A stretch of DNA of 45,121 bases from assembly GCA_964474855.1 (NCBI GenBank), contig CAYYUB010000001.1, forward strand, positions 1 through 45,121, written 5' to 3'. The notes below the pieces were generated by a model. The model saw only the letters and a program-made list of their open reading frames with translations. It searched no databases and had not been told where the DNA came from. Position 1 is the stretch's first letter, and each line of letters starts with the position of its first letter. The position numbers and the translations under genes were made by a program. Source of the stretch: an uncultured bacterium (GTDB taxonomy: Bacteria > Hydrothermota > UBA3072). This document shows, one piece after another, positions 1 to 45,121 of the stretch.

Positions 1-1306
1 TTGCCGGTAAATCCTGGATGTAATAATCCTGATTATTGATAGAATCGGGAAGTGTATAGGTAAAATCCCAAAGCAAAACCTGAATATTTCCCTCGTCATC
101 TTTACATGCCCATGAACTGGAATTGTTATTTTTCAACTCTGTATATCCAAGTTGATTCATGAACTTGTAGGCGTAGAAAACAGGTTTGTTGATTGCCTGG
201 TAATTTAACATACCAAAGCCGCCATGAAAGGGTGTAAAGCGTGGTCCGGGTTCTTCAAAAATATCTGTGAATACCCAGTACGACATTGAAGTCGCCACAT
301 CTCCAACTTTTTTGATTCTATCAAGCACGTAGGCTGCTTCATGATAACTATCATGTATCGGATCGGCAGGGGTGTATGAAGAACTCCATTCGGTGTAATG
401 AAGTTCTAATCCCGGCATGGAAGAACCTTCAATTTCTTTTCTGGAATTCAGGACATCAATACTCAAGCTCATTGGATTCTTGGCAAGAACAGTCCCGGAA
501 TTTCCATATTCATCAAGAAATCCCTGGTCTACGCCGTAGGCATGCGTGCTGATAAAATCTAACGGAATATTATTCTTACGGCAAAAGTCAATTAATTCGA
601 CTTCCCATGCGGCTCCCGCGGTAGCAGGTCCGCCAACCCGATAATCTTTGTTGACGCTTTTTACAGCAATAGCAGAATGCTTATACAGTTTGAAATATTC
701 TTCCTGCGTTCCCGTCCAGAATCCTGGTGTAAGGTTCGGCTCGTTCCAAACTTCAAAATACCATGTCTTTACTTCATCCGCGCCATAGCGTTCTGTGAAA
801 TGAAGAGTCAGATTGCGGATTAGCTCTTCCCACTTTTTGTAATCTTTCGGTGGTGTGACATTCCCTCTCCACCAGAAAATGGTTTCTCTTCCGCTTGCCA
901 GCGCTTCCGGCATAAATCCTAATTCGATAAAAGGTTTCATTCCGATGCTGAGAATGAAATCGTATAACACGTCTATGTACTGAAAATTATATTCCAGATT
1001 TCCATTTCTGTCTTCACGATAAACACCCATATCATCGGTTAACAGCCCGTGCATGCGGATATATTTAAAACCGCATTCTTTCTTTACGTATATCAATTGC
1101 TGCTGCCAATCAGCCCGCAAACCCTCATTGGCTCTACCTGCGCCAATACATTCCTTAAACATTGTGTTCAAAGGACCTTCAACCTGATTGAAATCAAGAT
1201 TGATTATCCGTTCAGGCAAGCCTGATTGTGCAAATACGCTGGTAACACACAAACTGACAAGAATGGTTACCATTCTCATACTTGTTCTCAAATACTTTTT
1301 CATCAT
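1..1306 (-). CDS. Glycoside hydrolase family 39 (beta-xylosidase-like). The N-terminus is present and the C-terminus is cut by the window edge.
   Basis: Not in the ORF track because it runs open to the window edge. My minus-strand translation from ATG-ATG at 1306/1303 gives MKKYLRTSMRMVTILVSLCVTSVFAQ (signal peptide), then FKYIRMHGLLTDDMG, YFEVWNEPN (clan GH-A acid/base motif) and LHYTEWSSS (nucleophile motif). It stays open to base 2. A GGGGAG SD lies upstream. Confidence 0.8.
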   Translation of the reverse strand, partial: MMKKYLRTSMRMVTILVSLCVTSVFAQSGLPERIINLDFNQVEGPLNTMFKECIGAGRANEGLRADWQQQLIYVKKECGFKYIRMHGLLTDDMGVYREDRNGNLEYNFQYIDVLYDFILSIGMKPFIELGFMPEALASGRETIFWWRGNVTPPKDYKKWEELIRNLTLHFTERYGADEVKTWYFEVWNEPNLTPGFWTGTQEEYFKLYKHSAIAVKSVNKDYRVGGPATAGAAWEVELIDFCRKNNIPLDFISTHAYGVDQGFLDEYGNSGTVLAKNPMSLSIDVLNSRKEIEGSSMPGLELHYTEWSSSYTPADPIHDSYHEAAYVLDRIKKVGDVATSMSYWVFTDIFEEPGPRFTPFHGGFGMLNYQAINKPVFYAYKFMNQLGYTELKNNNSSSWACKDDEGNIQVLLWDFTYTLPDSINNQDYYIQDLPA

Positions 1307-1421
1307 TAGATTAATCTCCCCTTTTTTGAGCAATAAAAGTTACTTGGCGTCATATTTTTTTCCAGCTCCAAACATTATTACTCCTTATTTTAATACTTCT
1401 ATAAGCATAAAAATAAACGAC

Positions 1422-3467
1422 TTATTTTAACTCAATAAACTCGGGTTCAAAAGGTTTAATCGTGAATCCGTCAGTATAATCTTTATTAAACAGAATACTT
1501 CTCGATCTGCCCTTGAGTTCTATCTTTTTGGTTTCACCACTCACATTCAAATATAACAGATGATCTTCATCTATCTGCCTTGCCATAACATCATCAGGTA
1601 CTTTCGGGCCTTTTTTTATTGAAAGTTCGCTGATCAAATCGTCCAGTAGAGGGCTTAATACTTCTCCTCTTGCAGGAAGACCAATATAAATTGCCCTTCC
1701 TTTTCCATATTTATTGGAAGTAATAACCGGGTAATCTTTATCCAGGCTGGTTATATTTCCTAAGACTTCAGCACCTCCGGGTTCAATTACATCGAACCGG
1801 GGCGATTCGGATTCGATATATTTGCCTTTATAACTCACTCGTATTTTTTTTCCTTTATATGAAATTCTTGAAATTTCATTCATACTCTCAATTTCTTCAT
1901 AGTTACCTATTCTAATTCCAAAAACATCACTTAACAAACCCGGGCGAGTACTTGCAAATACCTGGTTGGTGGTATCCACAACTGCTGAATAGCTTGTCAT
2001 TATCGCAGTGCCTCCATTATATATATAGTCACGAATTTTTTTGGCTGTTAATGGATCCATGACTGCTACACCGGGTATGATCAATAGTTTATATTTTAGG
2101 TCGCTGCGGCTGATATCAAGCATTCGTACATCCATATTGCGGTTAAAAAACTGGTTAAAAAAGGTTCCAACCTGGCCTTCATGTTGTTCCGGATAAGAAT
2201 AACTTACTATCTGGCTTGGGAATGAAAAAGCCAATCCAACTTCAGCTTTCAGTTTATAAGGGAAATATTTTTCAATTTTTTTAAATTCCGTGGCAATTTT
2301 TTTGTATTCATCGTATTTGCGGTTCGGAATACCATCCCAATCGATCAATCCTTCCAGATACTGTTCTTCACCGCTATGCATACTTTGCCATGTCCATCCG
2401 CAAACCATCTGGTTGCCAAACATCAGCGAAGCATAAGCTTGCTTTCTGCAGGAATTAGGAACAGCAGTCATGGTTGTAAATTCGTTACACCAGAAAGGAT
2501 TTGTGCTTTCATATTGAATGCGTACAATACCAAATGAAGCCCACAAAATACCCCCGTTGTTAATTAAGGAGGGACCTGCATAAAATCCCTCACCTCCGCG
2601 TGTCATTTTACCAGAATAGGCAATGGGGGCATAGTCGAAAAACTTCGTATAACTGAAATACCATGCATTCGTATTTAGCAGGGCATTTGGTGCATTGGTA
2701 TTTACTTTATCGATGACTTTAAAGAGTAATTGATTGATTTCATCTGAAACAAAACGCCTGAAATCTAGCATTTTTTCGGGCACATCGTTATAGTGGGTCG
2801 ATACAGGAAAGCCAATTTCTTCCCATTGGTTAATCCTTCTCGACCAGCGCTGCGTTGCCCATGCTTTATTCAAATTATCAAGGTTCTTGTATTTATTCCT
2901 TAACCAGACAATGAATCTTTGTCTTGCAGTTTCGGAATAAGAAATTCGTCCATCGCCCGATTCATTATCAATTCCAAAGGCCAGCAATGCCGGATGGTTT
3001 GCATATTGTTTTGTGATGGCATCGGTAAAGCGCAAAGCATATTTCTGGTACATCGGGTCCCCAATGTCTTCCATATAGCGATGATTGGGATACAACACGT
3101 CACCACTCTTATCGGTAATACTAATCGATGGGTATTTATGGTGCAGCCAGATTGGAGCAGGACGAATAGCGATATCAAGAATAACCTTGATACCAGCCTG
3201 ATTCATCATATCCATAACCTTATCAAACCAAGCAAAGTCGAATTTTCCTTCAGACGGTTCGTAAGAGTCCCAGGCCAAATGACCCATGCGGACAACTTTA
3301 AACCCGGCATCTTTCATCAGTTGAATATCATGCTGCACTTTTTCAGGATTTTTATCATCATGAGGATGATAGTTCACCCCGACATACAAACCTTGAGCTT
3401 TCAAAAAAAAGCTAAAAAAGAATAGAATGGCAATTGAAAACAGAATCGTTTTTTTCCTTGTTTTCAT
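1422..3467 (-). CDS. Glycoside hydrolase family 42 beta-galactosidase-like, secreted
   Basis: Track ORF 1422..3494. GH42-type N-terminal TIM barrel (VNYHPHD..., LAWDSYEPSEGKFDFAWFDKVMD, GIDNESG) plus a trimerisation-type middle domain (KLLIIPGVAVMD...YIYNGGTAIMTSYS). The more likely start is the MKTRKK ATG at 3467, preceded by GGGGGT and followed by a signal peptide. The ATG at 3494 is the alternative. Confidence 0.8.
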   Translation of the reverse strand: MKTRKKTILFSIAILFFFSFFLKAQGLYVGVNYHPHDDKNPEKVQHDIQLMKDAGFKVVRMGHLAWDSYEPSEGKFDFAWFDKVMDMMNQAGIKVILDIAIRPAPIWLHHKYPSISITDKSGDVLYPNHRYMEDIGDPMYQKYALRFTDAITKQYANHPALLAFGIDNESGDGRISYSETARQRFIVWLRNKYKNLDNLNKAWATQRWSRRINQWEEIGFPVSTHYNDVPEKMLDFRRFVSDEINQLLFKVIDKVNTNAPNALLNTNAWYFSYTKFFDYAPIAYSGKMTRGGEGFYAGPSLINNGGILWASFGIVRIQYESTNPFWCNEFTTMTAVPNSCRKQAYASLMFGNQMVCGWTWQSMHSGEEQYLEGLIDWDGIPNRKYDEYKKIATEFKKIEKYFPYKLKAEVGLAFSFPSQIVSYSYPEQHEGQVGTFFNQFFNRNMDVRMLDISRSDLKYKLLIIPGVAVMDPLTAKKIRDYIYNGGTAIMTSYSAVVDTTNQVFASTRPGLLSDVFGIRIGNYEEIESMNEISRISYKGKKIRVSYKGKYIESESPRFDVIEPGGAEVLGNITSLDKDYPVITSNKYGKGRAIYIGLPARGEVLSPLLDDLISELSIKKGPKVPDDVMARQIDEDHLLYLNVSGETKKIELKGRSRSILFNKDYTDGFTIKPFEPEFIELK

Positions 3468-3514
3468 ATCTTTACCCCCAATCTTATCATTCATAACGAC
3501 ATTCTCTTGTAGGT

Positions 3515-6133
3515 TTATTTAATCATAATTTTAATCATCTTTAAATCTTTTACGTCGGAACTGTTTCCATATAAAATCTCATACTCTCCGGAGGTTACAG
3601 CCATTTTCCTGCTTGCCCTATCGAAAAACTCGAACGCAGAATAAGGCAGGTTGATAACTGCCCGGCCGGTCTGGCCTGCAGCCACGTCTACCCTTTGAAA
3701 ACCTCTGAGTGTTTTTAACGGTCCATCCGTGTCGTTTACCTTGTGCACGTACACCTGAACAATTTCAGTTCCGTCGCGGTTGCCTTTATTGACAACCGGG
3801 ATAGTAAGCTCGATCGATTCGTCCGTTTTTATTACAGTTTTACTGAGATTTGCGTTACCGATTGCAAAGGTAGTATAACTCAATCCAAATCCAAACGGGA
3901 AAAGCGGATCGGACATATAGCGATAAGTTCGTCCTTTCATCGAATAATCTTCAAAATCCGGCAATTGCTGCAGGTTTTTGTAAAAAGTGATCGGCAGTTT
4001 ACCCGCAGGATTATAATCACCGAACAATACGTCAGCAACTGCCTGCCCGCCGGATTCACCAGCATACCAGGCCTGGAGGATTGCATCGCAGCTTTCGGTT
4101 TCAGGCATCAATCCAATAGCCGAACCTGAACAATTCACAAAAACAATCTTTTTTCCGGCTTGTTTCAGAGCCTTCAGGCAATTACGCTGTACCGAAGGAA
4201 GTTCAATATCGGTACGGTCTCCGTTCTTGAAACCCGGGTATGACACCGGCATTTCTTCGCCTTCAAGCAGCGTAGAAAGACCGCCGACAAATATGACCAC
4301 ATCGATGTCCTGAAGTTTCTTTAAAAGCTCGGTATAATCCACATCTACTTCTTTACCAAAATTAAATTCGATGTTTGCCTGCCAATTATACAACTGGGCA
4401 TATCGTATTTCTATTTTATATTTTTTACCACTTTCAACTTTGTAAGGAAATCTTGACGGAAGTGTTCTCCAATTATCATACTTTGTAATAGATTCTCCGT
4501 TTACCAACAATTCAAAGCGTCCCGTTGCTCCACATTTAAATACGATTTCTTCGCTTTGAGACGGCACAAACTCGGTTTCATATTTAGCCGAAAAGCCTTC
4601 GAGTCGAACCCCGGGCGCGAATTCATGTTGCCCGGCAGTCGTTAATTTCAGGGGATTAACTATCTGCTGAGTCGTTACAATATCTCCCTTAAATTCCGCG
4701 TTGTTCCAATACGTGGCTTTAAAACCCTTTTTGCCGTCAAACGAACATTTCGAAAAATAGCTTTCTGTGACTTTATCTTCAACCAGATCGCATCCTTTGT
4801 CATAAAGAATCTTATCAACCGAAAGTCTTGATGTAATCCCGTCCAGAATTGTGATTGTTCGAACCGGTTTTCCGTTATAATTGCCCCACAACATCGGTTC
4901 ATCATCCGCATTGGGGCCAATGACAGCAATCTTGTGAATGGATTTTTTTAAGGGGAGAATATTGTTTTTATTCTGAAGCAGTGTCATGGAACGACGCGCC
5001 ATTTCCAAAGCAAGTTTTCTATGCTCTTTATTATTGACAACTGACATGGGGATTTTTGACCAGGGGACTAACGCATCATCATCCATTTCACCCAGGTCGA
5101 AACGTCCAATCAGTACACGCATTAGACGTATGTCAATCTCATCTTCAGTTATCAATCCTTTTACAACGGCTTCAGGCAATCTTTTATAATTATGGTTATT
5201 CCATTGGCATTCAAGATCGGTTCCTGCCAGAACACCTTTGGCAGCAGCATGGACAACATCGGAGGACACTTTATGGCTGGTGAAAAAATCGGTAATGGCG
5301 CCACAGTCAGCAACAACAAGGTTTTTGTAGTGCCATTCATCACGAAGGATTCGTTGTAAGAGTCTTGTGTTACCGCAGCAGGGGTCATCGTCCAGACGCT
5401 GATAGGCGCACATCACCTGGCGGACATCGGCTTCCTGAACCAATGCTTTAAATGCAGGAAGATAAGTTTCCCGCAAGTCACGCGGATCGATATCATTCAG
5501 GTTAATTTCATGCCGGCTCCATTCCGGCCCGGAATGCACGGCATAATGCTTGGCACAGGCCAGCAGCTTTCGGTATCTCGCATCGGCAGGTCCCTGCAGG
5601 CCTTTCACTACCGAAATACCCATACGTGACATCAGGTAAGGATCTTCACCATAAGTTTCCTGACCGCGTCCCCATCGCGGGTCACGGAATACGTTGACAT
5701 TGGGCGTCCACACCGAAAGGCTCAGAAAACGCCTGTTTCCCTCCCCATTTCGAATGGCTTCATGATACTTGGCACGCGTTTCGTCCGAAGTCGCGCTGAA
5801 TATCCGATGAACCAGTTCATCGTCAAACGAGGCGGCCATGCCGATTGGTTCGGGGAAAACGGTAACATCATCATTATTAGCAAGGCCATGCAAGGCTTCG
5901 CTCCACCAGTTGAAATTTTTAATTCCCAGACGGGGAATTGCATCCGATACATCACACATCAGAGCCGCTTTTTCTTCCAATGTGAGACGGGAAATTAAAT
6001 CTTTCGCTCTTTCTTCCGAACTCAGATTTGGATTTTGATAGGGCAGTTGTTGTCCCCATAAAGTTGCTATAAACAGAAAAATTGCTATAACGCATAATAT
6101 TTTCTTACAGTTTTTGGGTAATAATAATTTCAT
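3515..6133 (-). CDS. Glycoside hydrolase family 3 (beta-glucosidase/beta-xylosidase) with PA14 insertion and Fn3-like C-terminal domain
   Basis: KHYAVHSGPE motif, nucleophile context VVADCGAI, PA14-like ATYWNNAEFKGD, C-terminal IVQVYVHKVND...LRGFQRV. Signal peptide present. GGAAGGAG SD upstream of the ATG. Confidence 0.88.
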   Translation of the reverse strand: MKLLLPKNCKKILCVIAIFLFIATLWGQQLPYQNPNLSSEERAKDLISRLTLEEKAALMCDVSDAIPRLGIKNFNWWSEALHGLANNDDVTVFPEPIGMAASFDDELVHRIFSATSDETRAKYHEAIRNGEGNRRFLSLSVWTPNVNVFRDPRWGRGQETYGEDPYLMSRMGISVVKGLQGPADARYRKLLACAKHYAVHSGPEWSRHEINLNDIDPRDLRETYLPAFKALVQEADVRQVMCAYQRLDDDPCCGNTRLLQRILRDEWHYKNLVVADCGAITDFFTSHKVSSDVVHAAAKGVLAGTDLECQWNNHNYKRLPEAVVKGLITEDEIDIRLMRVLIGRFDLGEMDDDALVPWSKIPMSVVNNKEHRKLALEMARRSMTLLQNKNNILPLKKSIHKIAVIGPNADDEPMLWGNYNGKPVRTITILDGITSRLSVDKILYDKGCDLVEDKVTESYFSKCSFDGKKGFKATYWNNAEFKGDIVTTQQIVNPLKLTTAGQHEFAPGVRLEGFSAKYETEFVPSQSEEIVFKCGATGRFELLVNGESITKYDNWRTLPSRFPYKVESGKKYKIEIRYAQLYNWQANIEFNFGKEVDVDYTELLKKLQDIDVVIFVGGLSTLLEGEEMPVSYPGFKNGDRTDIELPSVQRNCLKALKQAGKKIVFVNCSGSAIGLMPETESCDAILQAWYAGESGGQAVADVLFGDYNPAGKLPITFYKNLQQLPDFEDYSMKGRTYRYMSDPLFPFGFGLSYTTFAIGNANLSKTVIKTDESIELTIPVVNKGNRDGTEIVQVYVHKVNDTDGPLKTLRGFQRVDVAAGQTGRAVINLPYSAFEFFDRASRKMAVTSGEYEILYGNSSDVKDLKMIKIMIK

Positions 6134-6176
6134 AACATAACTCCTTCCTACAAGTAAAAATCCATCCGTTATTCTC

Positions 6177-8603
6177 TTATATTCTGACTACAACCTTTTC
6201 GCCTGTATATGTAACCTCTTTATCATACTTCTTGACAGCATCCGTTCCCGTCCCTGTACCGGGAGCAACATTAATAATATTGAAGATACGCGCATTGAGC
6301 ATTCCGGGGAAAGAACCCTGCCTGTCGCTGATGGTTAAAACTTTCTTTTCATCATCCCATTCAAAAAGAATAGTGGAATAATATCCCTTCTCATAATTAT
6401 AATTGTCATTTTCATCTTCATATAGTGTAAACTCGCCATCAGCACCCGGATAGATACGTATTTCAAGATCATCCCATTTTTTCTCTGTGGCATATTGCAC
6501 CTTTGGCCCAAACGGAATAATGGAACCCGCCTTTACATAAAGAGGCAAGATGTCAATCGGTGTCTCTTTATTTTGAGTTTGTCCACCGCTATACTTTTCG
6601 CCGGTCCAGAAATCATACCAATCGGATCCTTTGGGCAGATAAACTTCTTCATCTTTTATCGTGCTGAAATCTTCAACATTGGTCGTATCATTTCCTTGAA
6701 TACCGATTTTTGAATACATCGGCCTGGTGACCGGGCAAACCAACAGAGACTTTCCGAACATATACTGGTCGTTGATATCGAGTGCCTCTTTATCATCGGC
6801 AAAATCCATCACCAGGGCACGCATCATACTCGATTGGTTGGCAGTAACGTCCCACGAGGTAGAATAAATATAGGGTAACAATCTGTAACGCAGGTTAATG
6901 AATTTTTCAATGACATCGTACACCTTGTCACCCTTTTTACCAAACTGATAGATTTCACGAGGGGCATCGGTGCCGTGTGAACGCATCATCGGGCAGAATG
7001 CGCCGAACTGGATCCAGCGCGCGTAGAGTTCACAGTAATCGGCATCCTCAAGTTTTTTCGGATATTCCCAGAGAAAGAATCCGCCTATATCGCTGTTCCA
7101 GTGTGGAATGCCGCAGAGTGAAAAGTTGAGTCCTGCCGAAATCTGATTTCTAAGTGCATCCCAGGATGTCACCACATCACCCGACCAGGTATTGGCGCCG
7201 TAACGCTGCTGTCCGGCAAAGGCCGAACGGGTAAGAATAAACACTCTCTTGTCGGATGTGACCGAACGCTGGTGATCATAGACGCCACTTACTGTCATTA
7301 AGGGAAAGGCATTGCGTACTTTCCGGAAAGAACCCAGATAGGTTTGATTGTCGAAATCGGAAGGTTTGAATTGCATATGGTCAGGTTCTGATGAATCTAT
7401 CCACCATCCGTCCATTCCAAGCGAAAAGATACCTTTGTTCAGGTACTTCCAGTAAATATCACGCGCTAAAGGATGATAAGGATCGTACACCCTGACCCCT
7501 GAAGGATAATCCATATTGGGCGGCCATTTTTCCGAACCGGATTGCGGCCATGTTTGAAAATCCATAAGCGCGCTAATTTTATCTAATTCTTTATATTGTT
7601 TTGTTTGGGGACCAAAAGAGTTCCAGATGGAAATGATCATCTGCGCATTCAGGTTGTGCACGTCATCAACCATCTTTTGTGGATCGTAAAATTCGGGATT
7701 CAGGAATTCCATGGCGTTCCACAGGTAATTGTTGCCCCAGTACTGCCAGTCCTGAATAATACCGTCTAAAGGAACTCCCAGTTCGCGGTATTTTTTAACC
7801 ACTCCTACTGTTTCATCCTGACTTTTATAACGCTCTTTGCTTTGCCAATAACCGTAAGTCCATAATGGGAACATCGGCACCTGACCCGTAAGATCACGCA
7901 TTTGGGCAATCACACCATCGGCATTGCCGCCGTACATAAAATAATAATCAATACAATCACCGACTTCCGAGGTAAACGAAGTTTCGTCTTTGTTATCGAT
8001 AAAAGTAGTTGGCGAATAGTTATCCCAGAAAACACCGTACCCTTTTACGGATTGAAAAAACGGAATAAAATCTTCCGTATTGTTTTGTACCATGTATACC
8101 TTTTGGTTGCGCTGTATCATTTTACCTTTTTGCTGTTGTCCCAAACCGTAGATAGCTTCATCTTTATGCAAAACAAATGACTGATACACATTGTAGGTCT
8201 TAATATCTGCATCGTTGAAATCTATAAACGCAATGCCCGCTTCTTTCTCGCTTAAAAGCGGCCCGGCCCCGGCGGACGGAGTTGTAAATGAAACCTTGCC
8301 GTTTTTCAGGTTTAGGACAACCATAAGGATTTCACTTTTCAGGGAAAGTTCGTCTCCCTGCCGCTTAATGCTATAAGCCGTTTTTTGCGGAGTTTTAATA
8401 ACCGACAGGCTTTCTTTTATAAAGGTTTTGCCTTTGGGCCATTTCAGTACCCTTACTGTGGACGGACTGTAGAACTGAATTTCAACTTCGATAGAATTAA
8501 TTATTGATTTTATACCCAAATCAGTTTTCTGAAAAGTTTGAGCTTTAATGCTACCAAATAGGACAAATGCTAATAATATGATGATCAAAAGTTTTTTATT
8601 CAT
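6177..8603 (-). CDS. Glycoside hydrolase family 31 (alpha-xylosidase/alpha-glucosidase)
   Basis: GMDGWWIDSSEPD (nucleophile region), NTWSGDV and NSDIGGF (acid/base region) are GH31 signatures. Signal peptide MNKKLLIIILLAFVLFGSIKAQ. TAGGAGAA SD. Confidence 0.85.
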   Translation of the reverse strand: MNKKLLIIILLAFVLFGSIKAQTFQKTDLGIKSIINSIEVEIQFYSPSTVRVLKWPKGKTFIKESLSVIKTPQKTAYSIKRQGDELSLKSEILMVVLNLKNGKVSFTTPSAGAGPLLSEKEAGIAFIDFNDADIKTYNVYQSFVLHKDEAIYGLGQQQKGKMIQRNQKVYMVQNNTEDFIPFFQSVKGYGVFWDNYSPTTFIDNKDETSFTSEVGDCIDYYFMYGGNADGVIAQMRDLTGQVPMFPLWTYGYWQSKERYKSQDETVGVVKKYRELGVPLDGIIQDWQYWGNNYLWNAMEFLNPEFYDPQKMVDDVHNLNAQMIISIWNSFGPQTKQYKELDKISALMDFQTWPQSGSEKWPPNMDYPSGVRVYDPYHPLARDIYWKYLNKGIFSLGMDGWWIDSSEPDHMQFKPSDFDNQTYLGSFRKVRNAFPLMTVSGVYDHQRSVTSDKRVFILTRSAFAGQQRYGANTWSGDVVTSWDALRNQISAGLNFSLCGIPHWNSDIGGFFLWEYPKKLEDADYCELYARWIQFGAFCPMMRSHGTDAPREIYQFGKKGDKVYDVIEKFINLRYRLLPYIYSTSWDVTANQSSMMRALVMDFADDKEALDINDQYMFGKSLLVCPVTRPMYSKIGIQGNDTTNVEDFSTIKDEEVYLPKGSDWYDFWTGEKYSGGQTQNKETPIDILPLYVKAGSIIPFGPKVQYATEKKWDDLEIRIYPGADGEFTLYEDENDNYNYEKGYYSTILFEWDDEKKVLTISDRQGSFPGMLNARIFNIINVAPGTGTGTDAVKKYDKEVTYTGEKVVVRI

Positions 8604-8668
8604 ATTAACATTCTCCTATAGTTACTTATAAAAAATTTCTTGAATTGTAATCTTTCTCATATTGTCTC

Positions 8669-10639
8669 CTATTGACGGTTATCAGATTTCTCTTCCTTTA
8701 TTAGAGTTTTTATCACAAACCCGCCATAAGGATGCATCGTGATCGTGACGGGCGCTGAAAATTTGATTTCTCTTTTTATAAAACCTTTTTCATGATCCGA
8801 ATCGGTAATGATAGTACCTTTTGATGAATTATCAATGAAAGGAACATTGAGCGTTATTGTGCGTTCAGAGTTTTCGCCGTTGATACCTGCAATGTACCAC
8901 CTGTCATCCTTTTTTCTTGCCAATACGACATATTTCCCGGGGAAACCGTCGATAAATTTCACGTCATCCCAGGTTTCAGGCAAGGCGCTCATATATTCCT
9001 TAACAAAATCTTTTTGAGCAGCCATACCGTTTGGTGTCTCGGCAATATGTTGAATACCCGAAGTAAAAATAACCGATGAAGCTATTTCAAAACCACCGGT
9101 GGTTCTGCGTGTGATATTGGGAATGCCTGAAAAATTCACAGGCGTAAAATCCATCGGATCAAAGAGGTTTCTTGTGAATGGAATGATTGTACAATGTGAA
9201 GGTTGATTATCTGCAAAGTACTGTCCAAAAGTTACATATTCTTCTCCTCTGATAGCTTCCATGCTTACTAAATTGGGATACGTTCTATGCCATCCCCTTG
9301 GGAAAGTACAGCCATGAAAGTTTACTGCAAGATTGTATTTCGCAGCATCTTTCAAGATATCGATGTAATATTTCATCATGGACTGTCCATCACCACCAAA
9401 AAAATCTACTTTAATACCGCTAATGCCCATATCTTTCAACTTCTGAAACTCGGCGCGTCTCGATTCCTTTGTAAGCATTTTATCGCGCGGTGTGAGTGTC
9501 GTTGTATTCCAATCGCCTGCTGAATTATACCATAATAAAACTTTTACGTTTTTGCTTTTGGCATAATCTGCGAGTTGTTTTATCTTTTCGTATCCAATTT
9601 GAGTATCCCAAAAAGCATCTATGAGACAATACCTCCAATTCATGGAAGCTGCAAAATCGATGAATCGTCGCTGAGCACCGTAAACAGTTGAATCATCTTT
9701 TAGAATAACCCAGCTCCAGGATGCAATCCCCGGCTGAAGCCATGAAGAAACATCATATCGGGCTGGATTAGCTAAATCGGTTCCTAAAGTAGATTCAACA
9801 AGATCTGCCAAATTATCAGTAAGTGCAATAATCCGCCAGGGAGTATACCACGGTAAAACAGATTCCGGCAAAACAGGTTCGCCCGGCCTACCTTCCTGCG
9901 GCTGGGGAAATTGTACCGAATATTCGCCGTCGGGAGAAAATTGGCTTAAACGTGATCCGCAATAGTTCGTATCAACGGCAGTTTCTGTAATACTCATCCA
10001 GTATTTCCCGAAATTAAAAAGTGCGGGTATCACCCATCCTGCTTGATTTGGTGCATTTGTACCAACAGGTATATTTATATTATAATATTCTTCATAAGAG
10101 GGTGAAGAGAAGCACCATCCCATTCGCGCATCCGGACACTGCTGCAGAAAGGCTTTTGTAGAACGGTCAAAGTGATAGGAGGTTACTTCTTTAAAAATTT
10201 TTACAGTTGTATCCGTTTTGCCCGGGAAATGATACCTGAATGCAACGCCATCATTAGATACCTGAAAAATGATATTTATGGGTTTTGTATTTGAATTTTT
10301 CAAATACAAAACACGCTTGTTGCCTGTATAGCTGCAATTTAACCGTTTGCCATGCAACAGTGTATAATTGTCCGTTACTATACTTTCACTTGACACCGAA
10401 TCAAGTATAAGGTTAGTTGAAAAGTTATCGTCGCTTCTGATGATTCCTAATTTCGATTGCTTGAGAATAGTTGAACCCGAATGAGAGACAGAATAAACTG
10501 GTTCACCGGTAGAAGTAAGCCAAAAGTTGACAGAGATTTTATCATTTGGACTTTTTAACGTATAACTCTCCTTGCAAAAAGCATCTGTAAAAAAAGTTAT
10601 CACAAACAGGATCAGCAGAAATTTTACATTTTTTATCAT
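8669..10639 (-). CDS. Glycoside hydrolase family 97 (alpha-glucosidase/alpha-galactosidase, SusB-like)
   Basis: GISGIKVDFFGGDGQ...YNLAVNFHGCTFPRGWHRTYPNLVSMEAIRGEEY matches the GH97 core pattern. Signal peptide present. AAGGAGA SD. Confidence 0.8.
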   Translation of the reverse strand: MIKNVKFLLILFVITFFTDAFCKESYTLKSPNDKISVNFWLTSTGEPVYSVSHSGSTILKQSKLGIIRSDDNFSTNLILDSVSSESIVTDNYTLLHGKRLNCSYTGNKRVLYLKNSNTKPINIIFQVSNDGVAFRYHFPGKTDTTVKIFKEVTSYHFDRSTKAFLQQCPDARMGWCFSSPSYEEYYNINIPVGTNAPNQAGWVIPALFNFGKYWMSITETAVDTNYCGSRLSQFSPDGEYSVQFPQPQEGRPGEPVLPESVLPWYTPWRIIALTDNLADLVESTLGTDLANPARYDVSSWLQPGIASWSWVILKDDSTVYGAQRRFIDFAASMNWRYCLIDAFWDTQIGYEKIKQLADYAKSKNVKVLLWYNSAGDWNTTTLTPRDKMLTKESRRAEFQKLKDMGISGIKVDFFGGDGQSMMKYYIDILKDAAKYNLAVNFHGCTFPRGWHRTYPNLVSMEAIRGEEYVTFGQYFADNQPSHCTIIPFTRNLFDPMDFTPVNFSGIPNITRRTTGGFEIASSVIFTSGIQHIAETPNGMAAQKDFVKEYMSALPETWDDVKFIDGFPGKYVVLARKKDDRWYIAGINGENSERTITLNVPFIDNSSKGTIITDSDHEKGFIKREIKFSAPVTITMHPYGGFVIKTLIKEEKSDNRQ

Positions 10640-10760
10640 TTGAATCTCCTTTTTCTTATAAAATCAAAAGTCATAAATTACGTTTGTATATTTAATCAGC
10701 AATTTTCAAAAGAGCTTCGAACAACAGAGCTTATATAATCGGATTCTTTAAACATTAATA

Positions 10761-13538
10761 TTACTCAATTGTAATCGTTTTTTTCAAACGGATATCTTTT
10801 GATGAACTGCCAACTTGAATTTCAAACTTCCCCAGTTCTGTTTTAAAATCGTTTGTTTTGATATCATAAAATGAAAATTCAGATGCCGGTATTTTGAATA
10901 TCATTGTTTTGCTCTCTCCGGGGGCAAGTGTAATCCTTTTAAACCGTTTCAATTGATTGATTGGCACTTTAATAGTTGCATCCACATCATGAACATAAAC
11001 CTGAGCAACTTCATCACCTTTTAGTTGGCCGGTGTTTTGTACTGTAAATTGGATTTCAACCACATCATCTTTTTTGATTTTGTCTGCGTTAAGTTTAAAA
11101 TTGCTATATTCAAATTGAGTGTATGAGAGTCCATGCCCAAAGGGGTATAGAACAGGCTGATCAAAATATAGATATGTACGCGGATGATTAATAAGATCAT
11201 AATCAGAAAAAGGAGGAAGCTGTTGTGTTGATGCATAGAATGTTTCAGGAAGTTTGCCGCCGGGATTCACATCACCGAATAAAACATCGGCAATTGCCTT
11301 TCCGCCAAATTCTCCTGGATACCATGCTTCTACGATTGCATTTGCTTTGTCTTCTGTACCTGCAAGCGCTATCGGCCCCCCATTTATAAGAACAAAAACA
11401 ATATTAGGATTAACGGATGCGACTTCAGCAATTAAATTTCTCTGAACGATAGGCAATTCAATTTCAGTGCGGTCAAGTTCTTCCTGCGAAATTCCAGGTG
11501 AAATACCAAGTATGAGGATAACCGCATCATTTTTTGCAGCAACTTCCTTAGCTTTACTAAAGTCTTTTTGGCGAAGATCCCATGTTAACCTTGCACTTGC
11601 ACCCAGAGCATTTTCAAAATATTCGAATTTGACTTCATATTCTTTACCTGGTTTGAGTTCGGCTTCTACACGAATAGGTTTTTCAGCATGTTCAGTCCAA
11701 TCATCAATTAATAACTTTCCATCTAAATAAAGGCGTGAACCATCATCAGCGCTAGTACCGATATGATGGATGGTTTCAGGCGGAATTATTTTTCCTCTCC
11801 ACCGGACGGAAAATTGATCTTCCGGAACACCGGGAGCAGGGGAATTGGTACCGAAACTAAAATCTACCATTGCATCTATTCTGGTTAAAACAGGTTGTCC
11901 GGATAAATTCATATTATCAAAATACTCACCCTTCATTCCGGTTTTATCAGTTCCTTCAACTTTAGCGAAATATTGCGGTTCAACGGGCCTTAACAATCCG
12001 CCGCCAATATGGCATCCCAGTGCATATTCTACTTCAATCCCAAGAGCAGCAGCTTTATCTTTTATTCCTTCAAGGGGACTCACCCGAACATTAGGAAAAC
12101 CGCTGTAAATACCCAACTGAGCTTCCTCAGCATTTGGACCGATGACTGCAATCGATTTTATTTTATCCTTATTTAAAGGCAATATCCCTTTATTTTTAAG
12201 GAGAACGATTGATTTCTGCGCAGCTTCAAGCGCCAGATCACGATGTTCTTTGCAGTTAAGTTTATCTGGTGTGATTGAACTATAAGGTACCGCTTCAGGC
12301 TGATCGAACTCGCCTAGTCTGAAACGCGCTGAAAGAACTCTTTCTAAAGCCAGATCAAGGTCTTTTTCTTCCAGTAATCGTTTATCAAGAGCTTCCTTTA
12401 GGAATAGACGATACGCTACTCCACAATTCAGGTCGCAGCCGGCAAGGATGCTCCTGGCTGCCGCTTCCGCACCGGTTTTGAAAAAATGATGTCCGTATAA
12501 CATGTCAAAAATACCACCGCAATCAGATACCACATACCCTTCAAAACCCCATTTACGCCTTAACAGGTCATTTAACAAAAACATATTTGCATTGCAAGGA
12601 ACTTGATTGAGTTCATTATATGCGCCCATTATGGAGTAGGCTTTGCCTTCAACGATCGCTTGATGAAATGCCGGCAAATAATATTCATACAAACTGCGCA
12701 TGTCCACATCGGAAGAACCGGTATGGCGGCGTTCTTCCTCATTATTTGCAATAAAGTGTTTGGGAGTGGAAACGGTTTTTAAATAATATGGATCATCTCC
12801 CTGCATGCCTTGAACAAAAGCAACACCCATTCGGGAAAGCAGATAAGGATCTTCACTATAGGATTCTTCATTACGTCCCCAGCGTGGATCCCGTGCGATA
12901 TTAATCGTAGGACTCCAGTAGGTTAATCCATTACCCTTAATAACATTTAATGCACGTGCTTCATCAGATATAGCTGAACTTACACGATATACAAGATCGG
13001 GGTCCCATGCGGAACCCATCGCAACAGCTTGCGGAAAGGAAGTGGCACCGCTTGCAAGCACTCCGTGTAAAGCTTCACTCCAATAGTTGTATTTAGCAAG
13101 TCCTAAACGAGGAATTGAATCTGATTGATTGGTTAATTGATTAATCTTCTCATCAACTGTCATCAAACTTATTAGATCAGCAAGTCTTTCTTTATAAGAA
13201 TTGGGCTTATAGACATTTACAATTATGGAACCATTTACCGAGTTATTACTTTTACCTGAGAGAATTAATAAATAATAGCCGGGACGGGGGAAGGTAACTT
13301 CCGTAACAGGATTAGAAGCATCTTTAAAAACGACTTTTGAGTTTTGAGGGCATATCCATTCTACTTTTATTTTGTTTGAGGACGCACTTCCTTTGAGCTG
13401 TGCAGAGTGTGTCTTTTCCCAATTTATGATTTGATTACTGCCTGCATTAATTGCAATAGTTTGAGCGAACAATAAAGTAGAGTTTAGAAGCAATAGAACT
13501 ACTATTCCACTTATTGATTTGATGATTCTCCGTTCCAT
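10761..13538 (-). CDS. Glycoside hydrolase family 3 with N-terminal Ig/PKD-like module, PA14 insertion and Fn3-like C-terminus
   Basis: KHFIANNEEERRH, VVSDCGGI, PA14-like GMKGEYFDNMNLSGQP, VAQVYVHDVDA...LKRFKRI. About 100 extra residues lie between the signal peptide and the GH3 core (INAGSNQIINW...VTFPRPGYYLLIL). Confidence 0.88.
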   Translation of the reverse strand: MERRIIKSISGIVVLLLLNSTLLFAQTIAINAGSNQIINWEKTHSAQLKGSASSNKIKVEWICPQNSKVVFKDASNPVTEVTFPRPGYYLLILSGKSNNSVNGSIIVNVYKPNSYKERLADLISLMTVDEKINQLTNQSDSIPRLGLAKYNYWSEALHGVLASGATSFPQAVAMGSAWDPDLVYRVSSAISDEARALNVIKGNGLTYWSPTINIARDPRWGRNEESYSEDPYLLSRMGVAFVQGMQGDDPYYLKTVSTPKHFIANNEEERRHTGSSDVDMRSLYEYYLPAFHQAIVEGKAYSIMGAYNELNQVPCNANMFLLNDLLRRKWGFEGYVVSDCGGIFDMLYGHHFFKTGAEAAARSILAGCDLNCGVAYRLFLKEALDKRLLEEKDLDLALERVLSARFRLGEFDQPEAVPYSSITPDKLNCKEHRDLALEAAQKSIVLLKNKGILPLNKDKIKSIAVIGPNAEEAQLGIYSGFPNVRVSPLEGIKDKAAALGIEVEYALGCHIGGGLLRPVEPQYFAKVEGTDKTGMKGEYFDNMNLSGQPVLTRIDAMVDFSFGTNSPAPGVPEDQFSVRWRGKIIPPETIHHIGTSADDGSRLYLDGKLLIDDWTEHAEKPIRVEAELKPGKEYEVKFEYFENALGASARLTWDLRQKDFSKAKEVAAKNDAVILILGISPGISQEELDRTEIELPIVQRNLIAEVASVNPNIVFVLINGGPIALAGTEDKANAIVEAWYPGEFGGKAIADVLFGDVNPGGKLPETFYASTQQLPPFSDYDLINHPRTYLYFDQPVLYPFGHGLSYTQFEYSNFKLNADKIKKDDVVEIQFTVQNTGQLKGDEVAQVYVHDVDATIKVPINQLKRFKRITLAPGESKTMIFKIPASEFSFYDIKTNDFKTELGKFEIQVGSSSKDIRLKKTITIE

Positions 13539-13560
13539 TTAATTCTCCATCTTTTACTTG

Positions 13561-16101
13561 TTACAATTTTGAAAAGATATATCTTTCTCCTGGTTTGGTT
13601 TCAAAATTATATAAATAAGTATTTTTTAATTTGACATTTTCAAGAGTTGCCTTATTAGAAATTATAGGTTTTTTTACTCCTGGTGTTTGGTAAAAAGGAT
13701 TTCGATTTTCACCTATTGCAGATTTAAGACTTGCTCTTCCTTCTGCTCTTAATTTTGTATAAGAACGAATCCTGCAGTTTCCTCCGAGGGCCGATTTGAT
13801 AACTAACTTTGAGATTTTTCCATTTTTCCATTCCATATTTTCTATTTCAAATCCGCCACGGGCGCGAAGACCCTTTACATTTCCATTTTGCCAAACATCC
13901 GGCAAGGCAGGAAGTGCAAAGATTGCGCCATCATCGCTCTGTAACAGCATTTCTGCAACGCCGGCAGTAAAACCAAAATTCCCATCAATTTGAAAAGGAG
14001 GATGGGCATCAAACATGTTCGGATAAGTCCCGCCGCCGGCAGAAAAATTAATATGCTTGTAGTCCAATTTTCCAACAAGCTTTATTTGATCTTTGATTAA
14101 TTTAAATGCGTGGTTGCCGTCTAAGAAACGAGCCCACAGATTGATCTTCCAGTTCATCGACCAACCCGTTGAAGGATCTCCACGATAGATAAGTGACGTA
14201 CGAGCAGCGTTAAAAAGTTCTGGTGTTCTGAATGGTGAAATTTGATTGGAGGGATAGACTCCATATAAATGCGAAATATGCCTGTGATGGTCTTCTGGGT
14301 TGTCCCAATCTTGCATCCATTCCTGTAATTGCCCCCATTGTCCAATCTGCATCGGAGGTAAACGTTTCAGCGTCTCTTTTATTTTTTTTACTAATTCCTT
14401 ATCAGTCTTTAAAATTTCTGCAGATTTTATAGTTTTCGTGAACAGATCAAAAAGTAATTGGTTATCCATGGTTGTACCTGAGCTAATCGAAGACTCAGGA
14501 TGAACTGCCGGAGAATTTTCCGGAGAAACTGAAGGACAAACAACCAGCCATTTATGCTGCGGTTCTTCGGTTAAAAAACTAAGGTAAAATTCGACCGCAC
14601 TTTTCATTACCGGATATACCGATCTAAGATATTCTCTATCACCGCTATATTCATATTTTTCCCATAGATGCTGACAGAGCCAGGCACCACCCATGGGCCA
14701 CATTCCCCAAAATGAGCCATCTATAGGTCCGTTCATCCGCCAGATATCCGTATTGTGATGAAGCACCCATCCTTCTGCGCCATACATATCTTTTGCTGTC
14801 TGTCTACCGGTCCGGGAAAGTTCACGTATCATCTGAATCAGCGGTTCATTCAATTCGCTGAGGTTTGTGATTTCAGAAGGCCAATAATTCATTTCTGTGT
14901 TTATATTTACAGTATACTTACTATCCCAGGGTGGATAAAGCTGATCGTTCCAAATTCCCTGAAGATTGGCAGGCTGTCCGCCGGGCCGTGAAGAAGAAAT
15001 CAGCAAGTAACGACCAAACTGAAAGCATAATGCTACCAATTGCGGATCATTACCTCTGGCAAATTGTTCAATACGAACATTGGTAGGATTTTTTAGGGAA
15101 TCGGTTACACCCAGATCGATGCTGACTCTATTAAAATAGCGCTGATAGTCGGCAATATGATCTTTTAAGGCTTGTTCATAATCATTTTTCAGAGCTTTTT
15201 GAAGATAAGCATTTGCTCTTTCGCTGGCGTTGGCACTGATATCATTATAATTTTTAAAACTCGATGCAATTGAAATATATAGGGTCGCAACATCTGCATT
15301 GTTTACAATTATCTTATTATTGGTTGCCGATACCGAGCCTCCTTTGGTTATTATTTTAACCTGTGCTTGAAACTTAACGGCACCTTTTACAGAATCGCAA
15401 TCACCTGTTACTCCCGACATGATTAATTTATCATTATCTTCAGTTGAAATATCTACAGGTGCGGGACGATTCATTGAAGCCATAAAATTAATTTTGTCGG
15501 GTTTGCTAGCTGTAATTCGAAGAATGATAACCTGGTCCGGAAACGAAGCAAAAACTTCACGCTTATATGTCACTCCATCAACATCATAGCGGGTAGCGGT
15601 TACAGCAGTTGCAATATTCGATTCCCGATAGTAATTTGTAAAATATTCATGCCCCGGAAAAGAAAGGATAAGATTCCCGACAGTTTGATAAGGCATACCT
15701 TGAGAGTTACGGCTGATAAATTTCTCATTCACCAGATCTTGAGCTTCCTTGTACTTGCCTCTGAAAATCAGTCGCCTAACTTTTGGCAATGCTTCTTTGG
15801 CATCCGAATTATCATTACGGTATGGCTGACCAGCCCAAACTGTATTTTCATTGAGCTGAATTTCTTCTCGCGAAGGATTTCCAAATACCATAGCACCTAA
15901 GCGACCATTACCAACAGGCAACGCCTCGACCCATTGTTTGGCAGGTTGATTATACCATAGTTTTAGCAATGAACTGCTTTGCGCTTGTACATTTAGTTTA
16001 AACAGTAAACAGAATAAAAATGAGAAAAGAAGGGAACCTAGGTTCTTCAGTTTAGTATTTTTTAGCAAGTTAATCTCCTGTTTCTTAAGGAACAAAATCA
16101 T
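13561..16101 (-). CDS. Glycoside hydrolase family 95 (alpha-L-fucosidase/alpha-L-galactosidase)
   Basis: [27 protein letters not shown]...NENTVWAG N-terminus and [16 protein letters not shown] are typical of GH95. The ATG at 16101 has no SD. A TTG at 16068, preceded by CAGGAGA, would give a cleaner signal peptide ([29 protein letters not shown]). Confidence 0.85.
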
Positions 16102-16242
16102 TTTGTAAACTTATGGTTGTTCTAAATCACTTAATATCAATAAATCCACCCTTGTCCAGAGTAATAAATATTAAAACAATTACTATTCAAAAGAAAATAA
16201 ATACATGTTTTCATATCGATTATTTCCTTTTTTAAAAAGTCC

Positions 16243-18498
16243 CTATCTCATAATAGACATTTTCTTGGTCTCTGTGAAATCTCTTGCTCTTAATGTATAG
16301 AAATACATTCCATTAGCCAAACGCGAAGCGTCGAATGTTACGGAATGCATGCCGGCAGAGAACTCTTTTTCTGCGAGTACTGCTACTTCTTGACCGAGAA
16401 GATTGTAAACTTTTAAAGAAACAAAAGAATTATTAGGAACTCCGAATCTAATAGTCGTAGATAGAGTAAAGGGATTTGGATAATTCTGCTCTAAAACATA
16501 GTTTTTTGTAATTTGGGAAGAGGACGGCTCCTCAATAGATGAAAGAGAAGTATCACCTTCGATTAAAAACTTAAGCGTTCGAAGTTGAAAAAGCTCACCT
16601 GCACCGCCTGTAAATCTTAAATACACATCGTGCCTGCCTGATACCGAATCCACCCCACATTTAAATACACTGTAAGTTCCCCAATCACCGGTATTGCCAA
16701 TATTGCATTCTGCTATTTTATCACCGGTAACAATAGAATCAAGCCATACTTCAATGATTCCCCCAGAAGTGGCACTTGAAGCTAAGAATCCCAATGAATC
16801 TGGAACTTTCCAATATTCAGTGCTGCCGCCAAATTCAACCCCCGCGTAAAGTGCCCAATCGTTATTATGTATACTATCCAATGCAGATGTTCTGCGCGTA
16901 CCAAATTGGTTAGCCGGCCATTCAGCCATGATAGGAGTATATGCATCACGATAAATATAGAGATCAAAAAATACCTCACTGTCTCCGTCAACATACAATC
17001 CCTGCCTGGTTCCGGTAAATGTTACAAAATCGGAATATGAATCAATTATAGATACATTAAAGTTCCCACCGACTTGTACCCAGTCTATGCCGTTCCCGCT
17101 GAAATAACCGCTAATAATATGGTTTTCCCTGATGATCCTGAGCCACAAGGTATCCCCCGCCGTATTAGCCATTTGGTATTCTGTGCCGTCAAAACTGAAT
17201 ACTATTACTCTATTGCTGGCCTCATCTACAGAACTGAATAATCTTACAAACATCGTTTCATCCCCCCTCATAATTCTAAGCCCGGCTTCGTCATTCGTCG
17301 ACTGCGGATCGAAATCAAGACGTGTTATGAGCGAGTAATTATGTTCCCCGTCATTCTTTATAACAGTATTTGCTGTTGTACTGTTCTTAGGTGATAGGCG
17401 CAACCATCCGGTCCGGTCGGTTAGGGAATGTAAGGCATCAGGGGTATAACCTAAAAATGACCATTCGGGGTCCAACTCTGTAGAATCAAAAAAATCGGAT
17501 TTTGGAACCATCCAGGGAATACCACTGCTTGGAAGATCCGGTGCTGTAAAGTAACTATTGATAGGATAATCGGCAACAGGCTTTAAAGTAGAATCATAAC
17601 GAACCTGGTTTAAAAGCCCCTGCCGCCCCTGTCCTTTCCATTCTCCTTTCGCATATAAAGGATGAACCACCCAATGGGTACTATCATCCAGCATCACCAC
17701 GGGTGAGGCATGATTAGGGCTCGTAAAAAGAGCACCCGATTTCTCGGGATCGCTTTCATTAAAAAAATCACCCAGCATTTCCCACGATGCCGAATCGGCA
17801 GTAAGTGTGTCGCTTCTCATAACTTTTTGACCTCCGGCTAAATCCCGGGCAAACGAATAATAATAATAATCTTCATATTTCCACATTACCGGGCCTTCTG
17901 CCCAGCTATATGGGTAACCAGGTGCCGGATTTAACCAGTCAAGATTATAAACTACACCTGTAGGTTGTCCGTCAGTTCCCAATTCTACAATACCACCATT
18001 GGGTTGACCGTTTTTGACAACCAGATACCATTTGCTGTCATCATCGATGAATATGGAATTGTCATATCCTAATGTATAAGGAAGTTGCGGAGGATTAGCC
18101 ACCTGTACCGGATCGCTCCAGGGCCCACTGGGATCACTCGCTGTAACAAAATACATCGTATTTGATCGTGAAAAGAAATCCCAGTATTGACCGTTATAAT
18201 ATACCATGTGCCCTCCCCAACATCCGCCTCCGGGTGAGTCACCGTAATTTGACCACGATGCTTTTACAGGTTGGGCAATTGCTTCCCAATGAACTAAATC
18301 GGTTGAATGAAAAATAACCGGTGTTACATTGAAAGATGAGCCTGTTGTATAAAAATCATCGCCTATTTTTGTTAAAGTGCAGTCCGGGTGGTCTCCGGGA
18401 ATAACAGGGTTCATATAAGTTTGAAACGATGGAGATTGTCCGTACCCGTAATTTCCCATTATGAAATAACAACTCAGCAATACGAATATTTTTTTCAT
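16243..18498 (-). CDS. Secreted GH43 enzyme with beta-sandwich and CBM6-like modules and a T9SS C-terminal sorting domain
   Basis: Track ORF 16243..18621, but its first 41 codons overlap the upstream gene. The ATG at 18498 (MKKIFVLLSCYF...) follows an AGGAGGG SD. GH43 N-terminus YMNPVIPGDHPDCTLTKIGDDFYTTGSSF, CBM6-like NNDWALYAGVEFGG, CTD NYPNPFTLSTTIRF...LKVYNLLGQEV...GMYFYTLRA...KKMSIMR. Confidence 0.85.
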   Translation of the reverse strand: MKKIFVLLSCYFIMGNYGYGQSPSFQTYMNPVIPGDHPDCTLTKIGDDFYTTGSSFNVTPVIFHSTDLVHWEAIAQPVKASWSNYGDSPGGGCWGGHMVYYNGQYWDFFSRSNTMYFVTASDPSGPWSDPVQVANPPQLPYTLGYDNSIFIDDDSKWYLVVKNGQPNGGIVELGTDGQPTGVVYNLDWLNPAPGYPYSWAEGPVMWKYEDYYYYSFARDLAGGQKVMRSDTLTADSASWEMLGDFFNESDPEKSGALFTSPNHASPVVMLDDSTHWVVHPLYAKGEWKGQGRQGLLNQVRYDSTLKPVADYPINSYFTAPDLPSSGIPWMVPKSDFFDSTELDPEWSFLGYTPDALHSLTDRTGWLRLSPKNSTTANTVIKNDGEHNYSLITRLDFDPQSTNDEAGLRIMRGDETMFVRLFSSVDEASNRVIVFSFDGTEYQMANTAGDTLWLRIIRENHIISGYFSGNGIDWVQVGGNFNVSIIDSYSDFVTFTGTRQGLYVDGDSEVFFDLYIYRDAYTPIMAEWPANQFGTRRTSALDSIHNNDWALYAGVEFGGSTEYWKVPDSLGFLASSATSGGIIEVWLDSIVTGDKIAECNIGNTGDWGTYSVFKCGVDSVSGRHDVYLRFTGGAGELFQLRTLKFLIEGDTSLSSIEEPSSSQITKNYVLEQNYPNPFTLSTTIRFGVPNNSFVSLKVYNLLGQEVAVLAEKEFSAGMHSVTFDASRLANGMYFYTLRARDFTETKKMSIMR

Positions 18499-18527
18499 TT
18501 TTTCCCTCCTAGTTTTGTTATGATATC

Positions 18528-21500
18528 TCATTTTACAAGTAACAATTTCTTTATACCAGTAAAAGAGCCAGCTGTTAATCTGTAGAAATATACACCTGTC
18601 GGCAAGTTCGAAGCCTTCCACTCTACTTTATGATAACCTGCTTCCTTCTTTCCCCTCTCCAATACTGCTATCTCTTGCCCTAACGCATTGTATACCTTTA
18701 AATCTACTTTCTCATCCTTAGGCAATTCATACTCTATAAACGTCACTGAAGTAAATGGATTAGGATAATTCTGCTTCAATCGATAACTTATAGGCTTCTC
18801 CGCTATCTGCACTCCCGTCCATACTGAATCCTTGAACTTACCTATTACAAACGCAAACATCCCTAACTCACTTATCCCCCCGCGCTTCACAGTATAAGGC
18901 CTTGTCGTGAAATTAAACTCGTAATCTCCACTACCTGCCTCTGTTGTATCACTTCCCATCAAAAATATCCTCGCATTATCCTCTCTGCTACTCCTAAATA
19001 AATTGTTCTCATGCAGTGAAGACGGATTCCATCCAAACTTCAAATCGTAATCTCCACCGTCTACTGCACCTTCTGCTATGTTCCATTTCAATTTAATACG
19101 CGGCTTTGTTGTTTGATACGTCGTGTCCATAACTGCTCCTACCGATATAGTATCATAATCTCCATTATTGGTTATCCACAAAGGACAATATGAAACCGTG
19201 CTTCCTCCGCTTGCTCCTATGGGATATAATACCTCTGTAGAATTCCCCACCGGCAACAACAACTTCCCTCCTCCGTCTGTGTTTACAAACGCTGTAGTTA
19301 CTGACTCCGTTGTTGCTGACCTCGCTGTCAATGCATTTGCTCCTAACACTAACTTACCTCCTAAATTCAAATTACCTCTTATCTGTCTTGTGGAGTGCAA
19401 GTTTACTCCAGAATTATTCGAAATTATTAAATCCTTTGGACCCTCGACAACCGGAAATTCAAGCTCTGCCGTCGTCTGGTCACTACTACCCGAGTATTTC
19501 AACGCCCCATCCTCGCCATAGCTCAATACCTCACTTACTGATAGCAACAACCCATCCTTCATCTCCATTACTCCATTTACAACTACATCCCCTGACAGCG
19601 TCAATCCCATACTGTTATTCAATGTCAGGTTATTTGCCGTATCCGGTAGCAAGCTACCAGTTACCTGCGCTACAATCCCATTATATGTGTAATTTGCTGA
19701 CTTGCTTAATATAATCGTGTCTCCTATCTGTTGTATATTACCATCTATTCCATTAGCGTGTGCTGTCTCTAATGTAGCTCCTGAATCCAATATAAAGTGA
19801 CCACTGCCTGTCAATTCACTCGTTCCAATATTCAACGTAGTTCCACTGTCTACCTCTATCGGTAACGCATCTATCGTATTACCTGACCCTATATTCAAAC
19901 TCTGTACCCCTGCTTTCTTAAATACAAACCCCGCTCCTAACGGCGTTGTCGTAACGCTCTGTATACTCGCATCTGAAGTAGAAAAATTACCACCGCTTAG
20001 ATTCCATACCGTAGTACCTGTTCCTCCTTGTGTTCCTCCACTTATACTAAACTGACCTCCTGTTATGTTTATACTACCACCTTGATTTATAGTAACAGAT
20101 GTCCCTCCTTCATTCGACATATGCGCAGCAACTGTCCCCGATATCTGATTAAAATCACCATTAATATTTATAACTGCCGGTGTACCTGCAGTTGGAGTAC
20201 ATAATTGCCATAATCCTGTTCCTGTATTCTGTATATTTATGTTTCCTAATATCGTATCTCCATTCCATCCCATACTTACATCCGATGCCTGCCCCAAACA
20301 ATCCCATGTGAAGTGGTAAAAATTCTGTCCTAAACCTGATGGCGATTCACTCGTAACGCTGCTGACTTCACAGGTCGATCCTTTTCCCCACCTCGATACC
20401 GGGATTGAGCCACCGTTCCGCTCATGCACATATCGACTGCCATCTAAAAAACTTATTGTCGCAGATATATCCTGTGTGATAGAGTCATAATTTATTAAAG
20501 TTCCACTGACTGCCAAATCCGCTCCAAGTCCGTCTTTAACCAACAATGTAACACCAGGATTAATCACCAAATAACCGTCAGATGAAATAATGACTTGATC
20601 TATTGAATCCGTTGCCGTTACAGTCACCGTATCTCCACTAAGAATCTTTATTACTCCATCGGATAGATTCGGAATACTAGATGCTGGATTAATCCATGCC
20701 GAACCGTCATATTGCTCCCAAGTATTAACATCGTTCCAAGGCCCTGATTCAAAAGAGCGAAATTCGCCGACAGAGTAATAATAATCTGTACCGCCGTCAA
20801 ACGCCTCAACACTAAAATAATAATCTACTCCCGCATTAAGACTATGTATTTCGATACTATCCACATCATAAACCATATAATTGTTATACAGTTTATCTGA
20901 TGCTATACCATAGCGTATGACATAACCATCTGCATTTGAGACTGTATCCCAGCGGACTACAGCGTTACGCTCATCAGTATCACGCTCCACTGTAAAACCG
21001 GCAACTGGTGTGAATACAGCTTGGTTTGAATTTCCGAACACTCGAAGATCGCGAACTGCAAAATTTCCTTCCCCGGGAGTAAATATGTTTGTAAGCTTAA
21101 TATAACGCGCTTGGGCAGTTGAAGCCAGTTCAATAAAATCGTGCGGGACATCCTGCGTATTTAGACTCTTATCAACGAGTGTATCCCAATTCATGCCATC
21201 GTTGGAATTTTCGATGATGTATCTTTCATATAATATATTGTCGCGCCCACGGACAAGGCTGGGAACAGTATTGTGTTCCGCAAAATTTACCTGAATAGCT
21301 TCAATATCACATTCCTTACCCAAATCAATCAACATCCATTCACCGGGATCACCACTCTGAGCAGACCAATAAGTACGAGCATCTTCATCAACCGCATTTT
21401 CAACACCATAACCATCTAAAGAGGAAGAAGCTGTAACAAATTTTTTGTGAGACAATAAAAGCATACCGGCAAAATTGTCATCGATTGGATCGCTCTCTAT

Positions 21501-22646
21501 CCCGGGAAGATATTGGGGGTAGTCACCAAAGACCGTATTACAGCGGATGTTGCTATCAGCGTCAACAGCAACCGGAAAAAGACCTAAACGGCGTTCGAAC
21601 ATATGTTTGACCGAGATAGTCATCGTTGCAATATGCCAATAGTTACTATCTTTATCCATAAATGTGCAACCATGTCCCGCCCCTGAGATAAAACCGGTCG
21701 GTTTAAATGAAAAAGGACTGTACGTCGCATATTGAAAGGGTCCTTTTGCTGAATCGGATGATACGTAGATACCATCTGCATACGTTTTGAACTCCGTTCC
21801 TGGGGCAGCATAATGAAGGTAGTATTTATTATTTATTTTGTTCATCCACGCTCCCTCAATCCAAGGTACTTCATCCAACAAATTATCATCTCCTCGTCTT
21901 TCCCACCCATGTGATGAAGCCATTGAAAAAACCAAGTCGACTTCACTACCTTTTTCCTGAAATGTTGTGGGGTCGAGTTCAACCATACGAATATTCGCAA
22001 TGGTTGTTGAATTAGTTAGTCCATGATACATATATAACCTTCCATCATCATCGAGGAAAAGAGCCGGATCGCCATACGATCCAATACTTGGTCCTTCCGT
22101 CCAAACACCCGATTTAGGGTCGGCAGTCTTGTAGATTGTACCAGTTGCAGAAGGAGCATAATATACAGTATCCCCTATAACTAATGCAGCAGGTGCATAA
22201 CTTTCGATGTCGATACCAGTCGGAATAATAAGTGTCCAATTATGAAGATCTGTGGAAGTCCAATAGCCACCTGAGCGAGAAGCAAAAAGATAATAGTCAT
22301 CTTCGAACAAAATTACAACCGGGTCAGCGGCTTCACGGGCATCAATTGCATCAGACATAAATCTATAATTTAGATTTAAAGGATTACAGAAGGTTTGTTG
22401 CGCCTTAGCAGTCTGTGTTGCCAGAAGTAAACCGCATAACAATTGAAAGTATAAAATCCTGGCTCTCGGCGTTATTGGTTTTCGGATATTATTTTTGAAA
22501 GTGCTTAATATACAAACGCTGTCCGGCTTTTTTGCTAGTATTTTGCCTATGGCAACACTTGATGCACTGAGTAAACATGCTTTAAAAATAGAATATAGAA
22601 AAGATATTGAGATACTAAAACCAATTGTTAAAATTAATACTATCAT
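18528..22646 (-). CDS. 1372-aa T9SS cargo: GH43-like five-bladed propeller, F5/8-type C (CBM32-like), Fn3, about 650 aa of beta-helix-like repeats, and a T9SS CTD
   Basis: FCNPLNLNYRF...DPVVILFEDDYYLFASRSGGYWTSTDLHNW (clan GH-F). YWSAQSGDPGEWMLIDLGKECDIEAIQVNF (discoidin). VVRWDTVSNADGYVIRYG (Fn3). G/T/S/N-rich repeats (ININGDF...GGSINITGGQFSISGG...). CTD NYPNPFTSVTFIEY...LKVYNALGQEI...GVYFYRLTA...KKLLLVK. AGGAGG SD 7 nt before the ATG at 22646. Confidence 0.85.
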   Translation of the reverse strand: MIVLILTIGFSISISFLYSIFKACLLSASSVAIGKILAKKPDSVCILSTFKNNIRKPITPRARILYFQLLCGLLLATQTAKAQQTFCNPLNLNYRFMSDAIDAREAADPVVILFEDDYYLFASRSGGYWTSTDLHNWTLIIPTGIDIESYAPAALVIGDTVYYAPSATGTIYKTADPKSGVWTEGPSIGSYGDPALFLDDDGRLYMYHGLTNSTTIANIRMVELDPTTFQEKGSEVDLVFSMASSHGWERRGDDNLLDEVPWIEGAWMNKINNKYYLHYAAPGTEFKTYADGIYVSSDSAKGPFQYATYSPFSFKPTGFISGAGHGCTFMDKDSNYWHIATMTISVKHMFERRLGLFPVAVDADSNIRCNTVFGDYPQYLPGIESDPIDDNFAGMLLLSHKKFVTASSSLDGYGVENAVDEDARTYWSAQSGDPGEWMLIDLGKECDIEAIQVNFAEHNTVPSLVRGRDNILYERYIIENSNDGMNWDTLVDKSLNTQDVPHDFIELASTAQARYIKLTNIFTPGEGNFAVRDLRVFGNSNQAVFTPVAGFTVERDTDERNAVVRWDTVSNADGYVIRYGIASDKLYNNYMVYDVDSIEIHSLNAGVDYYFSVEAFDGGTDYYYSVGEFRSFESGPWNDVNTWEQYDGSAWINPASSIPNLSDGVIKILSGDTVTVTATDSIDQVIISSDGYLVINPGVTLLVKDGLGADLAVSGTLINYDSITQDISATISFLDGSRYVHERNGGSIPVSRWGKGSTCEVSSVTSESPSGLGQNFYHFTWDCLGQASDVSMGWNGDTILGNINIQNTGTGLWQLCTPTAGTPAVININGDFNQISGTVAAHMSNEGGTSVTINQGGSINITGGQFSISGGTQGGTGTTVWNLSGGNFSTSDASIQSVTTTPLGAGFVFKKAGVQSLNIGSGNTIDALPIEVDSGTTLNIGTSELTGSGHFILDSGATLETAHANGIDGNIQQIGDTIILSKSANYTYNGIVAQVTGSLLPDTANNLTLNNSMGLTLSGDVVVNGVMEMKDGLLLSVSEVLSYGEDGALKYSGSSDQTTAELEFPVVEGPKDLIISNNSGVNLHSTRQIRGNLNLGGKLVLGANALTARSATTESVTTAFVNTDGGGKLLLPVGNSTEVLYPIGASGGSTVSYCPLWITNNGDYDTISVGAVMDTTYQTTKPRIKLKWNIAEGAVDGGDYDLKFGWNPSSLHENNLFRSSREDNARIFLMGSDTTEAGSGDYEFNFTTRPYTVKRGGISELGMFAFVIGKFKDSVWTGVQIAEKPISYRLKQNYPNPFTSVTFIEYELPKDEKVDLKVYNALGQEIAVLERGKKEAGYHKVEWKASNLPTGVYFYRLTAGSFTGIKKLLLVK

Positions 22647-22815
22647 AAAGATTCCTCCTTATAATTCATTTAAAAATAAAAAGCTAAGATAAAAGACATT
22701 TATTATTCCTCTATATTTATTATAGTTTTATTGTTAGTTCTCTCTAAGTTTGATAATATAATATAAATTTCTATAATTGTCAAGATATCGAGAAATTTCG
22801 CCAGACGTTCCAAGG

Positions 22816-22832
22816 CAACTAATTTTTACCCT
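22816..22832. repeat. Left copy of a 16-17 bp direct repeat (candidate target-site duplication) flanking the IS
   Basis: caactaatttttaccc(t) at 22816-22832 recurs exactly at 24262-24278. Confidence 0.75.
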
Positions 22833-24261
22833 GTTGTTTTCATGCAATATGCCACATATTATTTTCAGAATAAATGTCATATTTTTATCCGTAAGATCTG
22901 TGCTTTAAAATATTCTCTATTAATTTCTCTTTCTTCACAAGAGAATTCTCCTCCGATATTTCTGTTTGATAGATAACTTTACCTTCATACAAAATCCATA
23001 TTGTACCTTCGGAAGATACTCTTACTTCTACTTTCTTTCTATATGGATTAAGTTTCCTCCTCGTTAGAGGAAGGAGTATCTCCTGTTTACAGAAACTTAT
23101 TGTGCTATCGTTTGATACACTCCTCACATACCTCCTGGTAAATACTAAATCAAGATTTATACCTCTATCACTTCTATAAACACTTCCTTCCACTCTTGGT
23201 CTTCTTTTAAATCTTTTATTCCAGTAAGAAATGAATACATCCCGGAGGAAACCATTTGCTTCTCTATAGTCTCTTATTTTTGCCAACCACATCTCATTTA
23301 TAAGTCTATCCTGGAGTGTTCCCAAATCCCTCTCTATCCTTCCTTTTGCCTGAGGAGAATTCGCAGGTATTAAGGTGATACCAAGATCTTTTAATATCTT
23401 TTCTATATGAGTCTCTTCATGTTCAATACTAACGTTATAATGTAATCCCCCATATCTGGTAGTTTTGAAATGGGAAGCTTTATCAACATACAAAGACATA
23501 AAAATTCCTTTATTTTCAACAACTTTCCTTATAACTTCCATATTGTTAAAGGAGGTATCTTTATAAAAAAACTTTGCAAATAAAAGTTCATTTGTGGCAT
23601 CGTCTATCATTGTTATGAGATACCAATCCTCCGGAATATTTTCCAACCATTGATAAGAAGGAAAGAATCCATCTGTATGAGCATTCCTTCTCTCGGCATC
23701 CGTTTTCTCCTTTTATAACCGCTATTTCCTTTTCTCTTTTTAGGTTTATGAAGTCTTTTTTCTATTAAAATATTCCTAATCGTACTGTAAGCAAAGATGA
23801 ATACCCTCTAAATCATTTAGCTTCTCATTGAAATGGGCTATATTAAATCTACTATCGTATTTCCTCTTAAATAAACCTGAAACTCTTTCTTTCAATAGGT
23901 TCGAAATACCTTTTCTTCCGCCTCTCTTCTTTGAAACAATCCCTTCAAGTCCTTTTTCTTTAAAAGCTCTTTTTAATCTTAAAGCGTGCCGATAACTGAT
24001 CCCTAAAAGTACGCTTACTTGATTACCTGTTATTTCTCTTTTAAGCCAGCTATTGATTATTTCATGTCTTTTAATATCTTTCATAGTAAGGGAATACTTT
24101 TCCAAGGTTACCTCCTTTTTCACAAAGGGGTAACCTTTTTTCTATCTTTTTTAATACAAAAAATATAAACCAGTTATTATAAATAAATGTCATGTTTTTC
24201 CTCTCAAATGCGACATTTATTTATGAAATTAAAATAGGACATTTATTTATAATAATGACAC
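22832..24261 (-). mobile_element. Decayed insertion sequence of about 1.43 kb, rve/DDE transposase, IS1202-group (ISNCY)-like
   Basis: Both ends begin TGT (TGTTGTTTTCAT at the left, reverse complement TGTCATTATTAT at the right). Subterminal AATAAATGTC motifs occur in inverted orientation near both ends (22869-22878; 24186-24196, 24226-24236, 24242-24251). Flanked by the 16-17 bp direct repeat. Carries an HTH-plus-integrase-core transposase. Confidence 0.75.
22885..24123 (-). pseudogene. Transposase (N-terminal HTH plus DDE integrase core) interrupted by two frame disruptions
   Basis: Track ORFs 23776..24123 (HTH part) and 22885..23646 (DDE part: ITMIDDATNE, LYVDKASHF, SPQAKGRIERD). A third frame between them reads AYSTIRNILIEKRLHKPKKRKGNSGYKRRKRMPREGMLIQMDS. 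Joining the three pieces needs shifts near 23793 and near 23661-23666, giving a protein of about 410 aa. Confidence 0.75.
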
Positions 24262-24278
24262 CAACTAATTTTTACCCT
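24262..24278. repeat. Right copy of the 16-17 bp direct repeat flanking the IS
   Basis: Exact repeat of 22816-22832. Confidence 0.75.
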
Positions 24279-24305
24279 TGACAATTACCAGATAATTATT
24301 ATGAT
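24278..24305 (+). promoter_or_regulatory. Candidate sigma70-type promoter (TTGACA-N16-TATGAT) at the IS/right-arm junction
   Basis: TTGACA at 24278-24283 and TATGAT at 24300-24305. It lies about 450 nt upstream of the receptor gene in AT-rich DNA, so a chance match is quite possible. FCB-group promoters may also differ from this consensus. Confidence 0.2.
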
Positions 24306-24757
24306 AAATCATATGGAAATATTTAGCTCAAATAATTTGATATGCCGGAATTTATTAACTTATGGTTATAAAGTTGTCCATATGCTGATTAGAAAATAAG
24401 GTAAAGAGCAATTGAATTATCGTGATTTTAAAAATTATATAATAGTTAAATATTGAAAGTAATAAGAGTAATGTTTGAAGAGTTATATAGTAAAAGTAGA
24501 GAAGTGTTTTTTTGTTAGGCTCACTGAAGTAAGGAGGGCATGATAAAAATTATAGGTGAGAAAGTTTGGGTGTTATCTATATCTATGTTTATTCTGTTTT
24601 ATCCGTGTGGTCAAAATTCTATCGAGAGGTTTCAATGTAGTTTGAATCATTATCCAAAATCTAAGGAGGTTTATAAGGCAAGAATGTTTGTCGAGTTTTT
24701 TGCGTTTAAATCAACTGGTTTAACTTATTTTGTAAACCCTAATGAAAGGAGGTTTTC

Positions 24758-27700
24758 ATGAAAAAAGCGGAAAGGGGAAGAGAGTTGTTGCCCAGGTGGA
24801 TTTTATATAGTTTGCTTGTATTTGTTGCGTTTTTTATGGTTACTCAAGATGCGAAAACGGCGGTCACCGGAAAGATTGCTGGTGTCGTCGTGGATGCTAA
24901 AACCGGTGAGCCTCTACCTGGTGCCAATGTTGTAATCGAGGGTACCGATAGAGGAACTGCCTGTGATGTGGATGGTTATTACTTCATATCAAGATTGGAT
25001 CCGGGTAATTATAGCCTTCAGGCCAGAATGATGGGTTATAAAACTCTTACGATGACCGGTGTTAGGGTTATATCAGGACATACTACTCCTGCCGAATTCC
25101 AGTTAGAGGCGACGGTTATAATGGGTGAAGGAGTGACTGTCCAGGCTGAGAGAGAAGTTATTAAGATGGACCTTTCTTCCGGTTTTTTCGTTGCGGATAA
25201 AAGTGAAATAGAAGCTGTTCCTCTTATCTCAGACGTGAAACAATATCTCAACTTACAGGCCGGGATGGCAGGCTGGAGTGTTAGGGGTGGTGGTCAAGGT
25301 GAGACCAAATTGCTGGCTGATGGTTTACTTCTTGTCGACCAGAGAGTAAACGAACCTATCATGATGCCCAACCTGAGCGAGATAAAAGAGGTAAGGGTGG
25401 AAAAAGGAGGGTTTGCCGCAGAATACGCGAATGTTCGTTCGGGAGTTATAAATGTTGTAACCAGAGAAGGTTCTCCCGGAAAATACGAAGGTTCCTTTGA
25501 ATTCAGATATACTCCCGGTTATCAAAAGCACAGCGGTAATTCTGTCTTTGACCCTGATAATTATAATAATGCGGTGTATTTATGGAACAAGCTGGATACT
25601 GGTTATTTGAATATTGTGCTGGATACGTTAGGTGATATTATTTCTCAGGATACGGTTATTAAATATGACAGCGTTTGCTGGAAAGGCCCTAGGGCCGTAT
25701 GGGGGGATGAAGACAGCCCGTTTTACGATACACTTAAATATGAACATTATCAAGGATTTATGACATTTGGTGGATGGATATATGAGGTAAGAAGAGATAC
25801 GAATATTACTACTGCTGAAATGCAGCGTGATAGATTTATGTGGATGCGCCGTATTAATGTACCCAGAACAGATTCTCTCTTATTAATCTATAACGGTGGT
25901 GATTCCATTTATGCTCCGATTTATCAAGATGATACTTTATTGATAGGTTATGAAAAGGTTGCTTATGATTTTAGTGATCAGGATAGGACTGGCGAATACG
26001 GCAATAAGCCGGATTGGACCTTGGACGCTGGCTTTGGTGGTCCCATTCCCGTTATTGGCAGTTATTTAGGGGATATGACATTTTATACTTCTTACAGGGA
26101 CCATAATGAAGCGTTTGCTATTCCGGACAGCAGGGATTATTACAGAGAACGCCAGACAAGTTTAAAGCTGACTTCTCGTTTTGGTAACTTTAAGGTAAAT
26201 ATGAAGGGTGCCCACTCAATTATTAATTCCCTTTCCCCGTACGGCGAGGGTCACATGTGGCAAGGGGATTATCCCTCGGGGGAAATCGGACAGGGCTACC
26301 TCCGAGGCGGGTCGGATATGTTGTTCGGCGTTGCGCATTATGCTGGAAGATGGCACGGCAGTAATAAATTAAATGGCGATCAGCTGTACAGAGTAAATGC
26401 GTTAACCCCGTTCGATATTACTTCCAGAATGTACGGTCTCGCGCTGCAGCATGCTTTGTCAGAGAATACTTTTTATGATGTACATTTGACTTATCTACGC
26501 AGGAACAATAGGGCTCAATACAATTATGATGTGCCGACTCGTATGATGGGAGATACAGTGGTGCTGTGGTTTGCAGATAGTATTGGAGAAACTAAATATG
26601 CTGTGGACGACGTCCCGTATGGTTGGGCTCACCCTCTACATGAAGACAACTATGGTGCTGATGCTAGTGGCAAAGCGTCATTCGGTTTTTCCCATCAATG
26701 TGGAACCTGGAATACTTCCTGGGCACAGACCTATAGCGCGAGTTTCGGTATGAACTCACAATTAAATAAGTACAATCTGATAAAATTCGGTTTTTCGTTT
26801 CAATATGATAAACTGCATGAATATTTTATTACCAATGAGGGATGGTTCTGGCCGGAGGAAGGCGAAGACCCAACCGAGTCGAGTGAGGGTTATTTTGTTA
26901 ACTATAGTTCATATCCTATTCTTGCGGGCGGCTATATTCAGGACAAGATTGAATTCGAAGGAATGTTTGCCAATTTTGGTTTGAGGTTCGATTACTCGGA
27001 CCCAAATATCGAGTGGCCAGATACTACAGAGAGATATTCGCTTTTCCTTTCTTCATGGTTTAAAGATTCTTTGTTTACTCAGGGTCCTGTGGAAGGCGTG
27101 GCTTCTACCTTTCAGATAAGTCCTCGACTTGGAGTTTCATTCCCGGTATTGGAAAAAAGCAAGTTGTTCTTCAATTACGGACATTTTTACTCCCTGCCAA
27201 CCAACGAGAACAGGTATAAGGTTATCTGGGGTGCACCGGGTGATCCGATTAGTTTCCTGGGGAATCCGCGTCTTACGATGGAGAGGACAGTTTCTTATGA
27301 GGTGGGTCTTGAAAGCAGCATAGCTAATACTTACTTAGCAAGGATTTCGGGTTACTATAAGGATACAGATAATGAGAGCGGTACGGTTAAATATTTAAGT
27401 TATTACGGAGATGTTAATTATACAACTAATGAAAATACCGGCTATGGCGATACAAGGGGTTTTGAATTTGAGTTTAGGAAAGACCATGGAAGATTTTTTA
27501 CTGGGTGGGTAAATTATGATTACATGGTGCACACATCAGGAAGAATTGGATTAAGGCAAAATTATGAGGATCCGCTGTTACAGTCAAATGAGGCAAAGGT
27601 AGACCCCAAGGAGGATAAACCCCTTCCGCAGCCAGTTTTCAGGGCTCTATTTACATTGAAGGTGCCTCAGGATTGGGGAATATTTTTAGGAGGTTATAAT

Positions 27701-28165
27701 CTTTCATTTTCGTATCAATGGAGAGCGGGTTACTATGATAGGTTTAATCCTTATGGTGGGGATTTTGATGAGGTTTTGGCAAATAATATCCAATGGCCGG
27801 CTACGCGTATTATAGATGTGAGTATAAACAAGAGTCTTTCGATCGGCGGTGCTACAGCTAATCTGTTTATGGATGTGCACAATATTTTTGACTGGGGTAC
27901 TCTGGATGCTCAAGGCTTCGACCCTTCTTTGACTGGTGGCGTAGACCGAATTGAATATCTTAAATCCCTTCATCTCGAGATCTTTGATGAGGAACCTTTT
28001 GTGGATGATGAATCGGTAGTCGGTCCTGAAGAACTGGGAGTCGAACCGGATCACGTTGGAGATTTGCGAAGTGCTGATAAACCATATATAAATAATCCCA
28101 ATAGAGATTACCTTTGGTACCTTGACCCCAGATATGTGCAGTTTGGAATAAGGTTCTCTTTTTAG
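24758..28165 (+). CDS. TonB-dependent outer-membrane receptor with N-terminal carboxypeptidase-regulatory-like domain (not obviously SusC-type)
   Basis: GKIAGVVVDAKTGEPLPGANVVIEGTDRGTACDVDGYYFISRLDPGNYSLQARMMGYK (CarboxypepD_reg fold). Plug-like VTVQAEREVIKMD...IEAVPLISDVKQYLNLQAGM. Long beta-rich barrel ending in the aromatic terminus VQFGIRFSF. AGGAGG SD. Confidence 0.85.
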   Translation: MKKAERGRELLPRWILYSLLVFVAFFMVTQDAKTAVTGKIAGVVVDAKTGEPLPGANVVIEGTDRGTACDVDGYYFISRLDPGNYSLQARMMGYKTLTMTGVRVISGHTTPAEFQLEATVIMGEGVTVQAEREVIKMDLSSGFFVADKSEIEAVPLISDVKQYLNLQAGMAGWSVRGGGQGETKLLADGLLLVDQRVNEPIMMPNLSEIKEVRVEKGGFAAEYANVRSGVINVVTREGSPGKYEGSFEFRYTPGYQKHSGNSVFDPDNYNNAVYLWNKLDTGYLNIVLDTLGDIISQDTVIKYDSVCWKGPRAVWGDEDSPFYDTLKYEHYQGFMTFGGWIYEVRRDTNITTAEMQRDRFMWMRRINVPRTDSLLLIYNGGDSIYAPIYQDDTLLIGYEKVAYDFSDQDRTGEYGNKPDWTLDAGFGGPIPVIGSYLGDMTFYTSYRDHNEAFAIPDSRDYYRERQTSLKLTSRFGNFKVNMKGAHSIINSLSPYGEGHMWQGDYPSGEIGQGYLRGGSDMLFGVAHYAGRWHGSNKLNGDQLYRVNALTPFDITSRMYGLALQHALSENTFYDVHLTYLRRNNRAQYNYDVPTRMMGDTVVLWFADSIGETKYAVDDVPYGWAHPLHEDNYGADASGKASFGFSHQCGTWNTSWAQTYSASFGMNSQLNKYNLIKFGFSFQYDKLHEYFITNEGWFWPEEGEDPTESSEGYFVNYSSYPILAGGYIQDKIEFEGMFANFGLRFDYSDPNIEWPDTTERYSLFLSSWFKDSLFTQGPVEGVASTFQISPRLGVSFPVLEKSKLFFNYGHFYSLPTNENRYKVIWGAPGDPISFLGNPRLTMERTVSYEVGLESSIANTYLARISGYYKDTDNESGTVKYLSYYGDVNYTTNENTGYGDTRGFEFEFRKDHGRFFTGWVNYDYMVHTSGRIGLRQNYEDPLLQSNEAKVDPKEDKPLPQPVFRALFTLKVPQDWGIFLGGYNLSFSYQWRAGYYDRFNPYGGDFDEVLANNIQWPATRIIDVSINKSLSIGGATANLFMDVHNIFDWGTLDAQGFDPSLTGGVDRIEYLKSLHLEIFDEEPFVDDESVVGPEELGVEPDHVGDLRSADKPYINNPNRDYLWYLDPRYVQFGIRFSF

Positions 28166-28191
28166 AAGAGAAGAAAAGGAGGTTATTGAAA

Positions 28192-30534
28192 ATGAAACAT
28201 AGGAAGTTATTAATATTAATTTTTCTGCTGGCCTTTTTCCGGGTGGGTGGTGTCCATGCCCAGATTGTTAAACTGGTCAAAGTGGGAAAAACTGAAGCCA
28301 GGATATATGACCATGGCTGTCAAAGCAGTGAAGTTTGGGATTATGGTATGGTTGCGTACTATAGAGGCAGTTACTGTACTGTGGAGGATGAGATTGGTAG
28401 TACGAACTCGTGGCCAGGAGGGTTACTTAAGGATGCCGGATTGCTTTTTGGGGCTCGAAACTGGGAGGATACAACCGGACAAATATGGGATGCTTATATT
28501 ACAGGAAGTTGCGCTCGTTTACGTGACCTTGATATTTATCAATTTGCTGTTCCGGATGAAGGGGGTTTGACAATACACAGGTATATGAGGTATCCTCTTC
28601 CGCAGATAATTGTGGATGGAGATCATTGTGAAGATCCATTTCCTACGTCTGGAGATGAGGTGGCGCCCGAAAAAATATGGGGAACTGCCGATGTAATGGT
28701 CGAGTCCAACGTCAGGATGAGCATGGGTCTGGATGTTAAGCAGAGAGTGTTAGCCTGGAGTCAGCCCGGACATGATGATTACGTTATATGGGATTGGACA
28801 TTTGTAAATACGGGTAATGTAGATAGGGATCCTGAAATCGAGCTCCCGGATCAAACATTAGAGGATGTTTATATTGCCAGAGTTACCGAGGCTATGGTAA
28901 ACGGTATCGGGGACAATAAAGCACTGAGTACCTTTGCAGGAACAACAGAAAACCATGACACGACACTTGCTTATCCTCAAGGTCACGATTCTCTTCGGAT
29001 TGATTATATTACTCCTCTTAGAGCAGGTGGTTTATCGAGAGATAGTTATGGTTTTAACGCCGGAGCTGGTAATTGGAGTGTTCTGACCGGAGCCCGTTTT
29101 GCTGGCTCGGCGGTTTTATTTGCCCCTAAAAGTATTGATGTTCCGCAGAACTATCCCATTTCAGATATTGCCGCAAGTAATGACCCTGCCCAGCCATGTA
29201 TGCATACAAGTATGCTGGCGGAGCCCAGCTGGATTTTATTGCACAATGGAATATTGGCTGATTTTAACACAATGACACCCCAGGACCACGTTGATGCTTA
29301 TGAGGTTATGGTGAAGGGAGTATTTGGTATTGACACAACAATTCCTAATTATGAAGAAGCTTATTATATGGATAGTCTTTATGATGTTTACGATACTACA
29401 GCTTCCGGACACAAGACTCATTACGAACAACCCATAGATAGATGGGGAGAGCTAGATCCGGATAGGGGATATGCCTATGCCTCAGAAATCTCGTGGATCA
29501 GGTTTGACCAGCAAGGTCATTTTTCAATAGGACCTTACCAGATGGAATTCGGGGATACTCTGAGATATGTCTTTGCCTATGTAGGTGGTGCCATAAGCAG
29601 GAAGACTTCATACCTTCTAGGTGAAGCGTGGGATGGTGGGACAGCGGCTTCTTGGCTGCCAGGTATGGATTCGGCTCAAATGGTAGAAGAGTTGAAGAGA
29701 AGAGACCCTATATTCAACGTTTATTATGATATCGGAGGTTTAACTCCTACACCTTCTCTTAATGATATAGCGAAAGACCTGTTGGTGGCTAGAGGCAGAG
29801 ATTCTCTTTTCAACAACGGAATGAACGCGCAGAGAAACTTTAATATGAATTATAATATACCCGTTTCTACTGCACCTCCTTCCGTTTTTGAGGTTAATTC
29901 CAGGCCCGATATGATAAGGCTGGCATGGAGTTATGAGCCTGCTTATGAACCTTCACCTTCGGATATTGCAAAGTTTAAAATCTACAGAGCTTTAGGCGGA
30001 TATGTATATGAGAAGCAAGACGTGATAGTAATAGGCGATTGGCAATTGGTCGACTCTGTTGATGGGACTGCAAGACTATATGAAGATAGGGGTGTTACTC
30101 CGGCTGTTTATTATTATTACGCGATTACAGCCGTTAGCCCCGCGGGAATTGAAAGCGGAATGTATTTGACAATGACCAAATTAGCGGCAAATTTACAAAC
30201 TTATCCGGGTGACAGTCTCGAAATGGTAAGAGTTGTCCCAAATCCTTTGAATGTTAATTCTTCGGCACGTACGAGGTACAGTGAAGGAGAGGGACTAAAA
30301 CTAACCTTTGTTGAGTTGCCTCCCGAATGCACAATTACTGTATTGACAGAATCGGGAAATCTGGTGACAACCATCAATCATACCAACGGAAGCGGAACGG
30401 AAGTATGGGACATTCGTAATCAATTTCTTATTACGGATTCCGATCAGCTTCCGGTGAGCGGTATTTACATCGCACATATACAGGATGATAATACTGGCGA
30501 AAGCGTTTCCCGCAAGTTCGTAATAGTAAGATAA
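28192..30534 (+). CDS. Secreted protein of unknown function (about 780 aa) with an Fn3-like module and a T9SS/FlgD-Ig-type C-terminal domain
   Basis: Track ORF starts at TTG 28186. The ATG at 28192 is better spaced from the AAAGGAGG SD. Type I signal peptide MKHRKLLILIFLLAFFRVGGVHAQ with no lipobox Cys. C-terminus VRVVPNPLN...CTITVLTESGNLVTTI...EVWDIRN...VSGIYIAHIQ...RKFVIVR resembles CTD sorting domains. I recognise no motif in the first ~550 aa. Confidence 0.7.
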   Translation: MKHRKLLILIFLLAFFRVGGVHAQIVKLVKVGKTEARIYDHGCQSSEVWDYGMVAYYRGSYCTVEDEIGSTNSWPGGLLKDAGLLFGARNWEDTTGQIWDAYITGSCARLRDLDIYQFAVPDEGGLTIHRYMRYPLPQIIVDGDHCEDPFPTSGDEVAPEKIWGTADVMVESNVRMSMGLDVKQRVLAWSQPGHDDYVIWDWTFVNTGNVDRDPEIELPDQTLEDVYIARVTEAMVNGIGDNKALSTFAGTTENHDTTLAYPQGHDSLRIDYITPLRAGGLSRDSYGFNAGAGNWSVLTGARFAGSAVLFAPKSIDVPQNYPISDIAASNDPAQPCMHTSMLAEPSWILLHNGILADFNTMTPQDHVDAYEVMVKGVFGIDTTIPNYEEAYYMDSLYDVYDTTASGHKTHYEQPIDRWGELDPDRGYAYASEISWIRFDQQGHFSIGPYQMEFGDTLRYVFAYVGGAISRKTSYLLGEAWDGGTAASWLPGMDSAQMVEELKRRDPIFNVYYDIGGLTPTPSLNDIAKDLLVARGRDSLFNNGMNAQRNFNMNYNIPVSTAPPSVFEVNSRPDMIRLAWSYEPAYEPSPSDIAKFKIYRALGGYVYEKQDVIVIGDWQLVDSVDGTARLYEDRGVTPAVYYYYAITAVSPAGIESGMYLTMTKLAANLQTYPGDSLEMVRVVPNPLNVNSSARTRYSEGEGLKLTFVELPPECTITVLTESGNLVTTINHTNGSGTEVWDIRNQFLITDSDQLPVSGIYIAHIQDDNTGESVSRKFVIVR

Positions 30535-30546
30535 GGGGGAGGAAAG

Positions 30547-31536
30547 ATGAAGAAATTTATTGTTTTTATATCTATATTAGTAGTTAATCTTTCTTTTAGT
30601 GCATACGCAGTGGATAAGGTTGCCCAGACAGGATGCGGATTTTTAGATGTTGCTGCGGGTGCTCGGGCCTGCGGAATGGGAGAAGCATTTACTGTATTAG
30701 GCCAGGATGCCACCGCGCTCTTCTATAATCCTTCAGGTATTGGAAAAATCGATGCCAATATCGATTTATGTGCAGGTGGAACTCAGTGGATCGCCGATAT
30801 TAATTATCTCTATCTGGCTGGTGTCTTTAATGCCGGAGTTTGGGGAAATTTCGGTTTTAGCCTTATAACTCCTGATTATGGAGAATTTTACGGCACGACG
30901 GTGGCTGAAGGTACTGAAGCAGGCTATGAGAATACTGGTCTCTTTCATGTGCACGCATTTTGTGCGGGTGTAGCTTATGCCAGAGAATTCACCGATAAGT
31001 TTACGGTCGGAATTCAGGCCAAATACGTTTCTCAACATCTTGGAGAGAATGAATTTATGGTAATTGAAGATGTTGACACTTCATTTGTAAACAGACAAAA
31101 CGAAATTTCGACTCCGTCTTACGACTTCGGATTGCTTTTTTACCCCGGTTTTAAAAGTTTCGCTTTTGGTATGTCTGTTAGAAATTTCTCTCCCAGGGTA
31201 GCTTATGAACAAGTTGGTTTTGAATTGCCTTTAACTTTTGCTCTTGGTGTAGGCATGGATGTTCTGGATCTTTTTGGTGAGTATCCCGATTATTCTTTTA
31301 ACATTGGAGCGGATATGTTACATCCTCGCGATTGGCAGGAACTTTATCACGTGGGAGCAGAATTCTCGTTTAAGAATATGATTTTCCTCCGAGCCGGATA
31401 TAAATTTAACTATTACGCGGAAGGTTTAAACGCGGGAGTTGGTATTGAGTTAAACGGCGTGAAAATCGACTATTCATACAGCAAGCACGATTTGTATGAC
31501 ATGGTCAATAGAGTCTCCGGCGGATTTTCATTTTAG
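30547..31536 (+). CDS. PorV/PorQ-family (FadL-like) outer-membrane beta-barrel protein
   Basis: Signal peptide, then GFLDVAAGARACGMGEAFTVLGQDATALFYNPSGIG, the N-terminal signature shared by the PorV/PorQ/UPF0164 barrels. Alternating beta-strand pattern and aromatic C-terminus (VSGGFSF). GGGGGAGG SD. Confidence 0.65.
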   Translation: MKKFIVFISILVVNLSFSAYAVDKVAQTGCGFLDVAAGARACGMGEAFTVLGQDATALFYNPSGIGKIDANIDLCAGGTQWIADINYLYLAGVFNAGVWGNFGFSLITPDYGEFYGTTVAEGTEAGYENTGLFHVHAFCAGVAYAREFTDKFTVGIQAKYVSQHLGENEFMVIEDVDTSFVNRQNEISTPSYDFGLLFYPGFKSFAFGMSVRNFSPRVAYEQVGFELPLTFALGVGMDVLDLFGEYPDYSFNIGADMLHPRDWQELYHVGAEFSFKNMIFLRAGYKFNYYAEGLNAGVGIELNGVKIDYSYSKHDLYDMVNRVSGGFSF

Positions 31537-31635
31537 AAGAAACCGGACTCTGTGGGTTGAAGAAATATTAGTTGGTAAAGGGAACAAACTTCCCTAGTAC
31601 TGGATAAATTTGTGTTTAAGTTAAAGGAGTGATAT

Positions 31636-33036
31636 ATGATTTCTGAATCGCAGAATATATCTCTAAAAGAGAAGATTGGCTATGCTCTGGGTGATACTGC
31701 CTCGAACCTGTTTTTTCAGACATTTATTCTGTTTATAACTATCTTTTATACGGATGTTTTTGGTATCTCAGCCAAAGCAGTGGGAACTATGTTTTTAATT
31801 ACCAAGATATGGGATGCCGTCAATGATCCGATGATGGGTATGCTTGCCGATCGTACGCAAACACGCTGGGGTAAATTTCGACCCTACATACTCTGGTTTG
31901 CCATACCGTTCGGTTTAATTGGAGTATTAACTTTTACTACACCCAATCTTAGTACGGGTGGTAAGCTCATTTACGCCTACGTTACGTATACGTTGTTGAT
32001 GATGCTTTATACAATTGTAAATGTCCCTTATTCGGCGTTAATGGGTGTTATCACTTCCAATGCTAGAGTTCGAACCATAGTCTCGCAGTTTCGTTTTGTA
32101 GCTGCTTTTTTTGGAGGACTTATCGTTCAATACTCGGCCCTGCGTATGGTTCAAAGATTTGGAGCGGGAAACGATGCTTTAGGCTGGCAGAGGGCAATGA
32201 TTGTTCTTTCCTCTTTGGCTGTTGTGCTTTTATTTGTTACTTTTGCATCGACGAAAGAAAGGGTCAAGCCTCCGAAGGGACAGAAAACCCGTTTGAAGGA
32301 CGATTTGCGTGATTTATCTAAAAATAAACCGTGGTTAATGATTGGTGGTGCGACCGTATTCCAGCTTATGTTTATTCTTATTCGAACCGGCTGTATTATG
32401 TTCTATTTTACTTATTTTGTGCAGGATCAGCAGGTAATGCTTTTAGGTAAGGCCTATAGTTTTTCTTATCAGGGTATGGTGTCTGTCTTCTTTATGGCAG
32501 GTTCGGTTGTCACAATTCTGGGATCCATTCTTGCTGGCTGGTTTAGCAAGGTTTTGGGTAAGCGGAATACTTATGCCGGTTTTTTAGGTGCCAGCGGTAT
32601 ATTCGCAGCACTTTTCTTTTTCTTAGGCCCGAATGATATTATTCTAATGTTTGCTTTTCAGCTCCTTGTATCTTTTGCATTGGGTCCTGTGTCGGTGCTG
32701 CAATGGGCTATGTACACGGATACAGCCGATTATTCGGAACTGGAGACCGGAAGGCGTGCAACAGGGCTTGTGATGTCTGCTTCGCTATTTGCGCTTAAGC
32801 TTGGTGTAGCTCTTGGTGCCTCTATTTTAGCCTGGATCCTGTCCGGGTATGGTTATGTGCCCAATGTGCAGCAGACAGCAACATCACTTTTGGGTATAAG
32901 AATGGCAATTAGTATTTACGCGGCTATTCCTGCCCTTATTGGTGCAGGAATTATGTTCTTCTATCCTTTGACTAATGAAAGGATGGTTGAAATTGAAAAG
33001 GAATTAAACGCCAGACGTAGCTCTGAAACAGCTTAA
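31636..33036 (+). CDS. Glycoside-pentoside-hexuronide (GPH):cation symporter, xyloside/oligosaccharide transporter candidate
   Basis: About 12 hydrophobic segments. GPH loop motif WDAVNDPMMGMLADRTQTRWGKFRPY. AAGGAG SD. Confidence 0.85.
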   Translation: MISESQNISLKEKIGYALGDTASNLFFQTFILFITIFYTDVFGISAKAVGTMFLITKIWDAVNDPMMGMLADRTQTRWGKFRPYILWFAIPFGLIGVLTFTTPNLSTGGKLIYAYVTYTLLMMLYTIVNVPYSALMGVITSNARVRTIVSQFRFVAAFFGGLIVQYSALRMVQRFGAGNDALGWQRAMIVLSSLAVVLLFVTFASTKERVKPPKGQKTRLKDDLRDLSKNKPWLMIGGATVFQLMFILIRTGCIMFYFTYFVQDQQVMLLGKAYSFSYQGMVSVFFMAGSVVTILGSILAGWFSKVLGKRNTYAGFLGASGIFAALFFFLGPNDIILMFAFQLLVSFALGPVSVLQWAMYTDTADYSELETGRRATGLVMSASLFALKLGVALGASILAWILSGYGYVPNVQQTATSLLGIRMAISIYAAIPALIGAGIMFFYPLTNERMVEIEKELNARRSSETA

Positions 33037-33208
33037 AGCTAGGTTAATAAATAGGTTTTTTGAATAAATAGAATTGATTGATTAAAAGGCTTAAAGATTA
33101 TGGAAATAGAGATAGAATTCTCTTGCATTAAGCTGGCTGTTTAAATTGTGCTGTTTGTTCTTAAGAATTGAACAGCAATAAAAACCCCGATTTTAAAAGG
33201 AGTTATAT

Positions 33209-34633
33209 ATGAATTCTGAAACACAGAGTTTGTCTATAAGAGAAAAGATCGGTTACAGTCTTGGTGATTCTGCTGCTAACTTCTATTTTCAGATATACAT
33301 CGTTTTTCTGTTCTATTTCTATACCGATGTGTTTGGTATTTCTGCCTCAGTCGTTGGAACAATGTTTTTGGTCTCTAGAATATGGGATGCGGTAAATGAC
33401 CCAATGATGGGTGCCCTAGCTGATCGAACTAAGAGCCGCTGGGGAAAATTTCGTCCGTGGATATTGTTTACGTCTTTCCCTCTGGCTGTCTTTGGAGTGT
33501 TAGCTTTTACTACTCCGGATCTTAGTACCGCCGCTAAAATAGTATATGCTTATGTAACGTACAATTTTCTTATGATATTTTATACTGCCAATAACGTTCC
33601 ATATTCGGCATTGATGGGTGTTATGACAGGTGATACGGATGAGCGGACTGGTCTTGCTTCCTGGCGATTTACCTTTGCGATGGGGGCGGCACTAGTGATT
33701 CAGGGTTTGATGTTGCCTCTTGTCGGTAAATTCGGAGGCGGTGATGAGGCTAAAGGCTTTATGTTCGCTATGTTATTCTTTTCTTCTCTGGCTTTGGTAT
33801 TCTTGTTAACTACATTTTTCACCACGAGAGAAAGAATAAAACCTGACCCGAGTCAAAAGACTTCAATAAAACAGGATTTATCTGACCTCTTTAAAAACCG
33901 CCCATGGCTTACCATGTTCATCGCTACAATTTTCGTATTTATCTATTGGTCTATCAAAGGAAGCGTAGGACTTTATTACACTAAATATTTTGTTAATCTT
34001 GAGAGTCTACAGAACTTCCTGCAGATTTTTGGTCTGGCTCGAAGCCCGGATGCAGATGTTGTTAAAGCAGGATTTACATTTTATAGTGTTGCCGGAAACC
34101 TTGCAATGATAATTGGAATACTCTTTGCCAAACCTTTTGCTGTTAGATTTGGAAAAAAGAATGTTTTCAGGTCGTGTTTATTCCTGGCGGCGTGTTTCAC
34201 AGTTGTGTTCGTATTTTTAGCGCCAACAGCAGTTTTGTGGCAGTTTATCTTTAACATTCTTATTCAACTATCCTATGGGGTTACGGTTCCCCTGCTCTGG
34301 GCTATGATTGCTGATGTTGCTGATTTTACCGAATGGAAGACTCACCGACGAGCTACAGCTATGACCTTTGCCGGAATTTTGTTCGCTCTTAAACTGGGGC
34401 TTAGTCTTGGCGGTTTCGTTACCGGAAAGCTTCTTACTTTTTATAAATATGTTCCCAATGTCGCACAAAATGCTTTTACACTCCGTGGTATTCGTTATAT
34501 GATGAGTATTATTCCTGCTGTTGCGTTTTTCCTCGCTGTGGGTGCGGTTTTTTTCTATATAATAGATAAGAATATGGAACATAAAATCCAGGAAGAGCTA
34601 ACCGAACGTCGCAAGCAGTACAAATTTGATTAA
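33209..34633 (+). CDS. GPH:cation symporter, tandem paralogue of the preceding gene
   Basis: WDAVNDPMMGALADRTKSRWGKFRPW. The N-terminal half is clearly alignable to the upstream paralogue. AAGGAG SD. Confidence 0.85.
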   Translation: MNSETQSLSIREKIGYSLGDSAANFYFQIYIVFLFYFYTDVFGISASVVGTMFLVSRIWDAVNDPMMGALADRTKSRWGKFRPWILFTSFPLAVFGVLAFTTPDLSTAAKIVYAYVTYNFLMIFYTANNVPYSALMGVMTGDTDERTGLASWRFTFAMGAALVIQGLMLPLVGKFGGGDEAKGFMFAMLFFSSLALVFLLTTFFTTRERIKPDPSQKTSIKQDLSDLFKNRPWLTMFIATIFVFIYWSIKGSVGLYYTKYFVNLESLQNFLQIFGLARSPDADVVKAGFTFYSVAGNLAMIIGILFAKPFAVRFGKKNVFRSCLFLAACFTVVFVFLAPTAVLWQFIFNILIQLSYGVTVPLLWAMIADVADFTEWKTHRRATAMTFAGILFALKLGLSLGGFVTGKLLTFYKYVPNVAQNAFTLRGIRYMMSIIPAVAFFLAVGAVFFYIIDKNMEHKIQEELTERRKQYKFD

Positions 34634-34686
34634 TTTGGTAAAGTAGAGTGTTAGTATAATAAGGAAAAAAGAAAGGAAAAAAAAGA

Positions 34687-34760
34687 TTAACCACAGAGAA
34701 CACAGAGAATTTAATTGTGGTAAAAAAAGAAAAAACACCGAGAGCACAGAGGAAAAAAGG
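34687..34760 (+). repeat. CACAGAG-core intergenic repeat, copy 1
   Basis: TTAACCACAGAGAACACAGAGAATTTAATTGTGGTAAAAAAAG...CACCGAGAGCACAGAGG aligns position by position with 38791-38860. Confidence 0.7.
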
Positions 34761-34766
34761 AAGATT

Positions 34767-35930
34767 GTGAGAGGGTTAAGGTTAGCAGGTGTCTTATCTT
34801 TAAGCGTTATTTTGACCGGTATGATTAATTGCGTTACGTGCCGCAGTGTTCAAAAGCAAGAAATAAGTATTCAAGAGCCCAAATTAAAAGACGTATATAA
34901 AGATGCTTTTTATATCGGAACGGGGCTGGATAGTACCCAGATATATGGCGGCGACCAAAGAGCGCTTGCAATTATGAAGGAACAGTTCAACGCGGTTACG
35001 GCTGAGAACATTATGAAGTGGGAAAAGTTGCAGCCTGAGTTGGGTAAGTATTATTTTACAGTAGCTGATAGTTTCGTTAGTCTGGGTGAAAGGAATCAAA
35101 TGTACATTGTCGGACACGTTCTGCTCTGGCACTATCAAACGCCCGAGTGGGTTTTTCAGGATACGTCCGGAAATTTGGTAGATAGGGAAACACTTCTGAT
35201 GCGTATCCGTGATCATATTCATAATGTGGTAGGTCATTATAAAGGAAGGGTAGGTTCGTGGGATGTCGTAAATGAAGCGATCGACGATAACGGAGAGTGG
35301 AGAGAGAACCTCTACTACCAGATTATCGGGAAAGATTATGTTCAGAAAGCATTCGAATATGCCCGTGAAGCAGACCCTGATGCAAAGTTAATTTATAATG
35401 ATTATTCGTTGACTAATAGGGTGAAAAGGGATGCGGTGATTAAAATGGTCAGGGAATTACAGAGAAAGGGTGTAAAGGTAGACGAGATTGGAATGCAGGG
35501 ACATTATCATCTGGATTATCCTTTGCTTGATTCTCTTGAAGAAAGTATTGTAGAATTTTCGGAACTTGAAGTAAAAATAGCGATTACAGAGTACGAAATA
35601 AATGTTCTTCCCCGGCCGGATGATGAACAGCTTGGTGCGGATATTTCCCTGAATTATGAAATGCAAAAGAAGTACGATCCGTTTCCTGATTTCTTTCCTG
35701 ATTCAATGCAGCAAAAATTGGCTGACAGGTACGTTGATTTTTTTAAAATTTTTATAAAACATAAGGATAAAATTAGTAGAGTAACCATATGGGGTGTTCA
35801 CGATGGACAATCTTGGACTAATTTTTGGCCGATTAGAGGAAGGACTAACTATCCTTTGCTTTTTGATCGGCAGTACGAGCCAAAGGCAGCATTTGATGCG
35901 TTGATCGAAATTGGCAAAAAGAACAAATAA
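34767..35930 (+). CDS. Glycoside hydrolase family 10 endo-1,4-beta-xylanase, exported (signal peptide, possible lipoprotein)
   Basis: GTG start after AAGGAAG. AENIMKWEKLQPELGKYYF, GHVLLWHYQTPEW, WDVVNEAID (acid/base), KIAITEYEINV (nucleophile region). N-terminus LSLSVILTGMINC. Confidence 0.85.
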   Translation: MRGLRLAGVLSLSVILTGMINCVTCRSVQKQEISIQEPKLKDVYKDAFYIGTGLDSTQIYGGDQRALAIMKEQFNAVTAENIMKWEKLQPELGKYYFTVADSFVSLGERNQMYIVGHVLLWHYQTPEWVFQDTSGNLVDRETLLMRIRDHIHNVVGHYKGRVGSWDVVNEAIDDNGEWRENLYYQIIGKDYVQKAFEYAREADPDAKLIYNDYSLTNRVKRDAVIKMVRELQRKGVKVDEIGMQGHYHLDYPLLDSLEESIVEFSELEVKIAITEYEINVLPRPDDEQLGADISLNYEMQKKYDPFPDFFPDSMQQKLADRYVDFFKIFIKHKDKISRVTIWGVHDGQSWTNFWPIRGRTNYPLLFDRQYEPKAAFDALIEIGKKNK

Positions 35931-36007
35931 AAGTTATTGAGAGAACGTTTCGCAGTAGTGGATTTATTAAGAGGCGTTTTTATTCTCAATTGCAAGGAGG
36001 TTAGATT

Positions 36008-37612
36008 ATGAGTAGGTTTGTTGTATTGTTTACGGTTTTATCATTTTTGTTTTTGATTATTTTGACAAACTGTTCGGTAGAGTATAATGAAACGTATACC
36101 AATCCGGTTATTCCGGGTGGTTTTCCGGATCCGAGTATATGTCGCGTTGGAGACGATTACTATACTGCTCACAGTTCATTTGAATACTTCCCGGGTGTGC
36201 CGATTTTTCACAGTAAAGACCTGGTGCACTGGCGCCAGATCGGATTTTGTCTGGCACGTGAAAGTCAATTACCTCTTAAGAATATGAGATATTCCGGAGG
36301 TATCTATGCTCCTACTCTTCGCTACCACGATGGATTATTCTATATGATAACTACAAATGTGGATGGTGGAGGTAATTTTTATGTTACAGCAAAAGATCCT
36401 GCAGGGCCCTGGTCTGAGCCTGTCTGGATCGACATACATGGTATGGATCCTTCTCTGTTTTTTGATGATGATGGCAAGGTTTATTACACAAGACACGAGG
36501 GTGGAGGTGACGGCTATATTGCCCAGAGATTATTAAATCTTAAGGAAGGGAAACTCGAAGGAGATTTAAAGAAAGTATGGGGCGGTACCGGCGGAATATG
36601 GGCAGAAGGTCCGCATCTATATAAAATAAATGGCAAGTACTATTTGATGATTTCAGAGGGTGGTACAAGCTACGGTCATATGATAACAATAGCTCGTAGC
36701 GATTCTCCTTGGGGACCTTTTGAATCTAATCCCGATAATCCGATTCTGACGCACAAAGACCAAGAAGGGCATCAGTTTAGAGCTCTCGGACACGGAGATT
36801 TGGTCGAGACTCCCGATGGATGGTGGATTGTTTTTCTAGGAATTCGTCCCAAAGGCGGCAATTATAACCATCTTGGTAGAGAGATGTTTTTGGCTCCCCT
36901 AGAGTGGGATGAAGATGGTTGGCCTGTTGTTAATGGGGGGAATCCTATAGAAAAAATTATGCAGGCACCAAGAATACCTAAATATGAATTCAAGGAAGAT
37001 CCCGAGAGGGATGATTTTGATAATTCGAATATTGCTCTTTGCTGGAATTATTTAAGAAATCCTTACAAGGAGAACTATTCTTTGATGCGGCGTCCGGGTT
37101 TCTTGCGTCTTAACGGTTCGGCAATAACTATGGAAGATCAAGATTCGCCTGCTTTTCTGGGACGCCGTCAAACAGCAATGGAATGTAGAGTGGCAACTAA
37201 ACTTGATTTCTATCCGCAAAACGATAATGAAGAAGCGGGGCTTGTTATCAGAGGAAATGAGGTAAACCGCGCGGAAATAGGAATCACTATTAAAGATGGT
37301 AAACGGCATGTATTCTTTATGAATATGGTTAAAGGTGAATTAGTTGAGCCTATTCGCTATGAAGAGATCGAAGATGGAGAAGTCATTCTGTCAGTGGAAG
37401 CAAAGCCCCTGTCATATGAACTCTTCTATCAAATTAATGATGAACCCGCAAAGAGTATGGGTAAGGTATTGACTAAGTACCTGACTTTTGAGGAAGTAGT
37501 CGGATATTTATTTACCGGAGTCTACTTCGGTATGTACGCGACGGGTAACGGAAAAGTAAGCACTACCCCGGCTGATTTTGATTGGTTTGAATTTATAGTG
37601 CATAAGAAATAA
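36008..37612 (+). CDS. GH43 beta-xylosidase/alpha-L-arabinofuranosidase with C-terminal beta-sandwich, exported (LTNC lipobox-like)
   Basis: YTNPVIPGGFPDPSICRVGDDYYTAHSSFEYFPGVPIFHSKDLVHW, AEGPHLYKINGKYYL, C-terminal concanavalin-like region (EEAGLVIRGNE). AGGAGG SD. Confidence 0.88.
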   Translation: MSRFVVLFTVLSFLFLIILTNCSVEYNETYTNPVIPGGFPDPSICRVGDDYYTAHSSFEYFPGVPIFHSKDLVHWRQIGFCLARESQLPLKNMRYSGGIYAPTLRYHDGLFYMITTNVDGGGNFYVTAKDPAGPWSEPVWIDIHGMDPSLFFDDDGKVYYTRHEGGGDGYIAQRLLNLKEGKLEGDLKKVWGGTGGIWAEGPHLYKINGKYYLMISEGGTSYGHMITIARSDSPWGPFESNPDNPILTHKDQEGHQFRALGHGDLVETPDGWWIVFLGIRPKGGNYNHLGREMFLAPLEWDEDGWPVVNGGNPIEKIMQAPRIPKYEFKEDPERDDFDNSNIALCWNYLRNPYKENYSLMRRPGFLRLNGSAITMEDQDSPAFLGRRQTAMECRVATKLDFYPQNDNEEAGLVIRGNEVNRAEIGITIKDGKRHVFFMNMVKGELVEPIRYEEIEDGEVILSVEAKPLSYELFYQINDEPAKSMGKVLTKYLTFEEVVGYLFTGVYFGMYATGNGKVSTTPADFDWFEFIVHKK

Positions 37613-37633
37613 GCTCTTTAAGGAGAAAGTAAA

Positions 37634-38719
37634 ATGGAGAAATATAAAAGTATACAGAATCAACCTGCACTAAAGGATATATTTAAGGATGACTTTTATA
37701 TTGGTGCCGCAATCAGTCTGGATCAAATTGAAGGCAAGGATCCGGGTGGAATCACCCTTGTAGAAAAACACTTTAACAGCATTGTAGCGGAGAATATTCT
37801 AAAATGGGAAGAAATACATCCGGAATTAAACAGATATAATTTCGAACCGGCTGATAAATACGCGGCATTTGGAAAGAAGAACAATATGTTCGTAGTCGGA
37901 CACACTCTCGTCTGGTTTTATCAGACGCCTGATTGGGTGTTTGAGGATGAATCCGGCAATCCATTAGATAGAGAAGCTCTTCTTAAACGAATGAAGGAGC
38001 ACATCTTTACCGTAATGGGTCGTTATAAAGGCAAAGTCCACGGTTGGGATGTCGTGAACGAAGCAATAGTCGAAGATGGATCTTTTAGAAAATGTAAATG
38101 GTATGACATTATAGGCGAAGATTACGTACAAAAAGCGTTCGAATACGCGCGTGAGGCTAACCCTGATGCGGAGCTTTATTACAACGATTATGATTATTAC
38201 AAGAAGCCTAAATGTGAGGGTATTATTAGGCTGATAAGAGATTTGCAGTCTCGAGGTATTCGTGTGGATGGGGTAGGCATACAGGGGCACTGGTTTCTGG
38301 AACATCCTGATATAAATGAAATTGAGGATTACGTTTTAGCTCTCGGAAAGTTAGGTGTAAAAATTATGGTTACGGAATTGGATGTTGGAGTACTTCCTTT
38401 TTATCCCTGTGATACTCCGGTAAGAGACCTATCATCTTTTGATACTGAAACACAGAAAAAGTATAATCCTTACACTGAAGGTATTCCGGATTCCGTTCTT
38501 AAGGAACAGGCGGACCGGTACGCCGAATTGTTTTCGTTATTCCGAAGACATAGGGAAAAATTCGACCGGATAACATTCTGGGCTGTTCACGACAAGCAAT
38601 CCTGGCGTAGTTATTTGCCAATAAAGGGTAGGACCGAATATCCGATGTTGTTTGATCGCGAGTGTAATCCAAAGCCGGCTTTTGATGCCGTTGTAAAAAC
38701 AGTTCAAAGTAGAGAGTAA
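37634..38719 (+). CDS. GH10 xylanase without signal peptide (cytoplasmic xylo-oligosaccharide-cleaving type)
   Basis: AENILKWEEIHPELNRYNF, GHTLVWFYQTPDW, WDVVNEAIV, IMVTELDVGV. Begins MEKYKSIQNQP with no hydrophobic leader. AAGGAGA SD. Confidence 0.88.
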   Translation: MEKYKSIQNQPALKDIFKDDFYIGAAISLDQIEGKDPGGITLVEKHFNSIVAENILKWEEIHPELNRYNFEPADKYAAFGKKNNMFVVGHTLVWFYQTPDWVFEDESGNPLDREALLKRMKEHIFTVMGRYKGKVHGWDVVNEAIVEDGSFRKCKWYDIIGEDYVQKAFEYAREANPDAELYYNDYDYYKKPKCEGIIRLIRDLQSRGIRVDGVGIQGHWFLEHPDINEIEDYVLALGKLGVKIMVTELDVGVLPFYPCDTPVRDLSSFDTETQKKYNPYTEGIPDSVLKEQADRYAELFSLFRRHREKFDRITFWAVHDKQSWRSYLPIKGRTEYPMLFDRECNPKPAFDAVVKTVQSRE

Positions 38720-38790
38720 GGGTAAGATGCTAAACAGTATGTTGGACTTGACATTAGACTCTTATAGGATATTATTCTGCAAAAACCTAA

Positions 38791-38933
38791 TTAACCACAG
38801 AGGACACAAAGAAATAATTATGTTAAAAAAAAATACTAAGGACACAGAGAAAAGAAGGAAATAAAAACTCTGTGCTCTCTGCGGTAAAATATTTAGGTGT
38901 GGAGTTGTGTGGGCTCTGTGGTTTGATTTTTTT
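38791..38933 (+). repeat. CACAGAG-core repeat copy 2 with inverted partner copies, forming nested hairpins followed by T7 (REP-like element or candidate intrinsic terminator)
   Basis: AACCACAGAG(38793-38802)/CTCTGTGGTT(38914-38923) plus CACAA/TTGTG form the outer stem. CACAGAG(38843-38849)/CTCTGTG(38868-38874) form the inner stem. TTTTTTT at 38927-38933. Confidence 0.55.
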
Positions 38934-38979
38934 ACAAAAAGAACAAAAAGTTGATCGGTGAAACTATAAGGAGATTAAA

Positions 38980-40194
38980 ATGACAAATGAAAAAGATCTT
39001 GAAATCGTAGCTGCAGGTCATACCTGCCTTGATTTAATACCGGCTTTTACAATCGAGGGAACAGTTGACAAGATGACTGATGTTCTTGTGCCCGGTAAAA
39101 TGATAAATATGGGGAAATGTGTTGTTGTGGGAGGAGGTCCTGTCACCAATGCTGGAGTGTCAATACGACGTCTTGGCGTGAAAACAGAACTTATCGGAAA
39201 AATTGGTGATGATGATTTCGGCAAACAGATTCTTAGTTGGTATGAAGAAAAAGAAGGTCATTTTGAAGGTATAAGAGTGGCTAAAGGTGAATCAACATCA
39301 TATACCATCGCGATTTGTATTCCTGGAATAGACCGTTTTTATCTGCATCATTGCGGAGCGAATGATACTTTTGGTTATGATGATATGGATTTTGATATTG
39401 TTAAAAGATCAAAACTTATGCTTTTCGGTTATCCGCCATGGATGAAAAAACTTTATGCAAATAAAGGCGCGGAGTTGACAAAAATACTTGAAAAGACAAG
39501 GGAATTAAATACAACGATCGCTCTCGATCTTTCTCTTCCTGACGTAGATGGCTACGGTGATAGTATCGACTGGTTTGCTATTGTTGAAAATTGGATTCCT
39601 CTATCGGATATTATGGTACCGAGTGCGGAAGAAATTTTCTATTTCCTGTACAAAGATAAATTTCTTGAGAAGAGAGCTAATCTAGGTCCTAAGGAAACCG
39701 TACTCGATAATATGAGTGTCGAAGAAATTTCCAGGATAGGTAAAGATTTAATAAAGATGGGTACAGCAATAGCTATGGTCAAGTGCGGAAATAGAGGATT
39801 GTATATCCGGACTGCCGGTGCTGAACGACTTGCGAAATTAGGAACTGCGGGATGTTCCGACCTCGATAACTGGGCTAACCGTGAACTCTGGTTCCCGGTA
39901 TACGAAGAAGAGAAATTTGTAGGAGCTCTTGGTTCCGGTGATTCGGCAATTGCCGGATTTCTTTCCGCTTTTGTATGGAATCATTCCGTAGAGTCCTGTT
40001 TGCGTTATGCCAACGCAGCGGGAAGTATGAACGTTACAGTTCCCGACGGGCTTACCTGGAATAAAGGATTTGATGATTTAACAAGGAGAATCGAAGCCCC
40101 TTGGAAGACGAAAGAGTTGAAAATCAATACGGAAGGTTGGAAATTTGAGAACGGGTTCTGGGTTGGACCCGATAATAAAGGTAAGTGGGAATAA
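38980..40194 (+). CDS. PfkB/ribokinase-superfamily carbohydrate kinase, atypically long (404 aa), substrate unknown
   Basis: N-terminal IVAAGHTCLDLIP and C-terminal anion-hole-like ALGSGDSAIAGFLSA. Extra C-terminal ~50 aa. No signal peptide. AAGGAGA SD. Confidence 0.7.
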   Translation: MTNEKDLEIVAAGHTCLDLIPAFTIEGTVDKMTDVLVPGKMINMGKCVVVGGGPVTNAGVSIRRLGVKTELIGKIGDDDFGKQILSWYEEKEGHFEGIRVAKGESTSYTIAICIPGIDRFYLHHCGANDTFGYDDMDFDIVKRSKLMLFGYPPWMKKLYANKGAELTKILEKTRELNTTIALDLSLPDVDGYGDSIDWFAIVENWIPLSDIMVPSAEEIFYFLYKDKFLEKRANLGPKETVLDNMSVEEISRIGKDLIKMGTAIAMVKCGNRGLYIRTAGAERLAKLGTAGCSDLDNWANRELWFPVYEEEKFVGALGSGDSAIAGFLSAFVWNHSVESCLRYANAAGSMNVTVPDGLTWNKGFDDLTRRIEAPWKTKELKINTEGWKFENGFWVGPDNKGKWE

Positions 40195-40223
40195 TAAAAA
40201 AAGAGGAGATAAAGGAGATAAAA

Positions 40224-42047
40224 ATGTCGAAAGAAAGAGATAAATTTGTAAGTAAGCAACTTTCAAAAATGACTTTAGAGGAAAAAGTAGGACAGGTTCT
40301 GACATTTACCTGGCGCGGTACGATGTTTACTCCGAGCGGTATCGAACAGGTTACTAGGTTGCACTGTGGGGGGCTATGTCTGGAACCTTATGCGATAGAA
40401 ACGTGTAAGAACCTTTACTGGGGTAATTCCCAGGTTGATAAGACTTTTAAAAAACCGAAAGATTATTTCAATATAGCCAGCACTTATTTCGCGGGTTCTG
40501 ATTTTGGTATCAGCATAACGCCGGAAGAATACGCAAAAAGACTGAAAAGATGGCAGAAAATCGCGATGAATCGACCTTCGGGTGTTCCGTTACATATAAC
40601 CATCGATTTTGAAGGTGACTTCAAGAATGATTATATGGCGGGAGGAATAAGGCAGTTCCCGGGTCCTATGGGAATGGCTGCTATAGGTGATAAAAAAATA
40701 ACTTATAAGATTGGCGAAACTATCGGTAAAATGTTATCTGCTATGGGTGTTACCCAGATGTATTCTCCTGTTTGTGACGTGAACACAAATCCTAAGAATC
40801 CTGAAATAGGAGTAAGATCATTCAGTGACGATCCAGAGGTATGCGCGGAACAGGCTGTCGCTTTAATCAAGGGTTTACAGGATAACGGTATAGCAACAAC
40901 TGCTAAACATTTTCCGGGAAGAGGTAGCTCAGATACTGATGCTCATGATGTTCTGGAAGTATTGAATTTAAGCAAGAAGAGAATGCATGAAGTCGACCTG
41001 GTTCCTTTTAAAGCCGCTATCGACGCGGGAGTACAAGCCATTATGACCGGTCATTCGGTTTATCCCGCCTATGATAAAAAATATCCGACGACTTTATCTG
41101 AAAATATTCTTACAGGGTTGTTGAGAGAAGAATTGGGATTTAACGGAGTTATCGTTTCCGATGCTATCGGTATGGCTGCGATACTTAAGAAGTGGCCTCT
41201 GCCTCTTGCTTGCGTAATGGCATTAAATGCCGGAGTCGATACGATTCTTTTGAAAGCTGATGACGAATCCAGGTCTCAGACTTTCTTCGGAATCAAACGA
41301 GCTGTCCAGAAAGGTGAGTTGTCAGAAGAAAGACTCGATGAAGCTGTTACTCATCTCCTGCAAATGAAGTATGACCAAGGCATATTTGAATCAGCTCCAA
41401 AAATAGACCCGAAAAAAACTTACAAAATCACGACAGATAAAAAAGTTATAGATTTTTCCTGGGATGTAGCGAAAAAAGCCCAGATAATAATGAGAGATGA
41501 TAAAAAACTGCTGCCCTTAAACAAAAAACAAAAGATTCTTGTAATCGAGCAGCGTATTCCTTATGAATTCTGCGGGAAAGATCCTTATATGCATATGCAT
41601 ATGTTCTGCGAAAGAATGGTGGATAATTCCGAGAATTTGATTATTATGGATACAGAGTTCTCCGCATTTGAAGAAGAGATCAAAGAATGTATGGAACTTG
41701 CAAAGCAGGTGGACATTGTTGTTATGACCAACTATTTCGCGCGAATAGTTAAGTCCGGTAACAATCAACTGCTCGTCAAGAAACTGAAAAAAGCAGGACA
41801 CAAGGTTGTTGTTGTCACCAACAATCCGTATGTTGAAGGGACAACCGCCGAAGCCGATGCGGTTGTTTGTCATTTTAGCGCGACGCCTGATTCTATAAGG
41901 TCTTCTGTTGATTTGCTTTTTGGCAAATTTAAACCTCGTGCGGCGACTAAAGTTCCAGTTAAACTTGGAAAGCAGAAATCTACTCCTGAGAAAAAACTGA
42001 AAGCCAAGAAGAAATCAAAAAATCCTTTGGATTTATCATACTGTTAA
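40224..42047 (+). CDS. Cytoplasmic GH3 (NagZ/BglX-like N-terminal domain plus alpha/beta sandwich) with lysine-rich tail
   Basis: Track ORF 40185 overlaps the kinase stop. The ATG at 40224 (MSKERDKF) follows AAGGAGA. KHFPGRGSSDTDAH, GFNGVIVSDAIGM (nucleophile Asp context). Tail KQKSTPEKKLKAKKKSKNP. Confidence 0.8.
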   Translation: MSKERDKFVSKQLSKMTLEEKVGQVLTFTWRGTMFTPSGIEQVTRLHCGGLCLEPYAIETCKNLYWGNSQVDKTFKKPKDYFNIASTYFAGSDFGISITPEEYAKRLKRWQKIAMNRPSGVPLHITIDFEGDFKNDYMAGGIRQFPGPMGMAAIGDKKITYKIGETIGKMLSAMGVTQMYSPVCDVNTNPKNPEIGVRSFSDDPEVCAEQAVALIKGLQDNGIATTAKHFPGRGSSDTDAHDVLEVLNLSKKRMHEVDLVPFKAAIDAGVQAIMTGHSVYPAYDKKYPTTLSENILTGLLREELGFNGVIVSDAIGMAAILKKWPLPLACVMALNAGVDTILLKADDESRSQTFFGIKRAVQKGELSEERLDEAVTHLLQMKYDQGIFESAPKIDPKKTYKITTDKKVIDFSWDVAKKAQIIMRDDKKLLPLNKKQKILVIEQRIPYEFCGKDPYMHMHMFCERMVDNSENLIIMDTEFSAFEEEIKECMELAKQVDIVVMTNYFARIVKSGNNQLLVKKLKKAGHKVVVVTNNPYVEGTTAEADAVVCHFSATPDSIRSSVDLLFGKFKPRAATKVPVKLGKQKSTPEKKLKAKKKSKNPLDLSYC

Positions 42048-42059
42048 GGGGGCTATTAT

Positions 42060-44633
42060 ATGCCAAAATCTTCTAGTATAAAGATAAGCGACGTTTTTAC
42101 GATTAAAGGAGCACAGATATCGAAGATTTATGATGAAAATTGCATGTCGGTTCATTTTCAGGGAATGTCAAAGACTCTCCTTTTTCCTCACACTATAGCT
42201 CTTCAGGGTGCTCCTACTTGTTCTATAGGTTTATCTCCCGATGGTTTATACAACAGGCTTAATAATGCGGGTAGATTGATTCTTATGAATCAAAACGCGA
42301 TTCAATTTGCTTCTGCTCCGTTTATCCGTATTGAGGGAGAAGAAGATGAGGTGGAAGAAGAAATTTTAGAACAAGAAGGAACTTTTATGCTCACTAGAAG
42401 GGATCCTGAGAAGGTGGAAGGTATCGATGATGTACCGGCTTTGAAGAATTATTATCATAAACCGATTCCCGAAAAGGACATTACGATTTCTATCGCTACG
42501 CCTTCTCTGGAGATGGTGTATAAACTCGGTGAAGTTAGTGTTAAGAGACGTCTGATCTCTCCTTTATTTGCTAAGAGAGACCAGGCTTTAATGCCTCTTG
42601 GTGTCGAGGAATATGAGGTTATTAACTCGAGTGATGAGGAAAAGGAGATTACTCTCGTTGTACCGAGACCTTCCCTTGTTAATCTTCAAGAAAAAGAATT
42701 GAAACCGACGGATCAGGATACTGTGTATGTTTGTTCGGCGCCTGTAAAGGGTCATGTGCATAAAGAATTTAGTTCGGGCGGTGTTAAAGGTGTTGTGATG
42801 GCGAGTAAGGAATGTAAAGACAGAATGGTTATAGCTACTACCAAGACGAAAGGTGTAAGTGTCGATACAAATCCTTATTTTTGTCTTAATTTCCTCAAAC
42901 AGGATTTATTGCTTAATGACGACGGCAGTTTTTACAAGAAGAGAGATCCTCTTGTAAATCAGGATTATGGCGCTGCAATAAGTTTGACATTTACATTAAA
43001 ACCTAAAGCAACAATGACAGTGCCTGTTGCTATCGCTCTTGACTTTCCCAAACAACGATATATGGACGGGAAAGAATTTGACCGTAAATACTTAAAGAGT
43101 TTCAAGAATGAAAAAAGTAGAGCCAAGGACCTGGCTAAGGTTGCGCTTGATAATTATAAAAAATGGTTTGACCGAACAATGACTATTCAGAACAGGATAT
43201 ATAATATGATAAAGAATAGTCCGTCTTATAAAGATGATAAAGCCGGGGCTCTCCGACTTACCAGATTGATTTGCAATGAATTTAGTTTCCCTTTGTCGAA
43301 TGGCGCAGTCTGGGTCCAGGACAAGGATGGTACCCAGAGAGCCAGATTCCTTGAGTGTTTTGATTATGCCTATATAGATCCTTCGGATGTGGACTGGTAT
43401 TCCATGGCGCTTTTGATCTTTTTCCCGGATATAGAAAAAGAGCTCTGTCAGAGTTTTATTAACTCGATCAATAGAGAAAATAAGGGAAAGAAGTATTATC
43501 ATTTGCATGCGTCTTTTGTTGAGGCCCAGCAGCATTTCGAGGATTACCCGGAAGAATACGAAGATCAATCACTGACCCAAATATATGATCAAATTAAAGT
43601 TAAAGGCGCTGTTTCGCATGATGTTGGGGCCCTGCCCAAAGGGCATCCACTCCGTAATGTAAGTGAATACGCGTGGTATAATGATAACTACTGGGTTGAT
43701 CTTTTCCCGAAGCTCGCGACTAGAGTGCTTAGAAACGTTAAATTTACAGGCGATACGGATTTCTTGAAAAAAAATTGGAAGACGATGAAATATGGATTTA
43801 AGCACCTCCGAACGCATGATCACGATGGGGATGGCATACCCGAGGGTAATCCAGGTGAAGTAAAAAACACCTTTGATAATCTGACTCTCTTTGGCGTTGA
43901 TGCCTATGATGCCACTATTTTTATGGCGGGTTGTAGAGCCATGATGATAATGGCGGACATAATGAAAGACAAAGCCGCAAAGAAAGAATATGAAAAGGCA
44001 TTTAAGAAAGCTGCGGCAGAATTTGAGAAATTATGGAGAGAAAAGAAAAACAGCAAGGGTAAGAAATTGGAATATTATCTTACCTGTTATGATCAGGATA
44101 CGGGCGAAGAAAACACCGATACCTGGCTTAATCAATTGGATGCTATATGGGCATTAATCGCGATAGGAGAAGAGCCTTTCATACCACCCGATCGAGCCCG
44201 AAAAATCCTTAAGACGATCTATAAAAATAACAGAACCTTTATGGGTTGGGCTATGTGCCGAACGGAAGATGGGGGAAAGGTAGAGTCCGAGCAGGGTCAG
44301 GACGTTTATACAACTTCCAATTATGTTTTTGCCGAACTTCTTGACTATTACGGCCTTGTTAAGGAAAGTAAAGAAGTATATAAGGCAATGGATAAGGTTA
44401 TCTTCGGTTATGCTAATTCATTGATATCTCCGGATAACTTAAGAGCCGAATTGGAAATCGAAGCGGGCGAAACAAAACCAACTCCCCACTACATCGTAGC
44501 AGCGTATCCGAGGCCGGGTGCAGTAGTAACTCAGATCGTGATGCAGTACATCAAGGATCTTCAGAAAAAGAAGAAGAAAGCAAAATTAAGCTCTAAGGAT
44601 TTGCAAGGCTTTATAAAAGACTTGATGAAGTAA
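42060..44633 (+). CDS. Divergent GH116-like (GBA2/DUF608-type) retaining beta-glycosidase, cytoplasmic
   Basis: ARFLECFDYAYIDPSDVDWYSMALLIFFPDIEKEL resembles, from memory, the GH116 nucleophile block (..LEG.EY..YNTYDV.FY.S.AL...P.LE). NTFDNLTLFGVDAYDATIFMAG resembles the acid/base block (DQTYD.W...G.SAY.G.LWLAA). Putative Glu432 and Asp606. No signal peptide. Confidence 0.6.
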   Translation: MPKSSSIKISDVFTIKGAQISKIYDENCMSVHFQGMSKTLLFPHTIALQGAPTCSIGLSPDGLYNRLNNAGRLILMNQNAIQFASAPFIRIEGEEDEVEEEILEQEGTFMLTRRDPEKVEGIDDVPALKNYYHKPIPEKDITISIATPSLEMVYKLGEVSVKRRLISPLFAKRDQALMPLGVEEYEVINSSDEEKEITLVVPRPSLVNLQEKELKPTDQDTVYVCSAPVKGHVHKEFSSGGVKGVVMASKECKDRMVIATTKTKGVSVDTNPYFCLNFLKQDLLLNDDGSFYKKRDPLVNQDYGAAISLTFTLKPKATMTVPVAIALDFPKQRYMDGKEFDRKYLKSFKNEKSRAKDLAKVALDNYKKWFDRTMTIQNRIYNMIKNSPSYKDDKAGALRLTRLICNEFSFPLSNGAVWVQDKDGTQRARFLECFDYAYIDPSDVDWYSMALLIFFPDIEKELCQSFINSINRENKGKKYYHLHASFVEAQQHFEDYPEEYEDQSLTQIYDQIKVKGAVSHDVGALPKGHPLRNVSEYAWYNDNYWVDLFPKLATRVLRNVKFTGDTDFLKKNWKTMKYGFKHLRTHDHDGDGIPEGNPGEVKNTFDNLTLFGVDAYDATIFMAGCRAMMIMADIMKDKAAKKEYEKAFKKAAAEFEKLWREKKNSKGKKLEYYLTCYDQDTGEENTDTWLNQLDAIWALIAIGEEPFIPPDRARKILKTIYKNNRTFMGWAMCRTEDGGKVESEQGQDVYTTSNYVFAELLDYYGLVKESKEVYKAMDKVIFGYANSLISPDNLRAELEIEAGETKPTPHYIVAAYPRPGAVVTQIVMQYIKDLQKKKKKAKLSSKDLQGFIKDLMK

Positions 44634-44663
44634 GCTGTATAGCTTACTTTAGTGAAAATATAT

Positions 44664-44705
44664 GATAGGTTTAAAGCCGTGAGGTTTTAACCCTATCTTT
44701 TATTT
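44664..44705 (+). terminator. Rho-independent terminator of the right-arm operon
   Basis: GATAGGTTTAAAGCC-GTGA-GGTTTTAACCCTATC forms a 15-position stem with one mismatch, one G-T pair and a tetraloop. TTTTATTT follows immediately, 30 nt after the GH116-like stop. Confidence 0.75.
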
Positions 44706-44770
44706 GTAGCCAAGGATAATGTCCTTGCGATGGGTTAAGTCTAAAGCGAGGTCTAACCATTCATCGGGAA

Positions 44771-44975
44771 CGCGGTCAATTTTCCCACCGAGGTTTCGTT
44801 CAGGGGTGTTACTACGAAAAACCGAAATCAATTTCCCCGACGGTTTATTTCGCAAAGAGTGTTGTCCGAGAAAGACGTGGTCAATTTCCCCTGCGGGTGT
44901 TGTTCAGGTATACCTTTCTAAAAAACCGCAGTCAGTTTCCCCTGCGAGGAAACTGCTGCTTGCTCTCGACCTCGC
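44771..44975. repeat. Four degenerate tandem units of about 52 bp (two ~105-bp super-units) with conserved core TCA(A/G)TTTCCCC
   Basis: Cores at 44776, 44828, 44881 and 44932, giving spacings of 52, 53 and 51 bp. Units 1 and 3 share GGTCAATTT..CCC...GTTCAGG. Units 2 and 4 share AAAAACCG.A.TCA.TTTCCCC. Confidence 0.6.
44920..44959 (-). terminator. Minus-strand intrinsic-terminator-like hairpin, coincident with repeat unit 4
   Basis: On the minus strand, GCAGCAGTTTCC-TCGCAGG-GGAAACTGACTGC forms 12 bp with one bulge, followed by GGTTTTTT (plus-strand A6 at 44920-44925). Confidence 0.45.
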
Positions 44976-45014
44976 TCCTTTTGACTTCGTCAAAAGTCCA
45001 TGCCCTCTCAGTCT

Positions 45015-45079
45015 CCTCGCCCGGTGGAATAGCTGCTCAATACAGGGCAGCTGCTATTCCACCAGGCGAGACATTTTTT
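45015..45079 (+). other. Long GC-rich hairpin followed by a T6 run (structured RNA element or plus-strand terminator)
   Basis: CTCGCC/GGCGAG plus GGTGGAATAGC/GCTATTCCACC give at least 17 bp, and an alternative register adds AGCTGC/GCAGCT. TTTTTT at 45074-45079. A separate 8-bp hairpin, CTTTTGAC-TTC-GTCAAAAG, lies at 44978-44996. Confidence 0.45.
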
Positions 45080-45121
45080 ATGAAAGGCATCCCTGAACTT
45101 TTAAGATTTAAAGAGAAAAAA

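Follow-up and report, generated by a model that had tools for sequence, protein, structure and literature searches.

The three genes at the head of a xylan-type catabolic gene cluster appear to form an alternative, not described before, to the well-known SusC/SusD pair for sugar import; here the transporter's partner at the cell surface would be held by a barrel and not by a lipid. They encode a TonB-dependent outer-membrane transporter (g1), a protein with a type I signal peptide and a putative type-A T9SS sorting domain at its C-terminus (g2) and an outer-membrane β-barrel of the PorV/PorQ family (g3). On balance, and with a confidence somewhat above even, we read the trio as one three-part outer-membrane module for nutrient capture and import, in which T9SS would export g2, g3 would tether it and g2 would serve g1. 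A preliminary description of this DNA had proposed a T9SS-delivered, non-lipidated partner encoded with a PorV-like barrel, and that reading is supported here. Throughout, the window is the whole stretch of DNA analysed (45,121 nucleotides).

Layout and genomic setting of the trio

The three genes lie on the same strand with gaps of 26 nt (g1-g2) and 12 nt (g2-g3), and each is preceded by a Shine-Dalgarno motif (AAAGGAGG for g1, AAGGAGG for g2 and GGGGGAGG for g3), so that the ORF coordinates and the motif read-out confirm the tight spacing and separate ribosome-binding sites described before. The g2 motif is placed 9 nt 5' of the ATG at 28192; a start at TTG 28186 was rejected, as the motif would be too near. 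A sequence scan found no terminator-like site in either gap or 3' of g3. The leader contains a block (TTTAACTTATTTTGTAAACCCTAAT..GAAAGGAGGTTTTCATG) that is conserved between paralogous trios in a DNA alignment, and a small ORF, the C-terminal ~40 codons of which recur immediately 5' of g1 in eight trios that are paralogues or orthologues.

Downstream follow, in order, two MFS_2 symporters, GH10, GH43, a second GH10, PfkB, GH3 and GH116 (Table 1). Judged from their Pfam families, the genes from GH10 to GH116 are predicted xylan/xylo-oligosaccharide catabolic genes, which bears out the view that the trio heads a xylan catabolic operon. No SusD-like ORF was found within the 45-kb window. The lipoprotein-type signal peptides of the first GH10 and of GH43 indicate that lipidation is in use in this organism. 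PF18962 tails score above threshold on two GH43 enzymes of the window, which speaks for the use of T9SS as well.

Table 1. Coordinates of the trio, its leader, its domains and the genes downstream
Feature	Position	Strand	Extent	Remarks
Leader, putative promoter region	24278-24757	+		contains conserved block and small upstream ORF
Promoter-like site	24278-24305			11/12 positions matched
Conserved upstream block	~24713-24757			
Small upstream ORF	24540-24761	+	73 aa	stop overlaps g1 ATG
g1	24758-28165	+	1135 aa	TonB-dependent outer-membrane transporter; ORF list
g1 CarboxypepD_reg N-terminal extension	24875-25141	+	residues 40-128	Pfam, 66 bits
g1 plug	25262-25429	+	residues 169-224	Pfam match weak in this copy, 15.4 bits
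g2	28192-30534	+	780 aa from ATG	type I signal peptide, no lipobox; ORF list
g2 signal peptide	28192-28257	+	residues 1-22	type I, ...GGVHA/Q; no Cys; mature N-terminus Gln
g2 N-terminal domain	28258-29856	+	residues 23-555	β-sandwich region 26-340, then helix/hairpin subdomain 341-555
g2 fibronectin type III domain	29869-30141	+	residues ~560-650	profile match 3mpc_A, Foldseek
g2 C-terminal β-sandwich	30217-30534	+	residues 676-780 plus stop codon	putative derived PorZ-like type-A T9SS sorting domain
g3	30547-31536	+	329 aa	PorV/PorQ-family (FadL-like) outer-membrane β-barrel
MFS_2 glycoside/cation symporter-type inner-membrane transporter	31636-33036	+		PF13347, E 6e-91
MFS_2 glycoside/cation symporter-type inner-membrane transporter	33209-34633	+		PF13347, E 6e-88
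GH10	34767-35930	+		Pfam; lipoprotein-like signal peptide
GH43 β-xylosidase	36008-37612	+		Pfam; lipoprotein-like signal peptide
GH10 (second)	37634-38719	+		Pfam; no signal peptide
PfkB kinase	38980-40194	+		Pfam; no signal peptide
GH3	40185-42047	+		Pfam; no signal peptide
GH116	42060-44633	+		Pfam; no signal peptide

Properties of the three proteins

The identification of g1 as a TonB-dependent receptor with a CarboxypepD_reg N-domain stands: it has an N-terminal signal peptide, its large β-barrel ends in ...FGIRFSF, and among 35 orthologues the Pfam models Plug, TonB_dep_Rec_b-barrel and OMP_b-brl_3 match 28, 9 and 13, respectively. Assignment to SusC/RagA was rejected, as TIGR04056 gives 58.5 bits where 368 are required, and the match is confined to the N-domain.

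As expected from the preliminary description, the g2 sequence reads as a type I signal peptide cleaved at VHA/Q, with no Cys for a lipobox; the AF2 model shows this zone as a helix at 2-18, with low confidence at 19-22. The protein had also been described as an unknown one in the place of the SusD lipoprotein. Indeed, g2 matches no Pfam family, no SusD/RagB model and no GH, PL or other enzyme family, and no carbohydrate-binding module is recognisable in its N-domain. The SusD fold is all-α, whereas the predicted fold of g2 is β-rich. The N-domain, modelled with a pLDDT of 90.2 and a pTM of 0.92, returned only weak Foldseek matches to GH15-like, GH94 and GH116 enzymes (TM 0.25-0.34, identity 7-9%). 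Within the family this domain varies most, with a mean pairwise identity of 0.32-0.38, and it is a putative ligand-binding or transporter-facing domain. Many g2 residues are invariant across copies in differing genomic contexts and could have a common structural or catalytic role, rather than one in substrate-specific binding. The fibronectin type III domain that follows is detected by the family profile (3mpc_A, E 7e-4), and a Foldseek search with the full model returned Fn3 tandems.

The C-terminal tail, in contrast to the N-domain, is the best-conserved part of g2 (mean pairwise identity 0.54), with the pattern RVVPNP...KLTF.ELPPECTI.V.TESGNLV.TI.H.NGSGTE.W...SGIYIAHI...G.S..RKFVIVR. Whole g2 scores 19.1 bits on TIGR04183, below the cutoff of 23, whereas the last 105 residues alone reach 24.7 bits, and 39 of 47 orthologous tails match this model, in keeping with the likeness to T9SS sorting signals noted earlier. 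Furthermore, the C-terminus of the PorZ model matches 30/47 of these variant tails but none of 12 ordinary CTDs, and that of PorU matches 8/47. A profile-profile comparison of variant with ordinary tails was weak (probability 3%). In our view the tail is probably a type-A T9SS sorting domain in a derived form, with a specific resemblance to the tail of PorZ.

That g3 is a PorV/PorQ-type barrel and not an unrelated generic porin is borne out by its score on the family model NF033709 (169.5 bits, cutoff 90), although it stays below the cutoff of each of the PorV, PorQ and PorV2 equivalog models. PorV_fam is matched by every one of the 44 orthologues, and the only solved relative is PorV of F. 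johnsoniae (6h3i_F; E 3e-7, and E 2e-20 with the family profile). There are weak matches to TodX and, at E 0.0018, to BamG. The protein has a signal peptide (...FSAYA/VDK), ends in ...GGFSF and, with a mean identity of 0.49, is the best-conserved whole protein of the trio. We propose that it serves the g2 tail as a dedicated shuttle and anchor.

Conservation of the trio across genomes

Among species-representative genomes we confirmed more than 479 stretches, and 77 loci were kept. The order g1-g2-g3 is kept in 47 distinct complete trios (median gaps 18 and 13 nt) and in 59/61 loci with enough flank, which is more than chance would give. The trio is present in at least eight bacterial phylum-level groups, its sources including WOR-3, KSB1, Calditrichota, Marinimicrobia, Ignavibacteria, Bacteroidota MAGs and the cultured Rhodothermus marinus; record titles name WOR-3, KSB1, Calditrichota, Neomarinimicrobiota, Melioribacter, Stygiobacter electus and Bacteroidota/Cytophagia MAGs. 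Plasmid pRMAR01 of R. marinus DSM 4252 carries homologues of all three proteins in the same order, and even a distant family member (P0177) sits within the same kind of trio. Several copies per genome are frequent: single MAGs contribute four or five of the 77 kept loci, some as tandem trios. The trio proteins co-diverge (r 0.86-0.96), correlations that are largely explained by shared ancestry.

Trios frequently adjoin CAZymes and sugar transporters, and the synteny extends over dozens of genomes from many phyla. The 82 ORFs just 3' of trios include GH51 (11), MFS_2 (9), sulfatase (4) and two each of GH29, GH31, GH95 and GH63-like. Some trios are not beside CAZymes, their neighbours being transglutaminase-like, envelope-biogenesis or peptidoglycan-related genes, and the module is not confined to glycan loci.

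The availability of g2 relatives with different tails allowed us to compare tail type with the presence of g3. The barrel gene follows g2 in 59/61 cases with the variant tail but in 0/4 members of that protein family whose tail is of the ordinary type-A kind (Fisher p 2e-5, uncorrected for relatedness). Some g2 relatives occur without g1, and the standalone ones carry the ordinary secretion tail and no g3. Taken together with the PorZ-like character of the tail, this co-occurrence strengthens the case, made in the preliminary description, for a dedicated PorV-like partner.

Proposed mechanism and alternatives

In the module that we favour, Sec would take g2 over the inner membrane by its type I signal peptide, and the C-terminal β-sandwich would then direct it across the outer membrane via T9SS. 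The tail would stay uncleaved and bound to g3, which would collect g2 at the translocon and keep it tethered next to g1 in the outer membrane, g1 being a TonB-energised channel on this model. The variable N-domain may recognise the substrate, here xylan or xylo-oligosaccharides as judged from the operon, and hand it to g1; the pathway would be completed by GH10 and GH43 as lipoproteins in the periplasm, by the two MFS symporters, and by GH10, GH3 and GH116 in the cytoplasm. The role proposed is that of SusC/SusD in Bacteroidia, except that SusD is lipid-anchored whereas g2 would be barrel-held, and the retention of its tail on g3 can be likened to that of the PorZ tail on PorQ or the PorU tail on PorV.

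It is unlikely, but deserves weight, that g2 is instead a surface protein with a new fold, either an enzyme or an adhesin, which T9SS delivers and g3 tethers and which acts upstream of import but independently, with g1 only co-regulated, not a physical partner, and no SusD-like handover. The relatives that stand alone with an ordinary secretion tail would fit this, as would the faint N-domain likeness to carbohydrate-active enzymes and the many invariant acidic residues (D155, D195, D196, D201, E217, D266 and D284). However, g1 precedes g2 in 48/50 variant-tail cases with upstream room, at gaps of ~18 nt, and also in one ordinary-tail lineage without g3; moreover, no GH or PL model matches, the (α/α)6 catalytic barrel that the matched enzymes have would need a larger helical part, and the R. 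marinus plasmid homologue retains the motif around D195/D196 only in part. That lineage (L012/L013), in which g1 is kept, g3 is lost and the g2 tail is ordinary, indicates that g3 tracks tail type and not g1. It thereby argues against g3 being a FadL-type channel or a BamG-like assembly or scaffold subunit for g1, with g2 periplasmic or loosely associated and its tail merely an Ig-like domain. To this idea we give very little credence: PorV does belong to the FadL superfamily, the weak TodX and BamG matches exist, and BamG, which in the Bacteroidota BAM binds a surface lipoprotein, shows that PorV-like/FadL-like barrels also act outside T9SS and can scaffold other outer-membrane proteins (PMC12578637), but g3 scores far higher on PorV/PorQ than on BamG or FadL-type models and the g2 tail is specifically PorZ-like.

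Least probable of all, in our view, is export instead of import, with an Oar-class g1 moving g2 outward as Myxococcus Oar does with PopC, g3 holding g2 and T9SS not being needed. The CarboxypepD_reg N-extension gives g1 the domain architecture of the Oar class (PMC6434023), g1 and g2 are co-inherited, and the T9SS dependence of g2 is one that we infer; yet SusC importers share the CarboxypepD_reg-Plug-barrel architecture, relatives with ordinary T9SS tails exist without any g1, so that the family can get to its destination with no such transporter, a 22-strand barrel is an implausible route for a folded 85-kDa multidomain protein, and the operon is catabolic with inner-membrane sugar symporters.

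Returning to the tethered import module, its novelty as first claimed holds in part. We found no functional description of the trio in the literature, but cognate PorV-like barrels are already known to retain and anchor CTD proteins (PorZ-PorQ, PorU-PorV and type-B CTDs with PorP/SprF), with the barrel genes clustered with those of their cargo (PMC10202324). The architecture is new as a combination, but its principle is not wholly new. The trio itself appears, labelled 'hypothetical' and unremarked, in a figure of the R. marinus alginate locus (PMC9530828).

The trio and its surroundings in the window

The ORFs for the TonB-dependent transporter (g1), the middle protein with a C-terminal sorting domain (CTD; g2) and the PorV/PorQ-family barrel (g3) lie exactly where the preliminary description had placed them, with gaps of 26 nt between g1 and g2 and 12 nt between g2 and g3, and a strong Shine-Dalgarno site before each gene. 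An in-frame TTG at 28186, just 3 nt past an AGGAGG, is unlikely to be the start of g2. Neither the trio gaps nor the 99 nt that follow g3 contain a terminator-like site, a result that is informative only for the lack of such a site between the trio genes, as the promoter and terminator scans both gave close to the shuffled expectation.

The proposal that the trio heads a xylan catabolic operon was likewise upheld. On the same strand, 3' of the trio, are genes for two MFS_2 symporters, a GH10, a GH43 β-xylosidase, a second GH10, a PfkB kinase, a GH3 and a GH116. Eight more CAZyme genes (GH42, GH3, GH31, GH97, GH3, GH95 and two GH43) lie 5' of the trio on the opposite strand, and both GH43 proteins of this upstream set bear canonical PF18962 sorting tails (40.4 and 40.8 bits); the two GH43 ORFs as listed overlap by 94 nt, so that the downstream gene probably has a later start codon. 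An IS-like remnant, whose 253-aa ORF has no Pfam match, stands between the divergently transcribed CAZyme sets. GC content falls to 0.34 at this remnant, and GC skew flips sign at about 24 kb, tracking gene orientation. No SusC-family or SusD-family gene was found in the 45-kb window, which, with adjacent susC-like and susD-like genes absent, is not a polysaccharide utilization locus (PUL) in the strict Bacteroidota sense; nonetheless, an outer-membrane transporter, a partner and CAZymes are all there, so that in functional layout it is PUL-like. A GH10 and a GH43 protein have lipoprotein-like signal peptides ending in ...GMINC and ...ILTNC, so that position -1 of the putative lipobox is occupied by Asn, which may be a lineage-specific variant.

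Features of the window and domains of g2 (residue numbers are those of the g2 protein)
Feature	Position	Strand	Description
GH43	16243-18621	-	GH43-GH43_C2-CBM6-CTD; large GH43 with PF18962 T9SS tail
GH43	18528-22646	-	GH43-F5/8 type C-Fn3-long β-rich region-CTD, 1372 aa; PF18962 T9SS tail
IS-like remnant	22885-24123	-	115-aa HTH_28/HTH_29 ORF and 253-aa ORF
Leader of g1	24540-24761 and 24560-24757	+	conserved between paralogous trios
g1	24758-28165	+	ORF, 1135 aa
g2	28192-30534	+	ORF, 780 aa counted from ATG
g3	30547-31536	+	ORF, 329 aa
GH10	34767-35930		lipoprotein-like signal peptide
GH43	36008-37612		lipoprotein-like signal peptide
g2 N-domain	residues 23-555		large, β-rich with helical subdomain (AlphaFold2)
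g2 Fn3 domain	residues ~560-650		AlphaFold2
g2 linker			between Fn3 and terminal β-sandwich (AlphaFold2)
g2 terminal β-sandwich	residues ~700-780		AlphaFold2

A leader similar to that of the window is found directly 5' of g1 in eight other loci with g2 relatives (L036, L031, L029, L018, L038, L032, L055 and L015). Its conservation goes beyond that of g2, with 72% over 39 codons in comparison to L036, whose g2 is only about 47% identical. One possibility is that the leader is an upstream ORF of 73 aa, its stop codon overlapping the ATG of g1 (ATGA); another is that it is a DNA or RNA regulatory block, TTTAACTTATT[GTT]TTGTAAACCYTAAT..GAAAGGAGGTTTTCATG, and two more AGGAGG boxes lie upstream of it.

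The expected CarboxypepD_reg domain of g1 was found at residues 40-128 (Pfam, 66 bits). The Plug model PF07715 is weak in the window's g1 (15.4 bits vs a threshold of 23.9) and was found in 28 of 35 g1 orthologues (best E 5e-11); of the same 35, nine match the barrel model PF00593 and 13 match PF14905. Residues 721-924 match TonB-receptor NCBIfam models and the protein ends in Phe, and the g1 family profile matches the plug regions of the solved transporters 9gbc, YncD and PqqU as well as the PhuR barrel. Judged from sequence, g1 possesses the plug and 22-strand β-barrel of a TonB-dependent transporter, and a conserved GE.VTV.AERE stretch between its N-domain and the plug is a candidate TonB box. 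A SusC/RagA identity was ruled out by a score of 58.5 bits on TIGR04056 (cutoff 368.25), where just residues 39-155 align.

The middle protein, its tail and the barrel

The signal peptide of g2 (...GGVHA/Q, the slash marking the cleavage site) is of type I and lacks a cysteine. Since the neighbouring GH10 and GH43 have lipoprotein-type signal peptides, the missing lipobox is a property of g2 and not of the organism. In the WOR-3 clade, mature g2 proteins nearly always start with Gln after A-x-A (VHA/Q, AHA/Q, AYA/Q; N-termini of the family members P0002-P0100), resembling the 'Q-rule' for signal peptidase I substrates of Bacteroidota, and deeper g2 clades have D, G, F or V as first mature residue instead.

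No Pfam family matched g2 at E <= 0.1. Its AlphaFold2 model, built on a 53-sequence alignment, has a pLDDT of 87.7 and a pTM of 0.88 (90.2 and 0.92 for the N-domain alone). A Foldseek search of the PDB with the full model returned Fn3 tandems only, and a PDB sequence-profile search recovered the Fn3 domain alone. For the N-domain, Foldseek gave weak matches (TM 0.25-0.34, 7-9% identity, rmsd > 10 Å) to a GH15-like dextran dextrinase, GH94 phosphorylases, GH116, GH63 and a copper amine oxidase, which we read as a common β-supersandwich architecture and not as membership. The helical part of g2 falls short of the size of the catalytic (α/α)6 barrel in these enzymes; this, together with the weak fold matches and the lack of any Pfam or NCBIfam enzyme match, ruled out a known glycoside hydrolase or lyase. 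SusD/RagB was ruled out as well: none of the SusD-like Pfam models (PF07980, PF14322, PF12741, PF12771) matches g2, Foldseek returned no SusD match for either the full model or the N-domain, there is no lipobox, and the predicted fold is β-rich, with Fn3 and CTD domains, as opposed to the all-α TPR fold of SusD. Thus, g2 is neither SusD-like nor a recognisable enzyme, and it represents a family that has, apart from weak tail matches, no Pfam or NCBIfam family and whose confidently predicted fold has no close solved match.

The tail of the window's g2 (RVVPNP ... SGIYIAHI ... RKFVIVR-stop) shows the PNP, G-x-Y and K-x-x-x-(R/K) end motifs of the type-A C-terminal sorting β-sandwich of about 80 residues used in type IX secretion (T9SS pathway), and the AlphaFold2 model contains such a β-sandwich at residues ~705-778 (pLDDT 75-93). 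TIGR04183 scored 19.1 bits on the whole protein and 24.7 bits on the last 105 residues alone (cutoff 23), and PF18962 did not match the window's g2. Two kinds of C-terminus occur in the family, a majority variant tail, which is longer and highly conserved (RVVPNP...K.xF..LP..CTI.I.TESG.LV.T..H..GSG.E.W...SG.YIA.I...G.....KF.I.R), and a minority ordinary type-A tail, which passes PF18962. TIGR04183 matches 39 of the 47 variant tails (E <= 0.01) and all 12 ordinary tails, and a model of the PorZ C-terminus matches 30 of the 47 (best E 1e-10) and none of the 12; for the PorU C-terminus the figures are 8/47 and 2/12. Profile-profile comparison of the two tails gave a probability of 3%, the ordinary-tail alignment being of little diversity.

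The barrel g3 scored 169.5 bits on the PorV/PorQ family model NF033709 (cutoff 90; model positions 1-325 of 326), a model that all 44 g3 orthologues match. It stays below the equivalog cutoffs for PorV (NF033710, 73.3 vs 250), PorQ (NF033711, 69.7 vs 220) and PorV2 (NF052325, 54.9 vs 325), and is a separate paralogous branch of the family. Like PorP/SprF, it passes the broader Pfam model PF11751 (51.6 vs 22.3 bits); it is below the TIGR03519 (PorP/SprF) cutoff (41.5 vs 90.55). Its sole solved relative is PorV of Flavobacterium johnsoniae, in the SprA-PorV complex (E 3e-7; 2e-20 with the 44-orthologue profile), and relative model scores ruled out a generic porin, BamG or FadL.

The kind of tail goes together with the presence of the barrel gene. 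Counting distinct sequences with at least 1.1 kb downstream, g3 follows g2 for 59 of 61 variant-tail genes vs none of four ordinary-tail genes (Fisher p 2e-5, relatedness ignored). The two exceptions are L047, with a tandem g2-g2, and L089, where a second g1-g2 pair without a g3 of its own is placed right after the g3 of the preceding trio. One ordinary-tail lineage has kept g1 and lost g3, and another has neither. Stand-alone ordinary-tail relatives (L002, L009-L011, L035) have a separate conserved neighbourhood about 5.7-6.4 kb downstream, consisting of a ~1300-aa protein without a Pfam match and a ~1020-aa FecR/Fn3 protein that matches the g2 HMM. Within g2, mean pairwise identity is highest in the tail (0.54 vs 0.32-0.38 in the N-domain), and among the three proteins it is highest in g3 (0.49, compared to 0.44 for g1 and 0.39 for g2).

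In the T9SS, the tail escapes cleavage in two proteins, PorZ and PorU, and stays bound to PorQ and PorV, respectively; more generally, tails of this sort are believed to be shielded and anchored by a cognate PorV-like barrel whose gene neighbours that of the cargo (PMC10202324). As in PorZ-PorQ and PorU-PorV of Porphyromonas gingivalis, where the tail is retained and bound (PMC10202324), a protein with a type-A-like C-terminal β-sandwich is paired here with a PorV-family barrel, and all 44 g3 orthologues match the models of both PorQ and PorV. Unlike these pairs, which are T9SS housekeeping parts, g3 is far under the PorV and PorQ equivalog cutoffs, g2 scores 18.6 vs a PorZ cutoff of 260, and g2-g3 is multi-copy, accompanied by a TonB transporter and found in catabolic loci. 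By this comparison, g2 and g3 closely fit the pattern of a cognate barrel holding a tail.

Recurrence of the trio and its genomic contexts

Homologues of g2 number in the hundreds and are nearly all unnamed, the few names given pointing to candidate division WOR-3. Neighbourhoods of homologues at 47%, 37% and 34% identity all contain, in this order, a CarboxypepD_reg transporter, the g2 homologue and a PorV-like barrel. Among species-representative genomes we found more than 479 stretches encoding g2 relatives, of which 77 loci were kept. Using iterated HMMs for g1, g2 and g3 built from the six-frame ORFs of 90 loci, we identified 47 distinct complete trios in the order g1-g2-g3 on one strand, with median gaps of 18 and 13 nt. 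The trio loci are labelled WOR-3, KSB1, Calditrichota, Neomarinimicrobiota, a Melioribacter species, the cultured Stygiobacter electus and Bacteroidota/Cytophagia MAGs, with a few from MAGs deposited under the labels Lentisphaeria, Planctomycetota or Actinomycetota. Single MAGs supply four or five of the 77 kept loci and some contigs carry tandem trios, whole trios being tandem-duplicated on single contigs in L014, L015, L016 and L089. An exhaustive profile search of 1.84 billion cluster representatives yielded 482 proteins with E <= 1e-30, a number that rises to 3966 with E <= 1e-10. Some of them match through Fn3 only; many have about 700 aa and match best over the C-terminal 250 residues, and one of these, P0177, also sits in a transporter-X-PorV trio. 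Divergence is correlated among g1, g2 and g3 (r 0.86-0.96) because of shared ancestry, and the correlation is no evidence of contact.

When the two ORFs right after each trio (82 ORFs) were compared with Pfam, the commonest families were the GH51 arabinofuranosidase C-domain (11 ORFs), MFS_2 sugar symporters (nine), proteins with T9SS tails (five), sulfatases (four) and GH29, GH31, GH95 and GH63-like proteins (two each). The richness in CAZyme and sugar-transport families indicates that many trios head PUL-like loci. There are also other contexts, in which the trio is followed by transglutaminase/DUF3857 genes or by GWxTD, TamB and BamA genes. In L006 and L041 (Calditrichaceae MAG, CAYLYM010000029.1), the trio lies immediately 5' of genes for a GWxTD-domain protein, a TamB-like protein and BamA (Omp85/POTRA), a neighbourhood of outer-membrane biogenesis and not of catabolism.

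A possible capture and import module, its alternatives and its relatives in Rhodothermus marinus

SusC/SusD is the textbook model of glycan uptake in Bacteroidota, which have many uncultured relatives in the FCB superphylum; these relatives are dominant in sediments, in the deep ocean and in hot springs. Like SusC/SusD (RagA/RagB), the trio has a gene for a CarboxypepD_reg TonB transporter followed immediately by one for a partner of about 700 aa that does not look enzymatic, the pair heads operons of CAZymes and sugar transporters, and there are many diverged paralogues per genome. Unlike SusC/SusD, g1 fails the SusC/RagA model, g2 is a non-lipoprotein without a SusD match, and a third gene, for a PorV-family barrel, is obligatory.

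We lean towards a three-part capture and import module, in which a T9SS-exported g2, tethered by g3, would serve the g1 channel. In such a module, g2 would be exported via Sec and then the T9SS, and its PorZ-like tail would be caught and kept by the dedicated barrel g3, so that g2 is tethered in the outer membrane beside g1. The variable N-domain would recognise the substrate, here, from context, xylan or xylo-oligosaccharides, and g2 would pass it to the TonB-dependent channel g1; the periplasmic lipoproteins GH10 and GH43, the MFS symporters and the cytoplasmic GH10, GH3 and GH116 would finish the breakdown. The anatomy, family memberships, synteny, co-occurrence of tail and barrel, PorZ-like tail and contexts are what we observed, and from them we infer T9SS dependence, retention of the tail, all protein contacts and ligand binding. 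For T9SS dependence the pointers are indirect, namely the PF18962 tails of the window's two GH43 enzymes and the ordinary tails of some g2 relatives.

It is unlikely that g2 is instead a surface enzyme or adhesin held by g3 and independent of g1. Known pairs of type-B CTD cargo and PorP/SprF-like barrel (SprB-SprF in F. johnsoniae; PG1035-PorP) resemble g2-g3 in having adjacent cargo and barrel genes, and such barrels are needed for the secretion and anchoring of the cargo, whose tail is probably uncleaved (PMC10202324). Unlike in these pairs, the g2 tail is type-A-like (TIGR04183), there is no type-B CTD model (TIGR04131/PF13585) among the g2 matches, and g3 does better on PorV/PorQ than on PorP/SprF models; furthermore, the known type-B pairs concern gliding adhesins and not transporter-linked proteins. 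That g3 serves as a FadL-type channel or as a scaffold resembling BamG (PMC12578637) is very improbable. In BamG-BamH of the Bacteroidota BAM, BamG is a FadL/PorV-like 14-strand barrel that provides a platform for a surface-exposed protein (PMC12578637); unlike g3, it binds a lipoprotein and BamA, is single-copy and essential, and its model gives g3 an E value of 0.0018 and 17 bits vs 250. About as improbable is export of g2 by g1 in the manner of Oar, implicated in protein export (PopC secretion) in Myxococcus xanthus, which like g1 combines a CarboxypepD_reg N-extension, a Plug and a 22-strand barrel (PMC6434023) and, compared by description, has no PorV-like partner and no CAZyme context, unlike the trio. 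There is a slim chance that something beyond the import module and these alternatives is at work.

A wider role of the import module is possible, and we put it forward tentatively: the trio may be a stable three-protein machine on which FCB phyla outside the Bacteroidia (WOR-3, KSB1, Calditrichota, Marinimicrobia, Ignavibacteriota, Rhodothermota) mainly rely for importing glycans and nutrients, with a T9SS-delivered lid or binding protein docked by its PorZ-like tail on a PorQ/PorV-like barrel of its own beside the TonB transporter. If this were true, a protein anchor would take the place of the SusD lipid anchor, nutrient uptake in these lineages would require type IX secretion, and the arrangement might be older than SusCD or else its evolutionary counterpart.

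The preliminary description had seen in the trio a SusD-independent, T9SS-coupled glycan capture and import module, and this interpretation is supported as far as computation reaches: the middle protein has a signal peptide without lipobox, belongs to neither SusD nor a known enzyme family and ends in a C-terminus resembling T9SS sorting signals, the barrel is of PorV/PorQ type and no unrelated generic porin, and the trio recurs beside CAZymes elsewhere. Its remark that no characterised system has such an architecture stands in part. In the full-text literature, with subscription journals mostly outside, we found no functional account or interpretation of a trio of TonB receptor, CTD protein and PorV-family barrel, and the trio is not taken up in the genome paper of Caldithrix abyssi; the two principles that it combines were already known, one being the pairing of a TonB-dependent transporter with a partner at the surface, the other the holding of a CTD protein by its cognate PorV-like barrel. 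We found no description of their fusion into a single three-gene cassette that is conserved, multi-copy, linked to CAZymes and spread over many FCB phyla, nor of a partner family absent from Pfam and NCBIfam or of a distinct class of PorZ-like tails.

TonB-dependent import and type IX secretion are usually studied apart, and the trio would join them; the principle of the cognate PorV-like barrel, so far one of T9SS housekeeping parts and of gliding adhesins, would thereby reach nutrient uptake as well. We believe that this widespread, multi-copy, CAZyme-linked cassette is a candidate for glycan uptake in FCB bacteria and a marker for PUL-like loci that are invisible to SusD-based searches.

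On a practical matter, cultured Rhodothermus marinus has homologues, including a studied alginate locus, and offers a route to experiments. A published figure of the R. marinus alginate utilization locus shows a TonB-dependent receptor (2805 nt), hypA and hypB, the latter labelled 'PorV/PorQ family protein' (1056 nt), followed by alginate lyases; the trio genes are termed hypothetical, and the trio is left without comment or proposed function (PMC9530828). Likened by order and annotation, this is the same three-gene order as in the window, with alginate as the substrate context instead. For the xylanase Xyn10A of R. marinus, attachment to the cell via its CTD has been reported, and a tail of similar kind is present in a xylanase of Melioribacter roseus (PMC6539836), indicating that T9SS-type sorting operates in these lineages.

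R. marinus carries the trio a second time, on its plasmid pRMAR01 (RMAR_RS14120, 14115 and 14110), where it was found by tblastn with P0180, a distant, GC-richer relative of g2; the window's own g2 gave no match in tblastn against plasmids. All three plasmid proteins show homology, to g1 with E 5e-37, to the tail of g2 with E 1e-11 and to g3 with E 2e-25, and the middle one, of 1132 aa, has weak N-domain similarity to g2 in the form of weak collinear motifs. Unlike in the window, the plasmid trio is followed by genes for a peptidoglycan-recognition family protein and a serine hydrolase. In the plasmid locus (L093; NC_013502.1 positions 2835-21117), a gene for an FG-GAP repeat protein precedes the transporter, and a type I-U CRISPR-Cas cluster (cas7u, csb2) lies about 4 kb from the trio.

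Follow-up and report, generated by a model that had tools for sequence, protein, structure and literature searches.

The question that this locus raises is what a 780-aa secreted protein is doing between the genes of a TonB-dependent outer-membrane transporter (TBDT) and a PorV-like barrel. We address it for the product of gene X, encoded within a stretch of 45,121 nucleotides that we call the window (Table 1). The answer begins with a plain observation, namely, that X is a member of a large unnamed family whose genes are almost always found between a TBDT gene and a PorV-like gene. On balance, we favor the view that X, exposed at the cell surface, is the accessory subunit of an outer-membrane uptake module made by three genes (TBDT, X, and PorV-like barrel), in which it captures substrate for the transporter. 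X would most likely be a secreted, surface-anchored transporter partner, doing by other means the job that SusD does in Bacteroides.

Table 1. Coordinates of gene X, its domains, and the neighboring genes in the window
Feature	Position	Strand	Basis or remark
TonB-dependent outer-membrane transporter, 1135 aa, N-terminal carboxypeptidase-regulatory-like domain	24758..28165	+	First cassette gene
Gene X, 780 aa	28192..30534	+	Second cassette gene, 26 bp past transporter
Sec signal peptide of X, aa 1-24	28192..28263	+	Read from sequence, MKHRKLLILIFLLAFFRVGGVHA followed by QI; no lipobox
β-rich head subdomain of X, aa 25-340, supersandwich-like fold	28264..29211	+	DSSP on models, Foldseek
Mixed helical/β-hairpin subdomain of X, aa 341-562	29212..29877	+	DSSP; closes with 29-residue helix
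Fibronectin type III (Fn3) domain of X, aa 563-670	29878..30201	+	Profile match to 3mpc, Foldseek
Linker and variant T9SS C-terminal domain of X, aa 671-780, and stop codon	30202..30534	+	TIGR04183, alignment A4
PorV/PorQ-family 14-strand-type outer-membrane barrel, 329 aa	30547..31536	+	Third cassette gene, 12 bp after X
Two MFS_2 symporters, GH10, GH43 (β-xylosidase type), GH10, PfkB kinase, GH3, GH116	31636..44633	+	Pfam

The open reading frame of X starts with an ATG at position 28192, with a TTG also present at 28186, and the public protein collection holds an identical 780-aa sequence (P0001). A first-pass annotation, made from the DNA alone, had described the product as secreted, and a Sec signal peptide can indeed be read directly at its N-terminus, with putative cleavage between MKHRKLLILIFLLAFFRVGGVHA and Q. 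The lipobox cysteine is absent: the N-terminal sequence MKHRKLLILIFLLAFFRVGGVHAQ contains no cysteine, and the earliest one, at position 43, is not conserved. The signal peptide is also the least conserved segment of X (mean pairwise identity, 0.24). The same annotation took several N-terminal cysteines as a sign of an oxidising extracytoplasmic location, an argument that we reject because these cysteines are poorly kept; each of C43, C62, C107, C146, and C336 is found in just 3 to 36 of the 67 relatives compared, and the only conserved cysteine of X is C713, in its C-terminal domain (CTD).

Nor is X the orphan that it was first taken for. Its relatives fall into 208 clusters when grouped at 90% identity, an exhaustive profile search with the head domain alone yields 381 clusters at 50% identity, and the Rhodothermales clade adds at least 1230 further clusters. 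These relatives are known from WOR-3, KSB1, Calditrichota, Marinimicrobia, Ignavibacteria, Kryptoniota, and Rhodothermales, and every one of them is annotated as “hypothetical.” The lack of a recognisable family in the first ~550 residues, in turn, was well observed, as aa 1 to 560 match nothing in Pfam (at E ≤ 1), in NCBIfam, or in a PDB sequence search. When both a 67-sequence X profile and the single protein were compared with Pfam, NCBIfam, and PDB, matches were confined to the Fn3 and CTD parts, and none of the GH, PL, CE, or CBM profiles matched X in these searches. Neither profiles nor Foldseek linked X confidently to a characterised family. In the literature covered, which leaves out most subscription journals, we found no published description of the X family or of the three-gene cassette.

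The AlphaFold models of X are confident (pLDDT 88-92; pLDDT 88.3 and pTM 0.88 for the full-length AlphaFold2 model) and lay the protein out as a signal peptide, a β-rich head that includes a helical subdomain, an Fn3 domain, and a type IX secretion system (T9SS) CTD. The best-conserved passenger motif, WSQxxHDDYVIWDxTFVNTGN...E, with N206, N209, and E217 invariant, sits in aa 25 to 340. Residues 341 to 562 are the most variable part of the passenger (block conservation of 0.17-0.38 over aa 341-440 and 481-520) and contain, by DSSP on the full-length model, helices at 363-379, 470-481, 494-511, and 523-551 and a hairpin at 441-467. Since tandem FnIII matches swamped the Foldseek search with the full-length model, we modeled residues 25 to 562 separately. 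A Foldseek comparison of this head, which the first-pass annotation had proposed as a check, returned the N-terminal domains of 9ju0, 1v7v, 3qde, and GH116 structures (E of 1.2e-5 to 1e-3; probability up to 1.0), with query-normalised TM scores of 0.26-0.28, an rmsd of about 15 Å, and 7-10% identity. The best matches are thus the N-terminal β-supersandwich (galactose-mutarotase-like) domains of GH94, GH15-type dextran dextrinase, GH116, and GH65 enzymes; they cover the head in part, and no whole-domain family match was obtained. Because the matches are only partial, X was not assigned to a GH, PL, or CBM family. Unlike in those enzymes, the head of X is not followed by a catalytic (α/α)6 barrel, and it shows no sequence-profile relationship to their N-domains. 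Remote homology to the GH116 and GH95 of the window, both of which have supersandwich N-domains, was considered and rejected (hhalign probability <1%). In the Pfam and Foldseek searches the head showed neither a recognisable binding site nor any resemblance to SusD or another known TBDT lid, which counts against its capturing substrate for the transporter.

This weak fold similarity to domains of glycoside hydrolases and phosphorylases is one of the points that would suit X being a new surface-anchored carbohydrate-active enzyme (e.g., an endo-xylanase, lyase, or esterase) that cuts polymer for the neighboring transporter. An active site could be marked by the four residues that are invariant across all 59 nonidentical cassettes described below (N206, N209, E217, and D537) or by the larger set that does not vary within the WOR-3/KSB1 subset (D155, D195, D196, D201, E217, D266, R269, D284, and D537). 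Moreover, the window contains no obviously secreted endo-xylanase and none that bears a CTD (GH10a, which like the GH43 has a lipobox-like N-terminus, is lipoprotein-like, and GH10b, which has no signal peptide, is cytoplasm-like), and this leaves room for an enzymatic role of X. However, the majority of the acidic residues fixed in WOR-3/KSB1 vary across the whole family, as they are not kept in the Ignavibacteria and Rhodothermales clades; the structural matches, for all their probability, are noncatalytic N-terminal domains superposed at the low TM scores and high rmsd given above; and the helices of aa 341 to 562 are too few for an (α/α)6 catalytic barrel. The missing GH, PL, and CE profile matches and the null hhalign comparison with GH116 and GH95 point the same way, and so do the cassettes found in loci without carbohydrate-active enzymes and the paralogous cassette L018, which has its own CTD-bearing GH10 alongside. 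We therefore regard an enzymatic X as unlikely. Of the role first suggested for X, that of a surface glycan-binding protein or new endo-acting enzyme of the locus, the surface location stands, as does the link to the receptor and PorV-like genes, which is stronger than was then seen; the catalytic part finds no support here.

Downstream of the head, the Fn3-like module noticed in the sequence is recovered by the family profile (Fn3-like protein 3mpc, E 2.2e-4) and by Foldseek (tandem FnIII, E 7.6e-7), while the Pfam fn3 model does not match X. The CTD-like tail that follows matches TIGR04183 weakly (19.1 bits, E 9.7e-4, under the cut-off of 23) and PF18962 not at all in the Pfam search, and for this reason we call it a variant CTD. 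Aligned against the canonical CTDs that the GH43 proteins of the window carry (alignment A4), the tail reveals the type-A motifs PNP, GxY, and KxxxxR, with motif B at V682-P685 (V682-PNP-685), motif D at G757-x-Y759, and motif E at K775, as well as two family-specific insertions, which account for the low TIGR04183 score. β strands are predicted over residues 704 to 778 in the model, the tail weakly matches the PorZ C-terminus (E 4.9e-4, NCBIfam), and none of the NCBIfam type-B sorting-domain models matches X at E ≤ 1. The CTD is the most conserved domain of X, with a mean identity of 0.55 compared to 0.35-0.40 in the passenger domains and about 17 invariant positions among the 59 cassettes. 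X paralogues with a canonical Por_Secre_tail and no PorV-like gene downstream also exist (the P0104/P0105/P0107 clade and P0078, the latter with a passenger 70% identical to that of X and a CTD that cannot be aligned with it), although this association of canonical CTD and absent barrel comprises two lineages only, one of them, P0078, known from a 3.5-kb metagenome contig of possibly chimeric origin. As it retains all type-A motifs, the CTD of X could instead lead to use of the general PorV, cleavage, and lipopolysaccharide attachment, and the adjacent barrel would then serve some other purpose.

The two flanking genes were correctly recognised in the first reading as a receptor gene and a PorV-like gene: on one side lies a CarboxypepD_reg-type TonB receptor and on the other a member of the NF033709 family. 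The transporter matches Pfam CarbopepD_reg_2 (E 2.6e-18), Plug weakly, and the TonB-receptor barrel models of NCBIfam; its score with the SusC/RagA model is 58.5, far under the cut-off of 368, and in the PDB only its N-terminal domain finds a match (“SusC homolog” 9hfj, E 1.9e-4). The barrel reaches 169.5 bits with the PorV/PorQ family model NF033709 (E 1.4e-49, cut-off 90) and stays under the equivalog cut-offs for PorV (73.3 versus 250) and PorQ (69.7 versus 220). It matches Pfam PorP_SprF (E 1.2e-13), scores 41.5 with the NCBIfam PorP/SprF family model (cut-off 90.55), and has PorV of F. johnsoniae as its PDB match (6h3i_F, E 3.2e-7); its match to the BamG model is marginal (E 0.0018).

Our central finding concerns how the three genes behave across genomes. 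They follow each other as TBDT, X, and PorV-like gene on one strand in 64 complete cassettes (59 of them nonidentical), with median gaps of 25 bp and 17.5 bp, and this order is kept in essentially every genome locus whose contig reached far enough, as in the window, L001, L002/L003, L004/L005, L007, L008, and L009. Judged by record title, the lineages concerned are WOR-3, KSB1, Calditrichota, Neomarinimicrobiota, Ignavibacteria, Kryptoniota, Rhodothermales, and Bacteroidota. The pairwise identity matrices of X and the TBDT correlate with r = 0.97 and those of X and the PorV-like barrel with r = 0.88; for 13 within-genome paralogous cassette pairs, where species divergence is zero, the values are 0.86 and 0.90. 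Several genomes carry three or four cassettes, some in tandem (L011, L012, L013, L065, and L088). In none of the 13 paralogous pairs is X more conserved than the other two genes (e.g., 0.45 / 0.60 / 0.67), and since X is the fastest-evolving member of the cassette, it is likely to be the specificity determinant of the module.

The same linkage bears on the idea of X as a freely acting glycan-binding protein or adhesin of the cell surface, of the SusE/F type, which would be coregulated with the transporter without forming a complex with it and would use the barrel as a secretion carrier only. A CTD with an Fn3 spacer is common to many T9SS adhesins and binding proteins, and free-standing X paralogues exist. 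Among the parts of X, only aa 25 to 340 match remote multidomain T9SS cargo proteins, and this β head domain occurs elsewhere fused to β-helix, BNR, LRR, and FG-GAP modules in cargo without a link to transporters, which also agrees with a free-acting protein. Yet the tight and ancient adjacency to one TBDT subfamily, together with a correlation of 0.97 and its persistence in within-genome paralogues, exceeds what is usual for coregulated genes. Furthermore, the Ignavibacteria and Rhodothermales loci have extra CTD proteins downstream that look like SusE/F, so that such extras are already present beside X. A free-acting X is, in our opinion, improbable.

The genomic context of the cassette is conserved at close range and varied at long range. 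The downstream gene set of the window (Table 1) also follows the cassette in L001, L007, and L009, its GH10, GH43, GH3, GH116, and MFS_2 genes recur in relatives at 46-48% identity, and the xylan context is kept among relatives at 46-100% identity. A candidate cassette in an experimentally tractable organism is Rmar_1070 to Rmar_1072 of Rhodothermus marinus DSM 4252, which PMC6987092 places in the Xyn10A xylan locus as a TonB receptor, a hypothetical protein having a signal peptide and a Por CTD, and a further hypothetical protein; a SusC/SusD pair is also present in this xylan system. Other cassettes pair with GH109/tagatose genes and one with a GH63-like gene. Distant cassettes adjoin DUF3857/transglutaminase genes, others GWxTD/TamB/BamA genes, and still others Nramp/ThuA genes, so the family extends beyond carbohydrate loci. 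Because these distant cassettes lie outside such loci, the X family looks like a general transporter accessory whose role in xylan use is clade specific. Contexts as varied as these, including the TamB, BamA, and OmpH genes next to the L004 cassette, could also mean that X and the PorV-like barrel serve the assembly, gating, or regulation of the transporter subfamily, as a cap or insertion factor, and not nutrient capture. The high conservation of CTD and barrel relative to the passenger would fit such a function, for which the FadL-like barrel inside the Bacteroidota BAM complex is a precedent (PMC12578637). However, several divergent cassettes per genome with X as the fastest-evolving member fit substrate specificity better than generic assembly, and the pairing with substrate-specific catabolic genes (xylan, GH109/tagatose, or GH63-like) is consistent; we thus hold a pure accessory of this kind to be very unlikely.

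Returning to X as a substrate-capturing transporter partner, we envisage the following sequence of events. X would cross the inner membrane by Sec on its signal peptide, and its variant CTD would then take it through the type IX translocon; we infer T9SS export from the CTD motifs and from the two canonical T9SS cargo proteins encoded in the window. On the far side, X would be received by the dedicated PorV/PorQ-family barrel encoded directly downstream, rather than by the general PorV, and would stay bound to it, anchored in the outer membrane, as suggested by the strict synteny, the codivergence, the conserved CTD, and the canonical-CTD paralogues that have no barrel gene. The Fn3 domain is probably a spacer, which would set the 540-residue head beside or over the adjacent TBDT. 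The head would capture substrate and pass it to the transporter, as SusD does for SusC. Judging from the operon content, the substrate in the window would most likely be xylan-derived oligosaccharides, which the lipoprotein-type GH10 and the GH43 would then trim and the MFS_2 symporters import.

More tentatively, and with less confidence than in the role of X itself, we propose that the FCB superphylum (WOR-3, KSB1, Calditrichota, Marinimicrobia, Ignavibacteria, Kryptoniota, and Rhodothermales) shares an undescribed three-component outer-membrane uptake machine, in which the lid of the TBDT is a T9SS-secreted protein of a new fold instead of a lipoprotein and is held permanently on its own PorV-like barrel via a specialised, uncleaved CTD. 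Such a machine, if real, would answer independently, and for a second time, the problem that SusCD solves, and it would put the T9SS carrier principle to a new purpose: the idea of a dedicated carrier acting as an anchor too, taken from gliding adhesins, would then apply to transporter subunits. It would also give a role to thousands of “hypothetical” proteins and would enlarge the catalogue by one head-domain family. Genomes are searched for polysaccharide utilisation loci by means of SusC/SusD pairs, their accepted marker; to our knowledge, many FCB lineages outside Bacteroidia degrade polymers yet have few or no SusD genes. If the cassette is the equivalent of SusCD, it would provide a new marker for nutrient-uptake loci in poorly understood and mostly uncultured phyla. 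Since the X family is also found in the cultured strains Roseithermus sacchariphilus, Stygiobacter electus, and Rubrivirga marina, the hypothesis is directly testable.

Among known systems, SusC/SusD (RagA/RagB) resembles the cassette in several respects: (i) a TBDT with an N-terminal carboxypeptidase-regulatory-like domain is encoded directly before its surface partner; (ii) genomes carry multiple divergent copies, which codiverge in the same pattern as the X cassettes; (iii) the partner outpaces the transporter; and (iv) the genes are embedded in glycosidase loci. The differences are as clear. The transporter misses the SusC/RagA cut-off by a wide margin; X lacks a lipobox, a TPR/SusD fold, and any SusD match in Pfam, being β-rich and equipped with an Fn3 domain and a T9SS CTD; the PorV-like barrel is a constant third member; and X would be exposed via the T9SS and not by lipoprotein export. 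X as a SusD homologue was accordingly rejected, given the missing lipobox, the different fold, and the absence of any SusD structure from the best 50 Foldseek matches.

In the T9SS, cargo is recognised by its cognate carrier at the translocon (PMC10994853), and PorP/SprF-like barrels whose genes adjoin those of type B cargo serve to anchor that cargo, with SprB-SprF and PG1035-PorP as cases in which one carrier sees to both export and anchoring at the surface (PMC9143113, PMC12618676). The X cassette is similar in that the gene of X adjoins that of its putative FadL-like carrier, at a distance of 12 bp, and codiverges with it. Unlike type B cargo, X has a CTD with type-A motifs and additional insertions, and its barrel belongs to the PorV/PorQ and not the PorP/SprF family. 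The type B cargoes that we know of are adhesins, and none is a transporter partner. In the attachment-complex pairs PorZ-PorQ and PorU-PorV of Porphyromonas gingivalis, the surface protein retains its CTD, and a barrel of the PorV/PorQ family holds it in place. Such retention is what we propose for X, the tail of which has the weak match to PorZ mentioned above. PorZ and PorU are single-copy components of the secretion machine, though, whereas the X family is multicopy and tied to transporters, with an unrelated passenger; that X is itself PorZ-like was rejected, since the weak match is limited to the CTD and the multicopy, transporter-linked distribution argues otherwise. Finally, in the Bacteroidota BAM complex the FadL-like barrel BamG packs against BamA and its loops hold a surface protein, BamH, which is a lipoprotein (PMC12578637). 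BamG-BamH is part of a different machine, and its surface partner differs from X in being a lipoprotein, but a 14-strand barrel next to a larger barrel, with a surface protein held by loops, is the very layout that we propose for the TBDT, X, and its PorV-like barrel.

The 780-aa protein studied here (X), which the first-pass annotation had called an orphan, is a member of a large, unnamed, multi-phylum family that sits in a fixed cassette with a TonB-dependent transporter and a PorV-like barrel. Its relatives fall into 208 clusters when grouped at 90% identity; when the head alone (residues 25 to 562) was used for an exhaustive profile search, 381 clusters at 50% identity came back (228 at E ≤ 1e-10), and a Rhodothermales clade adds at least 1,230 further clusters at 90% identity. 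All named relatives are titled "hypothetical" or "fibronectin type III domain-containing." The frame opens with an ATG, two codons 3′ of the TTG at which the mechanical ORF starts, P0001 in the public protein collection is identical in sequence, and the N terminus (MKHRKLLILIFLLAFFRVGGVHA|Q) reads as a Sec signal peptide without a lipobox cysteine. No described family covered the first ~560 residues in any of the sequence searches: Pfam gave no match at E ≤ 1, the PDB gave nothing with X as a single query, and NCBIfam gave only two weak matches, both in the last ~110 residues, to the T9SS type-A sorting domain (19.1 bits; cutoff, 23) and the PorZ C terminus. A PDB search with a 67-member family profile matched Fn3 alone (3mpc; E = 2.2e-4), which, with the weak sorting-domain match, bears out an Fn3 module and a tail resembling a T9SS C-terminal domain (CTD) after the head. 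The N-terminal cysteines, earlier taken as meaningful, are not: C43, C62, C107, C146, and C336 occur in only 3 to 36 of 67 relatives. The annotation's observation was thus confirmed in part, and its interpretation is partly supported.

Coordinates of the features discussed (nucleotides of the window unless a locus or amino acids of X are given)
Feature	Position	Strand	Remarks
GH43 ORF with CTD	16243-18621	-	mechanical ORF
GH43 ORF with CTD	18528-22646	-	mechanical ORF
253-aa ORF	22885-23646	-	between the divergent arms; no Pfam match
Gap	23647-24757		1.1 kb; adjoins the 253-aa ORF
TonB-dependent transporter	24758-28165	+	1,135 aa; carboxypeptidase-regulatory-like N-terminal domain; 26 bp upstream of X
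X	28192-30534	+	780 aa; ATG start
PorV/PorQ-family barrel	30547-31536	+	329 aa; 12 bp downstream of X; NF033709, 169.5 bits (cutoff, 90)
GH10a	34767-35930	+	lipobox-like N terminus
GH43	36008-37612	+	lipobox-like N terminus
GH10b	37634-38719	+	no signal peptide
Signal peptide	X aa 1-24
Beta-rich subdomain	X aa 25-~340
Mixed helical subdomain	X aa ~341-562		one long hairpin (441-467); 29-residue helix at end
Fn3	X aa 563-670
Linker	X around aa 685-694		low confidence
Beta-sandwich CTD	X, to aa 780
Methyltransferase genes	L001:4318-6326		corrinoid dependent (B12-binding, MtaB or URO-D type)
Methyltransferase genes	L009:3066-5976		as in L001
GH10 with CTD	L018:13096-14487		close to paralogous cassette
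Extra 329-aa ORF	L065:6908-7897		between transporter and X; Calditrichota

AlphaFold2 modeled full-length X from the family alignment at a pLDDT of 88.3 and a pTM of 0.88, and the head alone at 91.7 and 0.93. Foldseek retrieved only tandem FnIII structures with the whole model; with the head, the best matches were beta-supersandwich domains at the N termini of enzymes from several families, including a GH15-type dextran dextrinase (9ju0), GH94 phosphorylases (1v7v, 3qde, and 8ho8), GH116, and GH65, at E values of 1e-5 to 1e-3 but TM scores of just 0.26 to 0.28, an rmsd of about 15 Å, and 7 to 10% identity. This likeness is a common fold element and not a family match; those enzymes carry an (alpha/alpha)6 catalytic barrel after the supersandwich, whereas the helical part of X has too few helices for one. 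Aligning the head profile by hhalign to GH116 and GH95 of the window, considered as remote homologues, gave nothing. It is possible that X is a new surface enzyme, given that N206, N209, E217, and D537 are invariant, that a WOR-3/KSB1 subset carries an acidic cluster, and that the window lacks an endo-xylanase carrying a T9SS CTD; yet neither a catalytic fold nor a catalytic profile matches, the cassette also occurs at loci without CAZymes, and a paralogous cassette, at locus L018, has its own GH10-CTD protein. Remote relatives have only the beta part of the head in common with X, fused to beta-helix, BNR, LRR, or FG-GAP modules and always with a Por_Secre_tail; Pfam holds no model for this region, so the head includes an as yet uncatalogued domain of a kind typical in T9SS cargo.

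The order transporter, X, barrel was seen at a series of distant homologues inspected singly. In P0094 and P0091 (about 47% identity) the same xylan genes follow; P0122 is the second of two copies in its genome, the other being a 71% copy; in P0109 (37%) DUF3857/transglutaminase genes follow and CAZymes are absent; P0118 (34%; Calditrichaceae MAG) lies near GWxTD, TamB, and BamA genes; and P0130 (KSB1 bacterium) has GH109 and tagatose-pathway genes. Scanning one genome for each GTDB species gave 280 loci with a relative, 79 of which were kept; their record titles name WOR-3, KSB1, Calditrichota, Neomarinimicrobiota, Ignavibacteria (including cultured Stygiobacter electus), Kryptoniota, Rhodothermales (including the complete genome of Roseithermus sacchariphilus), and Bacteroidota/Cytophagia MAGs. 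Searching all ORFs of all loci by phmmer with the three window proteins recovered the same order and strand in essentially all loci with a long enough contig, giving 64 complete cassettes (59 nonidentical) with median gaps of 25 and 17.5 bp, several of them in tandem. The largest exception to this spacing is the extra ORF of L065, a locus with a second complete cassette in tandem. In Ignavibacteria, Kryptoniota, and Rhodothermales (L058, L062, L077, L069, and L086), the cassette lies within a larger conserved locus, with a GHL10-family CTD protein nearby and, after the cassette, a TIG-domain protein, one or two unknown CTD proteins, and a GT2 glycosyltransferase; that this arrangement is kept in several phyla points to an old surface-glycan function, possibly a housekeeping one, for this clade. 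In two related WOR-3 genomes, methyltransferase genes lie directly upstream of a xylan-type cassette, an adjacency that is probably coincidental. Cassette-bearing MAGs labeled Planctomycetota, Lentisphaeria, or Deferribacteres (L042, L056, and L089) fall outside the FCB group; L042 shares ORF coordinates and phmmer E values with L043, an unclassified MAG, so misbinning or mislabeling is likely.

The three genes diverge together. Pairwise identities of X correlate with those of the transporter (r = 0.97) and the barrel (r = 0.88); because shared species history alone could yield such values, we compared 13 same-genome cassette pairs, in which the correlations were 0.86 and 0.90, respectively. 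X was never more conserved than its partners in these pairs (in one pair, X had 0.45 identity, its transporter 0.60, and its barrel 0.67). Whole cassettes therefore duplicate and diverge jointly, each keeping its own barrel, with X changing fastest, as expected if it determines substrate specificity. A free binding protein or adhesin would have the domain types of X but would not account for its tight linkage to a transporter. Of the domains of X, the CTD is the best conserved (mean pairwise identity of 0.55, against 0.35 to 0.40 for head and Fn3), with about 17 invariant positions across the 59 cassettes. In an alignment with canonical CTDs from GH43 enzymes of the window, it has motifs B (PNP), D (GxY), and E (KxxxxR) in common with them. 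Every cassette member also carries two insertions, one of about 13 residues that follows PNP and one made up of an HTxGSGxExW loop plus an extension. Neither these insertions nor a barrel gene are present where a paralogue has a canonical Por_Secre_tail, as in the P0104/P0105/P0107 clade, which stands alone beside FtsK and FecR-domain genes. The passenger of P0078 matches X at 70% identity as far as residue 661 and then gives way to an unalignable canonical CTD with an unrelated gene downstream, on a short contig that calls for caution. This correlation suggests that the variant CTD and the dedicated barrel recognize each other. The conserved CTD and barrel would also fit an assembly or gating accessory, a role at odds with multiple fast-diverging copies per genome. 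Free-standing canonical-CTD paralogues at L006, L010, L090, and L091, with neither transporter nor barrel, occupy a conserved post-FtsK locus that continues with a C39-peptidase/FlgD_ig protein, a ~1,275- to 1,300-aa protein, and a 1,020- to 1,028-aa FecR-domain protein.

The window is a heteroxylan or xyloglucan-type locus, and the relatives that carry a name indicate candidate division WOR-3. By Pfam, two MFS_2 symporters, GH10, GH43, GH10, a PfkB kinase, GH3, and GH116 follow the barrel on the same strand, and the opposite arm encodes two CTD-bearing GH43 enzymes with GH95, GH3, GH97, GH31, GH3, and GH42. The lipobox-like N termini are …GMINC (GH10a) and …ILTNC (GH43), and the barrel matches Flavobacterium johnsoniae PorV (6h3i_F; E = 3.2e-7). 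Canonical CTDs on the GH43 proteins suggest that the organism uses type IX secretion. The mechanical ORFs of these two genes overlap by 94 bp because the downstream one was lengthened to reach a GTG farther upstream; its true start is more likely an internal MKKI... about 40 residues in. Judged by its motifs (DDATNELL..., DKASHFKT..., and SPQAKGRIER), the 253-aa ORF resembles a DDE transposase/integrase core minus its N terminus and may be a remnant insertion sequence within the regulatory region that the locus shares between its arms.

Type A cargo uses PorV. At the translocon, a cognate carrier barrel recognizes T9SS cargo (PMC10994853), type B cargo is encoded beside a PorP/SprF-like carrier that then anchors it on the surface (PMC9143113, PMC12618676), and the FadL-like barrel BamG packs against BamA and holds the surface protein BamH (PMC12578637). 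On these precedents we propose that X would be exported by Sec and then the T9SS and be captured and retained by its own barrel, with the Fn3 spacer holding the head toward the neighboring transporter as its partner in substrate capture. The gene, its domains, the family, the synteny, the co-divergence, and the variant CTD are shown by the data, and the route of export, the retention on the barrel, the contact with the transporter, and the binding of a ligand are inferred from them. The substrate in the window is probably xylan oligosaccharides, which would likely be taken up by the transporter, trimmed in the periplasm by GH10a and GH43, imported by the MFS_2 symporters, and degraded in the cytoplasm by GH10b, GH3, and GH116.

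A literature search, with most subscription journals outside its reach, found no paper describing the cassette. SusC/SusD is functionally the closest known system, and the co-divergence seen here mirrors its pattern; however, the transporter fails the curated SusC model (58.5 against a cutoff of 368), and X, with another fold, no lipobox, and no profile match, is not a SusD. The nearest parallels in secretion and anchoring are type B cargo with its PorP/SprF carriers and PorZ-PorQ, but the CTD of X is a type-A variant and its barrel belongs to the PorV/PorQ family. In the Rhodothermus marinus xylan locus, a TonB receptor (Rmar_1070), a hypothetical protein with a signal peptide and Por CTD (Rmar_1071), and another hypothetical protein (Rmar_1072) adjoin Xyn10A and a SusC/SusD pair (PMC6987092), the same gene-order signature as the cassette at the level of annotation. 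The proposed mechanism is directly testable in cultured strains. On this reading the cassette would combine a TonB-dependent transporter that has a surface partner with a pair of T9SS cargo and dedicated carrier.
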